Part shown: positions 1 through 64,000 of the stretch, piece by piece
How positions within the stretch are numbered: the first letter of the stretch is position 1
Layout of the letters: the number at the start of each line of letters is the position of its first letter
Source: Pirellulales bacterium
Lineage (GTDB): Bacteria > Planctomycetota > Planctomycetia > Pirellulales > UBA1268
Length of the DNA: 64,000 bases
Reading direction: 5' to 3'
NCBI GenBank assembly: GCA_044360305.1
Contig: JBIKKQ010000001.1
Location: forward strand, 6,760 to 70,759
Translations under genes and position numbers: made by a program
Notes under the pieces: model-generated
The model's input: only the letters and a program-made list of their open reading frames with translations
Databases searched by the model: none
Told to the model about the DNA's origin: nothing

Positions 1-623
1 GGCGTGACCATGTCGACCGGCTGGCTGCCGACCGAGTAGGCGGTCCGCATCTGCGTGACCGGCTCGCTGACCGTGTACGCCTGCTCGCGCTCGCTCGTCT
101 CGTAGACCGGCTTGCGGACCGTCTGCACCTGCTGCTGGATGACGGTCTCGACCACCGGCTTCATCACCGTGTACTGCTCCTCGCGGGTCGATGTCTCCAC
201 CACGTCGCGGGCGACGTCGTAACTGCGATCCTCGACCACCGTCTCCCAGACCGGCTTCTGCACCGTGTACCGCTCCTCGCGGGTCTGCGTCTCCCAGACC
301 GGCCGCTGCACCGTGTACCGCCGCTCCTGGGTCTGCGTCTCCCAGACCGGCTTCTGCACCGTGTAGGTCTTCGTGTCGTACACGGTCTCGTAGGACACCC
401 GCTGTTCGGTGACCTGGCGCTCGTCGTAGACGGTCTGGTAGTCGAGCCGGTAGGTCTGCGTGGCCGCGGCCGGGGACGAGACGCAACCGCAGTCGGCGCC
501 GGCCGCGCGGCTGACCGCGACCTGCGGCCCGAGCGACTGCGGCCCAAGCACGAGGGCGGCAGAGAGGAGCGTGTGCAGCCGGCCCGACGTGGCGCGGCGA
601 CGGTGGAGAGCGAGAGGGGCCAT
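1..623 (-). CDS. Secreted YTV-type repeat protein (N-terminal part; C-terminus lies outside the window)
   Basis: Minus-strand ATG at 623, open to position 1; absent from the ORF track because it is open-ended. Hand translation: MAPLALHRRRATSGRLHTLLSAALVLG (signal-like), then degenerate tandem units RRYTVQRPVWETQTREE / RYTVQKPVWETVVED / QYTVMKPVVETV / AYTVSEPVTQM. This matches the YTV repeat known from Rhodopirellula-type proteins. Confidence 0.7.
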   Translation of the reverse strand, partial: MAPLALHRRRATSGRLHTLLSAALVLGPQSLGPQVAVSRAAGADCGCVSSPAAATQTYRLDYQTVYDERQVTEQRVSYETVYDTKTYTVQKPVWETQTQERRYTVQRPVWETQTREERYTVQKPVWETVVEDRSYDVARDVVETSTREEQYTVMKPVVETVIQQQVQTVRKPVYETSEREQAYTVSEPVTQMRTAYSVGSQPVDMVT

Positions 624-691
624 GAATGGGTCTCCTGAAGGCAACCCTTCGAGCGTAATCGGGGATACGCGGGTCACAAGCGGTTTGTTGA

Positions 692-722
692 GGAAAAAAT
701 GGCTTTTTCACCGGAAAAAATG
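692..722. repeat. AT-rich 10-nt direct repeat GGAAAAAATG x2 (692-701, 713-722) around the imperfect palindrome GAAAAAATGGCTTTTTC
   Basis: Read directly. It lies in the ~400 bp divergent intergenic region between the YTV gene and the ECF sigma gene. Repeat starts are 21 nt apart. Confidence 0.5.
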
Positions 723-1029
723 CCTGCCCCGGTGTCACGAACCGCACAAACCGACCAGTTTGCCCCGGCGACCCGCCCGGGCCGGACCGGCGCATTTTGC
801 AAGGCGGCGTTGCAGTTTGCGGCACCACGCCGGCGGTCGCCCGCGGAGACATGACCCTGTTGAATACGCGGGAAAAGCCGGTTTCCTCAGACGCTTTCCT
901 CAGCCGGAATCGCCACCTGCGCGAAACCGGCACGCCGTTCGCACACCGGAATTCACGCCCCACGGCACTGATCCCGCCCGGGGCCCGGCACCCGCAACCA
1001 TGTGGCGGCGGGGCTGGTGCCCGATCCGC

Positions 1030-1683
1030 ATGGAACCCGATGCGGGAGACCTTCGCATGGACACCCCCCTCCGCAATGCCGACTCCGAGCCGACCGACGA
1101 GGATCTGCTGCTGCGGTTTCGCACGGCGGGCGACGCGGCGGCGTTCGAGACGCTGGTCCACCGCTACGAGCAGATGCTGTTCGGCTACCTGCGGCGCCGG
1201 CTGCGGGATTCGGCCCTCGCCGAGGACGTGTTCCAGGCGACGTTCCTCAGGCTCTATCAGAAGCAGGACGCGTTCGATGCCAGCCGCCGGTTCCGCCCCT
1301 GGCTGTTCGCGGTCGCGACCAACCAGGCCATCGACGCGCTGCGGCGTTCGCGGCGGCATCGGGCCGTGGACATCGACCGGCGCGGCTCCGCCGCGGATGG
1401 CCGGCACGCGCTGGCGGAAATGGTCCCCGCACCGGACGACCGCCCCGGGCGGCGGATCGAGGACGAGGAGGAGAACGCCCGGGTGCATGCGGCGCTCGCC
1501 GGCCTGTCCACGGCGCACCGCAGCGTCCTCACGCTCGTCTACGGGCGGGGGGTCAAGTATCGCGAGGCCGCCGTGCTCCTCGGCATCCCGGTGGGCACCG
1601 TGAAGAGCCGGATCCAGGGCGCGCTGCAGGCGCTGCGATCCGGCGGCCGACTGCAACTCCAGACGGCGGTCCTCCGCCCGTAG
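1030..1683 (+). CDS. ECF-type RNA polymerase sigma-70 factor
   Basis: C-terminal ~205 aa of ORF 460..1683: LLLRFRTAGDAAAFETLVHRYEQMLFGYLRRRL...DVFQATFLRLYQK (region 2) and LSTAHRSVLTLVYGRGVKYREAAVLLGIPVGTVKSRIQGA (region 4 HTH). In-frame starts at 1030 (MEPD) or 1057 (MDTPL). The upstream part of the ORF is R/P-rich and non-protein-like. Confidence 0.85.
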   Translation: MEPDAGDLRMDTPLRNADSEPTDEDLLLRFRTAGDAAAFETLVHRYEQMLFGYLRRRLRDSALAEDVFQATFLRLYQKQDAFDASRRFRPWLFAVATNQAIDALRRSRRHRAVDIDRRGSAADGRHALAEMVPAPDDRPGRRIEDEEENARVHAALAGLSTAHRSVLTLVYGRGVKYREAAVLLGIPVGTVKSRIQGALQALRSGGRLQLQTAVLRP

Positions 1684-1695
1684 AGTGCCGCCCCC

Positions 1696-2969
1696 TCAGT
1701 CGGGCCAGCGGTCCGCCGTCTTGTCGCTCGTGCCGGCGAGGCTGCGATGCACCTCGAGGTCGATGTCGTAGGACTGCGACCGGACGCTGCCGTCGGCGAA
1801 GGCGGCGTTCCAGCCTCCCCGATGGGCACTGCCGAACACGTTCGGCCGTGACGCCCCTGCCTGGTCCCGGGCCGGTGGATCGTAGGCCCAGCGGACGTTG
1901 GTGCTCGAGTAGCCGACGAACCACGGCCGGTTGTCCCCCGCATCCCGCCCGGTCGTGTACTGGTCGGCGGCCACGTACTTCTCGCCGATCAGGTAGGTAG
2001 ACGCGAGCCCGTCGCGGAAGTTCTCGAATCGCAGCTTGCTCATCCGATGCATGACCCCGTCCTGCATGTCGGGGATGCCGCCGTCGGCGAGGGCGATCCG
2101 GCCGAGCGGCACGATCCGCCGCCACTGGTTCCCCTGGGACACGGAGGTCGGTTGCGCGGCGATCCGGTCGACGGCATCTCCGCAGGAAAAGCAGGCGCCC
2201 AGGTGATCCCCGTCATGGTTGCCATGCCCCTTGACCGTCGATGCCAACGCCAGGGTCTGTGTCTGGGAATTTTTCGCGTTCCCCGGCGGGCAGTGACGAA
2301 AGGTGACCTTCGTCGTTTTCGGGTCGACGTAGCGGGCGGCCTCATCGAGCACCATCATCGGCGGACAGACGGCGGTCGAGCCGCCGTTGGCCGCGTAGTC
2401 GCTGACCGTGCCCACGGGAATGGTGACGACGGTGTCGAACACCGTCCGGTAGGCGACCGTGGCGCTGAGCGCGATCGACTCCGCGGTCCGCCGCGCCGGG
2501 CAGTTCAGCGCGGCGACGGCCGTGTCGGCGAGCTGGCGGTAGGTTGCCTGCACCGTGGTCGCCGTGACGGCCGTCCCGGGATCCCGGAGTTCGGACACCA
2601 TGTGGGGGTCGCGCTGAACAGCCAGCCCCCCGGCTGCGAGGAATCGCTCGGCAGTGTGCCGCTGCCGAGCCAGTTGGCTCCCCAGCCACCGGACTGCAGA
2701 TAACCGAGGGCCGCCTCGTGCTCGGCGATGGCCCCCGCCAGTTGCCGGACATGGTTTCGGCAGACGTTCATCCGGTTCATTTCCTGGGCCGCCCGCACGG
2801 CGGGCAGCAACAGGGCGACCAAGATGGCGACCACGGCCACGGCCACGAGAAGTTCGACGGCCGTGAATCCCCGCGGCCCGACGCCACCCGACCCGGCCCT
2901 GTCTCCCCGGCCCGCAGCGACGCGGCAATCGACGGAAATCGCTTGCATGACTGTCCCTCCCCGTTGCAT
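1696..2969 (-). pseudogene. DUF1559 protein with prepilin-type N-terminal leader, apparently frameshifted
   Basis: The N-terminus is in the frame of ORF 2505..2969: [30 protein letters not shown]...[10 protein letters not shown]. The rest is in the frame of ORF 1696..2982: [10 protein letters not shown]...ALNCPARR...FGSAHRGGWNAAFADGSVR. The two frames join at a G5 run (2604-2608, C5 on the coding strand). One extra C would restore ...[19 protein letters not shown]. Confidence 0.6.
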
Positions 2970-3179
2970 GTCCCCGGAACAATGCCCGCGCGGCTGGGCT
3001 CCCTGACCCCGAACCAGCCCGCTACCCCTGCACCCGCCGGCACAAGTATACGGCGGAGGAACGTCAAAGGTTCGCTGCCGCCGGAAATTCCCTGTGTTCG
3101 CGGCAGCCGAACGATTTGCCGCCTGATCGAAGAAGGGCCCCCCGCCCTTTGCCCCGGCCGTGCGGCAGCCGCGGGCCGG

Positions 3180-4400
3180 TCAGCCGGCCATCGCCCGACG
3201 CAGGTTGGCGTCGATCGCCCCGAGAAACGCTTCCGTCGTGAGGTGGGGCTGCGACGGGCCGACCAGCAACGCCAGGTCCTTCGTCATCTTTCCCTGTTCG
3301 ACCGTCTCGACGCAGACGCGTTCCAACGTTTCGGCGAACGCGGTCACGGCCGGGGTGCCGTCGAGTTTGCCGCGGTGCGCCAGGCCCCTCGTCCAGGCGA
3401 AGATCGAGGCGATCGGGTTGGTGGAGGTCGGCTTCCCCTGCTGGTGCTGGCGATAGTGCCGGGTGACGGTGCCGTGGGCCGCCTCCGCCTCGACCGTCCG
3501 GCCGTCGGGCGTCAGGAGCACACTCGTCATCAGGCCCAGCGAGCCGAAGCCCTGGGCGACCACGTCGCTCTGCACGTCGCCGTCGTAGTTCTTGCACGCC
3601 CACACATAGCCCCCCTCCCACTTGAGCGCGGAGGCCACCATGTCGTCGATCAGCCGGTGCTCATAGCCGATCCCCTGCGCGGTGAATTCGGCCTTGAACT
3701 CGGCGTCGTAGATCTCCTGGAAGATGTCCTTGAAGCGGCCGTCGTAGGCCTTGAGGATCGTGTTCTTCGTCGACAGGTAGACGGGATAGCGGCGGGCGAG
3801 ACCGTAGCGGAAGCTCGCCCGGGCGAAGTCGCGGATCGAGTCGTCGAGGTTGTACATCGCCAGCGCGACGCCCGGAGACGGGAAGTCGTAGACGCGGAGT
3901 TCCATCGGCGCGCTCCCGTCGGCGGGCGTGAAACTGAGCGTCAGGCTGCCCGGGCCTGGGATCTTCACATCGGTGGCCCGGTACTGGTCGCCGAAGGCGT
4001 GCCGTCCGACGACGATCGGCTTCGTCCAGCCTGGCACCAGCCGGGGGATGTTGCGGATGATGATCGGCTCGCGAAAGATCACGCCGCCGAGGATGTTGCG
4101 GATCGTGCCGTTGGGGCTCTTCCACATCTGCCTGAGGCCGAACTCGCGGACCCGGGCCTCGTCGGGCGTGATCGTGGCGCACTTCACACCGACGCCGCAC
4201 TCGCGGATGGCATTGGCCGCGTCGACAGTCACCCGGTCGGCCGTGGCGTCGCGATTCTGGATGGAGAGGTCGTAATACCGCAGCTCCAGGTCGAGGTAGG
4301 GCAGGATCAACTGGTCCTTGATGAACTGCCAGATGATCCGCGTCATCTCGTCGCCGTCGAGATCGACGACCGGGCCCGCGACCTTGATCCTGCCTGCCAT
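3180..4400 (-). CDS. icd: NADP-dependent isocitrate dehydrogenase (IDH1-like homodimeric type)
   Basis: [62 protein letters not shown]...[34 protein letters not shown] at 4400 is the 47th codon of ORF 3180..4538. Confidence 0.92.
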
Positions 4401-4488
4401 GCTTATCCGCTCCTCGTCGAAAAGCCGGCGGGCCGCGGCGTGCGGCCGGGCTCCGGCGGGCGATGTTGTACCAGCCCACGTACCCGGC

Positions 4489-5706
4489 TCACACCCGCGG
4501 CGACGCGGCCAGCGCGCAGAGGCTGTCGGCGGCGGCATCGACCTGCTCGAGCGCGATCCACTCGTCGGCGGTGTGGGCCTGATCGATCGACCCGGGGCCG
4601 AAGACGACGCTCGGCACGCCGGCGGCGGCGAAGATGCTGGCGTTGGTACCGTAGCGGGCGGCCACCCGATGGGCGGCGGCGCCGCGGGCCTTGGCGCCCG
4701 CCGCCAGCGCCTCGATCCACGGCGTCGCCGCGCAGGAGTCGGCCTCCGGCAGTCCCGCGCTCTCCAGGAACGGCTCGTGGTGCACTACCCGGGCATCACC
4801 GCAGGCAGCGGCCACGCGCCTGATCACCTCGTCGCGGGCCGCCGCCGGGCATTCGCCGGGGAGCAGCCGCCGCTCCACCTCGAACAGCACCAGGTCGGGC
4901 ACGAGGTTGACCCCGCTGCCGCCGCGCACCGTGCCGACGTTGAGCGTCGGCGGTCCGCAGGGATGGTCCGGTTCGCGGGCCAGCAGCTCCCGGGCCAGCG
5001 ACTCCAGGGCCACGATGGCGTGGCCGGCGGGATAGATGGCGTTCTCCCCCTGCTCGGGAAACGCGCTGTGGCAGGCCCGGCCGTGGACCGCGATTCGCCA
5101 GCGCACCGCCCCCTTGTGTCGGGTGACGAGGTCGAGCCCGGTCGGCTCCGCCACGACGGCCAGCAGCGGCCGCCCGCCCACCAGCGCCCGAGCCGCCGCG
5201 TCGGTGGCGGGAAACTCCGCCGAGGTCTGCGTCCACAGTCGGGCAAGCGCCTTGGCGCCGGAGAAGCCGAACTCCTCGTTGACCGTGGCCGCGAACACGA
5301 TCGTCGCCCGCCGCGGCCCGGCCGCGGCCCGCAGCCGGTCGATCGCCACGAGCATCGCCGCCATGCCCCCCTTCACGTCGCAGGCGCCGCGGCCGTAGAG
5401 CCGGCCGTCGCGGACCAACGGCACGAACGGGTCCACGGTCATGCCCTCCGCCGGGACGGTGTCCTGGTGGGCGTCCCAGAGGATGACCGGCGCGCCGGGT
5501 TCGGTGGCGTCGAGCCGGGCGACGAGGTTGTCGCGGCCGGGGGCGACCGGCTGCCTGGCCCAGGGAAGACCGGCGGCGCCGAACCGCTGGGCGAGGTAGT
5601 CGGTGACCCGTCCCTCCAGATACTCGGGGCCCGACACGTCCCGGCCCATCGGATTCACGCTCGGACGCCGGACCAAATCGGCGAGCGTGGCGGTGAGTTC
5701 TGTCAT
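4489..5706 (-). CDS. M20 family metallopeptidase (ArgE/DapE/CPG2-like deacylase)
   Basis: [19 protein letters not shown]...[14 protein letters not shown]...[15 protein letters not shown]...[11 protein letters not shown]...[13 protein letters not shown]. Start at 5706 inside ORF 4489..5874. Confidence 0.8.
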
Positions 5707-5803
5707 GTCTGTCACGCTACCAGACGCGGCGACCGCTTTCCCCTCCCCCCGTCGCCGTGCTAGAATTCCTTCGGTTTTCCTCCGCTGTTCCCGTTGGTGG
5801 CCG

Positions 5804-6820
5804 ATGTCGCTCCTCTTTTCGTCCGCGGCCGCTCCGCCAGCTGGCGTCGGTGTCGGCCGGTTTCGTCTCCGCACCCTCCTGTGCCTGACCGTGGCCCTCG
5901 TCGCCGTCGCCTCTCGGACCGGGACGGCCGCAGCCGAAGAGGTCGCCGCAGGCCGCGACCGGGATGCGGCCGCGATCCGGGCCGCCGCCCGCGTCTACCA
6001 GGAAGCGCTCACGCGAGGCGACGGCGCCACGCTGGCCAGCCTGTGGACGGCCGACGGCGACATCGTGGACGAGCAGGGCAACACGCTCGAGGGACGGAAG
6101 TCGGTGTCGCTGATGACGAAGCCCGCCGCGGGCGCGTCCCGGCCCGACCTGCGGATCCGGGAGACGAACCTGCGGTTCCTGACCGACGACGTGGCGATCG
6201 AGGACGGCACCGTCGAGGTCGAGGCACCGGGACTGGCGCGGCCACTCCGCGGCCGGTTCTCCGCGACCTGGGTGCGGCGGCCTGACGGCTGGAAGTTGAC
6301 GGCGGTTCGCGAGGACCGTCTCGATGCTCCCGCCGGCGCCGAGACGCTTCAGGATCTCGACTGGATGGCGGGCGAGTGGACGGTCGTCGAGGATCGGGCC
6401 GGCCGCCCGGCAGGCGATGCTCCGGCGATGGAGGTGACCGTCCGCTGGAACGCCAACCGCACCTTCCTGCTCCGCGACATGAAGATTCCCCTGCCCGGTG
6501 CGGACGACTCCGGCCCGCCGGCTACGCTGAGCGTGACGCAGCGGATCGGCTGGGATCCGCTGTCGCGCCGGCTGCGGTCGTGGGTCTTCAGTTCCGACGG
6601 CAGTCACGGCGAGGCGGTCTGGAGTCGCGACGGCGACTCGTGGGTGGCGCGGACGGCGTCGGTGCTCCCGGACGGCACGCAGACCTCGTCGCTCAACATC
6701 TACACCTTCGACGGCAAGGACCGCTGCATCTGGCGGTCGCTGCCGACACACGTCGGCGGCGAGCACGCGCCGGCCTTCACGATGGTCATGACCCGCAAAC
6801 CGAAGGGAAAAACGCCATGA
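5804..6820 (+). CDS. Secreted protein with DUF4440/SnoaL-like (NTF2-fold) region
   Basis: ATG at 5804 gives a signal-like MSLLFSSAAAPPAGVGVGRFRLRTLLCLTVALVAVASRTGTAAA. It is followed by AAIRAAARVYQEALTRGDGATLASLWTADGDIVDEQG, typical of DUF4440-type domains. Family assignment is from memory only. Confidence 0.55.
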   Translation: MSLLFSSAAAPPAGVGVGRFRLRTLLCLTVALVAVASRTGTAAAEEVAAGRDRDAAAIRAAARVYQEALTRGDGATLASLWTADGDIVDEQGNTLEGRKSVSLMTKPAAGASRPDLRIRETNLRFLTDDVAIEDGTVEVEAPGLARPLRGRFSATWVRRPDGWKLTAVREDRLDAPAGAETLQDLDWMAGEWTVVEDRAGRPAGDAPAMEVTVRWNANRTFLLRDMKIPLPGADDSGPPATLSVTQRIGWDPLSRRLRSWVFSSDGSHGEAVWSRDGDSWVARTASVLPDGTQTSSLNIYTFDGKDRCIWRSLPTHVGGEHAPAFTMVMTRKPKGKTP

Positions 6821-7614
6821 TCGGCGATCGCCTCCTGTTCCGCTGGCTGCTCGTCGTCGCCTCGGTCTGTTCCATCCCGTCCGGCACTGTCCGGGCCGCG
6901 GACCCGGCGCAACCCGCCACCGCGCAGCCCGCCGCGACTCCGGCCCCCGCCGGCTCCGCTCCGGCCGCCGCCGCAGCCGACGACGACGACATCGTGCGGA
7001 AGGCGCAAATCATGAACAGCCAGCGCTGGCGCCGGGCGATCTTCGAACTCGGCGAGTGGCTCTCGTCCCAGCAGATCTACACCCCGGACGACGTTCGGCG
7101 GATCAAGGCCGGCTTCAACCGCCGGGTCGCCGGCATGTCATCGTACGAGCTCGAGTATCTGCTCGACGACCTCGACACGAAGTTCAAGATCCTTGACACG
7201 CCCGAGGCGAAGGACGCCCGCTCGTGGGTCGGCCAGTATCTCTCGGCGATGTCGGACCGGAAGCGGTCCGAGGTGCTCAAGGACGTGCCCGACGTGGTGG
7301 CGATGTCGGCGAGCCAGCTGCAGCGCGAGATCGAGAAGATCGAGCAGACGCGGGCGGCGCTCCAGCAGCGGTCCGCCGCCTTCGACCAGGGCCGGCAGCA
7401 GCTCGTGGACCGGGCCGCCGCGGCCCGGCAGCAGACCGCCGCCGCGTCCACGGCCGCCGCCGCGGCGGCCCAGTCCGGCGTGTCGTATTCCCCGTATCGG
7501 TCGGGCGGTCAGGGAGGGGGCAAGCCGCCGTTCTCCGACGTCCACGGCTCCGGCATGTCGGTCGGCGCCGGCCCCTTCGGCGCCTACGTCAACTTCAACG
7601 TCGGCAACTTCTGA
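6817..7614 (+). CDS. Secreted hypothetical protein with coiled-coil-like region and Ala/Gln-rich tail
   Basis: ATG at 6817 overlaps the previous stop (ATGA). Signal-like MIGDRLLFRWLLVVASVCSIPSGTVRAA. No family recognised. Confidence 0.5.
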   Translation: MIGDRLLFRWLLVVASVCSIPSGTVRAADPAQPATAQPAATPAPAGSAPAAAAADDDDIVRKAQIMNSQRWRRAIFELGEWLSSQQIYTPDDVRRIKAGFNRRVAGMSSYELEYLLDDLDTKFKILDTPEAKDARSWVGQYLSAMSDRKRSEVLKDVPDVVAMSASQLQREIEKIEQTRAALQQRSAAFDQGRQQLVDRAAAARQQTAAASTAAAAAAQSGVSYSPYRSGGQGGGKPPFSDVHGSGMSVGAGPFGAYVNFNVGNF

Positions 7615-7816
7615 GCCTCGTCCGCGGTGGACGAGGTGGCCCGGCTGCCGCTGCGGGTGACCGTGCGGCACGACCGCTGACCGCCGGCGGCCACACCCCG
7701 GCGAGGGGTGAGTCTGGGCAAGCTGGCGGGTGGGGGGGCGAAAACCCCGGCCCATTCCGTCTACCGGCGCCGCCGCCGACCCGGTATCGTCCCGCCGGTC
7801 ATCCCCGAGGATCGGC

Positions 7817-8848
7817 ATGCACCTGCGGCTCTTTTCCGACACCGACGCCCCTCCACGCATCGACCCGCTGCCGCCCGGCACCGCGCGGCCGCGGGTGTCG
7901 GTGATGCTGCCGACCCGCGAGCCGGACGAGAAGCTCTGCCACGCGCTGCGCACCGTGCTCGTCCAGGCGCCCGATCCCGACGCCATGCAGATCGCCGTCG
8001 TCGACGACGCCTCCCCGCCGGGGCTCGCGCGGCGGCTCGTCCGGGCGGTCGATACCGAGGGCCGGGTCGAGGTCGTGGAGTGCGACACGCGGCTCGGCCT
8101 CGCCGGCAACTGGAACCGGGCGATCGGACTCGCCCGCGGCCACGTCGTCCACCTGCTGCACCAGGACGACTTCGTGCTCCCGGGATTCTACGAGCGGATC
8201 CTGCGCGGCTTCGGCTCTGGAGCGGGCATCGGCATGGCGTTCACCCGTGCGCAGATCATCGACGAGCGGCTGCGGAGGGTAAAACGTGCGTCGCGGATCC
8301 GCTGGTTTCCGGGCGTGATCGCGGACTGGCTGCCGCGGATCGCCGAGCGACAGCGGATCCAGACGCCGGCCGCCGTGGTCGCCCGGGACACCTACGAGAC
8401 GCTGGGCGGCTTCCGGCCCACGCTGCGGCAGGCGCTCGACTGGGAAATGTGGGTACGGATCGCCGCCCGGTTTCCGGTCTGGTACGACCCGCACTCCCTC
8501 GCGGTCTACCGCAGGCATCAGGGCAACGAATCGTCACGGCTGTTCCGCACCGGCCAGCTGTGGCCCGACATCGCCCTCGCCATCGGCATCAACGCCGAAG
8601 CCCTGCCCGCAGACTTGCGCGACCGGGCCACCGAGGCCAGTGTCCGCTGGCACGCCGCCTCGGCGCTGCGCACCGTCGAACGGCTGCTGGCCGCCGGTGA
8701 GGCAGAGAAGGCGGCGGAAACGCTCGCCCAGATACCGGGCCTGCTGCGGCTGCTCGGCGACCGGCCGCTGCGGAGCGGCCGCGCCGTCCAGCGCCGCCTG
8801 ACGGCCTTGCGAACGCGGGTTGCCGGTGCCGGCCGGCGCGTGGCCTGA
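7817..8848 (+). CDS. Family 2 glycosyltransferase
   Basis: RVSVMLPTREPDEKLCHALRTVLVQ...IAVVDDASPPG...GLAGNWNRAIGLARGHVVHLLHQDDFVLPGFY. This is the GT-A DxD-type pattern. Start chosen at MHLRLF (7817) within ORF 7730..8848. Confidence 0.8.
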   Translation: MHLRLFSDTDAPPRIDPLPPGTARPRVSVMLPTREPDEKLCHALRTVLVQAPDPDAMQIAVVDDASPPGLARRLVRAVDTEGRVEVVECDTRLGLAGNWNRAIGLARGHVVHLLHQDDFVLPGFYERILRGFGSGAGIGMAFTRAQIIDERLRRVKRASRIRWFPGVIADWLPRIAERQRIQTPAAVVARDTYETLGGFRPTLRQALDWEMWVRIAARFPVWYDPHSLAVYRRHQGNESSRLFRTGQLWPDIALAIGINAEALPADLRDRATEASVRWHAASALRTVERLLAAGEAEKAAETLAQIPGLLRLLGDRPLRSGRAVQRRLTALRTRVAGAGRRVA

Positions 8849-9755
8849 GTCCCTGCACGTGGATCCCACCATGCCCAGCGCCGCCGCCCAGCCGCCGTCG
8901 GTGCCGCCGCGGCGGGCCGTCGTCTACGCCCACTTCGATCCGCAGGGCCGCTTCGATCCGCACGTCGAGCGGGCCCTCGCCCGCTGGCGCACGGTCGCCG
9001 ACCGGCTCGTGCTCGTGTCCGCCGGCGGCGGCCCGCTCCCCGCGACCGTCAGCGGCCTCGTCGATCGCTGCATCCTCCGGGCGAACGACGGCTATGACTT
9101 CTGCAGTTGGAAGGCGGGCCTCGAGACCCTCGAAGCCGGCCTCCACGACGAGGTCGTGTGCGTCAACGACAGTGTCTACGGACCGCTCACCGACCCGGCC
9201 GCGCTGTTCGCGGACCCACGAGTCACCGAGGCCGATCTCTGGGGCATGGTGCTGTCCGAACAACCGCCGACAGGCCGCGGCACCCGTCGCCCCCACCTCC
9301 AGTCCTGGTTCTTCGCCATGCGCCGGCCGTTCCTCGAGTCCGCCACCTGCGCCGAGTTCTGGCGGCAGGTCGTGCCCCTGCCCGACAAGGCCGAGATCAT
9401 CGAACGCTACGAGATCGGGATCAGCGAACGGGCCCTGGCCGCCGGCTTCCGCGTGGCCGCGCTGTACGACGCCCGGCACGCCGGACGGCTCTCGATCGGC
9501 GAGATCCTCCCCCACCTCTCGCTGGCCTCGCCCCGCCGGGCGTGGCGGCTCGTGAAAAAGTGCCGCCGCGCGACGCACAACCCCAGCGAACTCGTCTGGT
9601 GGCGGCTGCTCGCCGCCGGCGTGCCGTTCGTGAAGGTCGGCCTGTTCCGGGTCAATCACTACGGCCTCGCACTCCGGCGGCTGGAAGAGGAACTGCTGCG
9701 CCGGCATCCCGATCACTGGCACCTGATCCGCGGTCATCTGGCCCGCTGCGGCTGA
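8820..9755 (+). CDS. Rhamnan-synthesis protein F (RgpF)-like polysaccharide biosynthesis protein
   Basis: VVYAHFDPQGRFDPHVERAL...NDGYDFCSWKAGLE...VNDSVYGPL...HLQSWFFAMRRPF...NPSELVWWRLLAAGVPFVKV. Alternative start at 8871. Confidence 0.65.
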   Translation: MPVPAGAWPESLHVDPTMPSAAAQPPSVPPRRAVVYAHFDPQGRFDPHVERALARWRTVADRLVLVSAGGGPLPATVSGLVDRCILRANDGYDFCSWKAGLETLEAGLHDEVVCVNDSVYGPLTDPAALFADPRVTEADLWGMVLSEQPPTGRGTRRPHLQSWFFAMRRPFLESATCAEFWRQVVPLPDKAEIIERYEIGISERALAAGFRVAALYDARHAGRLSIGEILPHLSLASPRRAWRLVKKCRRATHNPSELVWWRLLAAGVPFVKVGLFRVNHYGLALRRLEEELLRRHPDHWHLIRGHLARCG

Positions 9756-9864
9756 ACGCCGGCGGCTCCGGGACCGGGGCATCCCCGGTTCTGACCGGGA
9801 AAAAACCGGCCCGACTCGTCGCCCGGGGCCTTCCTCTGTATAAAGGTGTCGGTTGTGACGATTG

Positions 9865-9896
9865 GCCGGTGGCCCACCATGGGCGCCGGCTTTTTT
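9865..9896 (+). terminator. Intrinsic-terminator-like hairpin followed by T6
   Basis: GCCGGTGGCC (9865-9874) pairs with GGGCGCCGGC (9881-9890), with one G.U pair and one mismatch. TTTTTT follows at 9891-9896, downstream of the GT2/RgpF pair. Confidence 0.45.
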
Positions 9897-9904
9897 CGGA
9901 GCCA

Positions 9905-9928
9905 ACTTCGTGACGAATTTCACGAAGT
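9905..9928. promoter_or_regulatory. Perfect 9-bp inverted repeat ACTTCGTGA-N6-TCACGAAGT upstream of nuoA (candidate operator)
   Basis: Read directly. The core GTGA-N6-TCAC has the spacing of CRP-family (TGTGA-N6-TCACA) and Rex (TTGTGAA-N4-TTCACAA) sites. It lies 55-70 nt upstream of the nuoA start. Confidence 0.4.
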
Positions 9929-9982
9929 CGGTTTCCACGGCCGATTTGTGCGATTCCGGGCCGCTCGTGGGCGGCCCACCCG

Positions 9983-10393
9983 GTGGGTCAGCACGCCATG
10001 GACGCCATCCTTCCAGTCCTGTTGTTCGTCGCCATCGCGGCCGCGGTGTCGGTGGGCCTCGTCGTGGTCGCCCAACTGATCGGCCCGCGCCGGTCGGGGG
10101 CGGTCAAGGAGATGCCCTACGAGAGCGGGATGGACCCGATCCACGACACCCGCCGCCGGTTCGACGTCCGTTTCCATCTCGTGGCGATTACGTTCCTCGT
10201 GTTCGACGTGGAGCTGCTGTTCCTCTACCCGTGGGCGGTGGCCAGCCGGTCGGCGGCCGGGATCGACGCCGCCGTGGCGGGGGGCATCGTCTCCTCGCGC
10301 GGGCTGGTGTTCGCGGGGGCGATGCTGTTCGTGGCCCTGGTGATCGTCGGGTTCGCCTACGACTGGCGCAAGGGGGTGTTCCGATGGCGTTGA
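9983..10393 (+). CDS. nuoA: NADH-quinone oxidoreductase subunit A
   Basis: [44 protein letters not shown]. Alternative start at 9998. Confidence 0.9.
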
Positions 10394-11058
10394 AGAGCAC
10401 TCCGGCATCGCTGGATGCGATGCCGTTCGGACGTGAAAAGGCCAGGGATGGCTTTTCAAGCGGACCGCTGGAACTGCCCGAGAACGTGGTCGTCAGCCGG
10501 CTCGACGCGCTGGCCAACTGGTGCCGGAAGAACAGCCTCTGGCCGATGCCGTTCGCCACAGCCTGCTGCGGCATCGAGCTGATGGCCACCGGAGCCAGCA
10601 AGCACGACCTCGCCCGGTTCGGCGCCGAGGTCTTCCGGTTCAGCCCGCGGCAGTGCGACCTGATGATCGTCGCCGGCCGGGTCGTGATGAAGATGCTGCC
10701 GGTGCTGCAGCGGATCTGGCAGCAGATGCACGAGCCCAAGTGGTGCATCTCGATGGGCGCCTGCGCCAGCACCGGCGGCGTGTTCGACACCTACGCCGTG
10801 GTCCAGGGGATCGACCGGTTCATCCCGGTGGACATGTACGTCCCCGGCTGCCCGCCGCGGCCCGAGCAGCTGATCCAGGCGATCATCGATCTCCAGGACA
10901 AGATCCAGGCGGAGGGCACGATCACCGGCCGCGAGTTCGACACCGCAGGCCGGCAGCTGCGGAAGCGGGCCCTCGTCGAGGTCGTCGGTCCGGTCCCGGT
11001 CGACGCCGCCCGCAACCCCGTCCTCCAGCGCCGGCTGTCGGCCGCGGCGGACGGCTGA
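10384..11058 (+). CDS. nuoB: NADH-quinone oxidoreductase subunit B
   Basis: [50 protein letters not shown]...[44 protein letters not shown] at 10384 overlaps the nuoA end. Confidence 0.92.
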
Positions 11059-11086
11059 AACCGCGACGCCACCACGCATCACGCCC

Positions 11087-11596
11087 ATGACCAGCCAGAC
11101 GCCCACCGTTGACGACGCGATCACCGAGCTGAAGTCCCGGTTCGCCGCCGTGGAATCCGACACCTTCCGCGGCCAGGCGCGGGTCGTCGTCCCCGCCCCG
11201 GACTCCCTCGACGCCCTCCGCCTCCTGCGGCAGCTGGGCTTCGACCTGCTCGTGGACGTGACCTGCGTCGACTATCTCGAGTATCGCGGCGCCCGCCACC
11301 GCTACGGCCTCGTCTACCTGCTCGCCTCGACGGCCACGAATCGTCGGCTCACCGTCCGCGTGTTCGTGGACGATCCCGATCCGGCGGTCGCCAGCGTGGT
11401 GCCGCTGTGGGAGGGGGCGAACTGGCTGGAGCGCGAGGTCTGGGACCTGTTCGGCATCCGCTTCATCGGCCATCCCGACCTGCGCCGGCTGGTGATGCCC
11501 GAGGAGTTCACGGCCCATCCGCTGCGCAAGGACTACCCCCTGCAGGGCCGCGGCGAGCGGCACAACTTCCCCGTGATCACCCGGGAGCAGAGCTGA
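11087..11596 (+). CDS. nuoC: NADH-quinone oxidoreductase subunit C
   Basis: ANWLEREVWDLFGIRFIGHPDLRRLVMPEEFTAHPLRKDYPLQG. Confidence 0.9.
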   Translation: MTSQTPTVDDAITELKSRFAAVESDTFRGQARVVVPAPDSLDALRLLRQLGFDLLVDVTCVDYLEYRGARHRYGLVYLLASTATNRRLTVRVFVDDPDPAVASVVPLWEGANWLEREVWDLFGIRFIGHPDLRRLVMPEEFTAHPLRKDYPLQGRGERHNFPVITREQS

Positions 11597-11635
11597 TCCC
11601 CGCGGCATTGCCCCCCGACGCCGAGCCCACGAACC

Positions 11636-12874
11636 ATGTCCATCGCCCCACCCGACGCCGCCGTCCTCGAGCCTCTGCCCCGGGCCTCCACCCGGTCGGA
11701 GGAGTACACCTGGACGCTGAACTTCGGGCCCCAGCACCCGGCGACGCACACCACGCTGCGGCTGGTGCTGAAGCTGGAGGGGGAGCGGGTGGTCGATGCC
11801 CTGCCGGAGATGGGCTACCTGCACTCCGGCTTCGAGAAGATCGGCGAGCACCTGACGTTCAATCAGTACGTCACGGTCACCGACCGGATGAACTACATCT
11901 CGCCGATGGCCAACAACGTGGCCTGGCACCATGCCGTGGAGACGCTCCTCGGCATCGAGCTCACGCCGCGCTGCCGCTCGATCCGCACGATCATCGCCGA
12001 GCTCGCCCGGATCAGCGACCACCTGCTGTGCAACGGGGCCGTCGGGCTCGACACCGGGGCGTTCACCTTCTTCCTGTATGCGTTCTATCAGCGGGAGGTG
12101 ATCTACGACATCTTCGAGACGCTGTGCGGCGCCCGGTTCACGAACTCCTACACCCGTGTCGGCGGCGTGTCGCAGGACTTCACGCCGCTGGTGATCGAGA
12201 AGATCCGGACCTTCGTCCGCACCTTCCCCAAGACGCTCGACGACATGGAGCGGCTCCTGACCCGGAATCGGATCTTCGTGGACCGGACCCGGGGCGTGGG
12301 CGTGCTGACCCGCGAGGAGGCGATCGCCCGCGGCGCGACCGGGCCGGTGGCCCGGGCCAGCGGCGTGACTCGCGACCTGCGGAAGGACGAGCCCTACCTG
12401 GCCTACGCCGACTTCGACTTCCGGGTCTGCTGCGCGTCGGCCGGCGACTGCTACGCCCGGTACCTCGTGCGGATGCAGGAGATGCGCGAGAGCCTGAAGA
12501 TCGTGGAGCAGGCGTTGGAAAACCTCCCTGCCGGCCCGGTGGACGTGGGCATCGACCAGCGGATGGCCCTGCCCGGCAAGGGGCAGGTGTATTCGACGAT
12601 CGAGGGGACGATCTCGCACTTCGAGCTGTCGATGAGCAACCGGGGCTTCGAGGTTCCGTGCGCCGAGTCCTACGCGGCGATCGAGGCCCCCAACGGCGAA
12701 CTCGGGTTCTACCTCGTCGGTGACGGCGGCGAATGCGCCTACCGGGCCCGCTGCCGGCCGCCGTCGGTGCTGCACTTCGCCCTGTTCCCGCACCTGATCC
12801 GCGGCCACACGCTCTCCGACGTGGTGGCCGTGCTCGGCAGCCTGAACATCATCGCCGCGGAGCTCGACCGATGA
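11636..12874 (+). CDS. nuoD: NADH-quinone oxidoreductase subunit D
   Basis: LNFGPQHPATHTTLRLVLKLEGERVVDALPEMGYLHSGFEKIGEH...GDCYARYLVRMQEMRESLKIV...LGSLNIIAAELDR. Confidence 0.95.
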   Translation: MSIAPPDAAVLEPLPRASTRSEEYTWTLNFGPQHPATHTTLRLVLKLEGERVVDALPEMGYLHSGFEKIGEHLTFNQYVTVTDRMNYISPMANNVAWHHAVETLLGIELTPRCRSIRTIIAELARISDHLLCNGAVGLDTGAFTFFLYAFYQREVIYDIFETLCGARFTNSYTRVGGVSQDFTPLVIEKIRTFVRTFPKTLDDMERLLTRNRIFVDRTRGVGVLTREEAIARGATGPVARASGVTRDLRKDEPYLAYADFDFRVCCASAGDCYARYLVRMQEMRESLKIVEQALENLPAGPVDVGIDQRMALPGKGQVYSTIEGTISHFELSMSNRGFEVPCAESYAAIEAPNGELGFYLVGDGGECAYRARCRPPSVLHFALFPHLIRGHTLSDVVAVLGSLNIIAAELDR

Positions 12875-12899
12875 CCCCCTGCCTTCCCTGTCATCGTCA

Positions 12900-13037
12900 G
12901 GCCGGGGTTGCCCGTGCCGATGAGCCGGCGTTGCCGGCCAGCGCAGCCAGGATGGCGAAGCGCAGCCGGCATCGAGTGAGCGCAGGCCAGGAGGGCCGCA
13001 GCGAACGTCCGGCGCGACGGCACGGGCAACCCCGGCC
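12900..13037. repeat. 20-bp perfect inverted repeat pair (12900-12919 / 13018-13037) with a 98-nt spacer, in the nuoD-nuoE gap
   Basis: GGCCGGGGTTGCCCGTGCCG and its exact reverse complement CGGCACGGGCAACCCCGGCC, read directly. An inner hairpin CCGGCGTTGCCGG lies near 12925. Confidence 0.85.
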
Positions 13038-13082
13038 GGCCCCGGCGACCAAGGTCTCACAGGCGCCGACACCATTCAACAC

Positions 13083-13580
13083 ATGATCGCCCCGCAGAAA
13101 TTCCTCACCGACGAGATGGTGGCCCGGATCGAGGCCCTCGCGCCCCGGTATCCCAACCGGCGGGCGCTCACGCTGCCGGCGCTGCACATCGTCAACGCCG
13201 CGCTCCACCACGTGCCGCTCGGCGCCGTGGCCGAGATCGCCGCCCTGCTCGGGCTGGCGCCGGCGGAGGTCCAGGACACGCTCACCTTCTACCAGTTCTT
13301 CCACCAGGAGAAGCCGCATGGCGAGGTGCGGGCCTTCGTCTGCCGGTCGCTGTCCTGCGCCCTGCGCGGCGGCGACCAGCTCCTCGAGCAACTCTGCCAG
13401 GCCCACGGCATCGAACCCTACGGGACGACGGCCGACGGCCGGCTGACGATCGAGCCGGCGGAGTGCCTCGGGGCATGCGACTTCGCCCCCTGCATCCTCG
13501 CCAACGACGACCTGCTCCGAAACATGACCCCCGAGGCCGCCGCGGCGGAACTCGGCAAGCCGCGGGCGAGGGCCACCTGA
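13083..13580 (+). CDS. nuoE: NADH-quinone oxidoreductase subunit E (2Fe-2S)
   Basis: RALTLPALHIVN...DTLTFYQFFH...VCRSLSCALRGG...ECLGACDFAPC. Confidence 0.9.
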   Translation: MIAPQKFLTDEMVARIEALAPRYPNRRALTLPALHIVNAALHHVPLGAVAEIAALLGLAPAEVQDTLTFYQFFHQEKPHGEVRAFVCRSLSCALRGGDQLLEQLCQAHGIEPYGTTADGRLTIEPAECLGACDFAPCILANDDLLRNMTPEAAAAELGKPRARAT

Positions 13581-13582
13581 CC

Positions 13583-14938
13583 ATGCAGCCGTTCCAGCCC
13601 GTCCTGCTCGAGGCCGTCGGCGTGCCCGACGGCCACACGATCGCCAGTTACAAGTCGCGCGGCGGCTACGCGCCGCTCGAGGCCACGCTCGCGGGAAAGC
13701 AGCCGGCCGACGTGATCGAGATGGTCAAGGCCTCCGGCCTGCGCGGCCGCGGCGGCGCCGGCTTCCCGACGGGGCTCAAGTGGACGTTCCTCCCCAAGGA
13801 CCACCCGGGGCCGATCTACCTGTGCGTCAACGCCGACGAGAGCGAGCCGGGGACGTTCAACAACCGGATCCTGATGGAGGACGACCCGCACCAGGTGATC
13901 GAGGGGATCATCCTGTCGTCGTTCGCCACGCGGACCACGACGGCCTACATCTACCTGCGGTACGAGTATCCCCGAAGCTGGCACCGGCTCCAGGGGGCGA
14001 TCGACGAGGCCTACGCGGCCGGCTACCTCGGGAAGAACATCCGGGGCAGCGGCTTCTCCCTCGACATCTACCTGCACCGCGGCGCCGCCGCCTACATCTG
14101 CGGCGAGGAGACGGGGCTGATCGAGAGCCTGGAGGGGAAGCGGGCCTGGCCGCGGATCAAGCCGCCGTTTCCGGCCATCGAGGGGCTGTTCCGCAAGCCG
14201 ACGGTCGTCAACAACATCGAGACGATGGCCTGCGTGGCCCAGATCGCCCGGCGCGGCATCGACTGGTTCAAGTCGATCGGCGTCCCTCCCGATCCTGCCA
14301 ACCCGCGCGATCCCGGTTCCTACGGTCCCAAGCTGTACTGCCTGTCGGGGCACGTCGAACGGCCGGGCTGCTACGAGGCGCCGCTGGGGATCACGGCCCG
14401 CGAACTGATCGACCGCCACGGCGGCGGCGTCTGGAAGGGCCGCAAGGCCAAGGCGGTGATCCCCGGCGGGATCTCGATGGGGCTGATGACCGAGAGCGAG
14501 CTCGACACGCCGCTCGACTTCGCCGGCCCCGGCCGGGTCGGCTGCCTCGGCCTGGGCACGGCAGCCGTGGTCGTGATCGACGACCAGACGAGCATCGTGG
14601 ACGTGCTCCACAACTCGGCCCGGTTCTTCGCCCACGAGTCGTGCGGCCAGTGCACCCCCTGCCGCGAGGGCACGAGCTGGTCGCTGCGGATCCTGGAACG
14701 GATCCGGGCGGGCAAGGGCCGGCTCAGGGACCTCGACATCCTCCTCGAGCTCGGCAGCACCATGGGGATGATGCCGGGGAGCACGATCTGCGGGCTGGCC
14801 GACGGCGCCGCCTGGCCGATGAAGAACGCGATCAAGAAGTTCCGCGGCGAGTTCGAGGACTATATCAAGCGAACCAACCCCTCCGGCTGGATGGTGACCG
14901 ATCCCGTCCCGGCCCTCGCGATCGTGGGAGCGCACTGA
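13583..14938 (+). CDS. nuoF: NADH-quinone oxidoreductase subunit F (FMN/NADH-binding)
   Basis: SGLRGRGGAGFPTGLKWTF...YLCVNADESEPGTFNNR...YICGEETGLIESLEG...ESCGQCTPCREG. ATG at 13583 within ORF 13463..14938. Confidence 0.95.
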   Translation: MQPFQPVLLEAVGVPDGHTIASYKSRGGYAPLEATLAGKQPADVIEMVKASGLRGRGGAGFPTGLKWTFLPKDHPGPIYLCVNADESEPGTFNNRILMEDDPHQVIEGIILSSFATRTTTAYIYLRYEYPRSWHRLQGAIDEAYAAGYLGKNIRGSGFSLDIYLHRGAAAYICGEETGLIESLEGKRAWPRIKPPFPAIEGLFRKPTVVNNIETMACVAQIARRGIDWFKSIGVPPDPANPRDPGSYGPKLYCLSGHVERPGCYEAPLGITARELIDRHGGGVWKGRKAKAVIPGGISMGLMTESELDTPLDFAGPGRVGCLGLGTAAVVVIDDQTSIVDVLHNSARFFAHESCGQCTPCREGTSWSLRILERIRAGKGRLRDLDILLELGSTMGMMPGSTICGLADGAAWPMKNAIKKFRGEFEDYIKRTNPSGWMVTDPVPALAIVGAH

Positions 14939-16557
14939 TGCCGGTCGTCATCGTCGATGGACAGGAGATCGAGATCGGGGCCGACGAGCGGCTCAACTGC
15001 ATCGAGGCCGCCCGCCGGGCCGGCAAGGAGATTCCCCACTACTGCTGGCACCCGGGGCTGTCGGTCGTGGCCAGCTGCCGGATGTGCCTGATCGAGACCG
15101 GCCAGCGGGACGCGGCCACCGGCAAGGTGACGATGGTGCCGAAGCTCGTGCCGGGCTGCCAGACGCCCGTCCGCGACGGCACGGTGATCGTCACCGAAAG
15201 CGAGACGGTGAAGGCCAGCCGGGCCCGGGTCGAGGAGGCGCTGCTCATCGACCACCCAATCGACTGCCCGATCTGCGACAAGGCGGGGGAGTGCCTGCTC
15301 CAGGACTACCACTTCCAGCACGGCCAGCCGGAGCGCCGGGCCGACATCCATGCGTTCCACAGCCGGAAGCGCGACGTCGGCCCGACGGTCACGCTGTTCG
15401 TGGACCGGTGCATCATGTGCACCCGCTGCGTGCGGTTCACCCGCGAGATCTCCGGCACGGCCGAACTGATGGTCACGTCGCGCGGTGCCAAGGAGGAGAT
15501 CGACGTCTTTCCCGGCCAGCCGCTGGCCAACAAACTCGCCGGCAACGTCGTCGATCTCTGCCCGGTCGGCGCGCTCGGCGACAAGGACTTCCTCTATCAG
15601 CAGCGGGTCTGGTTCCTGAAACGCGAGGCCAACGTCTGCGGCGGCTGCTCGGCCGGCTGCTCGATCCACACCGAGCACAACCAGGACACCGTCTACCGGC
15701 TCAAGCCCCGCGAGAACCCGCACGTCAACGGCTGGTGGATGTGCGACGACGGCCGCTACGGCTGGCACCACCTGCACGACGACGCCCGGCTGCTGGCGGC
15801 AGGCCGCCGCGATCCGGCGGTCCGAAGCGGGGATTTTCTCCCGGTCGAATGGGCCGACGTCGGCGCGGGCCTCCGCGACGACCTGAAGAAGGCGGGGAGG
15901 CTCGCCGTCGCCGTGTCGCCGATGCTCACCGTCGAGGAGGCGTGGATGCTCTGCGCCGTCGCCCGGTCGATCGACCCCGAGGCGTTCCTCGCCGTCGGCC
16001 ACGTGCCGCGATCCGGGGACGACGAGACGTTCCCCGGCGGGTTCACGATCCGCGCCGAGAAGTGCCCCAACCGGCTCGGCGTGACGGCGGTGCTCGAAGC
16101 GTACGGCGCCGGCGGCAGGTCGTGGGACGACCTCGTGCGTCACGTGGCCTCCGGCAACGCCGATGCGGCCTGGATCACGGCCGGCTATCCGGGTCCGTGG
16201 ATCGACGAATCGGCCTCGGCGGCGTTCGCCGACCTGCGCTGCCTCGTCATCCAGGACCTGTTCGATTCGCCGCTGGCCCGGCTGGCCACCTGGCGGCTCC
16301 CCGCGGCCGGCTTTGCCGAGCGGGCGGGCACGTGGGTGAACGTCGCCCACCGCGCCCAGACGTTCCGGCAGGCGATCCGGCCGCCGGCGGGCGTCTGGCC
16401 CGAGGGGCGGCTGTACTGGAACATGCTCGGCCGCAGCGGGCTCTACGACCCCGATGCCGTCCGGCGCCAGCTCGCCACCTCGACCGTCGCGCTGGCCGCC
16501 CTCGCGGGTGACATTCCGGCCACCGGCGTCGATCTCCGCATCCTCCAACTCGCCTGA
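14938..16557 (+). CDS. nuoG: NADH-quinone oxidoreductase subunit G (short, 539 aa)
   Basis: MPVVIVDGQEIEI...IPHYCWHPGLSVVASCRMCLIE...IDCPICDKAGECLLQDY...CIMCTRCVRF...VDLCPVGAL. The ATG overlaps the nuoF stop (ATGA-type overlap at 14936-14940). Confidence 0.9.
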   Translation: MPVVIVDGQEIEIGADERLNCIEAARRAGKEIPHYCWHPGLSVVASCRMCLIETGQRDAATGKVTMVPKLVPGCQTPVRDGTVIVTESETVKASRARVEEALLIDHPIDCPICDKAGECLLQDYHFQHGQPERRADIHAFHSRKRDVGPTVTLFVDRCIMCTRCVRFTREISGTAELMVTSRGAKEEIDVFPGQPLANKLAGNVVDLCPVGALGDKDFLYQQRVWFLKREANVCGGCSAGCSIHTEHNQDTVYRLKPRENPHVNGWWMCDDGRYGWHHLHDDARLLAAGRRDPAVRSGDFLPVEWADVGAGLRDDLKKAGRLAVAVSPMLTVEEAWMLCAVARSIDPEAFLAVGHVPRSGDDETFPGGFTIRAEKCPNRLGVTAVLEAYGAGGRSWDDLVRHVASGNADAAWITAGYPGPWIDESASAAFADLRCLVIQDLFDSPLARLATWRLPAAGFAERAGTWVNVAHRAQTFRQAIRPPAGVWPEGRLYWNMLGRSGLYDPDAVRRQLATSTVALAALAGDIPATGVDLRILQLA

Positions 16558-16563
16558 CGCGCC

Positions 16564-17817
16564 ATGGGCTTCCTTCCCTCCCCCACCACGCTCGCCGCAC
16601 TCGCCAAGATCGGCCTCCTCGTCGGCGGCCTGATGACGGCGGCCGCCTACCTCGTGCTCGTCGAGCGCTGGATGGCGGCCTGGGTGCAGGACCGCAAGGG
16701 CCCCAACCGGGTCGGCATCCCGCTCACCAAGATCCGCTTGTTCGGGCTCGGCCAGCCGCTGGCCGACGGTCTGAAGATCATCCTCAAGGAGGACTTCACG
16801 CCCCGGCACGTCGATCGGGTGCTGTACACGGCGGCCCCGCTCGTCATCCTCGCCGCGTCGCTGGCGATCTTCGCGGCCATCCCCTTCGGCAGCGTCCTGC
16901 CGCCGCTGGGCATCGCCGGCCTGCCCGATCCGGTGCCGTTCCTCGTCGCCCCCGGCCTCGACGTCGGCGTGCTCTGGGTGTTCGCCCTGTCCAGCATCGC
17001 CGTCTACGGCGTCCTGCTCGGCGGCTGGGCGAGCAACAACAAGTACGGCTTCCTCGGCGGCCTGCGGTCGAGCGCCCAGCTCGTGGCCTACGAGATCCCG
17101 CTCGGCCTTGGCCTGCTCGGCGTCGTGCTGGCGGCCGGGTCGCTCAAACTCGACGCCATCATGAACGCCCAGGCGGAGAGCGGCATCTGGTACGCCTTCG
17201 CGCAGCCGCTGGGGTTCGTGGTGTTCCTCGTGGCGAGCTTCGCCGAGGCGGCCCGGCTCCCCTTCGACCTGCCCGAGGCGGAGCAGGAACTGGTGGGCGG
17301 GTATCACACCGAGTATTCCGGCATCAAGCTCCTGCTGTTTCTCGTGGCCGAGTTCCTCCACATGGTCACAGCCGCGTTCCTGATCGTGATCATGTTTCTC
17401 GGCGGCTGGCACCTGTGGGGCGTGACCGGCGCGGCGCAGGAGATCTCCTGGCTGCAGTGCCTGATCCGCTTCGGGGTGCTGTCGGCCAAGATTCTCGCCG
17501 TGATCCTGTTCTTCATGCTCGTCCGCTGGAGCTGGCCGCGGTTCCGCTTCGACCAGCTGATGAACCTGGCCTGGAAGGTGATGCTGCCGCTGGGGCTGGC
17601 GAACCTCGTGACCGTGGCCACGATCGAGGAGTTCCGGCCGCAGCTCGTGGCGGTCCTCGGATCCGGAGCCGCGCAGGTCGTCGCGCTGGCGGCGCCGTGG
17701 GTCGTGTTCTTCCTCGGCTGGATCGCGGCCGGCCTGCTCACCCCCTCCGGCAGCGACAACCGGCCGGTCCGCACCACCGGCCCGCTCGACGTCGAGCACG
17801 AACTCGTGGAGATCTGA
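16564..17817 (+). CDS. nuoH: NADH-quinone oxidoreductase subunit H
   Basis: VERWMAAWVQDRKGPNRVG...GGWASNNKYGFLGGLRSSAQLVAYEIPLGL...EAEQELVGGYHTEYSG. Confidence 0.95.
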   Translation: MGFLPSPTTLAALAKIGLLVGGLMTAAAYLVLVERWMAAWVQDRKGPNRVGIPLTKIRLFGLGQPLADGLKIILKEDFTPRHVDRVLYTAAPLVILAASLAIFAAIPFGSVLPPLGIAGLPDPVPFLVAPGLDVGVLWVFALSSIAVYGVLLGGWASNNKYGFLGGLRSSAQLVAYEIPLGLGLLGVVLAAGSLKLDAIMNAQAESGIWYAFAQPLGFVVFLVASFAEAARLPFDLPEAEQELVGGYHTEYSGIKLLLFLVAEFLHMVTAAFLIVIMFLGGWHLWGVTGAAQEISWLQCLIRFGVLSAKILAVILFFMLVRWSWPRFRFDQLMNLAWKVMLPLGLANLVTVATIEEFRPQLVAVLGSGAAQVVALAAPWVVFFLGWIAAGLLTPSGSDNRPVRTTGPLDVEHELVEI

Positions 17818-17818
17818 C

Positions 17819-18352
17819 ATGCAGCCGACGGACCCCGCCATCGTCTGGCTCGAGGAGAAGCCGCTGGGCCTGGCCGAGCGGCTGTTCCTGCCGCTCTTCG
17901 TCCAGGGCCTGACGACGACCGCCCGGCACCTCGTCAGCCCGAAGGTCACGGTCAGCTTCCCGGAGCAGCGGCCGCAGGTCGGCAACCCGCTCATCTACCG
18001 CGGCGTCCACCGGCTCAACCGCGACGCCGAAGGGCGGGTGAAGTGCGTCGCCTGCTTCCTCTGCGCCACCGCCTGCCCGGCCCACTGCATCGACATCGTG
18101 GCGGCGGAGAGCCCGTGGCCGGACCGGGAGAAGTATCCGGAGAGCTTCCAGATCGACGAACTGCGGTGCATCTTCTGCGGGATGTGCGAGGAGGCCTGCC
18201 CGGTGGATGCCATCGAGCTGACGAGCCTCCTCGACCTCACCGGCCGGAGCCGCGAGGAGATGATCTTCGACAAGGAGAAGCTGCTCGGCGTCTACGACAT
18301 GACGAAGGACGCGGAGCCGATGAAGTCGGCGAGCCTGGGAGTCGCGCCGTGA
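17819..18352 (+). CDS. nuoI: NADH-quinone oxidoreductase subunit I (2x 4Fe-4S)
   Basis: CVACFLCATACPAHCI and CIFCGMCEEACPVDAI ferredoxin motifs. Confidence 0.95.
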   Translation: MQPTDPAIVWLEEKPLGLAERLFLPLFVQGLTTTARHLVSPKVTVSFPEQRPQVGNPLIYRGVHRLNRDAEGRVKCVACFLCATACPAHCIDIVAAESPWPDREKYPESFQIDELRCIFCGMCEEACPVDAIELTSLLDLTGRSREEMIFDKEKLLGVYDMTKDAEPMKSASLGVAP

Positions 18353-19206
18353 TCGCCTCCCTCCTCGCCATCGACGATGGGCTCGCGCTCGCCGGCAGCG
18401 TCGCGGCCACCGCGCTCAGCCTGTGGATGCTGCTGCCGCGGGGCGTGGAACGCCGCCTCGCCCGCTGGCTCGGCACCGGCCTCGGCGTCCTCGCCCTCGC
18501 CGGATTCGTGCTCACCGGCCGACGGCTCGGCGGCCTCGGCGAGGAGGCGGTGTTTCTCGTCGTGTCGCTCGTGGCCGTCGTCTCCGCGGCGGCGACGATC
18601 GTCTCGCGGTCGCCGGTCTACGCCGCCATCTGGTTCGCGCTGGCCCTGTGCGGCGTGGCGGGCGTGCTCCTCGTCCTCGGAGCGCAGTTCCTGGGCGTGG
18701 CCACGATCGTCGTCTACGCCGGAGCGATCCTCGTGATGTTCCTGTTCGTGCTCATGCTGGCGCAGCCGGCCGGGCTCGCCGCCTACGACCGTGTGTCGAG
18801 CGAGCCGCTGCTGGCGGCCGTGGCGGGCGCGGTCCTCCTCGGCCTCCTCTCGCTGTCGATCGGCCGGCTGTCGGCCGAGCCGGCCGCCTGCTGCAAGGCT
18901 CCCTCGCGGGCCGCGGCCCTGGCGACCGGCGCGACGCCTCCCGCCAACGACGCGGCGGACGCCGAACGCTCCGCCGACCAGGCGCCGGCCGGTGAACCCA
19001 CCGCCGCACCCGCCGCCCCGACCGAGGACCGGCTCGCCCGGGACCAAGTCGCCCGGCTGGGGGCCGAGCTGTTCGGCCGCCACCTGCTCGCCGTCGAGGC
19101 CGCGGGGCTGCTGCTGCTCGTCGCCCTCATCGGTTCGATCGCCATGGTCTCCCGCGGCGCCGAGGCGGCCGCCGCACACGCCACGGATCGGGGTGCCGAC
19201 GCATGA
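18349..19206 (+). CDS. nuoJ: NADH-quinone oxidoreductase subunit J (with low-complexity insertion)
   Basis: The GTG at 18349 overlaps the nuoI stop (GTGA). IVSRSPVYAAIWFALALCGVAGVLLVLGAQFLGVATIVVYAGAILVMFLFVLML...LLLLVALIGSIAM. The Ala/Pro-rich stretch CCKAPSRAAALATGATPPANDAADAERSADQAPAGEPTAAPAAPTED lies between helices. Confidence 0.8.
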   Translation: MIASLLAIDDGLALAGSVAATALSLWMLLPRGVERRLARWLGTGLGVLALAGFVLTGRRLGGLGEEAVFLVVSLVAVVSAAATIVSRSPVYAAIWFALALCGVAGVLLVLGAQFLGVATIVVYAGAILVMFLFVLMLAQPAGLAAYDRVSSEPLLAAVAGAVLLGLLSLSIGRLSAEPAACCKAPSRAAALATGATPPANDAADAERSADQAPAGEPTAAPAAPTEDRLARDQVARLGAELFGRHLLAVEAAGLLLLVALIGSIAMVSRGAEAAAAHATDRGADA

Positions 19207-19643
19207 ACACCGCTCTCGTGGACAACGCCCTCACCGTGGGCGCGATCCTGTTCGCCTTGGGGCTCGTCGGCATCCTCGCCCGGCGCAACCTGATCGTGAT
19301 GTTCCTCTCGGCGGAGCTCATGCTCCAGGGGATCTCGGTGAGCCTCGTCGCCTGGAGCCGGCAGCACGGTGACTTCGGCGGCCAGGTGCTCGTGATCCTC
19401 GTGCTCACCGTCGCCGCCTGCGAGGCGGCCGTCGCCCTGGTGTTCGTGCTCCAGGCCTTTGCCCGCACGGGGCGGCTCGACGCGGCGGCCTGGCAATCGC
19501 TCCGCGAGTCCGGCCGGCCGCGGATCGTGGACCGCGAACTGCCGGCCGTCGATGTCCAGCCGCCGACGTTCCCCCGGCTGACGCCGGCCGGCGTCCGGCC
19601 GGCGGCCGACGAGAACGAGACCCAGGAGCGCGAGCACGTCTGA
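19203..19643 (+). CDS. nuoK: NADH-quinone oxidoreductase subunit K (with ~45-aa C-terminal extension)
   Basis: GAILFALGLVGILARRNLIVMFLSAELMLQGISVSLVA...VLTVAACEAAVALVFVL. ATGA overlap with nuoJ. Confidence 0.88.
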   Translation: MNTALVDNALTVGAILFALGLVGILARRNLIVMFLSAELMLQGISVSLVAWSRQHGDFGGQVLVILVLTVAACEAAVALVFVLQAFARTGRLDAAAWQSLRESGRPRIVDRELPAVDVQPPTFPRLTPAGVRPAADENETQEREHV

Positions 19644-19680
19644 CCCGGCCCGTGCCGGCCACCGATCCCCGCGACCACCC

Positions 19681-21906
19681 ATGCCCACTTCGATTTCCGC
19701 CAACAACCTCCTCGTGCTCGTGCCGCTCCTGCCGCTCGTCGGCGCCGTGCTCACGGTCGCCCTCGGCCGGCTGCTCCGGGGCCGGGCCCATCTCCCCGCG
19801 CTGATCGGCATCGGCGGCTCGGCGGTGGCCGCCCTGCTCCTCCTCGGCTCCCTCGTGACCGACGTCCGCGGGGCGCGGAACGACGGGGTGCATGGACGAC
19901 CGGTCGAGTTCGTCACCACCCTCTGGCAGTGGGCGACGGTCGCCGACGGCTCGGTTGCGCCCGGCGGCGGCCCGGCGACCGACGCGACGGCGCCGATCGC
20001 CACCGACGAGGCGGCGCGGCAGGCCGGCGGCCGGTTCTCGATCCCGGTGGCCCTGCGGCTCGACCCGCTGACCGCGACGCTGCTGGTGATCATCACCGGC
20101 GTCGGCCTGCTGGTGGCGATCTACTCGATCGGCTACATGCACGACGATCCGGGCTACCCGCGGTTCTTCGCCCTCGTGGCGATGTTCGTGTTCTCGATGA
20201 CCATGCTCGTGGCGGCGAGCAACTTTCTGCTCGTCTACGTCTTCTGGGAGGCGGTGGGGGCCTGCAGCTACCTGCTGATCGGCTTCTGGTTCACGAAGCC
20301 CGAGGCGGCCAAGGCGGCCAAGAAGGCCTTCCTCGTCAACCGCGTCGGCGACTTCGGGCTCGCCGTCGCCACGTTCCTCCTCTGGATGACCTACGGCACG
20401 CTGAACTTCCATGACACGCTGGCCGGCGACGGCACGATCATCCCGGGCATCCTCGGCCAGACCCGGCTGGCGGACGCCGCCGGCTACGTCGGGGGAGCGG
20501 TGGGAACGGCGATCTGCCTGCTCCTGCTCCTCGCCGCCTGCGGCAAGAGCGCCCAACTGCCGCTCCACGTCTGGCTGCCGGACGCGATGGAGGGCCCCAC
20601 CCCGGCCAGCGCCCTGATCCACGCCGCCACGATGGTCACCGCCGGCGTGTACCTCGTCGCGCGGTGCGCACCCTTGTTCGTCGGCTGCCCGGACGCGCTT
20701 GCGGCGGTGTCGGTGGTCGGGGCGACGACGGCGCTGGTGGCGGCCCTGATCGGCACCGTGCAGAACGACCTCAAGCGGGTCCTCGCCTACTCCACGATCA
20801 GCCAACTGGGGTACATGTTCGTCGCCCTCGGCACCGGCACCCTGCTCGGGTTCACCGCCGCCATCTTCCATCTCGTGACCCACGCCTTCTTCAAGGCCCT
20901 GCTGTTCCTCGGCGCGGGTTCGGTGATGCACTCCATGGGGGGCGTCATCGACATGCGCCGGTTCGGCGGCCTGCGCCGGATCATGCCCGTGACGGCGGCG
21001 ACGTTCCTCGTCGGGGCGCTGGCGCTCGGCGGTGTCCCTCCGTTCGCCGGCTTCTTCAGCAAGGACGAGATCCTCGCCGCGGTCCATGCCCGCGGCTGGG
21101 CCGACCATCACCATGCCCACGAGGAGGCGGCGCCGGGCCGCGGCGACCATGCCGGCCGGCGGTTGCCGGTCCACGAGGCCGTGCTCCGGTCGCCGCAGTC
21201 GGACGCCGCCGGCGCCGGGCTCGACCAGCCACGGACGTGGCGACTGGTCTTCTGGATGTCGCTGGTCACCGCCGGCCTGACCGCCTTCTACACGTTCCGC
21301 GCCCTGTTCATGACGTTCACCGGGCCGACGCGGGTGCCGGAGGAGGCGGGCCACCACGCCCACGAGTCGCCGCCGGTGATGACGCTGCCGCTCGTCGTGC
21401 TCGCCGTGGCCTCGGCCGTGAGCGGCTGGTGGCTGTTTGCCACGCACGGCCTCGCGGACTTCCTCGCCTCCACCCCATCGTTCACGGCGCCGGCCATCGT
21501 GGCCAGCGCCGTGCCCCACGCCTTCCACCTCGACCTCGCCCTGCAGGGCACGCTGGCGGCGGCCCTCGGCATCGCGCTGGCCGCGATCGGCCATCTCGGC
21601 CGGCGCAGCGACGGACCGCAGATGGAAAGGTTCCTCGGCCCGCTCGGCACGCTGTTCGCCAACCGCTTCTACCTCGACGAACTCTACGCCGCCCTCATCG
21701 TGACGCCGCTGCGGCTCGTGGCCGGGCTGGCGGCCGCCTGCGACCGCGGGATCGTGGACGGGATCGTGGACGGGATCGCCCGCCTGCCGCTGGCCGTCGG
21801 TGCCGCCGTCCGCCACTTCCAGTCGGGCCTCGTGCAACGGTACGCCCTGGCCGGCGTCCTCGGAACGCTGCTCATGGTCCTCGGGCTGTGGTGGGGCATC
21901 CGCTGA
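19681..21906 (+). CDS. nuoL: NADH-quinone oxidoreductase subunit L
   Basis: FWEAVGACSYLLIGFWFTKPEAAKAAKKAFLVNRVGDFG...GKSAQLPLHVWLPDAMEGPTPASALIHAATMVTAGVY. Confidence 0.95.
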   Translation: MPTSISANNLLVLVPLLPLVGAVLTVALGRLLRGRAHLPALIGIGGSAVAALLLLGSLVTDVRGARNDGVHGRPVEFVTTLWQWATVADGSVAPGGGPATDATAPIATDEAARQAGGRFSIPVALRLDPLTATLLVIITGVGLLVAIYSIGYMHDDPGYPRFFALVAMFVFSMTMLVAASNFLLVYVFWEAVGACSYLLIGFWFTKPEAAKAAKKAFLVNRVGDFGLAVATFLLWMTYGTLNFHDTLAGDGTIIPGILGQTRLADAAGYVGGAVGTAICLLLLLAACGKSAQLPLHVWLPDAMEGPTPASALIHAATMVTAGVYLVARCAPLFVGCPDALAAVSVVGATTALVAALIGTVQNDLKRVLAYSTISQLGYMFVALGTGTLLGFTAAIFHLVTHAFFKALLFLGAGSVMHSMGGVIDMRRFGGLRRIMPVTAATFLVGALALGGVPPFAGFFSKDEILAAVHARGWADHHHAHEEAAPGRGDHAGRRLPVHEAVLRSPQSDAAGAGLDQPRTWRLVFWMSLVTAGLTAFYTFRALFMTFTGPTRVPEEAGHHAHESPPVMTLPLVVLAVASAVSGWWLFATHGLADFLASTPSFTAPAIVASAVPHAFHLDLALQGTLAAALGIALAAIGHLGRRSDGPQMERFLGPLGTLFANRFYLDELYAALIVTPLRLVAGLAAACDRGIVDGIVDGIARLPLAVGAAVRHFQSGLVQRYALAGVLGTLLMVLGLWWGIR

Positions 21907-21949
21907 CCCGTGACCCCCTCCATGGCGACAAGAAAGTGACCCGCCGCCG

Positions 21950-23698
21950 ATGAACGAATTCTCCCCCGGCCTGCACCTGCTGCTGGTCATCGCCGCGCCG
22001 CTCGTGGGCGCCCTGGCCGCCTGGCTGTTCGGCAGCCGGGGCATCGGCGCCGTCCGGCAGAGCGCCGCCGTGACGGCCGTGGTCACGCTCCTGCTCGCCG
22101 GCTGGCTGATCCTCCGCGCCCTCGGCGACCCGGGGTTCCTCGCCGGCCGCCCGTTCGCCACCGTCTCCCTGCCGTGGCTCGTCGAGTCCCCGTTCGACGT
22201 CCGGTTCTCCCTCGGGCTCGACGGCCTCTCGCTCTGGATGTTCGGCCTCGCCGCGCTCCTCTCCCTGACGGCGGTGCTCGTCAGCTGGGAGGCCGTCACG
22301 GACCGCGTCGTGGGCTTCTACGTGCTCCTCCTCGTGCTCGAGGCGGCGATGCTCGGCGTGTTCGCGGCCCGCGACGTGATCCTGTTCTACGTCTGCTTCG
22401 AGTTCACGCTCGTGCCGCTGTTCTTCCTGATCGGCATCTGGGGGCACGAGGAGCGGCGCCGGGCCGCGGTCAAGTTCTTCGTCTACACGCTGGCCGGGAG
22501 CGTGCTCACGTTCCTCGGCCTGTTGGCGATCGTCCTCTGGGCGGCCTCCCACACCGGCACCATCAGCTTCGACATCGCGTCGCTGACCGCGGTGCTGCGC
22601 CAGCATCCGCTGCCGATGACGGCCGCGTCCGGCTGGCTGCAGATGACGGTGTTCCTGGCGCTCCTGGCCGGGTTCGCCGTCAAGGTGCCGATCGTGCCGC
22701 TGCACACCTGGCTGCCGCTGGCCCACGTCGAGGCGCCGACCGGCGGGAGCGTCGATCTCGCCGGCGTGCTCCTCAAGATCGGGATCTACGGCTTCCTGCG
22801 ATTCTCGCTGCCGATGCTCCCCGAGGCGACGGCGGCGGCGGCCCCGTGGTTGTTCGGCCTCGGGGTGGTAGGCATCCTCTACGGCGGCCTCGTGGCCCTC
22901 GTGCAGACCGACCTCAAGCGGCTCATCGCCTACTCGTCGGTGAGCCACATGGGCTACATCGTGATGGGGCTGTTCGCGCTCACGCCGGTGGCCGTGGAGG
23001 GGGCCAACCTCCAACTCGTCAACCACGGCCTCTCGGCGGCCGGCCTGTTCGCACTCGTGGGCATGATCTACGAGCGGTTCCACACCCGGTCGATCGCCAA
23101 TCTCGGCGGCATCGCGTCGCGGGCGCCATGGCTCACGGTGCTGTTCATGCTGTTCACGTTCTCGAGCATCGGCCTGCCGGGCCTCAACGGGTTCGTCGGC
23201 GAGTTCATGATCCTCGCCGGTTCGTTCCAGCGGGCCTGGTCGGGCGTGGCACCGGCCTACGGGACGGCCTACCTCGTCATGGCCCTCGCGGCGGTGAGCG
23301 GCGTCGTGCTCGGCGCCTGGTACATGCTCTGGGCGGTGGAGCGGGTCTTCTTCGGCCCCTCCCGGGAACCGCCCCGGGCGGGCGGCCACGGACACGATGC
23401 CGGCGGCCACTCCCATGCCGACCAGGTCCATGCCGACCACGGCCACGGTCACCACGCGCATGGTCATGGTCACGCCGGTCATGGCCCGCAGGCGGCGGAC
23501 CGCTGCGACCTGCGCTGGTACGAGTTCGCCGCCCTGCTCCCGCTGGCGGTGTTCGTCGTCTGGATCGGCCTGACGCCGGCCACGTTCCTCGCCCCGGCGG
23601 CCCCGACGCTCAAGGCGGCCACGCAGGCCTCGGCCGCGGCGTTCGCCGCGCGGATGCAGGCCCCCACTCCCTCCGATCAGGTCGCCCGCGCCCAGTGA
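21950..23698 (+). CDS. nuoM: NADH-quinone oxidoreductase subunit M (with His-rich loop)
   Basis: FYVCFEFTLVPLFFLIGIWG...KVPIVPLHTWLPLAHVEAPTGGSVDLAGVLLKIGIYGFLRF...IAYSSVSHMGYIV. Confidence 0.95.
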   Translation: MNEFSPGLHLLLVIAAPLVGALAAWLFGSRGIGAVRQSAAVTAVVTLLLAGWLILRALGDPGFLAGRPFATVSLPWLVESPFDVRFSLGLDGLSLWMFGLAALLSLTAVLVSWEAVTDRVVGFYVLLLVLEAAMLGVFAARDVILFYVCFEFTLVPLFFLIGIWGHEERRRAAVKFFVYTLAGSVLTFLGLLAIVLWAASHTGTISFDIASLTAVLRQHPLPMTAASGWLQMTVFLALLAGFAVKVPIVPLHTWLPLAHVEAPTGGSVDLAGVLLKIGIYGFLRFSLPMLPEATAAAAPWLFGLGVVGILYGGLVALVQTDLKRLIAYSSVSHMGYIVMGLFALTPVAVEGANLQLVNHGLSAAGLFALVGMIYERFHTRSIANLGGIASRAPWLTVLFMLFTFSSIGLPGLNGFVGEFMILAGSFQRAWSGVAPAYGTAYLVMALAAVSGVVLGAWYMLWAVERVFFGPSREPPRAGGHGHDAGGHSHADQVHADHGHGHHAHGHGHAGHGPQAADRCDLRWYEFAALLPLAVFVVWIGLTPATFLAPAAPTLKAATQASAAAFAARMQAPTPSDQVARAQ

Positions 23699-23708
23699 AG
23701 GCCCCCGC

Positions 23709-25448
23709 ATGAACCCGACGTCCTCCCTATCGTTCCAACTGCTCGCCCCGGAGATCGCGCTGGTGGCGGCGGCGCTCGTGGCCTGGCTGGGGGCCGCGTT
23801 TCTCGGCCTGCGAGCCGGCTGGCTCGTCGCCCTGGCGGGGATCGGTGGGGCCGCGATCCTCGCCGGTGGCGGACCGGCCGCCGGCACGGTGGCCTCCGGC
23901 GGCGTCGTCATCGACCCGTTCTCCAGCTTCATCCGCTGGACGGTCCTGTCGCTCGGGGCGCTGGTGGTGCTCGTTCAGGCGGGCGACCTGTTCGCGTCAG
24001 CATCGAGCCGGGGGTCCGGCCTGCGCCGCGGCGGCACCTGCGAGGAGGCGGGCACGCTCCTCGTGATGCTCGCCGGACTGTCGCTCGTCGGCGTCGCCGG
24101 CGACCTCGTGCTCCTGTTCGCGGGGCTCGAGCTGGTGTCGATCCCGACGTACGTCCTCCTCGCCCTCAAGCGAACCGACGCCCGCGGGCAGGAGGCGGGG
24201 CTGAAGTATTTCTTTCTCTCGCTCGTCGCCTCGGCCTTCTTTCTCTACGCGCTCGTCTGCCTGTACGGCATCGGCGGCTCGACCAGCCTGGCCGCGATCG
24301 CCCAGCGGCTCCACGCCGCGGACAGCAGCGCCGCCGACGCCTTCAGGTCGCTGCTGCCGGCGGCGCTCGGCATGGCGCTGGTCGGCGCCGCCTTCCGCAT
24401 GGCCGCCGTTCCGATGCACTTCTACGCTCCCGACGTCTACGAGGGGACGAGCCCGGGCAACGCCGCGGTCCTGTCCACGCTCCCCAAGGTCGCGGGCCTG
24501 GTGATTCTCGCCCGGGTGCTGGCCCTCGGCATCACCCCCGACGCCGGGCAGCCGGCCGCGGCGCCGGCGGCAGTCGCCTGGCTCGACATCCTCTGGCAAT
24601 TGGTCGCCGTGCTGGCGGCGATCACGATGACGGTGGGCAACGTGATGGCGCTCTGGCAGCGGAACCTGCGCCGGCTCCTCGCCTGCTCCTCGATCGCCCA
24701 CGCCGGCTACCTGCTCGTTGGCGTGGCGGCGGCCGCCGCGGGCGCCGCGGCCCGGGCCGGGCAGCCGCTCGGCGACGTCGGCGGCCTCGATGCCGGCTGG
24801 GTCCTGCGGATCGGCGGCATGTCGGCCGCGCTGTTCTACCTGCTCACCTACGCTCTGGCCACGATCGGGATCTTCGGCGGGCTCGCCTACCTCGGCCATC
24901 GCTGGCCCGAATGGACCGCGACCAGCGGCCCGCGACCGCCGCGTGAGGAGATCGCGACCGTGGACGACCTCGACGGCCTCGCGACCACCAACCCCGTCGC
25001 CGCGTTCGCCATCGCCGTGTTCCTGATCTCGCTGGCGGGCATCCCGCCGCTGCCGGGCTTCTGGGGCAAGCTGTCGCTGGCGACGGCGAGCCTCGCCGTG
25101 GACTGGAACGCGCCGCTGGTCGCCGGCAGCCGCCGGGCGTGGTTCGTGGGACTGGCGCTGGTGCTGGTGCTCAACGCCGCGATCGCCGCCGCCTACTACC
25201 TGCGCGTCATCGGGGCGATGTATTTCAAGTCGTCGAAGCGGGGCGTGCAGGCCGACGGCGGCCTGGCCGCCGGCGTGGCGATGCTCGTCTGCCTGGTCGC
25301 GGTGGCCGGCGTCTCGGTCGCCCCCCGGGGGCTCGTCGCCTGGACCCACGCCGCCGGTGACGCCGTCTCCGGCGGCGACCTTCCGGCCACCGAGGCCCGG
25401 GCGGCGGCCCGCGGCCCGGCCGCCACCCCGCTGGCGGGTCTGCGATGA
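23709..25448 (+). CDS. nuoN: NADH-quinone oxidoreductase subunit N
   Basis: GLELVSIPTYVLLALKR...LKYFFLSLVASAFFLYA...AAVPMHFYAPDVYEGTSPGNAAVLSTLPKVAG...SSIAHAGYLL. Confidence 0.92.
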   Translation: MNPTSSLSFQLLAPEIALVAAALVAWLGAAFLGLRAGWLVALAGIGGAAILAGGGPAAGTVASGGVVIDPFSSFIRWTVLSLGALVVLVQAGDLFASASSRGSGLRRGGTCEEAGTLLVMLAGLSLVGVAGDLVLLFAGLELVSIPTYVLLALKRTDARGQEAGLKYFFLSLVASAFFLYALVCLYGIGGSTSLAAIAQRLHAADSSAADAFRSLLPAALGMALVGAAFRMAAVPMHFYAPDVYEGTSPGNAAVLSTLPKVAGLVILARVLALGITPDAGQPAAAPAAVAWLDILWQLVAVLAAITMTVGNVMALWQRNLRRLLACSSIAHAGYLLVGVAAAAAGAAARAGQPLGDVGGLDAGWVLRIGGMSAALFYLLTYALATIGIFGGLAYLGHRWPEWTATSGPRPPREEIATVDDLDGLATTNPVAAFAIAVFLISLAGIPPLPGFWGKLSLATASLAVDWNAPLVAGSRRAWFVGLALVLVLNAAIAAAYYLRVIGAMYFKSSKRGVQADGGLAAGVAMLVCLVAVAGVSVAPRGLVAWTHAAGDAVSGGDLPATEARAAARGPAATPLAGLR

Positions 25449-26533
25449 GCACGGCCCCGACCGAGACCGCCGTCCGCAGCCTGCTCGGCGAGATCGCCGA
25501 TCCCGAGTCCGGCCGACCGCTCACGGAGATGGGCCAGGTCGTGGCGGTCGCGGCCGCCCCGGCGGCGATCGCCGTCACGGTCGGCCTCACGACCCACTCC
25601 GCCATCCTCTGGAACGCGACCCGGGGCCGGATCGAGGAGCTGCTCCGCAGCCGGTTTCCCGGCGTGCCGCAGGTGACGGTCACCATCGTGCCGCACGACC
25701 GGCCGCCTCCGAAGCTCGGCCAGATCGGCCTCGAGGCGAAGAGCGTGATCGCCGTCGGCTCCGGCAAGGGGGGCGTGGGCAAGAGCACGATCGCCGCCTC
25801 GATCGCCATCGGGCTCGCCCGGGCGGGCAGCCGCACCGGCCTCCTCGACGCCGACGTCTACGGGCCGAGCGTGCCCCACCTGCTCGGCCTCTCCGGCCGT
25901 CCGCAGATCGAGGATGGAAAGATCCTGCCGCAGTGGCTCGACGTCGGCCGCAGCCGGATGCCGACGATGTCGATGGGATTCCTCGTGCCGGCCGGCGAGG
26001 CGGTGGTGTGGCGCGGGCCGATGCTCCACGGGGCGATCACGCAGATGCTCCGCGACACCCGCTGGGGGCCGCTCGACTATCTCGTCATCGACATGCCGCC
26101 GGGCACTGGGGACATCGCGCTGACGCTCTCGCAGGTGCTGCCGCTGACCGGTGCCGTCGTGGTCTGCACGCCGCAGGACGTGGCCCTGCTCGACGCCACC
26201 AAGGCGATCGCGATGTTCCGCAAGGTCAACATCCCGCTCCTCGGCATGGTGGAGAACATGAGCTTCTTCATCTGCCCCGACACGGGGAAGCGGTACGACA
26301 TCTTCGGCACGGGCGGGGCGAAGCGGACCGCGCAGGAGCTGGACATCCCGTTTCTCGGCGAGGTGCCGATCCAGATCCCGATCCGCGAGCATGGCGACGC
26401 CGGGCGGACGGCGGCCAACTACGACGATCCGGCCGCGGCCCCGTATTTCGAGGCGATCTGCGCGCGGCTGGTCGGCACTCTCGCCGCGGCCACGGCCGCC
26501 CGACCGCCGCTCCCGTCGCTGCCGGTGCTCTGA
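25445..26533 (+). CDS. apbC: Mrp/ApbC/NBP35-family P-loop ATPase with N-terminal DUF59-like domain
   Basis: ATGA overlap with the nuoN stop. Walker A VIAVGSGKGGVGKSTIAASIA, then LLDADVYGPSVP and DYLVIDMPPGTGD. The usual CxxC is CPDT here (ENMSFFICPDTGKRYDIFG, 26273-26284). Confidence 0.88.
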   Translation: MSTAPTETAVRSLLGEIADPESGRPLTEMGQVVAVAAAPAAIAVTVGLTTHSAILWNATRGRIEELLRSRFPGVPQVTVTIVPHDRPPPKLGQIGLEAKSVIAVGSGKGGVGKSTIAASIAIGLARAGSRTGLLDADVYGPSVPHLLGLSGRPQIEDGKILPQWLDVGRSRMPTMSMGFLVPAGEAVVWRGPMLHGAITQMLRDTRWGPLDYLVIDMPPGTGDIALTLSQVLPLTGAVVVCTPQDVALLDATKAIAMFRKVNIPLLGMVENMSFFICPDTGKRYDIFGTGGAKRTAQELDIPFLGEVPIQIPIREHGDAGRTAANYDDPAAAPYFEAICARLVGTLAAATAARPPLPSLPVL

Positions 26534-26539
26534 TACGCG
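26364..26539. repeat. Left copy of the island-flanking direct repeat (functional 3' end of the mrp/apbC gene)
   Basis: Hand alignment with 36424-36593: 11 substitutions counted in the last ~155 nt plus one 6-nt indel. Both copies end ...GTGCTCTGATACGCG, and similarity stops right after it. Confidence 0.85.
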
Positions 26540-26682
26540 GCGGAGTCCTGGCCCCAGCCGCGGTTCACTCGATGCTGCCCGCCCCCCCGGCCCCCCCGGC
26601 GCTCGCCGGCCGACGAAGGGCGTGGCCTGCCTTGGAAAATCTGATCCAGCGGTTACCAAGGGGCGACGCTAACTCCGTTATC

Positions 26683-27992
26683 GGCCCATCGGGGATTTTG
26701 TGGGTGGCTCCGTAGTGGAGAATGCGGCTTCCCCCCGGAGGCAAGACGCATGTTCGACACGGAGCTCTATCAGCAGGTTCTCTTCTTGACCGCTCCTTGG
26801 AAGGTGACGGACGTGAGGCTCGATGTCGAGTCAACAGAGATCCACGTCCACGTCGAGCATCCCGAGGGCTGCCGCTGGAGCTGCCCGCATTGTAGCCGAG
26901 AGTTGGCCTGCTACGACCATGCGCCCGAGCGGCGGTGGCGGCATCTCAACACCTGCCAGTTCCACACGCTCGTCCATGCGCGTGTCCCACGGGTCGAGTG
27001 CCCCGAGCACGGAGTGGTGCAGGTCAAGGTTCCGTGGGCGGAGCCCCACGGCCGCTTCACCCTGCTCATGGAGCGGTTTGTGATCGACGTCCTCCAGGCC
27101 TGCCAGACCGTGAAGGGAGCATGCACCCTCGTCGGCATCTCCTGGGATCAGGCCTGGCACGTCTTGGATCGCGCTGTTGCCCGTGGGCTGGCCCGCAAGG
27201 AGGCAGACACGATCGCGCGTATCGGCATCGACGAGAAGGCATTCCGCAAGGGCCATCGGTACCTGACCATCGTCAACGACGTTGACCGGGGGACCGTGGA
27301 GTTCGTTGAGGAAGGCCGGGAAAAGGCGAGTTTGGCGGCATTCTACGAGTCCCGCACTCCGGAGCAGCTCGCGGGCATCGAGGCAGTGGCGATGGATATG
27401 TGGGAGCCCTACGTTCAAGCCACCCTCGAAGCCGTTCCTCTGGCTTCCTCAAAGATCGTCTTCGACCGCTTCCATGTCATGCAGCACATGACCGAAGCCG
27501 TGGATGTGGTGCGCCGCCGCGAGAATCGGCTGCTGACAGCTGAGGACGACGATCGCCTCAAGGGCACGAAGTACCTGTGGATCTCCTCCAAGGAGAACGT
27601 CCATCCCAAACGCCAGGCGGAGTTCCGCTTCCTCCGAGGAAGTGATCTCAAGACAGCCCGAGCCTGGACCATCAAGGAGAATCTGCGGCACCTGTGGTCG
27701 TTCCGTGTCGAGGGTTGGGCTCGTCGGTTCTTCTCTCAATGGAGCGGCTGGGCGATGCGGAGCCGCCTCGAGCCGATCAAGGCCGTAGCCCGCATGATCG
27801 ACCGCCGCCTCGACAACATCATCACCCACTGCCGCCATCAACTGACCAACGCCGTCGCCGAGGGTCTCAACAGCAAGATCATGGCCATCAAGCGTCGGGC
27901 CGGGGGCTACCGCAACGTCGGACACTTCAAGACCGTGATCTACTTCTACTGCGGCGGATTACGGCTCTACCCATGAAGTTCCCGGATGGACC
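26683..27992 (+). mobile_element. ISL3-family insertion sequence (~1.3 kb)
   Basis: Contains the ISL3 transposase gene. Imperfect terminal inverted repeats: left GGCCCATCGGGGATTTTGTGGGTGGCTCCGT, reverse complement of right GGTCCATCCGGGAACTTCATGGGTAGAGCCGT (about 25/33 with one gap). The transposase stop lies inside the right repeat. No 8-bp target duplication was found (CCGTTATC vs CCCATACA). Confidence 0.6.
26750..27976 (+). CDS. ISL3 family transposase
   Basis: 408 aa. Zn-finger-like N-terminus: WSCPHCSRELACYDHAPERRWRHLNTCQFHTLVHARVPRVECPEHGV. DDE region: IGIDEKAFRKGHRYLTIVNDVDRGTVEFV...VAMDMWEPY...VFDRFHVMQHM...NAVAEGLNSKIMAIKRRAGGYRN. Confidence 0.92.
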   Translation: MFDTELYQQVLFLTAPWKVTDVRLDVESTEIHVHVEHPEGCRWSCPHCSRELACYDHAPERRWRHLNTCQFHTLVHARVPRVECPEHGVVQVKVPWAEPHGRFTLLMERFVIDVLQACQTVKGACTLVGISWDQAWHVLDRAVARGLARKEADTIARIGIDEKAFRKGHRYLTIVNDVDRGTVEFVEEGREKASLAAFYESRTPEQLAGIEAVAMDMWEPYVQATLEAVPLASSKIVFDRFHVMQHMTEAVDVVRRRENRLLTAEDDDRLKGTKYLWISSKENVHPKRQAEFRFLRGSDLKTARAWTIKENLRHLWSFRVEGWARRFFSQWSGWAMRSRLEPIKAVARMIDRRLDNIITHCRHQLTNAVAEGLNSKIMAIKRRAGGYRNVGHFKTVIYFYCGGLRLYP

Positions 27993-28349
27993 CCCATACA
28001 AGACGACGTCCATCAGATGAGCCTTGTACATCAGATACCCCGTGCCGGCGTTCGCTGCCAGATCGACACCGAGGTTCACGATCGTTCCAGCTGCCGGCAC
28101 ACGTGCCGCCGAGTCGACGGCGATGTCAATCACCTGAATAGTTGCCAGAGCGAAATCGTATGGCCCACCGAGTGGCCTACGATCGCCGAGGGCGGGATTG
28201 ACAACAAGACCCCACACACCACGTTCCCCCGGCGGGGCGATCTCGTCCACGTGCCGAGCAGGGCTGCTGCCGGCCGGCTGTGGCACGAACCAGGATTTCC
28301 AACGCAGGCCACGGCGAAGGTGCCACGCACGGCCCCTGAACGCCTGCAT
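27993..28349 (-). pseudogene. Possible ORF fragment truncated by the IS right end
   Basis: The minus-strand ORF 27927..28349 reads ...PLGGPYDFALATIQVIDIAVDSAARVPAAGTIVNLGVDLAANAGTGYLMYKAHLMDVVLYG, then runs straight into the IS inverted repeat. No family recognised. Confidence 0.25.
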
Positions 28350-28351
28350 CT

Positions 28352-28384
28352 TGCCCAGATTTGGTGGCTGTCACCTTTATCCTC
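28352..28384. repeat. Conserved 33-nt element, copy A (8 nt downstream of the LRR paralog 1 stop)
   Basis: TGCCCAGATTTGGTGGCTGTCACCTTTATCCTC, versus copy B at 29382-29414 (2 mismatches). Confidence 0.8.
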
Positions 28385-28391
28385 TGAAATG

Positions 28392-29273
28392 TCAGCTGTC
28401 GGGTAGTTCCAGGGGCACGAACTCCTTCTCTTCGTATGTCCGATCTGTGTCGAAGAACTCCACCTCCTGGACCTTTTCCTCCGGGGGATCTGCTTCGTCC
28501 TCGTATTTCCCAACTTCTTCGTATGTCGGAGGCGCGAATGGGTCGGGGGTGAAGCGAAGATTCGGACAGGCTTCACGCAGGAGGTACGGAATCGTCGGTG
28601 GTTCGATGTTCGACCCGATATGAAGCTCCTGTAGTTGTGGCATTGCTTTGAATATCGGCAGGAGCCCGGGACTAACGGCCAGATTGTCTACATGAAGTAC
28701 CTGCAGGTGCGGCAGCCGCGCGAGAGGTTCGAGCTCCTCTGCCGTGACGGAGGCTTCAACGAACACGCTCCGCAGTGTCTTGATCTCCGCGAGCGCCTGA
28801 AAGACGTCGATTGCGGGTTTCTTACGGTCATAGCATCCGATGCCGATCGTTTCGAGGGCGGGGCAGCTTCCGAGAGATCGAACGTCAGCGGGAGAGACTT
28901 CGGTTTCGATCCACAGTCGCGAGAGACGCGGCAACCGAGCCAAAGAAGCCAGTACGCCCGGATCGAGCCGCCCTGACACGGAGAGTTGCTCGATATGCCG
29001 CGCCCGCGCGAGGTCGTTTGCGTCTCGGACCGTGAGTCCGTGCTCGGCATGAATTTTCGTCCATGCAGGCTTGTACTGCAACGGCCAGATGTAACGCAAC
29101 CGGTGCGTCGAAATGCGTGTGCTGTGTCCGCTGTGGCCGTTCTCCCAGCCGAGTTCCCGCAGCCGGAAGTCGATGTACCACGGCCAGGCCAACCGAAGTG
29201 CGAGCAACAAGCACGCGACAACGACCGCGGCAGTGAAGATGAAGACGGGCCATCTGGAAGTGACGGGAGTCAT
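28392..29273 (-). CDS. Membrane-anchored LRR-like (RNI-type) repeat protein, paralog 1
   Basis: Start at MTPVTSRWPVFIFTAAVVVACLLLALRLAWPWYIDFRLRELGWENG (29273), by analogy with paralog 2. It has one N-terminal TM helix. Repeats of ~25-28 aa follow: LARLPRLSRLWIE..., LAEIKTLRSVFVE..., LARLPHLQVLHVD..., AMPQLQELHIG. Confidence 0.75.
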   Translation of the reverse strand: MTPVTSRWPVFIFTAAVVVACLLLALRLAWPWYIDFRLRELGWENGHSGHSTRISTHRLRYIWPLQYKPAWTKIHAEHGLTVRDANDLARARHIEQLSVSGRLDPGVLASLARLPRLSRLWIETEVSPADVRSLGSCPALETIGIGCYDRKKPAIDVFQALAEIKTLRSVFVEASVTAEELEPLARLPHLQVLHVDNLAVSPGLLPIFKAMPQLQELHIGSNIEPPTIPYLLREACPNLRFTPDPFAPPTYEEVGKYEDEADPPEEKVQEVEFFDTDRTYEEKEFVPLELPDS

Positions 29274-29381
29274 GGGCTGATCACAGAGGGCCATCGGCGA
29301 GCGAGAGCGACCGACCACAACATGGTCAAGGGTCCTGTTCGTAAGCCAGGGTGACGCTGTGGCTTTCGTAGCGGCTGAACG

Positions 29382-29414
29382 TGCCCAGATTTGGTGCCTG
29401 GCACCTTTATCCTC
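29382..29414. repeat. Conserved 33-nt element, copy B (20 nt downstream of the LRR paralog 2 stop)
   Basis: TGCCCAGATTTGGTGCCTGGCACCTTTATCCTC. It contains the perfect palindrome GGTGCC-T-GGCACC. Confidence 0.8.
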
Positions 29415-29433
29415 CTCAGGAGTCGTGGCCCGC

Positions 29434-30285
29434 TCACTCCTGCAACGGCGAAGGGTTGTCTTGCTGTTCGAAGACGGTTTCGTCGTAGTTGGAGTCCGAC
29501 AAAGGCCCGCCGTCATCCGGCAACACCTTGAGCTTTGGGCAGGCATGCCGCAGCTCAGGGGCAAGATCCGGATATACGTTGCCACCGCCGAGGCCGACTT
29601 GTTGGAGTTGCGGCATGCCTTGGAATACCCGCGCCAGCCCTGGACTGGGCCGGAGACCCGGCACAATCAGAAAACGAAGGTTCGGCAGCCGCGACAATGG
29701 CTCGAGTTCTTCGGCCGTCACAGACGAGCCGATGACCACTCGCCGGAGCGTCTTGATTTCGGCTAGTGCCGCATAGAAATCCATCCCCTGCCCATCACTG
29801 CTGTCAACGTAGATCGACTCGAGGGACTGCGAGTCGCGTAGGTCACGTAGATCCTCTCCGCGGACATCCGTAATGAGTGACAGGTGCAGTAGGCGTGGCA
29901 GTCGAACTAAAGGAGCCAATGTGCCTGGGAGGATACGGCCGTCTACATGCAGTTTTTCGATTTGCCCAGCTCGCGACAGGTCTTTGGCGTCGCGACTTGT
30001 GAGACCGGCGCGGGCGTAGACCTCCTTCCATTCCGGTTTGTACCGCAACGGCCATGTGTAATGAATCTGCTGGCCGCCCCTGTAGACCGCGCTGCGCGAA
30101 CTGTAGGCAGCACCGCCGGGATTGAAGACCGCACTGCCCGGTTTATCCCCATTCTCCCAACCCAACCTCCCGAGACTGAGCTCGACGTACCACGGCCAGG
30201 CCCACTGTGTCCCGAAAATAATGGTCACCGCAAGCACGCCGGCGCCGGCCAGCAACCCGCGCCATCTCGAGGTGATTCGCTTCAT
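29434..30285 (-). CDS. Membrane-anchored LRR-like (RNI-type) repeat protein, paralog 2
   Basis: MKRITSRWRGLLAGAGVLAVTIIFGTQWAWPWYVELSLGRLGWENG...YTWPLRYKPEWKEVYARAGLTSRDAKDL...LAEIKTLRRVVIGSSVTAEELEPLSRLPNLRFL. Collinear with paralog 1. Confidence 0.8.
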   Translation of the reverse strand: MKRITSRWRGLLAGAGVLAVTIIFGTQWAWPWYVELSLGRLGWENGDKPGSAVFNPGGAAYSSRSAVYRGGQQIHYTWPLRYKPEWKEVYARAGLTSRDAKDLSRAGQIEKLHVDGRILPGTLAPLVRLPRLLHLSLITDVRGEDLRDLRDSQSLESIYVDSSDGQGMDFYAALAEIKTLRRVVIGSSVTAEELEPLSRLPNLRFLIVPGLRPSPGLARVFQGMPQLQQVGLGGGNVYPDLAPELRHACPKLKVLPDDGGPLSDSNYDETVFEQQDNPSPLQE

Positions 30286-30345
30286 CGGCTGAAGGGCCTT
30301 GGACTCACGCGACCTGAGCGGCCGCTTGGGGAAGGTGCACCGGGC

Positions 30346-30654
30346 TTACTTGACCTTCACGGTCTGGCTGAAACTTTCGTACGTGCTTTCGATTTCATCC
30401 GTTGTGGCTACGACCGACCACCGAATCGGCTCGTCTGACCAGCGTACGATGTCGGCCCATTGGTCCTTCGTCGGAGTCCACGACACCTCCAGCGGCAGAT
30501 CATTCGGCAGATTTGCAGGTTTGGGAATCTCGGTGCTGCCGCGGACGCTGATCCGGAGGCCTTGTGCGTTATAGAACCGGAGTTCGACGGTTCTGAACAG
30601 CCACTGGTCGGGACGTTTCACGCCGGGGACCCTTTCCAGCCCCAGCCGGGGCAC
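30346..30654 (-). CDS. Hypothetical 102-aa protein (no signal peptide)
   Basis: Only sizeable ORF in a lower-GC stretch, on the same strand as the neighbours. MPRLGLERVPGVKRPDQWLFRTVELRFYNAQGLRISVRGSTEIPKPANLPNDLPLEVSWTPTKDQW... Confidence 0.55.
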   Translation of the reverse strand: MPRLGLERVPGVKRPDQWLFRTVELRFYNAQGLRISVRGSTEIPKPANLPNDLPLEVSWTPTKDQWADIVRWSDEPIRWSVVATTDEIESTYESFSQTVKVK

Positions 30655-30740
30655 GAGGATTCTCTCACAAGACCTGGGTCAAGATTTGGGGAGGGGGTCA
30701 CTCTGGCCGAACTTTCCTTCGGTGAGCCGTACGTCGCGCA

Positions 30741-31298
30741 TCATTTCTTGTCTCGGTCCGGCTCACTGGCCTTGGGCTTGGGAAGTGCCAGCACGGCCTT
30801 GGACAATTCCTCGGCCGTCTTCGCCTCGATTACCGGAATGTCCTTCACGTCGATAGTGAACGGCTCGTACCCGGCCGCCACCATGCGCTCGTGAGCCACC
30901 TCCTCCTGCTTCTCCCCTGAGCGCAATTTGGCGAGCCCGTACACGAAGGTGACATCCCCCTTCTCGGGCAACTTCGCCCACACCAGGACCACCGAGACGC
31001 CCAACTCCCCGGCGAAGTCCGGCGTGGTGCCGTCGGCCCAAAACACGTCGGTCCCGACCCGCCCGTTCAGCGACCAGTACACGCCAGTCGTCCCACTCAC
31101 CCCAACTGCGGTGCCCGGCCTCACCCGCACAGCGAGGAGGTGGTACGTCCGACCGCCGGACTCCAGGGTCTTCCCCGCGACCTTCGCGACGGCGGTGATG
31201 GACTCGATGTCGGGTCTCCCGGCGTCCGGCTTCGGAGCTTGTGCGGTGGCGACCGCCGCGGTCATCGCGGCGAGGCTAAGTGCTAAACTCGATGTCAT
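30741..31298 (-). CDS. Secreted hypothetical protein (~185 aa) overlapping the end of the giant gene
   Basis: The ATG at 31298 gives MTSSLALSLAAMTAAVATAQA|PKP (Sec signal-like). It overlaps the last 23 nt of the upstream 1546-aa ORF (stop at 31276-31278). Confidence 0.65.
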   Translation of the reverse strand: MTSSLALSLAAMTAAVATAQAPKPDAGRPDIESITAVAKVAGKTLESGGRTYHLLAVRVRPGTAVGVSGTTGVYWSLNGRVGTDVFWADGTTPDFAGELGVSVVLVWAKLPEKGDVTFVYGLAKLRSGEKQEEVAHERMVAAGYEPFTIDVKDIPVIEAKTAEELSKAVLALPKPKASEPDRDKK

Positions 31299-34200
31299 CG
31301 AAGATCGCCCTCCCGGTGGCGGTGCGGTCGAACACAAACCGCACCTTAGTTATGGCCGACGAATCGAACGCCCGGCCGTTCGTCTTCAGGGCAGCCAGGT
31401 CGACTCTGTAAGTTTGCATCGCCGTTTTCGTGATGTTGTCGGGATCGACTTTGTACGGCCCGATCCGAGCCGCTGAGGGTACGGTCAACCCCCCGAGCCG
31501 GCCCACGTCGAAGTACACACTGTTGCCCGAGGCGTCGATCAACTCGGCCGTGAGCGACGTGGGGGTCGTGATCGACCGGTGCAGGCCCGCCCGGAACGAC
31601 AGGAACTTGGTGGTCGTAGCATCAACCCCGCCGAGAGGAGTTTGCTCGTAGTAACCCGTTCCGCCTCTGGCCTTGTTGTCCCACGCCAGTTCTACTCCAA
31701 TCTCCGTCGTGCCCTGGTAGTACCCCTCCGCGTTGTTGTCGAGCGAAGTATCGACCGCCGCTGCCGGAGCGGCTGGGGTGACGAGCCGCTCGCTCTTCGT
31801 AGACCCTCCGGAACTCGTATCGCCGAACTTGGGCTTGGCCTGGAAGTCGTCCAGCACACGCGCGGTGGACCGGTGGAACTGGGTCACGATCGGGTTGGGC
31901 ACGGCCGCCGCAGACAGCTTGGGGCCGATTTGCGCGGCAGGCCGACTGAAATACTCGAGGTACGGCCCCCCCCAGATCCACGCCAGCGTGTATCCGGCGA
32001 GGAGGTTCTCGTGGTACGCTCGGTCCTCGAGCCCGCCCCCAACCGCGTACACCCCGACCGTGCCCCCCGCCGGCGTGCCCATCCCCCCGCGGAGATCGAC
32101 GACGTCGAACGCTCCGTCGATCGTGCTCTTCGCGTCGTTGTACGGCCACGACCTGTTGAACAGATTGTGGCTCACGCCCGGGACGAACAGCGATGCCTTG
32201 ACCGTTGTGGCCCTCGCGGCGTCGTACAGCTTCAAGCCGCCGGCGTAGTCGACGTCGCCGTCGGCCGCCCCGTGGATACTGAGATAAGGCCTCGCCCCGA
32301 CCGATTGTTCTCGGAAAGCGGTGGGGGCCAGCGAGATGACCCGCGAGATTGCGAACGGGGCGATCTTTCCACCGGGGGCAGCGGCCGCGAACGGTCCGGT
32401 CAGCGTGTCCACCATGTTCGCCAGTTCCACCACCGCCTCCCCGCCACGAGAATGCCCCAGCAGGGTCACATCGGCGAAGTCAATGTGACCCTCGATCTTA
32501 CTGCCACTCCCTGCGGCGTTCATCGCACGAATCCGATCGACGTTTTTGGCAGCTGCGTATGCCCGAACCAGGATACCCGGACCCCACCTGTAATACCGGT
32601 CAAGATCGACGCTGACGGACGCATACCCCTGCTGAGCTAGCCGCTCCTGGAGGTACGTGTAGCCCAGGTAGTTTTCGTCGCTGGTGATCGCGTCGGCCTG
32701 AGCCGCTGTGAGGGCGCCCGCGGCTACCCCTGACAGTGCCGTGCTTCGCGGTAAGTGGTTCCCGTGGAGGATGACGACCAGCGGGAACGGCCCTCCAGGC
32801 GCGGCGGGGGCCTTCTCAACCGGCATCGCGGCCCCGACAAGAGGAGTCGGGTAGTACACGCGGCCATGGATCCAGTGGTCGGTGACCGTCCCGGGGAATC
32901 CGTCGTAGCCGGCGGGTGTGGTGAATTGGTCAGCCGCTTTGGCCGTAGCTCCGCTGCTCCCGTAGTCGATGTACCCGGCGTCGTAAGCGGCCGGCTTCTT
33001 GAGCGGGTCATATACGATCTGCACCTCGGCATCTTTCGGGTTCGTCGTGAACACCCCCACGATGTCCCCTGGGTCCAGTTGCCCGTTCTGGCCGGGCTCG
33101 CCTTTGTCGTCTGCGATGTCGATCACCACGTCATACTGCCCCACGGGAGCATGGTCGGTGAGCGTCCGCGTATTCGCGGCGAGCGACACCGCACTGAGCG
33201 GGGCGGTCGGTGTCACGCTTACGTTCTTCGACGCGTACGTGCCGTCCGCGGCCCATTGGGCAGGTGTCCGTGTGGGGTGGATCAGGAACCTCGCTTGTGG
33301 TCCGCCCGCCAGCGTCTCGTAGCCGGTCAACTGCGACCACGTCGCGGGGTCCAGCGCGATCGAGACGGGCTGCGTGTGGTTGAACGTATGCACGTACTGG
33401 AAGTCGGGCGCGCCGCTCAGCGGAATGCCGGCCAGGCCGGCGACGTCTGTCACTCGGAAGGCGACCCGATCGGTCTGAATCACGCGGCCACGGTACGTGT
33501 ACTCCACAAGGACATCCGATATGCCGCCTTTCGTGCTGCCGCCGACCAGGAACCGCTTGGCCGGGGCCGCGGCGGTCAACTCGGCGGCGGGTACTTGTGT
33601 CGCGGGCGACGCCTTCTTGCCGTCTGCCGTCCACAGGTCGAGCGAGCGCGTGGTGACCGAGATCGCGCCGCGGGCCGACGGGACCGTGGCCGCCACCTTC
33701 AGCGGCAGCATCAGGTACTTGTTCTGTGCGAACGTGGCTTCGTCAACGTTCACCGGGTTGTATCGCACGGTCGAGGGGTTGGTCGCCTCGGTGTTGTCGT
33801 CTACCCCGAATGCCGCCAGGTCGAAGTACACCGCCGTCGCCTTGTCCGCAACCTTTGCATTGGGGAAGCTGGCCGGGATCGGGGCGTACTCGGCCGCCAG
33901 AACAGGGTTGGCCGCGTCACGCCGGAAGTGGGGCATTGTCGGCGCTCCGGCAGCCGGCGTGCCGGCTGCGTCGACGACAACGAACTGGGTTCCCCCGACC
34001 TGGTCGAGCGTGAGCGATGACCACGCCTTCGCTTTCCCGTCGGAGCCATTCATCCACAGGGGCGTGGGGAGTGTCAGCACGGCGTCGCCGGCCGCGGCGA
34101 GCGCCGGAGCGACGCGGAATCGGTACAAGGCCCCGCTCGGCACGGCGTCGGGTTGGGCGGATGCAGCGGCACCGAGATTGATCGGAGCGAGGTAATTCTG

Positions 34201-35916
34201 CCCCTTGGCGGCGTCGAAACGCACCTCCAAGATCAGCTCCTCGTACCCGGTCCGGCCGGCTGAGTTGGTCGCCCTGAACAGGTATCGTTTCCGTGTCCCG
34301 AGGGGAAGTGTGCGAAGCGCGTCAAGCCCGGCCAACTCGTACCGCTTCGATACCGACGAGGAGAAAACCCCGCCCGCTTGACCGTCCGGCGCCACCTCGA
34401 GCGGCGTCCACGCATTTCCATCGATCGAGACGGCAATCTGGGGGACCGGGCCGAGCCGATCACGGGCGACCAGCGTGCGCTCGGCGAACTCGTACGTCGC
34501 CCCGGCGAGGTTGTCGGGGGTCAGGTCGGGAACCGTTACCACCGGGTTTGGCCGGTATCGCGACACCATGTCGCCGGCGTCCTCCCAGGCGTCACCCGCC
34601 TTTCGCTGGATGTCGAGGTCGGCCACCGTGCCCCGCACCGCGTCCGTCAGGTTTCCGATCCCGGCCGGTGCCCCTTCGAGCGTGACCGTGATTCGGGTGT
34701 CGCCGGCGGCGGCACTGGCCTGGACGGTCTCGAGGTAGAACGTGATCGTTTGCCTGGCCGTGACGGCAGGGTCCAGCCCGAGTTGGGCGAGCGTGTACCT
34801 TCCGGGAGCCACGTAGTCACCCCCGCCGGTCTTGATCGATTTGTCGAACGCCGCTGCATTCCGCAGCGTCGCCCCCGGCTTGGCCCAGAGCCGCGCAGTT
34901 CCCGGTGCCGGCGAATACACATCGGTGGCCCTGTCGTAAGTGACGGCGAGCGGGTTCGAGCCCTTGTAGTCGATGACAACGACCGCCTGGCTGAGGTCGA
35001 TCGAACCGGTCGGAAGCGTGAGGACGACGGGAACGAATTCCTCCGCCACAGTGGCACGCGCGACCGCGTCTTTGTCGGCGGCATCCATGTCGGGGAGGTC
35101 CAGACCGTAGCCGTCCGCGAAGTCCGGGACAAAGTCACCGTCCTTGTCCTCGTCGTTGACGGCCACCACCTTGCCCGGTCCCGTGTCTTCGATCCTGTCA
35201 TCTTTCCCGGCCGGGCTGTTGTCGGGGTCGATCGCGCCGTCGTTGTTGGAATCCACGTCGAGATCGACGGACGGCAGCGTCAGGTCGGCCCCGAAGACGA
35301 CGTTGTTGGTGCCGAGGCCGTTGAGGGACACGGTGACCCTGTCGCCGATCGGGCCGACGCCGGCCTTGTTTGGAAAGAACGCCTTGTAGGCCGACGCCGG
35401 GTCGGCAGAGCCGTAGAGCTTCGGGATCGCCGTCATGTCGACAAACATCTGGTAGCTCTTGGCCGCGGGCTGGGCGAAGGCGCGGAAGGCGAAGTCGTAG
35501 CTCGTGCCGCTGCCGACGCCGCCGGGCAGCTGGACGGTGGCGGCGGGCAGTTGGCCGGTGGCGGCTTCACGCACGTTGATCGCGGACCCGCGCCAGGAGG
35601 CACTGCCCTCGAACTGGACGGTGAAATCGCCCGGTTCGGCGTAGGTGCTGAAGCTCGTGCGGCCGTCGTTATTGAGCCTGATGGTGCGGCCGTCGCTGTC
35701 CTTTTCGAACGAGGCCGGCTGGTAGCTGTCGTTGTCGAGGTCGAAGCGGATCGTGGGCGAGAAACCGGCGATGCTGCCGTCACTGGCCGTGGCCCGGACG
35801 CCGATGCCGAGGATCGTATTGCCCGCCTCAAAGGCTCCGGCAGAGACGCGAATCTCCCTCCCGCCGGGAATCGGAGCGAACCGCCCTGCAATGAATCCGT
35901 CGGGCGCGGGAGCCAC
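31276..35916 (-). CDS. Giant exported protein body: Asp-rich Ca-binding-like motifs, beta-rich repeats, alpha/beta-hydrolase domain (GHSRG) and C-terminal beta-sandwich-like domain
   Basis: Uninterrupted 1546-codon frame from the GTG at 35916. Hydrolase hallmarks: PFPLVVILHGNH (about 32761-32796), nucleophile elbow VTLLGHSRGGEAV (Ser codon 32449-32451), HGAADGDVD, PGVSHNLFN (about 32161-32190). Asp-rich VDLDVDSNNDGAIDPDNSPAGKDDRIED...VNDEDKDGDFVPDFADGYG. The frame stays open and protein-like upstream to an in-frame TGA at 36049-36051. Confidence 0.8.
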   Translation of the reverse strand: MAPAPDGFIAGRFAPIPGGREIRVSAGAFEAGNTILGIGVRATASDGSIAGFSPTIRFDLDNDSYQPASFEKDSDGRTIRLNNDGRTSFSTYAEPGDFTVQFEGSASWRGSAINVREAATGQLPAATVQLPGGVGSGTSYDFAFRAFAQPAAKSYQMFVDMTAIPKLYGSADPASAYKAFFPNKAGVGPIGDRVTVSLNGLGTNNVVFGADLTLPSVDLDVDSNNDGAIDPDNSPAGKDDRIEDTGPGKVVAVNDEDKDGDFVPDFADGYGLDLPDMDAADKDAVARATVAEEFVPVVLTLPTGSIDLSQAVVVIDYKGSNPLAVTYDRATDVYSPAPGTARLWAKPGATLRNAAAFDKSIKTGGGDYVAPGRYTLAQLGLDPAVTARQTITFYLETVQASAAAGDTRITVTLEGAPAGIGNLTDAVRGTVADLDIQRKAGDAWEDAGDMVSRYRPNPVVTVPDLTPDNLAGATYEFAERTLVARDRLGPVPQIAVSIDGNAWTPLEVAPDGQAGGVFSSSVSKRYELAGLDALRTLPLGTRKRYLFRATNSAGRTGYEELILEVRFDAAKGQNYLAPINLGAAASAQPDAVPSGALYRFRVAPALAAAGDAVLTLPTPLWMNGSDGKAKAWSSLTLDQVGGTQFVVVDAAGTPAAGAPTMPHFRRDAANPVLAAEYAPIPASFPNAKVADKATAVYFDLAAFGVDDNTEATNPSTVRYNPVNVDEATFAQNKYLMLPLKVAATVPSARGAISVTTRSLDLWTADGKKASPATQVPAAELTAAAPAKRFLVGGSTKGGISDVLVEYTYRGRVIQTDRVAFRVTDVAGLAGIPLSGAPDFQYVHTFNHTQPVSIALDPATWSQLTGYETLAGGPQARFLIHPTRTPAQWAADGTYASKNVSVTPTAPLSAVSLAANTRTLTDHAPVGQYDVVIDIADDKGEPGQNGQLDPGDIVGVFTTNPKDAEVQIVYDPLKKPAAYDAGYIDYGSSGATAKAADQFTTPAGYDGFPGTVTDHWIHGRVYYPTPLVGAAMPVEKAPAAPGGPFPLVVILHGNHLPRSTALSGVAAGALTAAQADAITSDENYLGYTYLQERLAQQGYASVSVDLDRYYRWGPGILVRAYAAAKNVDRIRAMNAAGSGSKIEGHIDFADVTLLGHSRGGEAVVELANMVDTLTGPFAAAAPGGKIAPFAISRVISLAPTAFREQSVGARPYLSIHGAADGDVDYAGGLKLYDAARATTVKASLFVPGVSHNLFNRSWPYNDAKSTIDGAFDVVDLRGGMGTPAGGTVGVYAVGGGLEDRAYHENLLAGYTLAWIWGGPYLEYFSRPAAQIGPKLSAAAVPNPIVTQFHRSTARVLDDFQAKPKFGDTSSGGSTKSERLVTPAAPAAAVDTSLDNNAEGYYQGTTEIGVELAWDNKARGGTGYYEQTPLGGVDATTTKFLSFRAGLHRSITTPTSLTAELIDASGNSVYFDVGRLGGLTVPSAARIGPYKVDPDNITKTAMQTYRVDLAALKTNGRAFDSSAITKVRFVFDRTATGRAIFDDIEFST

Positions 35917-36048
35917 GGCTTTGACCGGGTCTCCGCTGATCGCGTCGCCGGCGAACGCGAACGTGGCGGTGTAGACCTCGTAGGTGTCCCTGCCCGTCGT
36001 TCCACCGGAACCGTAGATGCCGCCTGCGGTGGAGAGCCCGCGGCTCGT

Positions 36049-36234
36049 TCAGCAGGTCCAGGAGAGCCCGCCGTCAATGGCCACGCCGGCGAGCATGGCG
36101 CGGGATTCGAGCGGTTCGGCGCCGATGGGCCGGCGGCTCAGGCTGCGGGCGGAGCGACGGCGCCGCGGCTGGGCCGTGCGGCCAACGAACGCGGCGATAA
36201 GCGAACGGGAACGGCGGGAAAGGTTGCGAAGCAT
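36049..36234 (-). CDS. Detached N-terminal leader of the giant gene (61 codons ending at an in-frame TGA)
   Basis: MLRNLSRRSRSLIAAFVGRTAQPRRRRSARSLSRRPIGAEPLESRAMLAGVAIDGGLSWTC*. It is in the same frame as 31276..35916, exactly 44 codons upstream of its GTG. I recognise the ...EPLE.R.MLAG motif from N-termini of large planctomycetal exported proteins. Confidence 0.55.
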   Translation of the reverse strand: MLRNLSRRSRSLIAAFVGRTAQPRRRRSARSLSRRPIGAEPLESRAMLAGVAIDGGLSWTC

Positions 36235-36385
36235 TGGTGTACCGAAGGCAGGAGGAAAACAGGCAGGCATCGGCGGGGCGGCGAGGATCCCCCGCACGTG
36301 CACGATCAGCGCGTGACGTGGCGCGAGGGCCTCGCTCGCGGGACGGTAACGTACCGGGCGGGGGGGGCGTCAATGGGCCGCCGAT

Positions 36386-36404
36386 GAAATCTCGATGAGA
36401 TTTC
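36386..36404. promoter_or_regulatory. AT-rich perfect palindrome GAAATCTC-GAT-GAGATTTC upstream of the island operon
   Basis: Read directly. It lies ~150 nt upstream of the leader ATG (36234) and ~20 nt from the right island repeat. Confidence 0.35.
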
Positions 36405-36423
36405 GCTTCAGGCCCGCGAAGGC

Positions 36424-36593
36424 TGCCGATCCCGACCCGCGAGCATGGCGACGCCGGGCGGACGGCCGCCAACTACGATGATCCGGCCGCGGCCCCGTAT
36501 CTCGAGGCCATCTGCACGCGGCTGGTCGGCAATCTCGCCGCGGCGACGGCAGCCCGACCGCCGCTCCCCGCGCTGCCCGTGCTCTGATACGCG
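36424..36593 (+). pseudogene. Right copy of the flanking repeat: orphan 3' fragment of an mrp/apbC allele
   Basis: Encodes ...REHGDAGRTAANYDDPAAAPYLEAICTRLVGNLAAATAARPPLPALPVL*, versus ...PYFEAICARLVGTLAAATAARPPLPSLPVL* in the intact gene. Same stop position. 7 of the 11 substitutions I counted are synonymous. Confidence 0.8.
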
Positions 36594-36614
36594 AACGGTC
36601 CCGGGCGGGCCCCG

Positions 36615-36944
36615 TCAGTGCGCCGCGGCTTTCGAGAACAGGTTCAGGACGACGACGCCGGCCACGATCAGTCCCATGCCGAGCAGCGCCGCCGCGTCGA
36701 GCTTCTGGCCCATGAACAGCCAGCCGATCGCGGCCACGAGCGTCACGCCCGCGCCCGACCAGACCGCATAGGCCACTCCCACCGGAATCGTGTCGAGCGT
36801 GCGCGAGAGGAAAAAGAAGGCCAGGCCGTAGCCCACCACGACCGCCAGGCTCGGCAGCGGCTTCGTGAAACCCGCGGACGCCCTCAAGAAACTCGTCCCG
36901 ACCACCTCGGCCACGATCGCGATCGCCAGATAGATCCAGTGCAT
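36615..36944 (-). CDS. SMR-family small multidrug efflux protein (EmrE/QacE-like)
   Basis: 109 aa, 4 TM helices. [23 protein letters not shown]...[30 protein letters not shown], with the conserved membrane Glu in AEVVGT. Confidence 0.88.
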
Positions 36945-37087
36945 GAGCGTACAAGTCCCGAGACTTCAGGCCGATTCCTGCTCGCAGGATGAACCGATCG
37001 TCACACTCCGGCCACCGCCGGCCGGAAGGGACGACCCCGTTCAAAGCCTCGATGATACCGCGGGCCGCATCCCATCGTTGACATGGC

Positions 37088-37861
37088 TCAATACATCCAG
37101 AGCCGAAGCCCCTGACACGCCGCCGCCGGCTGCGGCGTGCGCAGCGTCCGCCGCGCGAGCGACCGCACCTCGGCCGCCCGCATGCCGACCGTCGCCCAGT
37201 CGGCGAACGTCGCCCGCGGCCGGCGCGCGGCCGGCGGCAGGCCCCAGGCATCCCCCACCCGCTGCCAGAGGTCGTCGAGCCGCGGCCGCCGCAGGTGCAG
37301 GGCGTCGAACCCATACCAGCCGCCGGGCTGCTCGATGAAGGCGGCCCCCGACTCGGCGGCGATCGCCCGCAGCTCCTCGTCGAGCCACGCCGCCCCCTCC
37401 TGGATCCCATCGAGCGACAGCGGACAGCCGGGCACGTAGACCGTGCGCATCAGCCGGTAGCGAACCCGCCCGACGCCCGCGATGCTCTCCAGCGGCAGGC
37501 CGACGACCGCGATCCGGGCGCCGCGGTCGCGGAGCCGACCCACGGCCGTGCGGACGGCCGTCGCCACCGCGGCGACGCCGAGTCCATAGAGCAGTTCGTT
37601 GCCCACGTCCATGACGAGCGCCGCGGGCGCCGACACCTGCTCGCGGTCGAGCGCCCGCCACAGGCCGCTCGCGAGGATCGACGGCAGCCGGCGCATACCG
37701 ACCCGCGACGTGACCGCGTACCCGCGGCCGTGCCCCGCCGCCACGAACAGATCGGCCGGTGCGGCAGGCTGGGTACCAGCCCTGGCCCGGACCGCGGCCG
37801 CAAGCCGGGCCAGACCGCGTGACACGTTGCTCGCCCCGAGGACGACGAACCGGTCGCTCAT
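37088..37861 (-). CDS. SGNH/GDSL-like hydrolase family protein
   Basis: Start at MSDRFVVLGASNV (37861). Block-like motifs: GASN (block I), DVGNEL (block III), DALH (block V). Confidence 0.55.
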   Translation of the reverse strand: MSDRFVVLGASNVSRGLARLAAAVRARAGTQPAAPADLFVAAGHGRGYAVTSRVGMRRLPSILASGLWRALDREQVSAPAALVMDVGNELLYGLGVAAVATAVRTAVGRLRDRGARIAVVGLPLESIAGVGRVRYRLMRTVYVPGCPLSLDGIQEGAAWLDEELRAIAAESGAAFIEQPGGWYGFDALHLRRPRLDDLWQRVGDAWGLPPAARRPRATFADWATVGMRAAEVRSLARRTLRTPQPAAACQGLRLWMY

Positions 37862-37883
37862 CGGGCGGCCTGCACGGTCGTGG

Positions 37884-38666
37884 TCAGTTCCAGCGCCGCC
37901 ACGGCGGCGGCCCGGCGGAGAGCGACTGAAAGCACGAGGCCGCCAGCATCGCGAACATGATCCCCAGGTAGGGCTCGTTGCGGGTGTAGCCCCAGAAGGC
38001 GACCGCGGCCCCCACCACCACGCCGATGACGCCGGCGATCCGCTCCGCATCGGGCACGTCGAGGGCCAGCAGGCCCTCGCGGACGATCTGGCCGCCATCG
38101 AGCGGCGGCACCGGCACGAGGTTGAGGAGCGGCCAGAGGACATTCACGTAGAGCAGGAAATCACAGACGGCATAGGCATAGGGGGAGGCGAACGGCCGCC
38201 CCTCGTAGAACCCCAGCCGGGCGCCGATCGCCTCCAGCGGAAACGGCACGAGCAGCCCGCCGGCCCTGAGCCCGGCCGCGACCGCCGCCGCGAGCAGGAG
38301 TTGGGCTGCCGGCCCCGCCGCCGACACGAGCAGCCGCTGGGCCGGCCGCAGGTGGCCGCGTCTGCCCCACGCTCCGGGAATCGCCAGACCGCCGAAGTGG
38401 TAGAGCACGACCCGCGCGGACTGCCCGAAGAACCGGTAGGCCAGCGCGTGGCCGAATTCGTGGACGAGGAGCGAGACGAAGACGACGCCGATCCAGATGG
38501 CGAGCAGCTGCAAGAGCATCCGCTGGTCGCTGCCGGCCATCGACTGGCACACGCTCCAGCCGAGCAGGGCCGCGGCGAGCCAGAACCAGGCCGACACGCG
38601 GACGCGGATGCCGAGGATCTCGAAATGCCAGTCGGCCCCGGTCTCCTGCGGTTCTGCGAGCGGCAT
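37884..38666 (-). CDS. M50 family (site-2 protease-like) membrane metalloprotease
   Basis: HEFGH motif (LLVHEFGHALAY) and NLVPVPPLDGG; multiple TM helices. Confidence 0.85.
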   Translation of the reverse strand: MPLAEPQETGADWHFEILGIRVRVSAWFWLAAALLGWSVCQSMAGSDQRMLLQLLAIWIGVVFVSLLVHEFGHALAYRFFGQSARVVLYHFGGLAIPGAWGRRGHLRPAQRLLVSAAGPAAQLLLAAAVAAGLRAGGLLVPFPLEAIGARLGFYEGRPFASPYAYAVCDFLLYVNVLWPLLNLVPVPPLDGGQIVREGLLALDVPDAERIAGVIGVVVGAAVAFWGYTRNEPYLGIMFAMLAASCFQSLSAGPPPWRRWN

Positions 38667-38762
38667 TCAATGACTTCCTGGGGCTTGATCCGGAATCGCG
38701 ATCCGGCGTCGCCGTCATCTTCCGGGGGCGCGGGCCGGTCATGCAAGCCGGCGGTCGGGCCG

Positions 38763-39989
38763 TCAGGCCGCGAGCCGGCGACCGGCCGCCGGCACCTGCC
38801 CCGGCCGGGCGATCTCCAGCACCGCGGCCGCCGCCCGCGCGGCCGACCCGCTCTGCACCACGCCCGCCGCGATCGCGTCGAGCCGGGCGACGACGCCTGC
38901 CCGGGCCGCCGGATCGACGAGCCATTCGCAGACGTGGCTGGCAGCCTGCGGCGCCGGATCCTGCACCACGAGATACTCGGGAAATACGGCCTCGGGGTCG
39001 GCGGGGGCGACGGTCGTGGGAGGCCGGAGCACAGGGCGGACCGGCCCCACCGGCTCGCGGCATGCGAGCAGGTTCACGAGCGTGATGAACCGGGCGTGAC
39101 GGAACCAGCTCTGCACGACGTAGGCCAGACCGCCGATGCGATAGACGATCACCGTCGGCACCCGGGCCGCGAGCAGTTCCAGCGACACCGATCCCGAGCA
39201 GGCGATCGCCGCCGTGGCCGTGGCGATCAGGCTCGGCGTTCGGCCCGCGTGCACCTCGATGCCCAGCGACCGGGCCGCGGGATCGGACGCGAGCGCCGCC
39301 TCGATCCGCCGGGCATGGCGGTCGTGCAGCGCGCCGATCGCGAGCCGGGAGTCGGGCACCCGGCGGCGGATCGTCGCCGCCGCCCGCAGAAGCGTGCCGA
39401 GCACGCCCTCGATCTCCTGCCCGCGCGAGCCCGGCAGCAGCAGCACCAGCGGCCGCGGATCGGCCGGGCCGCGGTCGGCCGTCGCGGCGTGCGGCTCGTC
39501 GAAGAACGGATGGCCGACGAGCGTGCTTTGCAGCCCCTGGGCGACGAACCAGTCGTGCTCGAAGGGGAGCGCCGCCAGCACGTGGTCGACGAGCCGGCGC
39601 ATCTTGCCGACCCGCCACTGGGCCCAGGCCCAGACCTGCGGCGGGCAGTAGAACACGACCGGGATGCCGTGCCGTTTCGCCCGCCAGGCGAGCCACCAGT
39701 GGAAGCCGGGGAAATCGACGAGCACGCAGACGTCGGGGCGGGTGTCGAGGAAACTCCGCTCGGCACGCCGGGCGAGATCGACGAAGCGGTGGATGTTGAC
39801 GAGCACCCGCAGGAACCACATCACGGCCAGCCGCGTCATGTCGGCGACGAGCCGGCAGCCGGCAGCCTCCAGCTGAGGACCGCCGAGGCCGACGCACTCC
39901 ACGTCGGGCAGCCGGTCGCGGAGGGCGCGCACGAGGAGCGCGGCGTGATGGTCGCCCGATGGCTCGCCCGCCGAGACGAAGACGCGCAT
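38763..39989 (-). CDS. lpxB: Lipid-A-disaccharide synthase
   Basis: MRVFVSAGEPSGDHHAALLVRALR...VCVLVDFPGFHWWLAWRAKRHGIPVVFYCPPQVWAW...GSRGQEI. Confidence 0.88.
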   Translation of the reverse strand: MRVFVSAGEPSGDHHAALLVRALRDRLPDVECVGLGGPQLEAAGCRLVADMTRLAVMWFLRVLVNIHRFVDLARRAERSFLDTRPDVCVLVDFPGFHWWLAWRAKRHGIPVVFYCPPQVWAWAQWRVGKMRRLVDHVLAALPFEHDWFVAQGLQSTLVGHPFFDEPHAATADRGPADPRPLVLLLPGSRGQEIEGVLGTLLRAAATIRRRVPDSRLAIGALHDRHARRIEAALASDPAARSLGIEVHAGRTPSLIATATAAIACSGSVSLELLAARVPTVIVYRIGGLAYVVQSWFRHARFITLVNLLACREPVGPVRPVLRPPTTVAPADPEAVFPEYLVVQDPAPQAASHVCEWLVDPAARAGVVARLDAIAAGVVQSGSAARAAAAVLEIARPGQVPAAGRRLAA

Positions 39990-40029
39990 GAAAAACTCCG
40001 GCCGGGGACCCTTCGGCCCCGGCCGGAGT
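39990..40029 (-). terminator. Strong intrinsic terminator directly abutting the lpxB start codon
   Basis: On the minus strand, ACTCCGGCCGGGG-(9-nt loop)-CCCCGGCCGGAGT forms a 13-bp perfect GC-rich stem. TTTTT follows, then C, then the lpxB ATG. Confidence 0.6.
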
Positions 40030-40120
40030 ATTTCAGATCGCGTCCCCCATCCCTAGCCCAGTTCGGGCGGGAACGGGCGCATGCAGCCCGGCGTCGCAAG
40101 GCCGCCGGTGTCGCTGCGGC

Positions 40121-40555
40121 TCACTTCGCCGCCGCAAAACCCTTCTCGATCTTGCCGAACACCATGTTCACCTGCTCATCGGGAGCGGCCTTCTCGACCT
40201 TGGCCTTGCAGTTGGGGCAGCAGAAGCCAACCTCGGCGTCGCCGATCGCGATCTTCGTGCCGTCCTTCACCGGCCCGCCGCTGAACGGGCAGCCCTTCTG
40301 GACGAGCTGGCCGGTGGACACCATCTGCTGATGGGCCTTGGCCGCGAACGGGGCGGAGTCCCCCTTGAACTTCGACTCGCAGTTGCCGCAGCAGAACCAG
40401 ACCTTGCCGCCGGCGAAGTCGGCCGCCTGCTCGGGGTTGCAGGCCTTCCCCGACACGGGGCACTTGGCGTCCTTCGGCTCTTTGACGGCGGCCGACACGG
40501 CCACGGCCGAGAGGATGAGGGCGACGGACATGACAGCCAGCGCGAGACGCTTCAT
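40121..40555 (-). CDS. Secreted protein with two YHS/TRASH-like Cys motifs
   Basis: Signal MKRLALAVMSVALILSAVAVSAA. Two units: CPVSGKACNPEQAADFAGGKVWFCCGNCESKF and CPFSGGPVKDGTKIAIGDAEVGFCCPNCKAKV. Confidence 0.7.
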   Translation of the reverse strand: MKRLALAVMSVALILSAVAVSAAVKEPKDAKCPVSGKACNPEQAADFAGGKVWFCCGNCESKFKGDSAPFAAKAHQQMVSTGQLVQKGCPFSGGPVKDGTKIAIGDAEVGFCCPNCKAKVEKAAPDEQVNMVFGKIEKGFAAAK

Positions 40556-40681
40556 CGGATCATGCTCCTGGAGACATGGGGGAGTGGTGCGAACCTCGTC
40601 GGGCGATCCGGCTGCCGGACGCCGTGGTCGCAGATTCTAAGGTCGGGCCCGCCGCCGGCACAACGGCTTCTTTTCACGCCA

Positions 40682-41992
40682 TCAGCCGCGTTGACGCGGT
40701 TCGGGCAGCCCCCAGGCGACCGCCCCCCCGGCCGCGATCACCAGGGCCCCGACGAGAAACACCGGCCGGAAACCGACGACGTCGATCCCCCAGCCCACCA
40801 GCGGCGAGATCGCGAACGGGGCCGCCAGCGCGGCCCCGACGAGGCTCACGTAGCGGGCGTGTTCGCCGGGCCGCGGCGCGAGTTCCAGGGCGTAGTTCGT
40901 GAACATCGTCAGCGCGATCGGATTCAGCCCCAGCGGCGCGTAGACGAGCCAGAACCAGCCCGCCGCGACGGCCGGCGGCAGGTAGGAAAGCGCCGTCACC
41001 AGCACCGGCGTGAGCGCCGCGCCCCCCACGAGCCAGGCGAGCACCAGCCGGGTCCCGCGCCGGTCCGCGACCGGGCCGGCCACGAGGCTGGCGCACGCGG
41101 TGGCCGCGTTCTGCACCACGACCCACGTCAGCAGGCTGCCGCGCGGGCAGCCGAGGTCGTCGCGGGCGAAGGCCTGATAGTGGGGGAAGAGCATGAGCAC
41201 GGCCGAGAACATCGCCGCCACCACCGCCAGGCGAACCAGCGCCGGATCGGCGGCGACCGCCTCGCGCCAGCCGGCCAGCCCCGGCCGCGGACCGGCGGCG
41301 GCCGCGGGCCGATCGGCGGGCTCGTCGAGCAGCGCGGGAATCGCGGCGGCCAGACCGAAGAAGCCCGCCGTCGCCGCGAAGATCCGCGGGAAGCCGTCCG
41401 CCGCGGCGAGCCACGGGCCGAGGAGGGCCACGGCCGCCACGATCGCCAGGATGCTCCCGATCGTCACGCTGACCACCATGGCCCGGCCGCGCTGCCCCGG
41501 CGGAATCAGCTTGCCGCGCAGCGCCGCAGCCACGAGCTGGTTGAGCCCGTTGGCCACCGAGAAGGTCGCGTAGACGAGCAGGAACAACACCGCCAGCAGA
41601 TCCGGACGGACGGCCTGCAGCGGCTGCCAGGCGACCGCCAGCACCGCGAAGCAGGCGGCCATCGCCAGGCTCGTGCGGACGAGCGTCCACTTCTTCACCG
41701 GCCGGCGGCCGAGCACGCCGGCGAAGGCCAGCGGCGGCAGGCTCTGCCCCGCCCGGTTGAGCACCGGGAGGAACCCGCGCAGCAGGCCCGAATCGACGAC
41801 CGCGTCGAGCACCGCAGGCATGATGATGGTCTCGGTCTTGAAGATCCACCCCACCCGGACGACGACCTGATAGGCCTCGAGCCGGAGGATGTTGCGGGCT
41901 TCACGGCCGGGGTCGGGGCCGCCGACGGTCCCGCTCGCGTTGCATCCGGGGCCGGCAGGGGTAGGATTTGCGGATGTCGGCGGCGGGTTCAT
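40682..41992 (-). CDS. MFS-type transporter
   Basis: Only the last 436 codons of ORF 40682..43174 are used (start MNPPPTS at 41992). About 12 hydrophobic helices. The upstream part of that ORF is antisense to the lactonase gene. Confidence 0.7.
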   Translation of the reverse strand: MNPPPTSANPTPAGPGCNASGTVGGPDPGREARNILRLEAYQVVVRVGWIFKTETIIMPAVLDAVVDSGLLRGFLPVLNRAGQSLPPLAFAGVLGRRPVKKWTLVRTSLAMAACFAVLAVAWQPLQAVRPDLLAVLFLLVYATFSVANGLNQLVAAALRGKLIPPGQRGRAMVVSVTIGSILAIVAAVALLGPWLAAADGFPRIFAATAGFFGLAAAIPALLDEPADRPAAAAGPRPGLAGWREAVAADPALVRLAVVAAMFSAVLMLFPHYQAFARDDLGCPRGSLLTWVVVQNAATACASLVAGPVADRRGTRLVLAWLVGGAALTPVLVTALSYLPPAVAAGWFWLVYAPLGLNPIALTMFTNYALELAPRPGEHARYVSLVGAALAAPFAISPLVGWGIDVVGFRPVFLVGALVIAAGGAVAWGLPEPRQRG

Positions 41993-42019
41993 CGCCGCAG
42001 AACATGAGGAGTTTTCCCG

Positions 42020-43120
42020 ATGCCGTCCATCCGCGTTCTCGCGGCCCTGTTGTTGCTCGCGGCGACCATGCCGCCGGCCGCGGCGTCGGCCGCCGAGCAG
42101 CTCGTCTGGTTCGGCACCTACACCGGCCAAGGCACCGGGTCGGAGGGGATCTACGTCGCCCGGTTCGACGACCAGGCGGGCACGTTCGGTCCGGTGGAAC
42201 TCGCCGCCAAGACGACCACGCCCTCGTTCATCGCCCTGCATCCGACGCTGCCCGTGCTCTACGCGGCCTGCGAATTCGTGGGCAAGGTCGAGGCGTTCAC
42301 AATCGACGAGGCGACCGGCAAGCTGGCGCCGAAGGGCCGCGGGGCGGCCTGGGCCTGCCATCTGTCCGTCACGCCCCGCGGATCCGCGATGCTGGCCGCC
42401 GGGGGTGCGGGAGTCGCCTGCCTGCAGCTCGGGGCCGACGGCGGCATCGGCAGCGCCGTGGTGCTCGCACACAAGGCTCCTCCAGGCGTCGGTGCCAAGT
42501 CGTTTCCCCACTCCGCCTATCCGACGCCGGACGGCCGGTTCGCCGTCGCCTGCGACATGAACTTCGACCGCGTCTTCGTCCACGCGCTCGACGCTGCCAA
42601 GCCGGCCCTCGCGACCCACGGCGAAGTCGCGCTGCCTGCCGGCACCGGCCCGCGGCACTTCGCCTTCCATCCCGGCGGCCGCCACGGCTACGCGGTGAAC
42701 GAGAAGAATGCGACCGTGACGGCGTTCGCCTTCGATCCCGAGGCGGGCGTGCTCTCCGAGTTGCAGACGATCTCCACGCTCCCGGAGGGCACCACCGACA
42801 AGTGCGCCACCGCGGAGATTGCCATCCATCCCTCCGGTCGGTTTCTCTACGCCTCGAACCGTGGCCCCGACTCGATCGCGATGTACGCCGTCGACGCGAC
42901 CACGGGGAAACTTTCCTTCCTCGGCGCGGAGCCGATCCGCGGCAAGGAACCGCGAAACTTCGTCATCGCCCCCGGCGGCCGGTTTCTCCTCGCCGCCGGC
43001 CAGCACTCGGCCAGCGTGACGGTGTTCGCCATCGACCCGGATAGCGGCCGGCTCGAGTTCACGGGCACCAAGGCCGACGTGCCCACGCCGACCTGCATCC
43101 GCTTCCGGCCGGCAGGGTGA
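42020..43120 (+). CDS. Secreted 7-bladed beta-propeller lactonase (6-phosphogluconolactonase/YbhE-like)
   Basis: Signal MPSIRVLAALLLLAATMPPAAASA. IYVARFD...PSFIALHP...PRHFAFHPGGRHGYAVNEKNATVTAFAFD...IAIHPSGRFLYASNRG.DSIAMYAVD...PRNFVIAPGGRFLLAAGQHSASVTVFAID. Confidence 0.8.
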   Translation: MPSIRVLAALLLLAATMPPAAASAAEQLVWFGTYTGQGTGSEGIYVARFDDQAGTFGPVELAAKTTTPSFIALHPTLPVLYAACEFVGKVEAFTIDEATGKLAPKGRGAAWACHLSVTPRGSAMLAAGGAGVACLQLGADGGIGSAVVLAHKAPPGVGAKSFPHSAYPTPDGRFAVACDMNFDRVFVHALDAAKPALATHGEVALPAGTGPRHFAFHPGGRHGYAVNEKNATVTAFAFDPEAGVLSELQTISTLPEGTTDKCATAEIAIHPSGRFLYASNRGPDSIAMYAVDATTGKLSFLGAEPIRGKEPRNFVIAPGGRFLLAAGQHSASVTVFAIDPDSGRLEFTGTKADVPTPTCIRFRPAG

Positions 43121-43127
43121 ACAGCCG

Positions 43128-43478
43128 ATGATGCTCTGTCTGCTGAAGTCGAAGATCCACCGCGCGGTGGTCACCGGCGCCTCGGTCGATTACGAGGGGA
43201 GCCTGACGATCGCCGCCGACCTCGCCGCACGGGTCGGGCTCCGGGCCTACGAGCGGATCCTCGTCGGCAACATGGCCAACGGCGAGCGGTTCGAGACCTA
43301 CGTGATCCTCGGACCGGAAGGTTCCGGCGTCATCGAGCTCAACGGCGCCACCGCCCACCTCGGCAAGCCGGGGGACAGGCTGACGATCATGTCGTTCACC
43401 TGGATCGACTCGGCCGAGGCCGCGGATCACCATCCGGCCGTGATCGTGCTCGGCGCCGGCAACACCGTCGTGCGCTGA
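43128..43478 (+). CDS. panD: Aspartate 1-decarboxylase
   Basis: LLKSKIHRAVVTGASVDYEGSLTIAADL (self-cleavage G|S site)...GERFETYVI...GVIELNGATAHLGKPGDRLTIMSF. Confidence 0.93.
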   Translation: MMLCLLKSKIHRAVVTGASVDYEGSLTIAADLAARVGLRAYERILVGNMANGERFETYVILGPEGSGVIELNGATAHLGKPGDRLTIMSFTWIDSAEAADHHPAVIVLGAGNTVVR

Positions 43479-44059
43479 TGATCAGCCTGCGCCGCCGAAC
43501 GATCGTCGCGGTGCTGGCGGCGATCGCCGGCTGCGGCGGGCCGGCCCGGCCCCATCCCGCCGTCGGACAGCGGTTTCCGGCGTTGCCGATCCGGCGGCTC
43601 ACCGATCCGACCGTGCCGGCTCCGACGCTCACCGGCAAGGTCACGCTGGTCAACTTCTGGGGGCCATGGTGCCCCCCCTGCCGCCGCGAGTTGCCGGCCC
43701 TTGCCCGGCTTGCCGCCCGGCTCCGCGACGATCCGCGATTCCAGTTCGTCGCCGTGGCGAGCGCGGCGGGGCCCGACGACGAGGCGGATCTCGCCGCCGA
43801 CGTGAAGCGGTTCCTCTCGGCCGAGCGGCTCGACATCGACGCCTGGGCATTCGCCGATTCGCTCTCCCGCCTTCCGTTCACCGCCGGGGGCGTCGCGGGC
43901 CCGCTGCTCGAAGCCTTTCCCACGACCTATCTGATCGGCAGCGACGGCACCGTGCTGCACGGCTGGATCGGCTACCGTGAGGGCATCGAGACCGAGATCG
44001 CCGGCGCCGTCGTCACGGCGCTGCGCGACGTTCCCGCACCACCGTCGCCCGGCCATTGA
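43478..44059 (+). CDS. TlpA/ResA-like thiol:disulfide oxidoreductase lipoprotein
   Basis: ATGA overlap with panD. Lipobox LAAIAGCGG; thioredoxin motif [16 protein letters not shown]. Confidence 0.82.
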
Positions 44060-44097
44060 CCGGGCGTGAATCACACCTCGAGGAGGACCGCGCCCCA

Positions 44098-45405
44098 ATG
44101 GCGACCACGATCAGCGCACTCGACGTCCACGACCTGCGGTTCCCCACGTCGCGGGAGCTCGACGGCTCCGACGCGATGAACCCCGACCCGGACTATTCCG
44201 CCGCCTACTGCGTGCTGCGGACCGCGGGGGGACCGGAGGGGCACGGATTCACGTTCACGATCGGCCGCGGCAACCAGCTCTGCTGCCAGGCGATCGAGGC
44301 GCTGCGGCCCCTGGTCGTCGGCCAGTCGCTGGAGGCGATCGCCGCCGACATGGCCGGCTTCTGGCGCCGGATCACGGGCGACAGCCAGCTGCGCTGGGTC
44401 GGCCCCGAGAAGGGGGTGATCCACATGGCGACCGGCGCGGTCGTCAACGCGGTCTGGGACCTGCTGGCGAAGCGGGCGGGCAGGCCGCTGTGGCGGCTGC
44501 TGGCGGAGATGTCGCCGGAGGAGCTCGTGGCCTGCATCGACTTCCGCTACATCACCGACGCCCTGACGCCGGACGAGGCGCTGGCGATCCTCGCCCGGCT
44601 CGCCCCGACCCGGGCCGAACGGATCGCGCACCTCGAGGCCGAGGGCTATCCCGCCTACACGACCTCCGCCGGCTGGCTCGGCTACTCCGACGACAAGCTC
44701 CGCGACCTCTGCCGGCGCGGGCTGGCCGCCGGCTGGGACTGCTTCAAGATCAAGGTCGGCCGTGACCTCGCCGACGACATCCGGCGCTGCCGGATCATCC
44801 GCGACGAGATCGGCCCGGCGCGGCGCATGATGGTCGATGCCAACCAGGTCTGGGACGTGCCGCAGGCGATCGAGTGGATGCGGCACCTCGCCGAGTTCCG
44901 GCCGTGGTTCATCGAGGAGCCGACCAGCCCCGATGACATCCTCGGCCACGCCGCGATCGCCAGGGCCGTGGCTCCGATCCTCGTCGCCACCGGCGAGCAC
45001 TGCGCCAACCGGGTGATGTTCAAGCAGTTCATGCAGGCGGGCGCGATCGGCGTTTGCCAGATCGACAGCTGCCGGATCGGCGGCGTCAACGAGATCCTGG
45101 CGGTGATACTCATGGCGGCGAAGTTTGGCATCCCGGTCTGCCCGCACGCCGGCGGCGTCGGCCTCTGCGAGTACGTGCAGCACCTGTCGATGTTCGACTA
45201 CGTCTGCGTCAGCGGCACGCTCGAGAACCGGCTCACGGAGCATGCCGGCCACCTCCACGAGCATTTCAAGGACCCGATCCGGATGCGGAACGGCCGTTAC
45301 CTGCCGCCGACGATGCCCGGCTACAGCGCGGAGATGTGGCCGCGGTCGATCGCGGACCACGAGTTCCCCGGCGGCGCGGTCTGGCGCGACGCGGCCGCGA
45401 CCTGA
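44098..45405 (+). CDS. fucD: L-fuconate dehydratase (enolase superfamily, MR/MLE family)
   Basis: [42 protein letters not shown]...[49 protein letters not shown]. This closely follows the Xanthomonas FucD N-terminus as I recall it. AGGAGG lies 11 nt upstream of the ATG at 44098. Confidence 0.82.
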
Positions 45406-45462
45406 CCGACGGTCAGCGGCGGCGACTCGCGGGCAGGCCCCGCGGGCGAACCGGCCGGCTGA

Positions 45463-46827
45463 TTACGGCGCCGTCTTCCACGCGACGGCATCGGGCCCGG
45501 TCAGGGCCACGCGAAAGCCCTGGTAGGAGCCGCGGTAGCTGACGGGATCGCGGCCGATTCGGGCGGCGGATCGCCACCGATCCGCGGTGCTCGACCAGCC
45601 TCCGCCACGCTGCACCCGCGCCATTCCCGTGGCGGGCCCCTGTGGATCCGTCTGCCGGCCTCCGGCATAGCCCTTGGGATCGTAGAAGTCCTGGCACCAC
45701 TCCCAGGCGTTGCCGTGCATGTCGAAGATCCCGAAGGCGTTCTTCTCGAATCCGCCAACCGGCACCGTGAACCGGCCCGCCGCGTTCTCCTTAAACCCGA
45801 CCCTGGCCAGGTCCGCGACGGTCGCGCCACACGAGTACGCGGTCTTCGTGCCGGCGCGGCAGGCATACTCCCATTCCGCCTCGGTCGGCAGTCGGTAGTC
45901 CCTGTTCTCCTTCTTGGCCAGCCAGCGGCAGAACGCGTCGGCATCGGTCCAGTTGACGATCACCACGGGATGTTCGTCGGTCTGCGGAAACCCGGTGTTC
46001 TTCCAGGTGTACTGCGGGCCCGACTCCATCTTTCCGCTGTCGGGGTTCACGCCCCAGCCTCCCGTGCCCTCGGCCTCGCCCGACGTCTTGAAGCCGGTCT
46101 CGGCGACGAACTTCCGAAACTGGCCCACCGTCACCTCGGTGGCGCCCAGGTAGAACCCGCGGGAGATCTCCACCTGGTGCTGCACCTCGGCGGGCTCCCG
46201 GCCCGGCTCGTCGGCGGGAGAGCCCATCACGAATGTGCCACGGGGCACGAACACGAGCCGCATCCCGGTACCGTTGGTGATCTCCTTCATTCGCGCCCGC
46301 CATTCCCAGGGCGGCACCGGATCCTTGTCGGCCCACAGACCGCGGCCGGCCTCGCGGGCCTCCCGGGCGGCGGAGATCCACTCCGCGGCTTCGGGCCATG
46401 GTTTCTTCTCGCCGCCTGGCTGCGCCGGCTTCCCCATGAGCTCGTCCTCGACCACCCAGGCCAGCCCCGCGGAGAGCAACTGCTTCGCCAGCGACGCGTT
46501 CTCGGCGTCCCGCATGAAGACCGCGATGCCCTCCTTGTGGGCACGCGGCACGGGGCCGTTCCAAAACACTCCCTTGCCCTCGACGAGTTCCTTGAGTTTG
46601 TCCCGGGCCTGCAAGCCGAACGGTTGATCGAGGGCCGGCGCGACGATGCCGCGGATGCCGAAGGTTCCGCCGCCGCCCTCCTTGCCGTTCCCATCGACAG
46701 CGACGACCTTGACCGTGTCCCCGTCGAGCACGGCGAGTGCCCTGCCGGGCTGATTGCCGGCCTGGGCCACCGGGGCGGAGACGACTCCTGCGATGCACAG
46801 GCAGATGGCGGCGGACGTCACTCGCAT
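45463..46827 (-). CDS. Secreted fusion: SNase (thermonuclease)-like domain + FGE-sulfatase (SUMF1-like) domain
   Basis: Start at MRVTSAAICLCIAGVVSAPVAQA. SNase-like part: VLDGDTVKVV...IRGIVAPALDQPFG...GLAWV...GRGLWADKDPVPPWEWR. FGE part: MRLVFVPRGTFVMGSP...HQVEISRGFYLGATEVTVGQFRKF...HPVVIVNWTDADAFCRWL...YRLPTEAEWEYACRAGT...NAFGIFDMHGNAWEWCQD...RGGGW. Confidence 0.82.
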   Translation of the reverse strand: MRVTSAAICLCIAGVVSAPVAQAGNQPGRALAVLDGDTVKVVAVDGNGKEGGGGTFGIRGIVAPALDQPFGLQARDKLKELVEGKGVFWNGPVPRAHKEGIAVFMRDAENASLAKQLLSAGLAWVVEDELMGKPAQPGGEKKPWPEAAEWISAAREAREAGRGLWADKDPVPPWEWRARMKEITNGTGMRLVFVPRGTFVMGSPADEPGREPAEVQHQVEISRGFYLGATEVTVGQFRKFVAETGFKTSGEAEGTGGWGVNPDSGKMESGPQYTWKNTGFPQTDEHPVVIVNWTDADAFCRWLAKKENRDYRLPTEAEWEYACRAGTKTAYSCGATVADLARVGFKENAAGRFTVPVGGFEKNAFGIFDMHGNAWEWCQDFYDPKGYAGGRQTDPQGPATGMARVQRGGGWSSTADRWRSAARIGRDPVSYRGSYQGFRVALTGPDAVAWKTAP

Positions 46828-46898
46828 GGGTGTGCTCCGGTTGCAAGGAGAGAGAATCCACAGCACGGGGGTCGCCGCGTGCCGGCCGTTTCGCGTCG

Positions 46899-47200
46899 TC
46901 AGGCCGGCTCTTCATCGAACAGTTCGGCGCGCGTGCCGGAGGTATCGATGTCGCGGCATTCGTAATCGGATTCTCCGACTTTCTACGCTTGTCGCTGACC
47001 GCATGCAACAGCGTCAGGCAGACCTTCGCGATCGTTCGGTGGCCGGCCTTGCCGTACCCGGGGAACTGGAGGAATCGCCCGGCTGTCTTCAATCGTCCGC
47101 CAAGATTGCCGACCAGCACCATCGGCCACTGCCTTTCCACGCCGTGATGCGGCTCCGCCAAGTGGCTCGGATACAACCTGGAGCATCCAATAGTTGACAC
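46899..47200 (-). pseudogene. Possible relic of the C-terminal end of a DUF1552-like planctomycetal gene
   Basis: Frame 1: ...HHGVERQWPMVLVGNLGGRLKTAGRFLQFPGYGKAGHRTIAKVCLTLLHAVSDKR. A shifted frame continues VGESDYECRDIDTSGTRAELFDEEPA*. There is no room for the missing ~350 N-terminal codons before thiE. Family resemblance is from memory only. Confidence 0.3.
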
Positions 47201-47402
47201 TCGTCCGTAGCCCGTTCGGGCTGCCGATGGCCTCTCGCGTGACGTTCACGTCGGCCCACGAGGCCCGCGTTCATTGCGTGTCCGCTGCGCTGCGCCGTCC
47301 ATGGCTTCGCTCGCTTCCACAGCCCACGGCGGTCCTGGAAACCATCCACCGTTGCCGGGAGCGGCGCCGCCTGTCGGAGGCATGCTCGTCGCTGGTTGCG
47401 GC

Positions 47403-48518
47403 CTACCCGCCGAGCCGCGCGGCCGCGCGGTGCTCGAGACGCTCGATCAGCGCCCGGGCGGCGGCGGCCGGATCGGCCGCCGCGGTGACCGCGGCCCCGA
47501 CCGCCACCCGGCGGATGCCGAGCGCCGCGAGTTCGTCGAGTCGCTCGACCGTGATGCCACCGATCGCATAGGCCGGCAGGGCGATCGACCTCGCGACCCG
47601 TTCGAGGAACTCGCGCGGCGCGAAAGCACCGAACGCCTTCGTCGCGGAGGGAAAGCAGGGGCCGATGCCGAGGTAGTCCGCTCCCGCACCGGCCGCCGCG
47701 CGGGCCTCGTCCAGATCGTGGGCCGTGCGGCCGAGCAGCCCGCCCGGGCCGATCACTCGGCGGGCGAGCGCCGTCGGCAGGTCGTCGGCGCCGGTGTGAA
47801 CCCCGGCGGCGCCGACCGCCGCCGCCAGGTCGGCCCGGTCGTTGACGACGACCAGCGGCCGCTCCCCCGTGCGGTCGGCATGCCGGCGGGCCAGCGCCAC
47901 CGCCGCCCGCGCCCGCTCCGCGAGTGCCGGCACCCCGAGCGCCTTGTCGCGGAGTTGGATCATGCGCACCCCGGCGTCGAACAGCGTCTCCACGAGCGCC
48001 GCGAACGCCGCGGCATCCCGCCGGCCATCGACGAGCACGCACAGGTTCACGCCCGCGAGCCGCTCCCGGGCGTTGGCGGCGGCCAGCGCATCCCGGTCGA
48101 GGTCGTAAAGACGGTATCGGAGCCGCTCGAACCCGGCCGCCGTCTCCGGCGCCACGACAGCCGCCATCTCGGCGAGGCTGCGCAGGGCCTGCCCCGCCCG
48201 GGCGGCATTGGCCGCGACGAGGTCGGCGACCGACGCGCGACGCAGGGTTGCGGCGGCTTCGATGCCCGTACCGACGTCGCTGGCGACATCCCGGGCCGCG
48301 ACCCGGTGCCGCAGCGGTCCGGTCGCGAGCAGTCCCGCGAGATCGTGCCGCAGGTTCTTGGCGACCGCGGTCAGCCGTTCGTCGTCGAGGCCGAACCGGA
48401 CCACATCCTCGAGCACCCGCAGGGCCTCCCCGGCCCGGTTGGCGGAGGCGTCGATGGCCCGCCAGACGCCGGCGTTTCCGGCCGTGGCCGGCGGTTCCTT
48501 TGGTTCCCTGTCTTGCAT
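47403..48518 (-). CDS. thiE: Thiamine-phosphate synthase with N-terminal extension domain
   Basis: C-terminal half: LCVLVDGR...GVRMIQLRDK...LVVVNDRADLAAAVGAAGVHTGADDL...LGRTAHDLDEA...GADYLGIGPCFPSATK...AYAIGGIT. Confidence 0.85.
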   Translation of the reverse strand: MQDREPKEPPATAGNAGVWRAIDASANRAGEALRVLEDVVRFGLDDERLTAVAKNLRHDLAGLLATGPLRHRVAARDVASDVGTGIEAAATLRRASVADLVAANAARAGQALRSLAEMAAVVAPETAAGFERLRYRLYDLDRDALAAANARERLAGVNLCVLVDGRRDAAAFAALVETLFDAGVRMIQLRDKALGVPALAERARAAVALARRHADRTGERPLVVVNDRADLAAAVGAAGVHTGADDLPTALARRVIGPGGLLGRTAHDLDEARAAAGAGADYLGIGPCFPSATKAFGAFAPREFLERVARSIALPAYAIGGITVERLDELAALGIRRVAVGAAVTAAADPAAAARALIERLEHRAAARLGG

Positions 48519-48642
48519 GGTTTGCCGACGATCTTACCAGCGCCGAACGGCCGGCCCACACGCCTTGGCCCGCCGCGGCCGACCCCCTAGACTCCCGCCC
48601 CGGCCGGGTCCCGTCCCGGCCGGCAACGACGAGGCTGGATCG

Positions 48643-49257
48643 ATGGCAATCCTCCGTTCCCTGACGCTCGCCTGGCCGGGCATGCCCTGGCTCTGGCTGC
48701 GCGGCAGCCGGTCGGGGCTGGTGCTCGCCCTCGCCTTCGCCGTCAGCGTGGACGTCGCGATCGTCACCACCTGGATCTGGTCGGAACTCGTCGGGCTCGG
48801 GGTGACGATCGGACTCTGGGCGGGCGCCGCCGCGGTCTGGGTGATCGCCACGGCGTCGGCCCTGGCCGCGTTCCCGGCGCCGATTCCGCGGCCGCGAACC
48901 GGCGCGGCCGACGCCCTGTTCATCAAGGCCCGCGATGCCTATCTCGCCCGCGACTGGCCGGCGGCTGAGACCCACCTCCACGAACTCCTCGCCATCGCCC
49001 CCACCGATGGCGAAGCCCAGCTTCTCCGGGCCACGCTCCTGCGCCGGCTCGGCCGGCTGTCCGAGGCCCGGGCGGCGCTGGCGGCTCTCGCCGAGAGCGA
49101 CTCCGGGGGCCCGTGGCGGGCGGAGATCGCCCGCGAGATCGCCCGCGCCAACCCCGCCAGCCGGCCGGCTGAGGGGAGCGAGCCGGCTGACGCGGCGACG
49201 ATCCTGCCCCTGCGGCCGGCGACGGCCGACGACGAACCCCGCGAAGTGGCCGCCTGA
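48643..49257 (+). CDS. Membrane protein with TPR-like C-terminal region
   Basis: ATG at 48643. Two TM helices: LVLALAFAVSVDVAIVTTWIW and VTIGLWAGAAAVWVIATASALAA. Then ARDAYLARDWPAAETHLHELLAIAPTDGEAQLLRATLLRRLGRLSEARAAL. Confidence 0.55.
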   Translation: MAILRSLTLAWPGMPWLWLRGSRSGLVLALAFAVSVDVAIVTTWIWSELVGLGVTIGLWAGAAAVWVIATASALAAFPAPIPRPRTGAADALFIKARDAYLARDWPAAETHLHELLAIAPTDGEAQLLRATLLRRLGRLSEARAALAALAESDSGGPWRAEIAREIARANPASRPAEGSEPADAATILPLRPATADDEPREVAA

Positions 49258-49449
49258 TCCGCCGGGGCGGCAACCGGCCGCTTTGCGGGGAATTCTCCGC
49301 GGGAATCGGCCGGGGTGGAACGCGCCGGCCGATTTGGCGTAAGGTTTGCACCGGCAATAATGTGACACAGGACGCCTGCCGGAATGGCACCCGGGCGTCC
49401 ACGGTGGTACCGACGACGACCCAAGGACGACCAAAGGGGAATCCCCTCC

Positions 49450-51987
49450 ATGTACGAGCGATTCACGGACCGTGCCCGCAAGGTGATGCAGCTGGCCAAC
49501 CAGGAGGCCCAGCGGTTCAACCACGAGTACATCGGCACCGAGCACGTGCTCCTCGGCCTGATCAAGGAGGGGAGCGGCGTCGCCGCCAACGTCCTCAAGA
49601 ACCTCGACATCGACCTGCGGAAGATCCGCATGGAGGTCGAGAAGCTCGTCCAGAGCGGCCCGGACATGGTCACCATGGGCAAGCTGCCGCAGACGCCGCG
49701 GGCCAAGAAGGTGATCGAGTATTCGATGGAGGAGGCCCGCAACCTCAATCACAACTACGTCGGCACCGAGCACATCCTCCTCGGCCTGCTCCGCGAGCAG
49801 GAGGGAGTGGCGGCGCAGGTTCTGATGAACCTCGGCCTGAAGTTGGAGGACGTCCGCGAGGAGGTCCTCAACCTGCTCGGCCACGGCATGGAGGAAGGGG
49901 GCGAGCGGGCCGGCATGGGGGGCCGCCAGCCGGCCGGCGCCGGCGGTGGCGGCGAGTCCGCACCCAAGGGGGGCAAGAGCAAGACACCGGCCCTCGACAG
50001 CTTCGGCCGCGACCTCACCGAACTCGCCAGGCAGGGGAAGCTCGATCCGGTCATCGGCCGCGAGAAGGAGATCGAGCGGGCGATCCAGATCCTCTGCCGG
50101 CGGACGAAGAACAATCCCGTGCTCCTCGGCGAGGCGGGCGTCGGCAAGACGGCGATCGTGGAGGGCTTCGCCCAGCGGGTGGTGGACGGCAACGTCCCGG
50201 AGCTCCTCGCCGACCGGCGGATCGTCGTCCTCGACCTCGCCATGATGGTGGCCGGCACCAAGTACCGCGGCCAGTTCGAGGAGCGGATCAAGGCGGTGAT
50301 GAACGAGGTCCGCCGGGCGAAGAACACGATCCTGTTCATCGACGAGCTCCACACCCTCGTCGGCGCCGGCGGCGCCGAGGGGGCGATCGACGCCTCCAAC
50401 GTGCTCAAGCCGGCCCTGGCCCGCGGCGAGATCCAGTGCATCGGGGCCACCACGCTCGATGAGTACCGGAAGTACATCGAGAAGGACTCGGCCCTCGACC
50501 GGCGGTTCCAGATCATCATGATCGAGCCGGCCACGAAGGAGGAGGCGGTCGAGATCCTCAAGGGGCTGCGCGACCGGTACGAAAGCCACCACCGGGTGAC
50601 GATCAGCGACGCCGCCCTCGAGGCCGCCGTCGATCTCTCCAGCCGCTATATCACCGGCCGCTGCCTGCCGGACAAGGCGATCGACGTCATCGACGAGGCC
50701 GGCGCCCGGGTCCGGCTCAAGGCGATGACCAAGCCGCCGGACCTCAAGGAGATCGACGAGGAGGTCGAGCGGCTCAACAAGGAGAAGGAGGAGGCGGTCG
50801 CCAATCAGGACTTCGAGAAGGCAGCCGCCCTCCGCGACCAGGCCGACAAGCTCAAGAAGAAGAAGCAGTCGATGACCCGCGACTGGCGGGACAAGAGCCG
50901 CGAGGCCGACGGCGTCGTGGACGACGAGGTCGTGGCCGAGGTGGTCTCGCGGATGACCGGCATCCCGCTGACGCGGATGAGCACCGAGGACCAGCAGCGG
51001 CTGATGGGGATGGAGGCGGAGCTGCACAAGAAGGTCATCGGCCAGGATGCGGCGATCAAGAGCATCTCCAAGGCGGTGCGGCGCAGCCGATCGGGACTCA
51101 AGGATCCGAAGCGGCCGATCGGCTCGTTTGTCTTCGCCGGGCCGACCGGCGTGGGCAAGACGCTGCTCGCCAAGGCGCTGGCGCAGTTCATGTTCGGCGA
51201 CGCCGACGCGCTCATCCAGATCGACATGAGCGAGTACATGGAGAAGCACAACGTCAGCCGGCTGATCGGGGCGCCCCCGGGCTACGTCGGCTTCGAGGAG
51301 GGGGGGCAGCTGACGGAGAAGATCCGGCGCCGGCCCTACGCCGTGGTCCTGCTCGACGAGATCGAGAAGGCCCATCCGGACGTGTTCAACATGCTGCTCC
51401 AGGTGATGGAGGAGGGGCGGCTGACCGACTCCTTCGGCCGCAACGTCGACTTCCGCAACACGATCATCATCATGACGACGAACGCCGGGGCCGAGGCGAT
51501 CAAGAACGAGTCGGCCTTCGGCTTCCAGAAGCCCGACGGCGACGCGAGCTACGACAGCATGAAGAGCCGGGTGAACGAGCGGATCGAGAAGGTCTTCCGG
51601 CCGGAGTTCCTCAACCGCCTCGACGACGTGATCGTGTTCCACCATCTCACCGTCGAGGACCTCAAGCAGGTGATCGACATCGAGCTGGCGAAGGTCCGCG
51701 AGCGGCTCGGCGAGCGCGGCCTGCGTCTGGAGCTCACCGACGAGGCGAAGAAGTTCCTCATCAAGAAGGGGTCCGACACCGACTTCGGCGCCCGGCCGCT
51801 GCGTCGGGCCCTGGAGAACTACATCGAGGACCCGGTCTCCGAGGAGCTCCTCAAGGGCGAGTTCACCGGCAAGGACACGATCCAGGTGGACTGCGTCGAG
51901 GTGGCGGGCAAGAAGCAGCTCGTCTTCAAGGGCCTGGTGACGGCCGAGCCGGTCGCCGCCGCCGGCCCCGAGGGCAGCCCCAGCTGA
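49450..51987 (+). CDS. clpC: ATP-dependent Clp protease ATP-binding subunit ClpC
   Basis: [37 protein letters not shown] (Clp_N repeats). Two Walker A sites ([27 protein letters not shown]). UVR-like [21 protein letters not shown] at 49450 within ORF 49384..51987. Confidence 0.95.
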
Positions 51988-52002
51988 CGCGGTCGCGCGG
52001 GG

Positions 52003-52497
52003 TCAGAACATCTTCTCGAACAGCCGCCGGCTCCGGGCGTCGAGTTCCGCCACCTGCACGATCCGGTAGCGAACACCGAAGGTGTCGCTGACGTACGCGC
52101 CCCCCGACTCGTCGCGGGCGATGTCGTCCACTCCCGCCACCTTGAACCGGGCCGGCCCCCTGTCGGTGTGCACGCACCACTCGGCCGGCTCGCCGTCGGA
52201 GACGGCGTCGATCCGCTCGATCACGGGGAGGAACTCGCGCTCGGCAAGCTCCGCCTCGAGCATCGACCGCAGGTCGGGGGCCACGGCCGAGAGGGCGGGA
52301 ATCCAGGCCAGTTCGGCGCCGTCGCCGGCCACCACGGCCACCGGTCCCTCGGGCGCGCTGACCGGAAAGGCCCGGAGCACGTCCACGGCCTCGTGACGGC
52401 GGCCCGCGGCCGTGACGAAGGCCAGGCGGCCGTGGGGGTGTCGCTCCAGCACCCAGCCCTCCCGCGCCGCCGCCGTGGTCACCTCGCCACCAGCCAT
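52003..52497 (-). CDS. DUF1854 domain protein
   Basis: AVDVLRAFPVSAPEGPVAVVAGDGAELAWIPALSAVAPDLRSMLEAELAEREFLPVIERI...WCVHTDRGPARFKV...VSDTFGVRYRIVQVAELDARSRRLFEKMF. It lies 17 nt downstream of the ABC exporter gene on the same strand. Confidence 0.65.
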   Translation of the reverse strand: MAGGEVTTAAAREGWVLERHPHGRLAFVTAAGRRHEAVDVLRAFPVSAPEGPVAVVAGDGAELAWIPALSAVAPDLRSMLEAELAEREFLPVIERIDAVSDGEPAEWCVHTDRGPARFKVAGVDDIARDESGGAYVSDTFGVRYRIVQVAELDARSRRLFEKMF

Positions 52498-52513
52498 CGG
52501 TCGTCCTCCCGGT

Positions 52514-54853
52514 TCAGCACCCGGCCGCCTCCTCGGCGGCCTTCATCTGGGCATGGTAGAGCCGGGCATAGGCACCGTCGGCCGCCAGCAGCTCGTCGTG
52601 CGTCCCCATCTCCACGATCCGCCCGGCGTCGAGGACCACCAGCCGGTTCGCACGGCGCAGCGTCGACAGCCGGTGGGCAATGGCGATCGTGGTCCGCCCG
52701 GTCACCAGCCGGTCGATCGCCGCCTGGATGATCGCCTCGGTCTCGGCGTCGACCGAGGACGTGGCCTCGTCGAGGACGAGGATCCGCGGATCGACGAGCA
52801 GCGCCCGGGCGATCGACAGCCGCTGCCGTTCCCCGCCGGAGAGGCCGCCGCCGCGCTCGCCGAGCCGCGAGTCGTAGGCCAGCGGCTGGGCGAGGATGAA
52901 GTCGTGCGCCCCGGCCGCCCGGGCCGCCTCCACGATGCTCTCGCGCGACGCGTCCGGCCGTCCGTAGGCGATGTTCTCCGCGATCGTGCCAAAGAACAGG
53001 AACGGCTCCTGGAGCACGCAGCCGAGGTTGCGGTGGTAGTCGGCGATCGCCAGTTCCCGCAGATCGACGCCGTCCACCCGGATCGAGCCGCTGGACGGGT
53101 CGTAGAACCTGCACACGAGGTTGGCGAGCGTCGACTTCCCCGATCCGCTCGTGCCCACGAGGCCGATCATCTCCCCCGGCTCGATGACCAGATCGATGCC
53201 GTGGAGCACCTCGCGCGACCCGTAGCGGAAGTGCACCCCGGCGATCTCGATACGCCCCTTGACCCGGCCCGGCCGCTGCGGCCGGGCCGCCTCGGCGACC
53301 GTTGGCCGGCAGTCGAGGATCTCGAAGATCCGCTGGGCGCTGGCCGCGGCCCGCTGCGTCGCCGGCACCATGCGGATCATCGACTCGACGCGGCCGTAGA
53401 AGCGGGCGATGTAGGCGAGGAACGCGGTCAGCTTGCCGACGGTCACGCCGCCGTCGAACACCAGCCAGGCGCCCGCCGCCCACACCACCAGCAGGCCGAT
53501 CTCGCTGAACAGGCTGACCAGCGGACCGAAGAACGCCCAGACGACGTTCACCCGGTCGTTGGCCTCCAGCACCCGGTCGTTGGCGGCGCGAAACCGGTCG
53601 ATCTCCCGCGACTCCTGGGCGAACGCCTTGACGACGCGGATGCCGGGAATCGTGTCGGCGAGCACGCTCGTCATGTCGCCCCAGGCCACGCTCGCCCGGC
53701 CGAATCCGCGGCGCAGCCGCTCGCGGACGGCGTACACCAGCCAGACCACGAACGGAAACGGCACCAGCGTCAGCAGGGCGAGGAGCGGGCTCAGCCAGAC
53801 GAGCACGGCCGCCGTCAGCACGAGGAGCATGACGTTGGAGGCGAACTCGATCAGGTTCACCGACAGGAAGATGTTGATCTTGTCGGTGTCGCTCCCCACC
53901 CGCGACATCAGGTCGCCCGTCCGCCGCGCCTGGAAGAAGTCGAGCGACAGGGACTGCATGTGGGCGTAGGTGCGGGTGCGCAGGCCGGCGGCGATCCGCT
54001 CGCTCACCCAGGCGAGCGTCCACATCTGCGCCCACGACAGCAGCCAGGCCGCGACGGCGGCCGCCAGCAGGCCGGCGAGATACCACCACACGAGCGCAAA
54101 CGGCACCGACTGGCCGTTCTGGCGGGGGATGAGCACGTCGTCCACCAGCGGCATCGTCAGGTACGGAGGCACCAGCGCCGCGGCCGTGCCGGCCAGCGAC
54201 AGCACCGCACCGAGCAGGGCCATCCCGGCGAAGGGACGGGCGAACGTGAGCACGCGGACCAGCGCCCGCCACGAGGCGTCGCCGCCGGCGGCGGCGAAAC
54301 CGTCCTCGTCGCCACGGCGGCCGGCCGCGGCCGCCAGCGACGCCGACTCGTCCGCCGTCTCGCGGTCCCCCGCGCTGCCATCGTCGGCGACCGGCGGCCG
54401 GGCTTCCGCCTCCACGGCGGCTTCCCGGCTGACGCCCGACCGCAGGGTGTCGAAGGCGTCTTCGAGGGCATGCACGCCCTTCGCGCGGGCGAGCGAGAAC
54501 AGCCAGCGAGCCACGATCCGGCCGCGCTGGGCCAACTCGATGCGACCGACCGCCCCGCGGACGTGCGCGTCGAGGTGCGTCTGGTCGTCGATCGGCCACG
54601 ATCCCGGCCCCGGACCGGCGGCCGCCTGGTCGGCTGAGGCGGGAGTATCGGCGATCAACCGCCGGTCGGTGAGCGCGATCCAGCCGTCCGCGAATTGGAG
54701 TCGCGCGTCGAGATCGAAGCGGCAGGTGGCGAGGAGGGTCTCGCCCGGTTCGAGACCGACGCGGCCCCCCCACGGAAGCCCGCCCGGCTCGTCGGCGGCC
54801 CCGCCGGGGCCGTGCGTTTCAGGTCGGGTTGGCTGGGGTGCCATCACCATCAT
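52514..54853 (-). CDS. ABC exporter (fused permease + ATPase, MsbA-like) with ~190-aa N-terminal cytosolic extension
   Basis: 6-TM domain, then GTSGSGKSTLANL (Walker A), LSGGERQRLSIARALL (signature) and ILVLDEATSSVD (Walker B). The N-terminal extension GETLLATCRFDLDARLQFADGWIALTDRRLIA resembles bacterial PH-like (YdbT-type) domains. Confidence 0.88.
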   Translation of the reverse strand: MMVMAPQPTRPETHGPGGAADEPGGLPWGGRVGLEPGETLLATCRFDLDARLQFADGWIALTDRRLIADTPASADQAAAGPGPGSWPIDDQTHLDAHVRGAVGRIELAQRGRIVARWLFSLARAKGVHALEDAFDTLRSGVSREAAVEAEARPPVADDGSAGDRETADESASLAAAAGRRGDEDGFAAAGGDASWRALVRVLTFARPFAGMALLGAVLSLAGTAAALVPPYLTMPLVDDVLIPRQNGQSVPFALVWWYLAGLLAAAVAAWLLSWAQMWTLAWVSERIAAGLRTRTYAHMQSLSLDFFQARRTGDLMSRVGSDTDKINIFLSVNLIEFASNVMLLVLTAAVLVWLSPLLALLTLVPFPFVVWLVYAVRERLRRGFGRASVAWGDMTSVLADTIPGIRVVKAFAQESREIDRFRAANDRVLEANDRVNVVWAFFGPLVSLFSEIGLLVVWAAGAWLVFDGGVTVGKLTAFLAYIARFYGRVESMIRMVPATQRAAASAQRIFEILDCRPTVAEAARPQRPGRVKGRIEIAGVHFRYGSREVLHGIDLVIEPGEMIGLVGTSGSGKSTLANLVCRFYDPSSGSIRVDGVDLRELAIADYHRNLGCVLQEPFLFFGTIAENIAYGRPDASRESIVEAARAAGAHDFILAQPLAYDSRLGERGGGLSGGERQRLSIARALLVDPRILVLDEATSSVDAETEAIIQAAIDRLVTGRTTIAIAHRLSTLRRANRLVVLDAGRIVEMGTHDELLAADGAYARLYHAQMKAAEEAAGC

Positions 54854-55854
54854 CCACGGGGTGCGACGGACCGGACGGGGGCGAAAAACGGTGGGAAAAG
54901 AGCTGCCATGCCGGTTTTTCCGCCGGAAACCCCCGGCGGCAGCCGGCCCTCAGAAACTTGCGTTGCTTGCCGAACATACCTAAATTACCGGATCTTTGTG
55001 GCAAGGAAGTGGCGCGGGCCACGAAACACAGGGATGCGGCTGGACGGTCGGTGCTCGTGCACCGGCCGCACTGCGTGGCCCGCTCGATGTGCAATTTTTT
55101 CCCACCCGTCCCCCATCCGGCCCCCGGATCAGACCGCGGAATTGTCGATTCTTCAATGAGTCGCGGCTCGTGGTCCACCGGATCGCGGCTATTCCCCGCG
55201 TCGGTCACGGAAATCCGGGCATGCGTGGACATCCGGCACGCCACGTGCATTCGGAGGACCGCGACGGAAAAAGTTTCGCACCCGGTCGATGGAAGCGTAG
55301 ACTTTTTCCATCGGCTCGCGGAGGGAGTGGCGTTCAGTCGCCATGAGCTTCGCGGCCGAGACGGCATCGCGCGTCCGCAAGACGGGCGTTGCCGGAGTCG
55401 GATTCAAGGTGCCGCGAGGAACGGAAACCGCAAGCGAACGCGCGTCCGTGTGGCGTGCGGCGGTGACAACCGGCCTGGCGGTGTAGGAATTCATCCCTCC
55501 CATGGCCACCTCGGCCGGTCGATTGTCGGTCGGTTACGCGTTCCTCTCGTTGTCCAGCGGCCTTCGCGTTCCGAAGGCCCTCCTGCTGCCGAAAGCTGTC
55601 TTCAGCGGCGGCATCTCTCCCGCGGCTCCGGATTGCCAGCCGCCCTGACGCACACCCACCACGTCGGGTTCGTACGGATGCCTGCGCCAGCAGGCAGGAC
55701 TGTGCAGGCGACGCGCCTGTGCAGCCCCGTTGTGACCCGTGCGACCTCCTTTCCAGAACCATCCGTCGGAACGTCCCGCGGCTGGAGGAGGCGCACACGA
55801 CCAGGCCCACGCACGCGTCTGCGTCGAGCCTAACGAAGAGCATCACGCCCTCCC

Positions 55855-58800
55855 ATGGAGATTAAGTCGCTCAAGGTCCTCCGCGGCCCCAATCAATGGG
55901 CCAGTTTCCCCTGCCTCGAAGTCTGGCTCGATATCGGCCGGCTCGAGGAATGTCCCTCCGACACGCTTCCCGGCTTCAACGACCGGCTCATGGCCTGGCT
56001 GCCGAGCATGATCGAGCACCGCTGCTCGATCGGCGAGCGCGGCGGGTTCTTCGAGCGGCTCCGGCGCGGCACCTGGATGGGGCACATCCTCGAGCATGTC
56101 ACGCTGGAACTGCAGACGCTCGCCGGCACGCCGGTGGGCTTCGGCCGGGCCCGCGAGACCAACACCCCAGGCGTCTACAAGGTGGCGGTCGAGTACAAGG
56201 AGGAGGCGTTCGGCATCGAGTGCCTGCACACCGCCCGGCGGCTCCTGCTGGCGGCGATCGACGGCTCCGAATTCGACGTCCCGACCGAGATCAAGCGGCT
56301 CCGCAAACTGCTCCTCGACGAGCAGCTCGGGCCGAGCACGCGATCGATCGTCGAGGCCGCGGCGGCCCGTGGCATCCCCGCCACCAGGCTGACGGCCGGC
56401 TCGCTCGTCCGCCTCGGCCAGGGCGCGAAGCAGCGCCGCATCCTCGCCGCCGAGACCGACCGCACCGGCGCCATCGCCGAGACGATCGCCCAGGACAAGG
56501 ACCTGACCCGCGCGCTCCTCTCCCAGTCCGGCATCCCGGTGGCCGAAGGCCAGCCGGCCGACTCGCCGGAGGCCGCCTGGGCCGCGGCCGAGGAGATCGG
56601 CCTCCCGGTGGTGGTCAAGCCGCGGTACGGCAACCAGGGCAAGGGTGTGTCGGTGAACCTCAACACCCGGGCGGATGTCGAGCGGGCCTGGCACGTCGCC
56701 CATGCCGGCGAGCGGGCCGTGGTCGTGGAACGGTTCGTCGCCGGCGGCGACTACCGCGTGCTCGTCGTCGGCGGTCGATTGGTGGCCGCCGCCCGGCGGC
56801 ACCCGCCGATCGTGACGGGTGACGGCAGCGCCACCGTCCGCCAGCTCGTGGACGCCGTCAACGAGGACCCGCGCCGCTGCGGCGACCACGCGGGCGTGCT
56901 CAGTCCCGTGCTCCTCGACGAGGTGGCCCTTGGCGTGCTGGCCGAGCAGGGGCTGTCCGTGGACAGCGTGGTGGAGGCTGGGCGGACGGTCCTGCTCCGG
57001 CAGAGCGCGAATCTCAGCACCGGCGGCACCTCGGAGGACGTCACCGATCTCGTCCATCCCGAGGTGGCGGCCCGGGCGGTCGAGGCAGCTCGGGTCATCG
57101 GCCTCGACGTGGCGGGCATCGACCTCGTCACCGCCGACATCGGCCAGCCGCTCGAGCAGCGCGGCGTGGTCATCGAGGTCAACGCCTCACCCGGCCTGCG
57201 GATGCACCTCGAGCCGACCGTGGGCACGCCGCGGAACGTCGGGGCTGCGATCGTGGACATGCTCTTCGCGCCAGGGGACGACGGCCGGATTCCGACCGCG
57301 GCGGTCACCGGCACCAACGGCAAGACGACGGTTGTGCGGCTGATCGCCCACCTCAGCGGAATGGGGGGCGGCACGGTGGGGATGACCTGCACCGAGTGCG
57401 TCTCGATCGGCGGCCGGGCGATCGACACGGGGGACTGCAGTGGGCCGAAGAGCGCCCGGCGCGTGCTGGCCAACCCTGCGGTCACCGCGGCGGTCTTGGA
57501 AACGGCCCGCGGCGGCATCCTGCGCGAGGGCTGCGGCTTCGACAAGTGCGACGTCGCCGTCGTCACGAACATCGCCTCCGGCGATCACCTCGGCATCGGG
57601 GAGATCGACACGCCCGAGCAGATCGCTTGGGTGAAGGGGGCGATCGTGGCCGCGGTGCGACCGGGCGGGGCGGCGGTGCTCAACGCGGCCGATCCGCTCG
57701 TCGTCGCCATGAAGAAGTGGTGCAAGGGGCAGGTGGTGTATTTCGGCCTCGACCCCGCCAATCCGGTGATCGTCGAGCACCTGGCGCAGGGCGGCCTGGC
57801 GGCGACACTGCGGGATGGCTGGATCGTGCTCTGCGACGGCCCGCGCGAGACGCGGCTCGCGCACCTCGACCGGGTGCCGCTGGTGCATCGCGGCCTGGTG
57901 TCGTTCCAGGTGGAGAACGTGCTCGCCAGTGCCGCCGCAGCCTGGCGCATGGGCGTGCCGCTGGAACTCGTCCGCCTCGGCCTGGAGAGTTTCTCCCGCG
58001 GCGCGACCGGCTCACCCGGCCGCTTCAATCTCCTCGACCTCGAGGGGGCGTCGATCGTGGTCGACTACGGCCACAACGTGCCCTCGCTGGAGCAGATCTG
58101 CCTGGCGATGGAGAAGCTGCCCCATGCCCGCCGGATCGCCGTCTACTCCGCGGCCGGCGATCGCCGTGACGAGGACCTGATCACCCAGGGCCGGCTGCTC
58201 GGCCGGTCGTTCGAGCGCGTGGTGATCTACGAGGATGCCTACATCCGCGGCCGGCAGCCGGGGGAGATCACGCGGCTGATTTCCCAAGGTATCGCCGAGG
58301 GGATGGCCGCCGAGCGGCCGGTGACGGTCGAGGCCGGGGGCACGTGGGCCGAGGCCGCCGCCCTGGTGCTCGACGCGGCGACGGCCGGCGACCTCGTGCT
58401 CCTCCAGCCGGACACGGTGGAGCAGACGCTCCCCTGGCTGACGGAACGGTACGGGAGCCGCCTGCGCGAGCTGTCGTTCGACGAGCTCGCCGGCCCGGCG
58501 GCCCACGGCCTCGGCGAGCGGGCTCCGCAGCCGGGCGAGCCGGTCGAGGTGCGGGCCGGCAAACTCGGCCTCGGGGTCGCCGCCGTCCGCGACATCGCGG
58601 CGGGCGAGTCGATCATCAAGACCTGGGGTGAGCAGGCCGGGCAGCGGTCGCAGCACACGATCCAGGTGGACGTGGCGATGCACATCGTCCCGGACGGCGT
58701 GGCGGTCCTCGTCAATCATTCCTGCGAGCCGAACTGCGGGGTGGTGATCCGCTCCGGCGTCCGGCAGATCGAGATCCGCGCCCTGCGGCCGATCGCGGCC

Positions 58801-59007
58801 GGCGAGGAGATCACGGTGGATTACGACACCTTTGAGTACGAGGTCGCGCACCTCGGCGGCCCGTGCCGCTGCGGCGAGAAGACCTGCCGCGGCCGGATCG
58901 CCGGCTATCGCCATCTGGCCAGCGACGTGAAGGCCCGCTACGGGGAGTACATCGCCGAGTACCTGCGGATCATCGACGCCGACGCGTCGCTGCCCGTGGG
59001 AGTGTGA
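55855..59007 (+). CDS. cphA: Cyanophycin synthetase fused to a C-terminal SET-domain methyltransferase
   Basis: 1050 aa. N-terminus MEIKSLKVLRGPNQWASFPCLEVWLDIG...WMGHILEHVTLELQ. ATP-grasp LPVVVKPRYGNQGKGV...GGDYRVLVVGG...IEVNASPGLRMH. Mur-ligase-like VTGTNGKTT. The last 155 aa form a SET domain (next feature). Confidence 0.93.
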   Translation: MEIKSLKVLRGPNQWASFPCLEVWLDIGRLEECPSDTLPGFNDRLMAWLPSMIEHRCSIGERGGFFERLRRGTWMGHILEHVTLELQTLAGTPVGFGRARETNTPGVYKVAVEYKEEAFGIECLHTARRLLLAAIDGSEFDVPTEIKRLRKLLLDEQLGPSTRSIVEAAAARGIPATRLTAGSLVRLGQGAKQRRILAAETDRTGAIAETIAQDKDLTRALLSQSGIPVAEGQPADSPEAAWAAAEEIGLPVVVKPRYGNQGKGVSVNLNTRADVERAWHVAHAGERAVVVERFVAGGDYRVLVVGGRLVAAARRHPPIVTGDGSATVRQLVDAVNEDPRRCGDHAGVLSPVLLDEVALGVLAEQGLSVDSVVEAGRTVLLRQSANLSTGGTSEDVTDLVHPEVAARAVEAARVIGLDVAGIDLVTADIGQPLEQRGVVIEVNASPGLRMHLEPTVGTPRNVGAAIVDMLFAPGDDGRIPTAAVTGTNGKTTVVRLIAHLSGMGGGTVGMTCTECVSIGGRAIDTGDCSGPKSARRVLANPAVTAAVLETARGGILREGCGFDKCDVAVVTNIASGDHLGIGEIDTPEQIAWVKGAIVAAVRPGGAAVLNAADPLVVAMKKWCKGQVVYFGLDPANPVIVEHLAQGGLAATLRDGWIVLCDGPRETRLAHLDRVPLVHRGLVSFQVENVLASAAAAWRMGVPLELVRLGLESFSRGATGSPGRFNLLDLEGASIVVDYGHNVPSLEQICLAMEKLPHARRIAVYSAAGDRRDEDLITQGRLLGRSFERVVIYEDAYIRGRQPGEITRLISQGIAEGMAAERPVTVEAGGTWAEAAALVLDAATAGDLVLLQPDTVEQTLPWLTERYGSRLRELSFDELAGPAAHGLGERAPQPGEPVEVRAGKLGLGVAAVRDIAAGESIIKTWGEQAGQRSQHTIQVDVAMHIVPDGVAVLVNHSCEPNCGVVIRSGVRQIEIRALRPIAAGEEITVDYDTFEYEVAHLGGPCRCGEKTCRGRIAGYRHLASDVKARYGEYIAEYLRIIDADASLPVGV
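58540..59004 (+). other. SET domain (with post-SET Cys cluster) at the C-terminus of CphA
   Basis: VEVRAGKLGLGVAAVRDIAAGESII (GxG AdoMet-pocket motif), NHSCEPNC (58714-58737), EEITVDY (the ELxF/YDY motif with the catalytic Tyr) and post-SET CRCGEKTCRGRI. All read directly in the cphA frame with no stop or frameshift between the domains. Confidence 0.85.
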
Positions 59008-59299
59008 ATATCGCACCTGCGAGGCTGACGACAAATGCTCCGCCGGTCGGTGACATGCTCGTCGCCGGCGGACTTTGCCGTTGCGTCCTCCAGCGTGCTG
59101 GTGCGTCCTGCGGTGCAGTCAAAGTGCACCGGCTCCTGCGCGTGCCACCGACCGGCTCGGCACGAGCGGCAGAAGAGGAGCGTTCTCTTCGCCTCGCGGG
59201 ATGCGAGGCGCTGCCCGACCGGGCACGCCTTGCGCTGTGCCCGTGTCGGGCCAAGGCTGTGAAGGCCATGGAGGGCTTCACAGCCGCACCACATGCAAC

Positions 59300-60367
59300 T
59301 CACTTCAGGCCCGGCCGCCGGTCGAGCGCCCCCTTCACCCCGAGCTGCTCGGGATGGCGGGCGATCTTGTCGGTGAACACGCGGACGTCGTTGACGATCG
59401 GCCGGAGTTCCCGGGTCAGCCGGTTGACGTTGTCGGCCGCCTGGGCGAGGTCGTCGTAGACCTGCGGGTCACGGACCAGCTTGCCGAGCGTCCCCTGCGA
59501 CTCGTTGAGAGCCCGCGTGAACGCCACCGCCTGGCTGATCACCTCGTCGAGCCGGCCGATCGTCTTGTCGATCGAGGCCACCATCCCCTCCCCGCGCTCG
59601 CCCAGCGGCCGCGTCAGCCCCTCGAGGTTCCGCAGGTTGCGGTCCGCCGTGTCGATCGTGGTGCCGATCCCCTTCACGGTCGTCCGCAGGTCGGCGATCA
59701 CGTTCGGCAGGCCGTCGAGCGTCTCCTTGATCTTGGCCCGGGCCTGCGGGTCTCCCATGACGTCATTGATGTTCGTCATGGCGACGCTGAAGGCGTCGAG
59801 CGCCGCCTCGGTCTTGCGGACCAGCTTCTCGAACCGGTCGTCGTCGCCGAGCAGCATTTTGTCCACGTTGGCCGACAGCTTCGTCACCGCGGCGCTGGCC
59901 TCGGTGAGCGAGTCGAGCGCCCGCCCCATCTTCGGCTCCAGCGTGGCGAACACCTCGAACGGATCGCGGGAGGCGGCGCCGACCAGCACCTCGTCGGCCG
60001 CCACCGGCTGCCGTGGCGGCCGGGTGGTGCCGGGCACGAGCTGGATCTCCGCGTCCCCGAGCAGCGTGCTGGCGATCCGCGGCTGTTCGTCGCGGTAGAT
60101 GCTGATGTGGGAGTCGATGTCGGCGACGACATTGGCCCCCCCCGCCGCTTCGAGCGTCACGCTCGCTACGCGGCCGACGAGGATCCCGTTCTTCCGCACC
60201 GGCGTGCCGGTGGCGATGCCGCGGGCATCCTCGAAGGTCATCTTCAGCGGGTAGGTCGCCTGAACCAGCGACGGCAGGTCGCCGAACAGCACCACGAGGA
60301 TGCCGGCGATGATCGCGGTGGCCAGCACCATGACGCCCACCCGGAACTCCACGACGCGGTCGTTCAT
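59300..60367 (-). CDS. mlaD: MCE/MlaD-family protein
   Basis: MNDRVVEFRVGVMVLATAIIAGILVVLFG (TM anchor), then YPLKMTFEDARGIATGTPVRKNGILVGRVASV (MCE domain) and a long helical tail. ATGA overlap with the upstream ATPase gene. Confidence 0.8.
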   Translation of the reverse strand: MNDRVVEFRVGVMVLATAIIAGILVVLFGDLPSLVQATYPLKMTFEDARGIATGTPVRKNGILVGRVASVTLEAAGGANVVADIDSHISIYRDEQPRIASTLLGDAEIQLVPGTTRPPRQPVAADEVLVGAASRDPFEVFATLEPKMGRALDSLTEASAAVTKLSANVDKMLLGDDDRFEKLVRKTEAALDAFSVAMTNINDVMGDPQARAKIKETLDGLPNVIADLRTTVKGIGTTIDTADRNLRNLEGLTRPLGERGEGMVASIDKTIGRLDEVISQAVAFTRALNESQGTLGKLVRDPQVYDDLAQAADNVNRLTRELRPIVNDVRVFTDKIARHPEQLGVKGALDRRPGLK

Positions 60368-61248
60368 GCCTCCTCCTCCCCGGCCGCGGCGTTCGCCGCC
60401 GGCCCGATCCCCTGCTCCTGCTGCAATTCCGTGAGCCGGCTTCCCGCCCGCCCCTCGACGAACTGCCGGACCCGCGGATCCGCGCAGCGGTCGAGTTCGT
60501 CCGGCGTGCCGCTGAAGATGATCTGCGGTTCGTCGGGCCGGAGGCGAAACGCCGGGTAGAGCATGATGATCCGGTCGGCGACCTTGCGGGCCGTCTGCAT
60601 GTCGTGCGTCACCACGACGCTCGTCACCTGCGGCCGGTTCCGCACCCGGAGGATCAACTCGTTGATGACGTCGGTCATGATCGGATCGAGCCCGGTCGTG
60701 GGCTCGTCGTAGAGCACGACGGTTGGATCGAGGGCCAGCGCCCGGGCGAGGCCGGCCCGCTTGCGCATGCCCCCCGAGAGCTCGACCGGCTTCTTCCCCA
60801 GCACCGACCGCGGCAGGCCGACCTCGTCCACCAGCGCCGTCACGACGGCGCCGATCTCGGCGGCCGGGAGCCGGGTGTGCTCGCGCATCGGGAAGGCGAT
60901 GTTGTCGGCGATCGTGTGGCTGTCGAACAGGGCCGCCCCCTGGAACACGAACCCGTACTTCGTCCGCAGCAGGGCGAGCTGGCGGTCGTTCATCCGGCTG
61001 AGCGAATCCCCGGCGAACTGCACGTCCCCCGTGGTCGGCCGGACGAGGCCGATGAGCGTCTTCAGGAGCACGGTCTTGCCGCAGCCGCTCTCGCCGAGCA
61101 CCACCAGCGTCTCGCCCGTGGGAATCTCCAGGTCGATGTCGCGCAGCACCTGCTGGCTGCCGAACCGGACGCCGAGCCCGACGACCCGCAGCGCGGGGGG
61201 CGAACCGGCGGCGGCCGGGGGAGCGGTGGCTGGTGCGGCGACGGGCAT
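60364..61248 (-). CDS. mlaF: ABC transporter ATP-binding protein (MlaF-like)
   Basis: VLGESGCGKTVLLK (Walker A), LSGGMRKRAGLARAL (signature), VVLYDEPTTGLDP (Walker B). Start MPVAAPA at 61248. Confidence 0.85.
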   Translation of the reverse strand: MPVAAPATAPPAAAGSPPALRVVGLGVRFGSQQVLRDIDLEIPTGETLVVLGESGCGKTVLLKTLIGLVRPTTGDVQFAGDSLSRMNDRQLALLRTKYGFVFQGAALFDSHTIADNIAFPMREHTRLPAAEIGAVVTALVDEVGLPRSVLGKKPVELSGGMRKRAGLARALALDPTVVLYDEPTTGLDPIMTDVINELILRVRNRPQVTSVVVTHDMQTARKVADRIIMLYPAFRLRPDEPQIIFSGTPDELDRCADPRVRQFVEGRAGSRLTELQQEQGIGPAANAAAGEEEA

Positions 61249-61274
61249 GGCTGGGGTGCGACGGTGGCGGAGGC

Positions 61275-62141
61275 TCAGAGCAGTCGGCGGGGACCATCGG
61301 GCCGGAAGAAGTCGTGGACGTTGTTGAGCCCGATGCCCAGGAACAGGTCGAGCAGGAGGATGAGCACGAAGGAGTGGACGAAGGCGTTGGTCGCGGCCCG
61401 CCCCACACCCTCGGCGCCGTGGGCGCAGTGGAAGCCGTGGTGACAGCTCACCAGCGCGATCGCGGCGCCGAAGAACAGGCTCTTGAAGATCCCCATCAGG
61501 AAGTCGAAGGCATCGACGTACTCGCGGGAATTCTCCCAGTAGTGGTGGTAGTCGATCCCGAGGAGGACGTGCGAATACAGATAGCCGCCGAGCACGCCCA
61601 TGAAGTCGGCCATCACGGTGAGCGACGGGATGAGCACGAGGCAGCCGAGGAACCGGGGCACGACCAGGTAGTAGATCGGGTTGGCCCCCATGCTCTCCAG
61701 GGCGTCGATCTGCTCCGTGACCCGCATCGTGCCCAGTTCGGCCGCCATCGCGCTGCCGACGCGGCCGGCGAGCATCGTCGCGGCGAGCACCGGCCCCAGT
61801 TCCCGGACCAGCGACAGGTTGATCACCGACCCGAGCCGCGTCTCCAGGCCGAGTGCCTTGAACTGCGCGAAGCTCTGCACGGCGAGCACCATGCCGATGA
61901 ACAGGCCGGTCAGGGCCACGACCGGCAACGAGAGCACGCCGATGCCGTAGAACGCCGGCAGGAGGACGTCGCGGCGCTGCCGCCGGGCGAGGATCCAGCC
62001 CAGCGTCCGACAGGCGAACAGGACCACGTCGCCGACGCCCGCGATCCACCCCATGGTGAAGCCGCCGAGATTCGCCACCTGGCCGACGAGCCAGGAGACG
62101 AGCCCCGGGGGCGACACGACGGCGGCCGATGACGGCGACAT
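61275..62141 (-). CDS. mlaE: ABC transporter permease (MlaE-like)
   Basis: [56 protein letters not shown]. Start MSPSSAA at 62141. Confidence 0.85.
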
Positions 62142-62306
62142 GAATCCGGTCCTCTGACGCAGGCAGGGGGCACGACCCTGCGGGTTGTATCGTCCCTTCC
62201 GGTCGCGCGGCATGAGGGGACCGGGGTCGGCAAACGACGGGTCCGCGGATTGGGTACTCTGGGCGATCTGGCGGCGACGGACACCGCGGCACGGGAGGTG
62301 GCGGCG

Positions 62307-63254
62307 ATGGAGACGAAGCGTCGGAGAGCGGCCGCGGGGACCGCTCCGCGCGGCGAACTGCGGGTGGCGGCCGTGCAGATGCGGTTCGCCGGCACGATCG
62401 CCGGGAATCTGGCGACGATCGACCGGCTGGTCGGCGCGGCCGCGGCCGGCGGCGCCGACGCCGTGCTCCTGCCCGAGTGCGCCACCACCGGCTACTCGTA
62501 CGACTTCTCCAGTCTCACGCCGGCGGACGTCCGCGACGCGCTGGCGGCCGTGGCGGCCAGCGCCGCCCGTCACCGGGTCAACCTCCTCGTCGGCTCGCCG
62601 GTGTTCCGCGGTCGGCAGCTCTGCAACGGTCTCGTGGTCTTCGACCGCGCCGGCGTCGCCACCTCCTGCTACGCCAAGTGCCAGCTCACCGACCTCGACC
62701 GGCGCTGCTTCGCGCCGGGCGACGCGGTCGCCCTGTTCACGATCGACGGCGTGCCGGCGACGGCGATCATCTGCCACGAGCGCCGCTATCCGGAACTCCC
62801 CCGGCTGGCGGTCATGGCCGGGGCGCGGGTCATCTTCCACCCCAACGCCGGCCTCGACCCGCTGGCCGTCTCCCGGCGGAAGCGCGGCGGGCACGACGGC
62901 ATCGTGGCCCGGGCCTTCGAGAACGCGGCCTACTACGTGTTCGCCAACTCGGTGGGGCCGCAGGGGGGTGGCCTGTGGTCGGCGGGGGACTCGAAGATCG
63001 TCGCCCCTGACGAGCGGGTGCTGGCCCTGGCCGACAACGCCCACGAGGCGATCATCGCAGCCCGGCTGGATCTCGCCGCGGCGACCGGATCGTATGCGGC
63101 CCGCGGCCTCGTGGCCCCGCCGTTCCTCGCCCCGCACTGGAAGCGGATGATCGCGGCGGTGCGCAAACGGGCGGCGACGGCGTGGCGCGAGTTCGACCTG
63201 CCTGCGCCCCCCGCCGCCCCGCATCGGCGCGGCCCCCGGTCGCAGCGCGGCTGA
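62307..63254 (+). CDS. Carbon-nitrogen hydrolase (nitrilase superfamily) protein
   Basis: LRVAAVQMR...[12 protein letters not shown] (Glu), YAKCQL (Lys), [13 protein letters not shown] (Cys). Start METKRRR at 62307. Confidence 0.8.
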
Positions 63255-63317
63255 ACCGCTCGCACGGGATCCGCGGGCGTCTCGGGGCCGCCGATGCCCC
63301 GTCGCCGGACGTCCGCA

Positions 63318-64000
63318 TCACTTGTCGGACTTTTCCAACAGGCCTTGCGCTCGCAGCATCGCCATGTTGCCCCGCCCCCCCTGGACGTGTTGCGACAGCA
63401 CCCGCCACTGCCGGGGGCTGACGGCGGCCTTGAGTCGCTGCTGATCGGCCTGCGCCAGCATCGCGAACACGATCATCTGCTGCATGTGCTGCTGCTCGAT
63501 TTCCGCCGGCACCGGATCCACCCGCAGCGCCGGAACCTTCTCCAGCAGCAGCCGCTCGATCGCGTCCGACTGGGCCTGATCGAGCCCCAGCCGGTCGTCG
63601 AGGTCGAGCATCACCGTGAGCACGAGCGACTTCCAGAGCAGGGTCCGCTGCCGGTCACGGCTGCCGGCCAGTTTGCCGGCCTGCGATTCGTCGAGGACGG
63701 TGCCGATCGCCTTGCGGAACAGCGAGTCCGACTCGAACAGGCCCTTCACCCGCTCGCGGGCGCGGGAGGCATCCTGCTGCAGGAGGTTGAACCGGCGCTG
63801 TCCGGCCGGGTCGTTGAGATCGACGACGACACCCTCGTACTTCGCCCGTTCCCGCTCGACAACGTCGGCCATCCGCCGGATGTCCGATTCCATCGCCAGC
63901 CGCAGGGCCCGGGTCTGTGACCGGCTCAGCCCGCAGGCCCGCGCGATCGAAGCCAGCCGCCTGTCGGCGACCCGACCGGCCGCGGCCAGCACGTCGCGAC
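63318..64000 (-). CDS. Hypothetical protein (N-terminus probably outside the window)
   Basis: The frame stays open from the stop at 63318 to the window edge, and the composition is protein-like (...LLWKSLVLTVMLDLDDRLGLDQAQSDAIERLLLEKV...). No family recognised. Confidence 0.5.
   Translation of the reverse strand, partial: RDVLAAAGRVADRRLASIARACGLSRSQTRALRLAMESDIRRMADVVERERAKYEGVVVDLNDPAGQRRFNLLQQDASRARERVKGLFESDSLFRKAIGTVLDESQAGKLAGSRDRQRTLLWKSLVLTVMLDLDDRLGLDQAQSDAIERLLLEKVPALRVDPVPAEIEQQHMQQMIVFAMLAQADQQRLKAAVSPRQWRVLSQHVQGGRGNMAMLRAQGLLEKSDK

Follow-up and report, generated by a model that had tools for sequence, protein, structure and literature searches.

We propose, giving it about even chances, that a single-crossover, Campbell-type insertion at the 3' end of mrp/apbC, catalysed by an integrase that was later lost, left as its scar the region between the two copies of the mrp 3' end in the window (the whole 64,000-nucleotide stretch of DNA analysed). 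A circular DNA bearing a divergent version of the terminal ~166 bp of an mrp gene would have recombined with the resident mrp 3' end, probably within the perfectly matching block at the 5' edge of the repeat, so as to leave mrp whole in the left copy and to push a promoter-less 3' fragment, the right copy, ~10 kb downstream. As catalyst we favour a site-specific integrase borne by the element itself, on the model of e14 and phage 21 in icd of E. coli, and the integrase module may afterwards have been lost through an ISL3-associated deletion at the left edge. The divergence between the two copies is coding-like and matches that between species, and the clade-consensus residues of the right copy would fit such an origin. 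The element is fixed in the population, immobile and decaying, and it looks dead.

The duplicated mrp 3' end

The repeat and its chromosomal setting comprise the following features.

25445..26533, plus strand: mrp/apbC, 362 aa, intact (Pfam ParA/NUBPL 1.7e-92 plus FeS_assembly_P)
26374..26539, plus strand: left repeat copy (repL), comprising the final 160 nt of mrp and 6 nt past its stop
36428..36593, plus strand: right repeat copy (repR), 52 codons of the mrp 3' end without a promoter, then stop and TACGCG
36615..36944, minus strand: small multidrug resistance (SMR) transporter gene (Pfam Multi_Drug_Res 2.8e-31)
37088..37861, minus strand: g351, called as 257 aa; first gene on the right that is conserved as a neighbour of mrp among related species

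The host is an uncultured freshwater planctomycete, and the island amounts to ~10 kb of accessory DNA directly past mrp/apbC, which is the final gene after the nuo operon and has nuoN upstream.

Aligned without gaps, 26374-26539 and 36428-36593 agree at 154 of 166 positions (92.8% identity, 12 mismatches), the longest perfect block being 30 nt at the 5' edge. The first-pass annotation had counted 11 substitutions and a 6-nt indel; the repeat itself stands, but the mismatches number 12, and the indel is seen only if the repeat is extended ~10 nt leftward through an internal GATCC repeat (VPIQIPI vs LPI--PT), an extension past 26374 that is ambiguous. In each copy the mrp frame is preserved and ends in the same TGA, as had been claimed. 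RepR is a pseudogene relic of mrp, with an in-frame stop immediately upstream of it. Past the stop the two copies share 6 nt (TACGCG) and then their similarity ends as abruptly as first described; the DNA directly 3' of each copy is unrelated, which excludes a simple tandem duplication.

Of the 12 differences, seven are synonymous third-position changes and five are non-synonymous (the earlier tally was 7 of 11), dN/dS is 0.27 (P = 0.033 against neutrality), and dS, at ~0.17, is comparable with the distance to the sister species L001. RepR retains the clade-consensus residues L, T and N at positions where the functional copy, repL, is derived, and it lacks a TTC (Phe) codon common to repL and L001. 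The species-level dS and these consensus residues bear out the proposal that the copies are two diverged alleles of a coding 3' end and not a fresh duplication. One feature of the alignment counts against the favoured reading. The simplest expectation for an e14-like insertion is that the displaced copy is the native one; here it is repL, not repR, that lies nearer to L001 (11 vs 19 differences, against 12 between the copies), the opposite of that expectation. RepL is 93% identical to the L001 sequence, and the whole mrp gene ~91%.

Content and edges of the island

Between the repeat copies lie the following features.

26540..26682, no strand: spacer between repL and the IS, 143 bp with poly-C tracts, GC 0.71, no homologue in 80 related loci
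26683..27992, plus strand: ISL3-family IS, 1310 bp, transposase at 26750-27976, imperfect 33-nt terminal inverted repeats
27993..28313, minus strand: segment X, the 5' part of an ORF, an open frame cut by the right end of the IS
28392..29273, minus strand: LRR-like protein 1, 293 aa, weak LRR_14/LRR_4 matches, from gene calls; paralogue of LRR-like protein 2
29434..30285, minus strand: LRR-like protein 2, 283 aa, paralogue of LRR-like protein 1, N-terminal hydrophobic segment
30346..30654, minus strand: small ORF, 102 aa, no match to a known family
30741..31265, minus strand: small ORF, 174 aa, no match to a known family
31276..36234, minus strand: giant modular secreted-protein gene, intact length 1652 aa (contig L094)
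36383..36427, no strand: junction segment, 45 bp, GC 0.56, with the palindrome AAATCTC-GAT-GAGATTT

The assignment of the insertion sequence to the ISL3 family is supported by its Zn-ribbon, HTH and DDE_Tnp_ISL3 domains (Pfam DDE_Tnp_ISL3 9e-72; NCBIfam transpos_ISL3 8.5e-95), its size of 1.3 kb and its imperfect terminal inverted repeats, which match at 23 of 33 positions; one population contig (L081) departs from the window exactly at its right end, 27992. Members of the family generate an 8-bp target duplication, whereas this copy has none (flanks ccgttatc vs cccataca), confirming an earlier observation and indicating a rearrangement or deletion at one end. Segment X, alongside, gave no family match in profile searches that included Pfam and NCBIfam, and contigs L092 and L096 diverge from the window near its end, at 28299-28313. 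The missing duplication and the truncated ORF are together consistent with an adjacent deletion, as needed for the suggestion that the IS had removed the integration module; that an integrase went with the deleted DNA is the presumptive part of that suggestion. A putative deletion at this place is consistent with the favoured reading also in falling on the side where an integrase usually lies.

The accessory cargo was rightly described as lying on one strand: it is a minus-strand array of the two LRR-like paralogues, the two small ORFs and the giant gene. An in-frame TGA (36049-36051), present in most contigs, divides the giant gene here into ORFs of 61 aa and 1546 aa. Its first 1.15 kb, comprising the promoter and the N-terminal module, are 95.6% identical to a chromosomal paralogue, and the junction segment sits between the edge of that paralogue homology (36382) and repR. 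Residues 1-360 of the protein are 60-85% identical to more than 10 proteins that differ at their C-termini (DUF900, DUF2515, RHS, PAD). Such a pattern, one shared N-terminal module with C-terminal domains that vary between paralogues, is a trait of polymorphic (toxin-like) secreted-protein loci, and the giant gene belongs to a multi-copy planctomycete family of modular secreted proteins. Pfam, NCBIfam, PADLOC and PDB yielded no match for its C-terminal part or for the downstream ORFs, neither a recognisable toxin domain nor a cognate immunity gene.

The island had also been singled out as lower in GC. Its GC content is indeed 0.63 in the IS, 0.60 in the LRR region and 0.67 in the region of the large gene, against 0.71 in the flanks; as a mark of foreign origin this is weakened, since the chromosomal paralogue of the giant gene (L140) is also at 0.63 and low GC is thus not clean evidence of such an origin.

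The site in related species

In 17 related species the gene order is nuoN, mrp, a variable gap and g351, and none of them has the island, a second mrp tail or an SMR gene at the site; the first-pass annotation had named close relatives sharing the arrangement, with no empty-site variants, among what would tell against its interpretation, and no relative sharing it was found. Matches to g351 by tblastn lie 9 bp to 6 kb downstream of mrp (L001-L020 and L031), unrelated genes occupy the gap across many species, and the enclosed island genes are absent from 80 related loci. The implied resumption of the backbone at the SMR gene (36615) did not hold: no relative has SMR beside mrp, a homologue 94% identical to it sits in a different conserved context, and by synteny the backbone restarts only at 37088. 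The SMR gene, not being syntenic with relatives, therefore either arrived earlier or belongs to the variable region, and this failure of the supposed native flank, like the low GC shared with the chromosomal paralogue, argues against the favoured reading.

The repeats derive from the target 3' end (166 nt, 92.8%) and mrp is intact at 362 aa, as at attL/attR sites of integrated elements. No integrase or resolvase was found in the island or ~10 kb either side, in agreement with the earlier statement that none remains (no Phage_integrase or Resolvase match among island ORFs or called genes in 15445-46944), so that the attL/attR label is itself presumptive. The predicted mrp-SMR junction of an empty site had no match in 241 million metagenome records. 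Neither 80 species-level loci nor 14 viral contigs contain a second mrp tail within 10 kb, a negative outcome for the suggested search of other genomes for the repeat around different cargo; in the viral contigs carrying mrp, mutS lies between mrp and the integrase, and mutS also separates IMG/VR prophages from a nearby mrp. Of the proposed attL/attR scar, then, the Campbell topology, the intact mrp and the absence of the island from relatives stand, while an integrase, an empty site and reuse of the site found no support, and these three absences weigh against an integrase-catalysed insertion.

Known systems and alternative origins

An integrase-catalysed insertion would have its closest counterpart in e14 and phage 21 in E. 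coli icd, where the target is likewise a housekeeping protein gene and ~160 nt of its 3' end are supplied or duplicated by the element, so that the target gene remains intact. There icd runs into e14, and a C-terminal pseudogene, icdC, lies at the far end; as in the island, most of the differences between the copies are conservative (PMC13626634, citing Hill et al. 1989). It should be noted that e14 has an integrase and an excisionase, SOS-induced excision and a known empty site, whereas the island has yielded no recombinase, no empty site and no excision product, its cargo is not phage-like and its host is a planctomycete. Integrative elements at the 3' ends of protein genes also include ICESt3 in fda and others in guaA and rpsI, besides the islands in tRNA genes. 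Like the island, these have direct repeats of the target 3' end, leave the target intact, carry accessory cargo and often decay through IS elements; they are, however, defined by a tyrosine or serine recombinase beside one att site, which the island lacks, and their repeats are usually shorter and identical. The island is a known kind of feature that leaves current understanding standing. If the favoured reading is right, it adds a planctomycete case, with mrp/apbC as target, to the short list of islands that enter the 3' ends of housekeeping protein genes and leave those genes intact, and it exemplifies scars that outlast the loss of their recombinase.

The same topology could have arisen if a non-replicating circle, carrying cargo and an mrp-tail fragment from a foreign lineage, had been joined to the chromosome by host RecA, a possibility that we regard as real if rather unlikely. 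An IS91-family element just downstream of mrp may have released the circle as a by-product when it transposed by a one-ended rolling-circle mechanism. By analogy, this course would resemble the model proposed for the ISCR1 complex class 1 integrons with their partial duplication of the 3'-conserved segment. According to a proposal reportedly made by Toleman and colleagues in 2006, homologous recombination rescues a circle that an IS91-like rolling-circle element lacking terIS has produced. A perfect block of 30 nt suffices for RecA, no integrase is present, and homology would in any case be expected to end just past the stop, since the intergenic DNA of sister species is unalignable. In another co-occurring lineage (contigs L115-L118, four samples), an IS91-family Y2 transposase without its N-terminus lies 55-95 bp downstream of mrp in the same orientation, which puts mrp on its terIS side, and in L092 and L096 the cargo is bordered, at its LRR1 end, by a fragment of an IS91 Zn-finger (Pfam 2.4e-13). 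In 1-10% of events, IS91 elements carry along DNA that lies past terIS, and their insertion leaves no target duplication (PMC13181058). Against this, the window itself has no IS91 sequence, and the copies found are fragments. Neither the 28313 junction nor the DNA downstream of the transposase fragments showed a recognisable conserved oriIS or terIS end or a CTTG/GTTC target tetranucleotide. L092 and L096, moreover, may be chimeras or recombinants with a paralogous locus, as shown for L105, and the L115 lineage can be discounted as donor, since its mrp tail is only 82.5% identical to repR.

ISCR1 is always linked to the 3'-conserved segment, of which partial duplications are known (PMC6218425). 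The island shares with the complex class 1 integrons a conserved segment, here the mrp tail, partly duplicated on both sides of the captured genes; it differs in lacking an IS91/ISCR element or an identified oriIS, with IS91 relics confined to variant contigs and another lineage. We doubt, but would not dismiss, that the mrp/apbC 3' end is a genuine recombination target in freshwater Pirellulales, whether for an undescribed integrase-borne family or through IS91-like capture and recombinational rescue. The second version, in which rolling-circle elements behind mrp capture its tail and adjacent genes, is the more novel, and if true it would parallel ISCR1 complex-integron formation in an environmental, non-clinical setting and would shuffle a polymorphic secreted-protein family. 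The IS91 relics close to mrp offer a lead in this direction.

Far less probable is a local duplication of the mrp tail in place, followed by decay of repR and by unrelated insertions of cargo into a slot that accumulates junk. The variable gap between mrp and g351 would suit it, as would four changes unique to repR, including an I-to-T change at an otherwise invariant residue, and CTG, GCG and TACGCG, which repL and repR have in common against L001. The skew of the divergence to synonymous changes speaks against it, as do the consensus L, T and N of repR and its lack of the Phe codon TTC found in repL and L001; and since unrelated DNA begins 6 nt past the stop in each copy, all of the cargo would have had to insert exactly at the junction of a 172-nt duplication.

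That repR is an assembly artefact or a chance similarity is effectively refuted: assemblies from this population do yield chimeras at repeats (L105, possibly L081 and L092), but the junctions flanking both copies recur in contigs from many samples and two assembly pipelines, and a match of 154/166 nt far exceeds chance. More than 30 metagenome contigs, drawn from different samples and assemblers, match the island region at 99.4-100% identity, and all those that reach either copy have the same structure, which as independent contigs excludes an assembly artefact. Every population contig examined has the island. In practical terms, the right-hand mrp fragment should be marked as a pseudogene, and the gap between mrp and g351 is to be treated as a variable slot in the clade.

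The duplicated mrp tail and the island it encloses

The segments at 26374-26539 and 36428-36593 form an ungapped direct repeat of 166 nt, 92.8% identical, in which 12 positions are mismatched. The left copy makes up the 3' end of an intact mrp/apbC gene (25445-26533; Pfam NUBPL/ParA, 1.7e-92); the right copy, in which the 5' part is absent and an in-frame stop lies just upstream, keeps the mrp frame and the same TGA. Past this stop the copies match for another 6 nt (TACGCG), and then identity stops on both sides. Of the differences, seven are synonymous and fall at third codon positions, and the other five are non-synonymous, with a dN/dS of 0.27 and a dS of 0.17 between the copies (P = 0.033 against neutrality). 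The repeat reported in the first-pass annotation is thus real, and our recount agrees with its seven synonymous changes and with the frame and stop being kept in both copies; it had counted 11 mismatches where there are 12, and its 6-nt indel arises only if the repeat is stretched ~10 nt to the left through an internal GATCC repeat, a stretch that is ambiguous. In the public record P0123, the right-copy ORF on a 17-kb JGI contig, the gene call reads TGA as Trp (MKSRW...PVLW), which looks like annotation under the wrong genetic code.

Exact-protein look-ups recovered more than 30 freshwater metagenome contigs (JGI, ENA) that are 99.4-100% identical to the region and jointly cover the two repeat copies and every junction. 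This shows that the repeat did not arise in assembly and rules out the artefactual right copy for which the first-pass annotation had allowed. The island appears fixed in its population. The host is an uncultured Pirellulales/Planctomycetia lineage, and its nearest species-level genome, the sister species L001, has an Mrp that is 93% identical and a left flank of ~84% nucleotide identity.

Features of the island (strand in brackets where noted)
26540-26682: spacer after the left copy, 143 bp
26683-27992: ISL3 insertion sequence, imperfect terminal repeats, no 8-bp target duplication
27993-28313: segment X, an ORF truncated at its end by the IS
28392-36234 (-): array comprising a pair of LRR-like paralogues, two ORFs (102 and 174 aa) and a giant gene
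36383-36427: junction segment, 45 bp
36428-36593: right repeat copy
36615-36944 (-): small multidrug resistance (SMR) gene, beside the right repeat copy

Contig L081, which departs from the window precisely at 27992, sets the right-hand limit of the IS. Neither Rfam scans nor a tRNA scan gave anything of relevance. Just within each border of the island there is a homopolymer-rich tract, CCCGCCCCCCCGGCCCCCCCGG at 26579-26600 and G8 at 36360-36367. Two candidate element ends, a 23-nt inverted repeat (26621-26643 / 28291-28313) and a motif resembling it at ~36390-36430, were dropped, since a local-alignment scan of the window gives chance matches that are as good or better. A 33-nt motif (TGCCCAGATTTGGTGSCTGKCACCTTTATCCTC) stands immediately 3' of both LRR paralogues (28352-28384 and 29382-29414), and a similar one, CCAAATTTGGTGGCTGGCAC, stands 3' of g351, the conserved right-hand neighbour of mrp, in the sister species (L001:~11235-11262); it may be a conserved 3'-end or terminator-like element.

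Related species and the native copy

In 17 related species the gene order is nuoN-mrp-[gap]-g351, and the gap (L001-L020) is a variable slot of 9 bp to 6 kb that holds unrelated genes across species, including a gluconokinase-like gene, a DUF1501/PSD-type gene, an FAD oxidase, and GH28 plus an ATPase. In L002 the right flank is inverted. All 17 lack the island genes, the SMR gene and any second copy of the mrp tail. Because the SMR gene is missing from all of them, resumption of the backbone at SMR, as implied by the first-pass annotation, is not demonstrated, and by synteny it resumes at 37088. A co-occurring lineage has an SMR homologue of 94% identity (L120:6001-6336) in another conserved setting (AAA-SMR-TauE-DUF2237), which argues that the window gene is a translocated or extra copy; similarity to this closest homologue is limited to the ORF and is uninformative on the native flank. 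The empty site that the first-pass annotation proposed to look for, in which the SMR flank would come straight after mrp, was queried against metagenome contigs as the left mrp anchor plus 160-172 nt plus an SMR-side anchor, and gave 0 matches in 241 million metagenome records.

On which of the two copies is native, the evidence is divided. The left copy differs from L001 at 11 positions and the right copy at 19, set against 12 between the copies; the identity of the left copy to L001 equals the gene-wide level, and the two have a derived Phe codon in common. Against this, both copies have two synonymous states and the hexamer after the stop, all of them lacking in L001. Where the copies differ in amino acid, the right copy agrees with the clade consensus at three of five positions; it also has four unique changes, one at an invariant Ile. 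For these reasons it looks like an allele that was once functional, has diverged roughly as far as species do, and has begun to decay. The allele-like divergence read by the first-pass annotation from two coding 3' ends therefore holds. Placement of the crossover by a mosaic test was abandoned, the informative sites being conflicting and too few to decide. No donor allele was found, a chimeric query with a right-copy-type Mrp C-terminus matching short fragments only; the best of them, P0027, shares L/T/N, but its lineage is only 82.5% identical in DNA.

Proposed origin of the island

The DNA immediately beyond the two copies is unrelated, from which we infer that the chromosome and a circle bearing an mrp tail underwent one reciprocal crossover. 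The closest precedent for this topology is e14 / phage 21 in icd of E. coli, where icd runs into e14 and the C-terminal pseudogene icdC marks the far end (PMC13626634). We favour an e14-like insertion, in which the circle would have been inserted at the mrp end by its own integrase, and the integrase subsequently lost through an ISL3-associated deletion. Such a loss is suggested by the IS being without a target duplication, truncating an ORF and lying on the side where the integrase normally sits. The first-pass annotation had noted both that no integrase remains and that the IS lacks a target duplication, and we confirm both; of its attL/attR reading the insertion-scar topology stands, and the integrase element is not demonstrated, given the missing empty site and two further weaknesses, namely that a recombinase is wholly absent from the island and the surrounding window genes searched, and that no other use of the mrp site was seen in relatives or IMG/VR contigs. 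On the favoured reading, the island would be a degraded example of an already known kind of insertion scar.

The same crossover could have been made by RecA on a non-replicating circle. IS91 elements mobilize DNA beyond terIS in 1-10% of events (PMC13181058), and the partial duplication of the 3'-conserved segment in ISCR1 integrons (PMC6218425) is an analogue of the mrp-tail duplication. In four samples of another lineage, mrp is followed after 55-95 bp by a fragment of an IS91-family transposase, and an IS91 Zn-finger fragment adjoins the cargo in the variant contigs L092 and L096. However, the window contains no IS91 sequence, no recognizable IS91 ends were found, and the variant contigs are possibly not alternative contexts of the island. 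A simple tandem duplication is excluded by the unrelated DNA directly after each copy. Use of mrp as a prophage attB was rejected, as in IMG/VR contigs that have mrp at the edge it is followed by mutS and then an integrase, the prophage not being at mrp; a 21-mer match at L139 was unrelated.

The giant-gene family, variant contigs and minor observations

The giant gene (31276-36234, -) has its full length of 1652 aa in one contig, which is more diverged (L094:10711-15669). In the window and most population contigs an in-frame TGA (36049-36051) cuts it into 61 aa and 1546 aa, a segregating pseudogenisation. Its first ~360 residues share 60-85% identity with many Planctomycetia proteins bearing other C-terminal domains; the rest has no match in Pfam, NCBIfam, PADLOC or PDB, and the cargo as a whole gave nothing in the latter three. 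The promoter and first ~1 kb (35230-36382) are 95.6% identical to the 5' end of another gene, P0006 (L140:7535-8687), which has a DUF2515 C-terminus and lies in a guaA-surE-kinase-Glrx-HAD locus. The family is multi-copy; its members keep the N-terminal module and differ by exchanged C-termini, an architecture resembling that of polymorphic toxins. The lower GC noted in the first pass is borne out (0.60-0.67 in the island interior, 0.71 in the flanks), but the compositional case for foreign origin is weakened because the P0006 paralogue, in an ordinary chromosomal setting, has a GC of 0.63.

Four contigs were set aside as alternative integration contexts. L105 is joined to the paralogous P0006 locus via the common 1.15-kb 5' module, and the join may be either real or assembly-made; in L092 and L096 divergence likewise climbs toward the breakpoint, and they may be L105-like joins; L081, departing at the IS end, may be a repeat-induced chimera. 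The tail of L092/L096, L113, carries IS91 and a PEP-CTERM gene, with neither mrp nor an integrase. The variant left cargo border (L092:17887-19576 and L113) comprises an IS91-like transposase with an internal deletion, inverted repeats of 63 nt and the PEP-CTERM protein gene; an ISKra4-like transposase fragment in L092/L113 was read by eye from the ORF translation only. The IS91-family fragment behind mrp in the other co-occurring lineage (L115-L118; e.g. L115:429-1341) is a Y2 transposase without the Zn-finger N-terminus, in the same orientation as mrp and 55-95 bp past the mrp stop.

ARAGORN calls a 91-nt tRNA-Val(cac) at 40952-41042 (-), probably falsely, since a whole-window Rfam gathering scan reports no tRNA. 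A dispersed repeat of ~143 nt (75-82% identity), without an Rfam match, recurs among related genomes: it occurs at 12900-13040 in the window, at L081:~18660-18800, in three copies in L007, and in L031.

Follow-up and report, generated by a model that had tools for sequence, protein, structure and literature searches.

A premature TGA just past the export leader of a giant planctomycete gene very probably marks a recent null allele

The window analysed here, a stretch of 64,000 nucleotides from a Pirellulales bacterium, carries on its minus strand a short leader ORF and a 1546-codon ORF that are separated by an in-frame TGA. We conclude with high confidence that this stop marks a null or near-null allele, which arose through a recent clustered double substitution that converted GGC-TGG to TGC-TGA. 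The affected gene belongs to an uncultured freshwater member of the Planctomycetia and would encode a large protein that is secreted or located at the surface; the double substitution struck codons 61 and 62, just past the export leader. Because the genome reads TGA as a stop, translation should end with the release of a leader peptide of 61 residues, the other 1590 codons should not be translated, and probably no functional full-length product is made. The outcome would be a null allele, in practice a young pseudogene, with an intact allele persisting in a near-identical strain.

The reading frames and other features of the locus are collected in Table 1. The coordinates given in an earlier note on this DNA were all confirmed, with the minus-strand ATG at 36234-36232, the TGA at 36051-36049 and the GTG of the large ORF at 35916. 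The leader that was quoted there is likewise correct; its 61 residues read MLRNLSRRSRSLIAAFVGRTAQPRRRRSARSLSRRPIGAEPLESRAMLAGVAIDGGLSWTC, with the last codons before the TGA giving ...IDGGLSWTC, and the 44 codons after the TGA read TSRGLSTAGGIYGSGGTTGRDTYEVYTATFAFAGDAISGDPVKA (TSRGLSTAGG...GDPVKA), as had been stated. Because 132 nt, or exactly 44 codons, lie between the TGA and the GTG (36048-35916), the leader and the large ORF share one frame, as the note had claimed. It had also claimed that the 44 stranded codons contain no start codon, and this holds for ATG, GTG and TTG alike because the ORF listing opens at the first of these codons past a stop. The large ORF ends at a TAG (31278-31276), contains no other in-frame TGA, and is open over all 1590 codons past codon 62. 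A restart at the GTG at 35916 was considered and rejected; this codon is 132 nt away from the stop, and a protein begun there would be devoid of the leader and would miss 54 residues at the start of the conserved domain.

Table 1. Features of the disrupted gene and its flanks, in window coordinates.
Feature	Position	Strand	Remarks
Ancestral single gene	31276..36234	-	1652 codons (codon 62 now TGA) plus TAG stop; from translation and continuous homologues
Leader ORF	36049..36234	-	61 codons plus TGA; all that normal termination would let be translated
Leader residues 34-51 (RRPIGAEPLESRAMLAGV)	36082..36135	-	Sub-threshold match to the 'Planctomycete extracellular' motif PF07595
Codon 62, premature stop TGA	36049..36051	-	Arose from an invariant Trp codon TGG (G>A at 36049); UGA-A context
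Codon 61, TGC (Cys)	36052..36054	-	Arose by G>T at 36054 from a Gly codon, GGC, that is invariant; the other substitution of the clustered lesion
44 stranded codons, TGA to first possible restart	35917..36048	-	Part of the conserved domain; YGSGG, YEVYT and FAF motifs
Conserved, probably extracellular N-domain	35299..36078	-	Codons 53-312; IDGGLSW.GW ... YDFAFRAF ... NGLGxNNV
1546-codon ORF as reported by gene callers	31276..35916	-	GTG start; further stops absent
Allele-difference tract	35569..35898	-	Codons 113-222; clustered, mostly synonymous changes between alleles
C-terminal alpha/beta-hydrolase-like region	32137..32811	-	HGNH ... GHSRGG; phmmer match to PDB 9xg1_A
185-codon ORF	30741..31298	-	23-nt overlap with the end of the large gene; signal-peptide-like N-terminus
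Direct repeat, right copy, 166 nt	36428..36593	+	Duplicated last 52 codons plus stop of mrp/apbC; far edge of the island
Direct repeat, left copy, 166 nt	26374..26539	+	Functional 3' end of mrp (25445-26533)

To find homologues, we searched with a protein query in which an X, standing for the stop, joined the leader to the 500 residues that follow. This gave planctomycete proteins with the same leader that run on past the stop site without a break. P0001 reads through the site as ...AMLAGLSIDGGLSWDGWTNRGLSNQGGLYGSGGTTGRDTYEVYT..., P0002 to P0007 do likewise, and a 1258-aa paralogue encoded on contig L001 also runs straight through. The alignment with homologues, which are 62-83% identical, continues unbroken from the leader through the 44 stranded codons and into the large ORF, over its first ~270 codons; for P0001-P0007 and the L001 gene the identity is 64-83%. 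The earlier note had named, as a result that would speak against its interpretation, orthologues that start at the equivalent of the GTG at 35916 and lack the upstream leader; instead, the leader is retained in orthologues and paralogues, which have Trp at the site and no interruption. The leader ORF and the 1546-codon ORF are thus one gene of 1652 codons, and the shared frame of the two ORFs is more than chance.

The residues that were lost are invariant. We aligned 13 sequences, the window and 12 homologues, with W62 of the window supplied by hand (alignment A2). The W62 column is an invariant Trp, all 12 homologues are continuous through the site, and the codon-61 column is Gly in every sequence but the window, which has Cys. 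The alignment has 54 invariant columns, all of which the window keeps save G61 and W62. The TGA falls in an invariant motif, IDGGLSW-x-G-W, at the Trp. The comparison of orthologues that the note had recommended gave TGG as the equivalent codon; in GTDB species genomes GGN-TGG was found at 38 of 38 motif copies (38 sites at 31 genome loci, from several phyla), the best match of that scan being 66% identical at the amino-acid level and located in a Planctomycetia MAG.

TGC-TGA is identical in five assemblies, namely the window, the ENA metagenome contigs L003 and L004 (ERZ28008831 and ERZ27272046) and L047 (ERZ27272102), and the JGI contig L048 (3300035662). We obtained L047 and L048 by retrieving the surroundings of mrp, the adjacent gene, with flanks of 10 kb. 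L003 and L004 encode exactly the 1546-aa product, and in L004 and L048 the leader is called as a 46-aa partial ORF that ends at the TGA stop. The TGA carriers differ at other positions, including synonymous changes at codons 103 and 714 and a tract in L047 (codons 188-222); the SNPs among them amount to two isolated synonymous changes, one isolated non-synonymous change and one tract, which is too few for dN/dS. Because of these other SNPs the carriers must be separate assemblies and not copies of one, and because separate assemblies share the same TGC-TGA a base-call error, which the note had listed as an option, was rejected: the lesion is shared by five assemblies, from at least four other samples, that differ elsewhere. 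That the true sequence is GGC-TGG and was altered by sequencing or assembly error is extremely improbable. All that favours this explanation is the prior possibility of such errors and a leader that occurs repetitively in the metagenome and at which contigs break, but the same two-base difference recurs in both ENA and JGI assemblies, two specific substitutions 5 nt apart would be an atypical consensus error, and another sample assembles GGC-TGG, so both states are recovered. Comparison of the assembled contigs thus indicates a real lesion and not a sequencing artefact. TGA is the more frequent allele in the assemblies covering the site (5/6, with GGC-TGG in 1/6), and it appears to be both real and common in the sampled population.

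The single intact allele is L045 (JGI Ga0315902_10038547), a 5.6-kb contig from another metagenome that was found by a pattern scan of JGI metagenome contigs allowing 8-10 unspecified bases at the site. It is 98.8% identical to window positions 38232-32597 without gaps, and because this ungapped match includes the upstream genes, L045 represents the same locus. At the site it reads TGG ACC GGC TGG ACG, that is, an intact GGC-TGG, and its ORF stays open for 1212 codons from the same ATG to the contig end. Over the first 338 nt of the gene, L045 equals the window apart from the two lesion bases. Within the gene 20 of the 23 differences between the two lie in the codon 113-222 tract (L045's own run covers codons 113-212), and the three outside it, in 3.6 kb, are G>T at 36054, G>A at 36049 and a synonymous change at codon 967. 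The comparison identifies GGC-TGG as the ancestral state, the lesion being set in a 5' region that is otherwise the same in both.

The earlier note had put forward a single nonsense mutation. The nonsense part of this proposal stands but the mutation was not single, as two substitutions 5 nt apart changed GGC to TGC at codon 61 and TGG to TGA at codon 62. The two would have arisen in one clustered mutational event. We searched the window for a template of the double substitution using the 13-mer GACCTGCTGAACG with at most one mismatch, and it occurs only at the site itself. Because the other invariant residues of the N-domain are kept and 1590 codons remain without a stop, the lesion is young.

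Of the 34 long ORFs with high GC3 in the window, 24 end in TGA, among them the genes for the NuoN-like protein, Mrp and the ISL3 transposase; TGA is the standard stop here and the main terminator of the window. This, together with the lack of a second in-frame TGA in the giant ORF, runs counter to a reassigned code in which UGA is read as Trp. Recoding of any kind, be it a reassigned code, selenocysteine insertion or programmed read-through, would be favoured by the in-frame position of the UGA within a long ORF, as in bacterial selenoprotein genes, by the Cys directly before it and by a small GAGCC/GGCUC hairpin 5 nt downstream. However, the hairpin is encoded by conserved SRGLS codons and is found in intact paralogues too, and the segment 35960-36070 (111 nt) has no SECIS-like fold, its MFE of -40.1 being no better than that of shuffled sequences (mean -40.75, z = 0.18). 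Rfam gave no match at gathering thresholds in the whole window and, at E<=10 in 35800-36650, only a chance-level match to Pseudomon-Rho at 36482-36541; ARAGORN found no tRNA-Sec in the 64-kb window. Homologues of a selenoprotein gene would have Cys or Sec at the aligned position, whereas here they invariably have Trp, and L045, the near-identical allele, lacks the stop. Coding is conserved beyond the stop, yet the stop itself is not conserved, with TGG in L045 and all homologues, and the site is therefore not one of programmed read-through. Because TGA is a common terminator, no SECIS-like element was found near the site and the stop is not conserved, recoding is effectively refuted; we give it next to no credence, and the note's suggestion of a recoding or read-through site gained no positive support. 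Recoding and error, taken together, still amount to a very slight probability.

A real TGA may nevertheless leak. Unprogrammed read-through by tRNA-Trp would then yield a little full-length exported protein in which the ancestral Trp is restored and only G61C is changed, and the gene would be down-regulated rather than dead, with some selection still acting on it. Such UGA read-through usually stays well below a few percent. The stop is followed by A, with no significant structure downstream, and the passage of PMC5289835 that cites Engelberg-Kulka (1981) describes the UGA-A context in E. coli as especially prone to misreading by tRNA-Trp, a near-cognate decoding that here would insert the ancestral residue. 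The 1590 intact downstream codons and the presence of the allele in five assemblies are in line with leakiness, and the intact remainder and the higher frequency of TGA (5/6) would also fit an allele that is tolerated for some product. However, Gly61, which is Gly in all 12 other aligned sequences and at 38/38 sites in the genome scan, is lost too, the fold z-score of 0.18 gives no stimulatory RNA structure, the youth of the lesion explains the intactness of the ORF equally well, and the yield of read-through is expected to be low. A useful level of read-through is not indicated here and, in contrast to a programmed site, the stop is not conserved. We therefore consider a leaky allele unlikely and favour a null or near-null allele.

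Leader residues 34-51 match positions 2-19 of the 20-position PF07595 model with 16.0 bits (E 0.0099), the cut-off being 25.5, and PF07595 was the top match in six of eight homologous leaders at 12.7-20.2 bits. Because this family is consistently the best match yet stays below 25.5, we regard the relationship as resemblance and not membership. The likeness to the 'Planctomycete extracellular' motif consists in an R-rich stretch followed by ...AEPLESRAMLAG, and in its position right at the N-terminus of a large planctomycete protein that appears to be extracellular; the difference lies in scores below the curated cut-off, here as in the relatives. To our knowledge, the export route of PF07595-type leaders has not been established.

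The conserved domain opens at IDGG, nine codons before the TGA, and the lesion occupies domain residues 9 and 10. The remark in the earlier note that the body lacks a recognisable export signal without the leader is reasonable. In short relatives from other phyla, the domain directly follows an ordinary signal peptide and a PEP-CTERM anchor stands at the end, with TIGR02595 scoring above its cut-off in P0012 and P0017. Because the domain elsewhere lies between a signal peptide and PEP-CTERM, it is probably an exported domain to which the leader belongs. The N-domain matched no Pfam or NCBIfam family; the window sequence has the invariant residues of the domain at all but the lesion positions. 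A structure model of the standalone homologue P0012 was poor (pLDDT 57.9, pTM 0.62) and Foldseek of this model against PDB gave a best E of 0.13, so no fold was assigned to the domain.

Comparison of the giant protein with Pfam and NCBIfam gave nothing above threshold. Its C-terminal region matched PDB 9xg1_A, a 'protein-asparaginase', in phmmer (E 4.5e-11) and had weak Pfam matches to Hydrolase_4 and PETase. The leader and/or the N-domain are common to P0001, P0002, P0004, P0009, P0011, P0018, the 1258-aa gene of L001 and the window gene, which then diverge; P0018 shares the leader only, and P0009 and P0011 start part-way into the N-domain with no leader seen. Their C-termini are unrelated, for example SdrD-B-like in P0001, DUF2515 in P0009, a DUF900 hydrolase in the L001 gene and hydrolase-like in the window gene. 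A conserved N-terminal module joined to unrelated C-termini recalls polymorphic secreted effectors or toxins, as do a small ORF that overlaps the 3' end of the window gene and an orphan C-terminal fragment nearby. We regard this as resemblance only, however, as no recognised toxin or immunity domain and no linked secretion system was found; on the side of toxin and immunity functions there are a hydrolase-like C-terminus and the overlapping 185-aa ORF without a family match. This 185-codon ORF, which is also called in L003, L004 and L047 and matched no family in Pfam or NCBIfam, is possibly a putative partner or immunity gene of the large gene. With the stop in place it would lose translational coupling, and its translation would suffer from polarity.

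The 5' part of the gene also exists as a paralogous remnant, P0015, which has the same form in three samples (L001 1028-1250, L002 and L044). There, the T of the same Trp codon (TGG) is deleted, resulting in GGC-GGA, with a compensating +1 G about 55 codons on, and P0015 then diverges into unrelated sequence. The 5' module, comprising the upstream region, the leader and the first ~60 codons, is near-identical between the window gene and P0015. A leader-only protein search for more truncated alleles gave two matches, the 5' remnant P0020 and P0021, which may be cut by the end of its 648-nt contig. In L047, six of the seven in-gene differences fall in the codon 113-222 tract, three of them also present in L045, and this tract looks like the product of gene conversion or recombination among alleles or paralogues. 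Two independent contigs, L004 and L048, break off within the leader at an identical base (gene position 44, window ~36191), and a further JGI contig, L038, seems to stop directly upstream of the GTG at 35916; this suggests that the upstream region and leader form a multi-copy repeat that breaks short-read assemblies.

Because the lesion lies in a 5' module that is near-identical among paralogues, gene conversion could repair the gene. The TGA allele could accordingly be a switchable OFF state that conversion from a paralogue restores, with the Trp codon as a recurrent target. The distinct lesion that disrupts P0015 in this same Trp codon in three samples, the near-identical 5' module, the contig breaks at gene position 44 as a sign of a multi-copy repeat and the clustered, conversion-like differences in codons 113-222 all fit such a switch. 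The coincidence consists of only two cases and was noticed after the fact, however, and P0015 is also truncated and fused to unrelated sequence, which makes it a remnant rather than a switchable gene. Moreover, neither a repeat tract nor an invertible element nor a TGC-TGA donor was found in the window, and the assembled contigs gave no evidence of mixed alleles within one sample. We judge a switch of this kind very unlikely. It is quite improbable, too, that the stop reflects not simple decay but a functional setting, OFF or low, of a modular gene for a surface or effector protein, repairable by conversion and with trickle expression through UGA-A; if this were true, the independent lesion of P0015 at the same Trp would mark a recurrent switch or hotspot.

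The preferred reading, a null or near-null allele, agrees well with what is known of nonsense pseudogenes, in which an in-frame stop replaces a conserved sense codon while the remaining ORF is open, an intact allele occurs in a close relative, and the locus lies in a variable, IS-bearing island beside gene remnants. Here, the stop lies within coding sequence that is homologous on both sides, relatives have a sense codon at the site, the stop appears real and TGA is read as stop. The allele differs from this model in that a clustered double substitution (Gly>Cys plus Trp>stop) takes the place of a single-base change and in that the assemblies at hand carry the null allele more often than the intact one. 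A premature stop is a known and ordinary kind of event; this one offers a clean example of a natural null allele beside an intact allele in what would be a clonal freshwater planctomycete population. For annotation, it means that the 1546-aa 'protein' called in several metagenomes is the stranded remainder of a 1652-codon gene and should be flagged as the product of a disrupted gene and not as a leaderless protein. Of greater interest than the stop codon are the family itself, which shuffles C-terminal domains behind a common leader, and its poorly understood export leader.

The gene sits in an island together with a transposase and gene remnants. These surroundings support the earlier note's view that a cargo gene of a decaying island suffered a nonsense mutation, as do the intact L045 and the homologous TGG. 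Two 166-nt direct repeats, 26374-26539 and 36428-36593, are 93% identical and flank a 10-kb low-GC segment that carries the gene, with a GC content of 0.60-0.67 between the repeats compared to about 0.70-0.74 for the genome. A duplicated gene 3' end flanking a segment is the usual footprint of an element integrated at the 3' end of a gene, and the 166-nt repeats have the appearance of such an integration-type footprint; the 10-kb segment contains no integrase. An ISL3-family transposase gene (26750-27976, +) lies inside the segment just after mrp. Abutting it is an orphan fragment (27993-28208, -, within the ORF 27927-28349) that is 57% identical to residues 886-957, the C-terminus, of the 977-aa P0011 and is probably a truncated remnant of the C-terminal domain of another family member. 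The repeats, the transposase, the orphan fragment and the 5' remnants P0015 and P0020 elsewhere show decay and turnover around the gene.

The segment also contains two tandem paralogous ORFs, 28392-29666 (-) and 29434-30285 (-), which belong to repeat families D2 and D3 with a spacing of ~1 kb. Their products are called as 293 and 283 aa in other contigs and have an N-terminal hydrophobic segment; the 283-aa ORF had no Pfam or NCBIfam match. A scan of 35800-36700 for promoters and terminators yielded nothing. Directly outside the right repeat lies an SMR/Qac-family efflux gene of 109 aa (36615-36944, -), whose best NCBIfam matches are below the cut-offs. On L001, an LRR protein follows the intact paralogue.

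Several differences and calls lie further from the stop. In JGI contig 3300034120 (L036/L046, from ~8548) everything on the right-hand side of the IS, past window position ~27992, is wholly different, with HXXSHH and PSCyt/PSD genes; this reflects either structural variation or a join made by the assembly through a further copy of the IS. ARAGORN called a 91-nt 'tRNA-Val (cac)' at 40952-41042 (-), inside the long high-GC3 ORF 40682-43189, and both its length and its location suggest a false positive. Finally, 160 of the 163 differences between the window and L003 fall where positions 1-1500 of L003 align with window 43000-44508, the other 12.5 kb being nearly identical, and this part of the window appears to be a hypervariable or recombinant patch.
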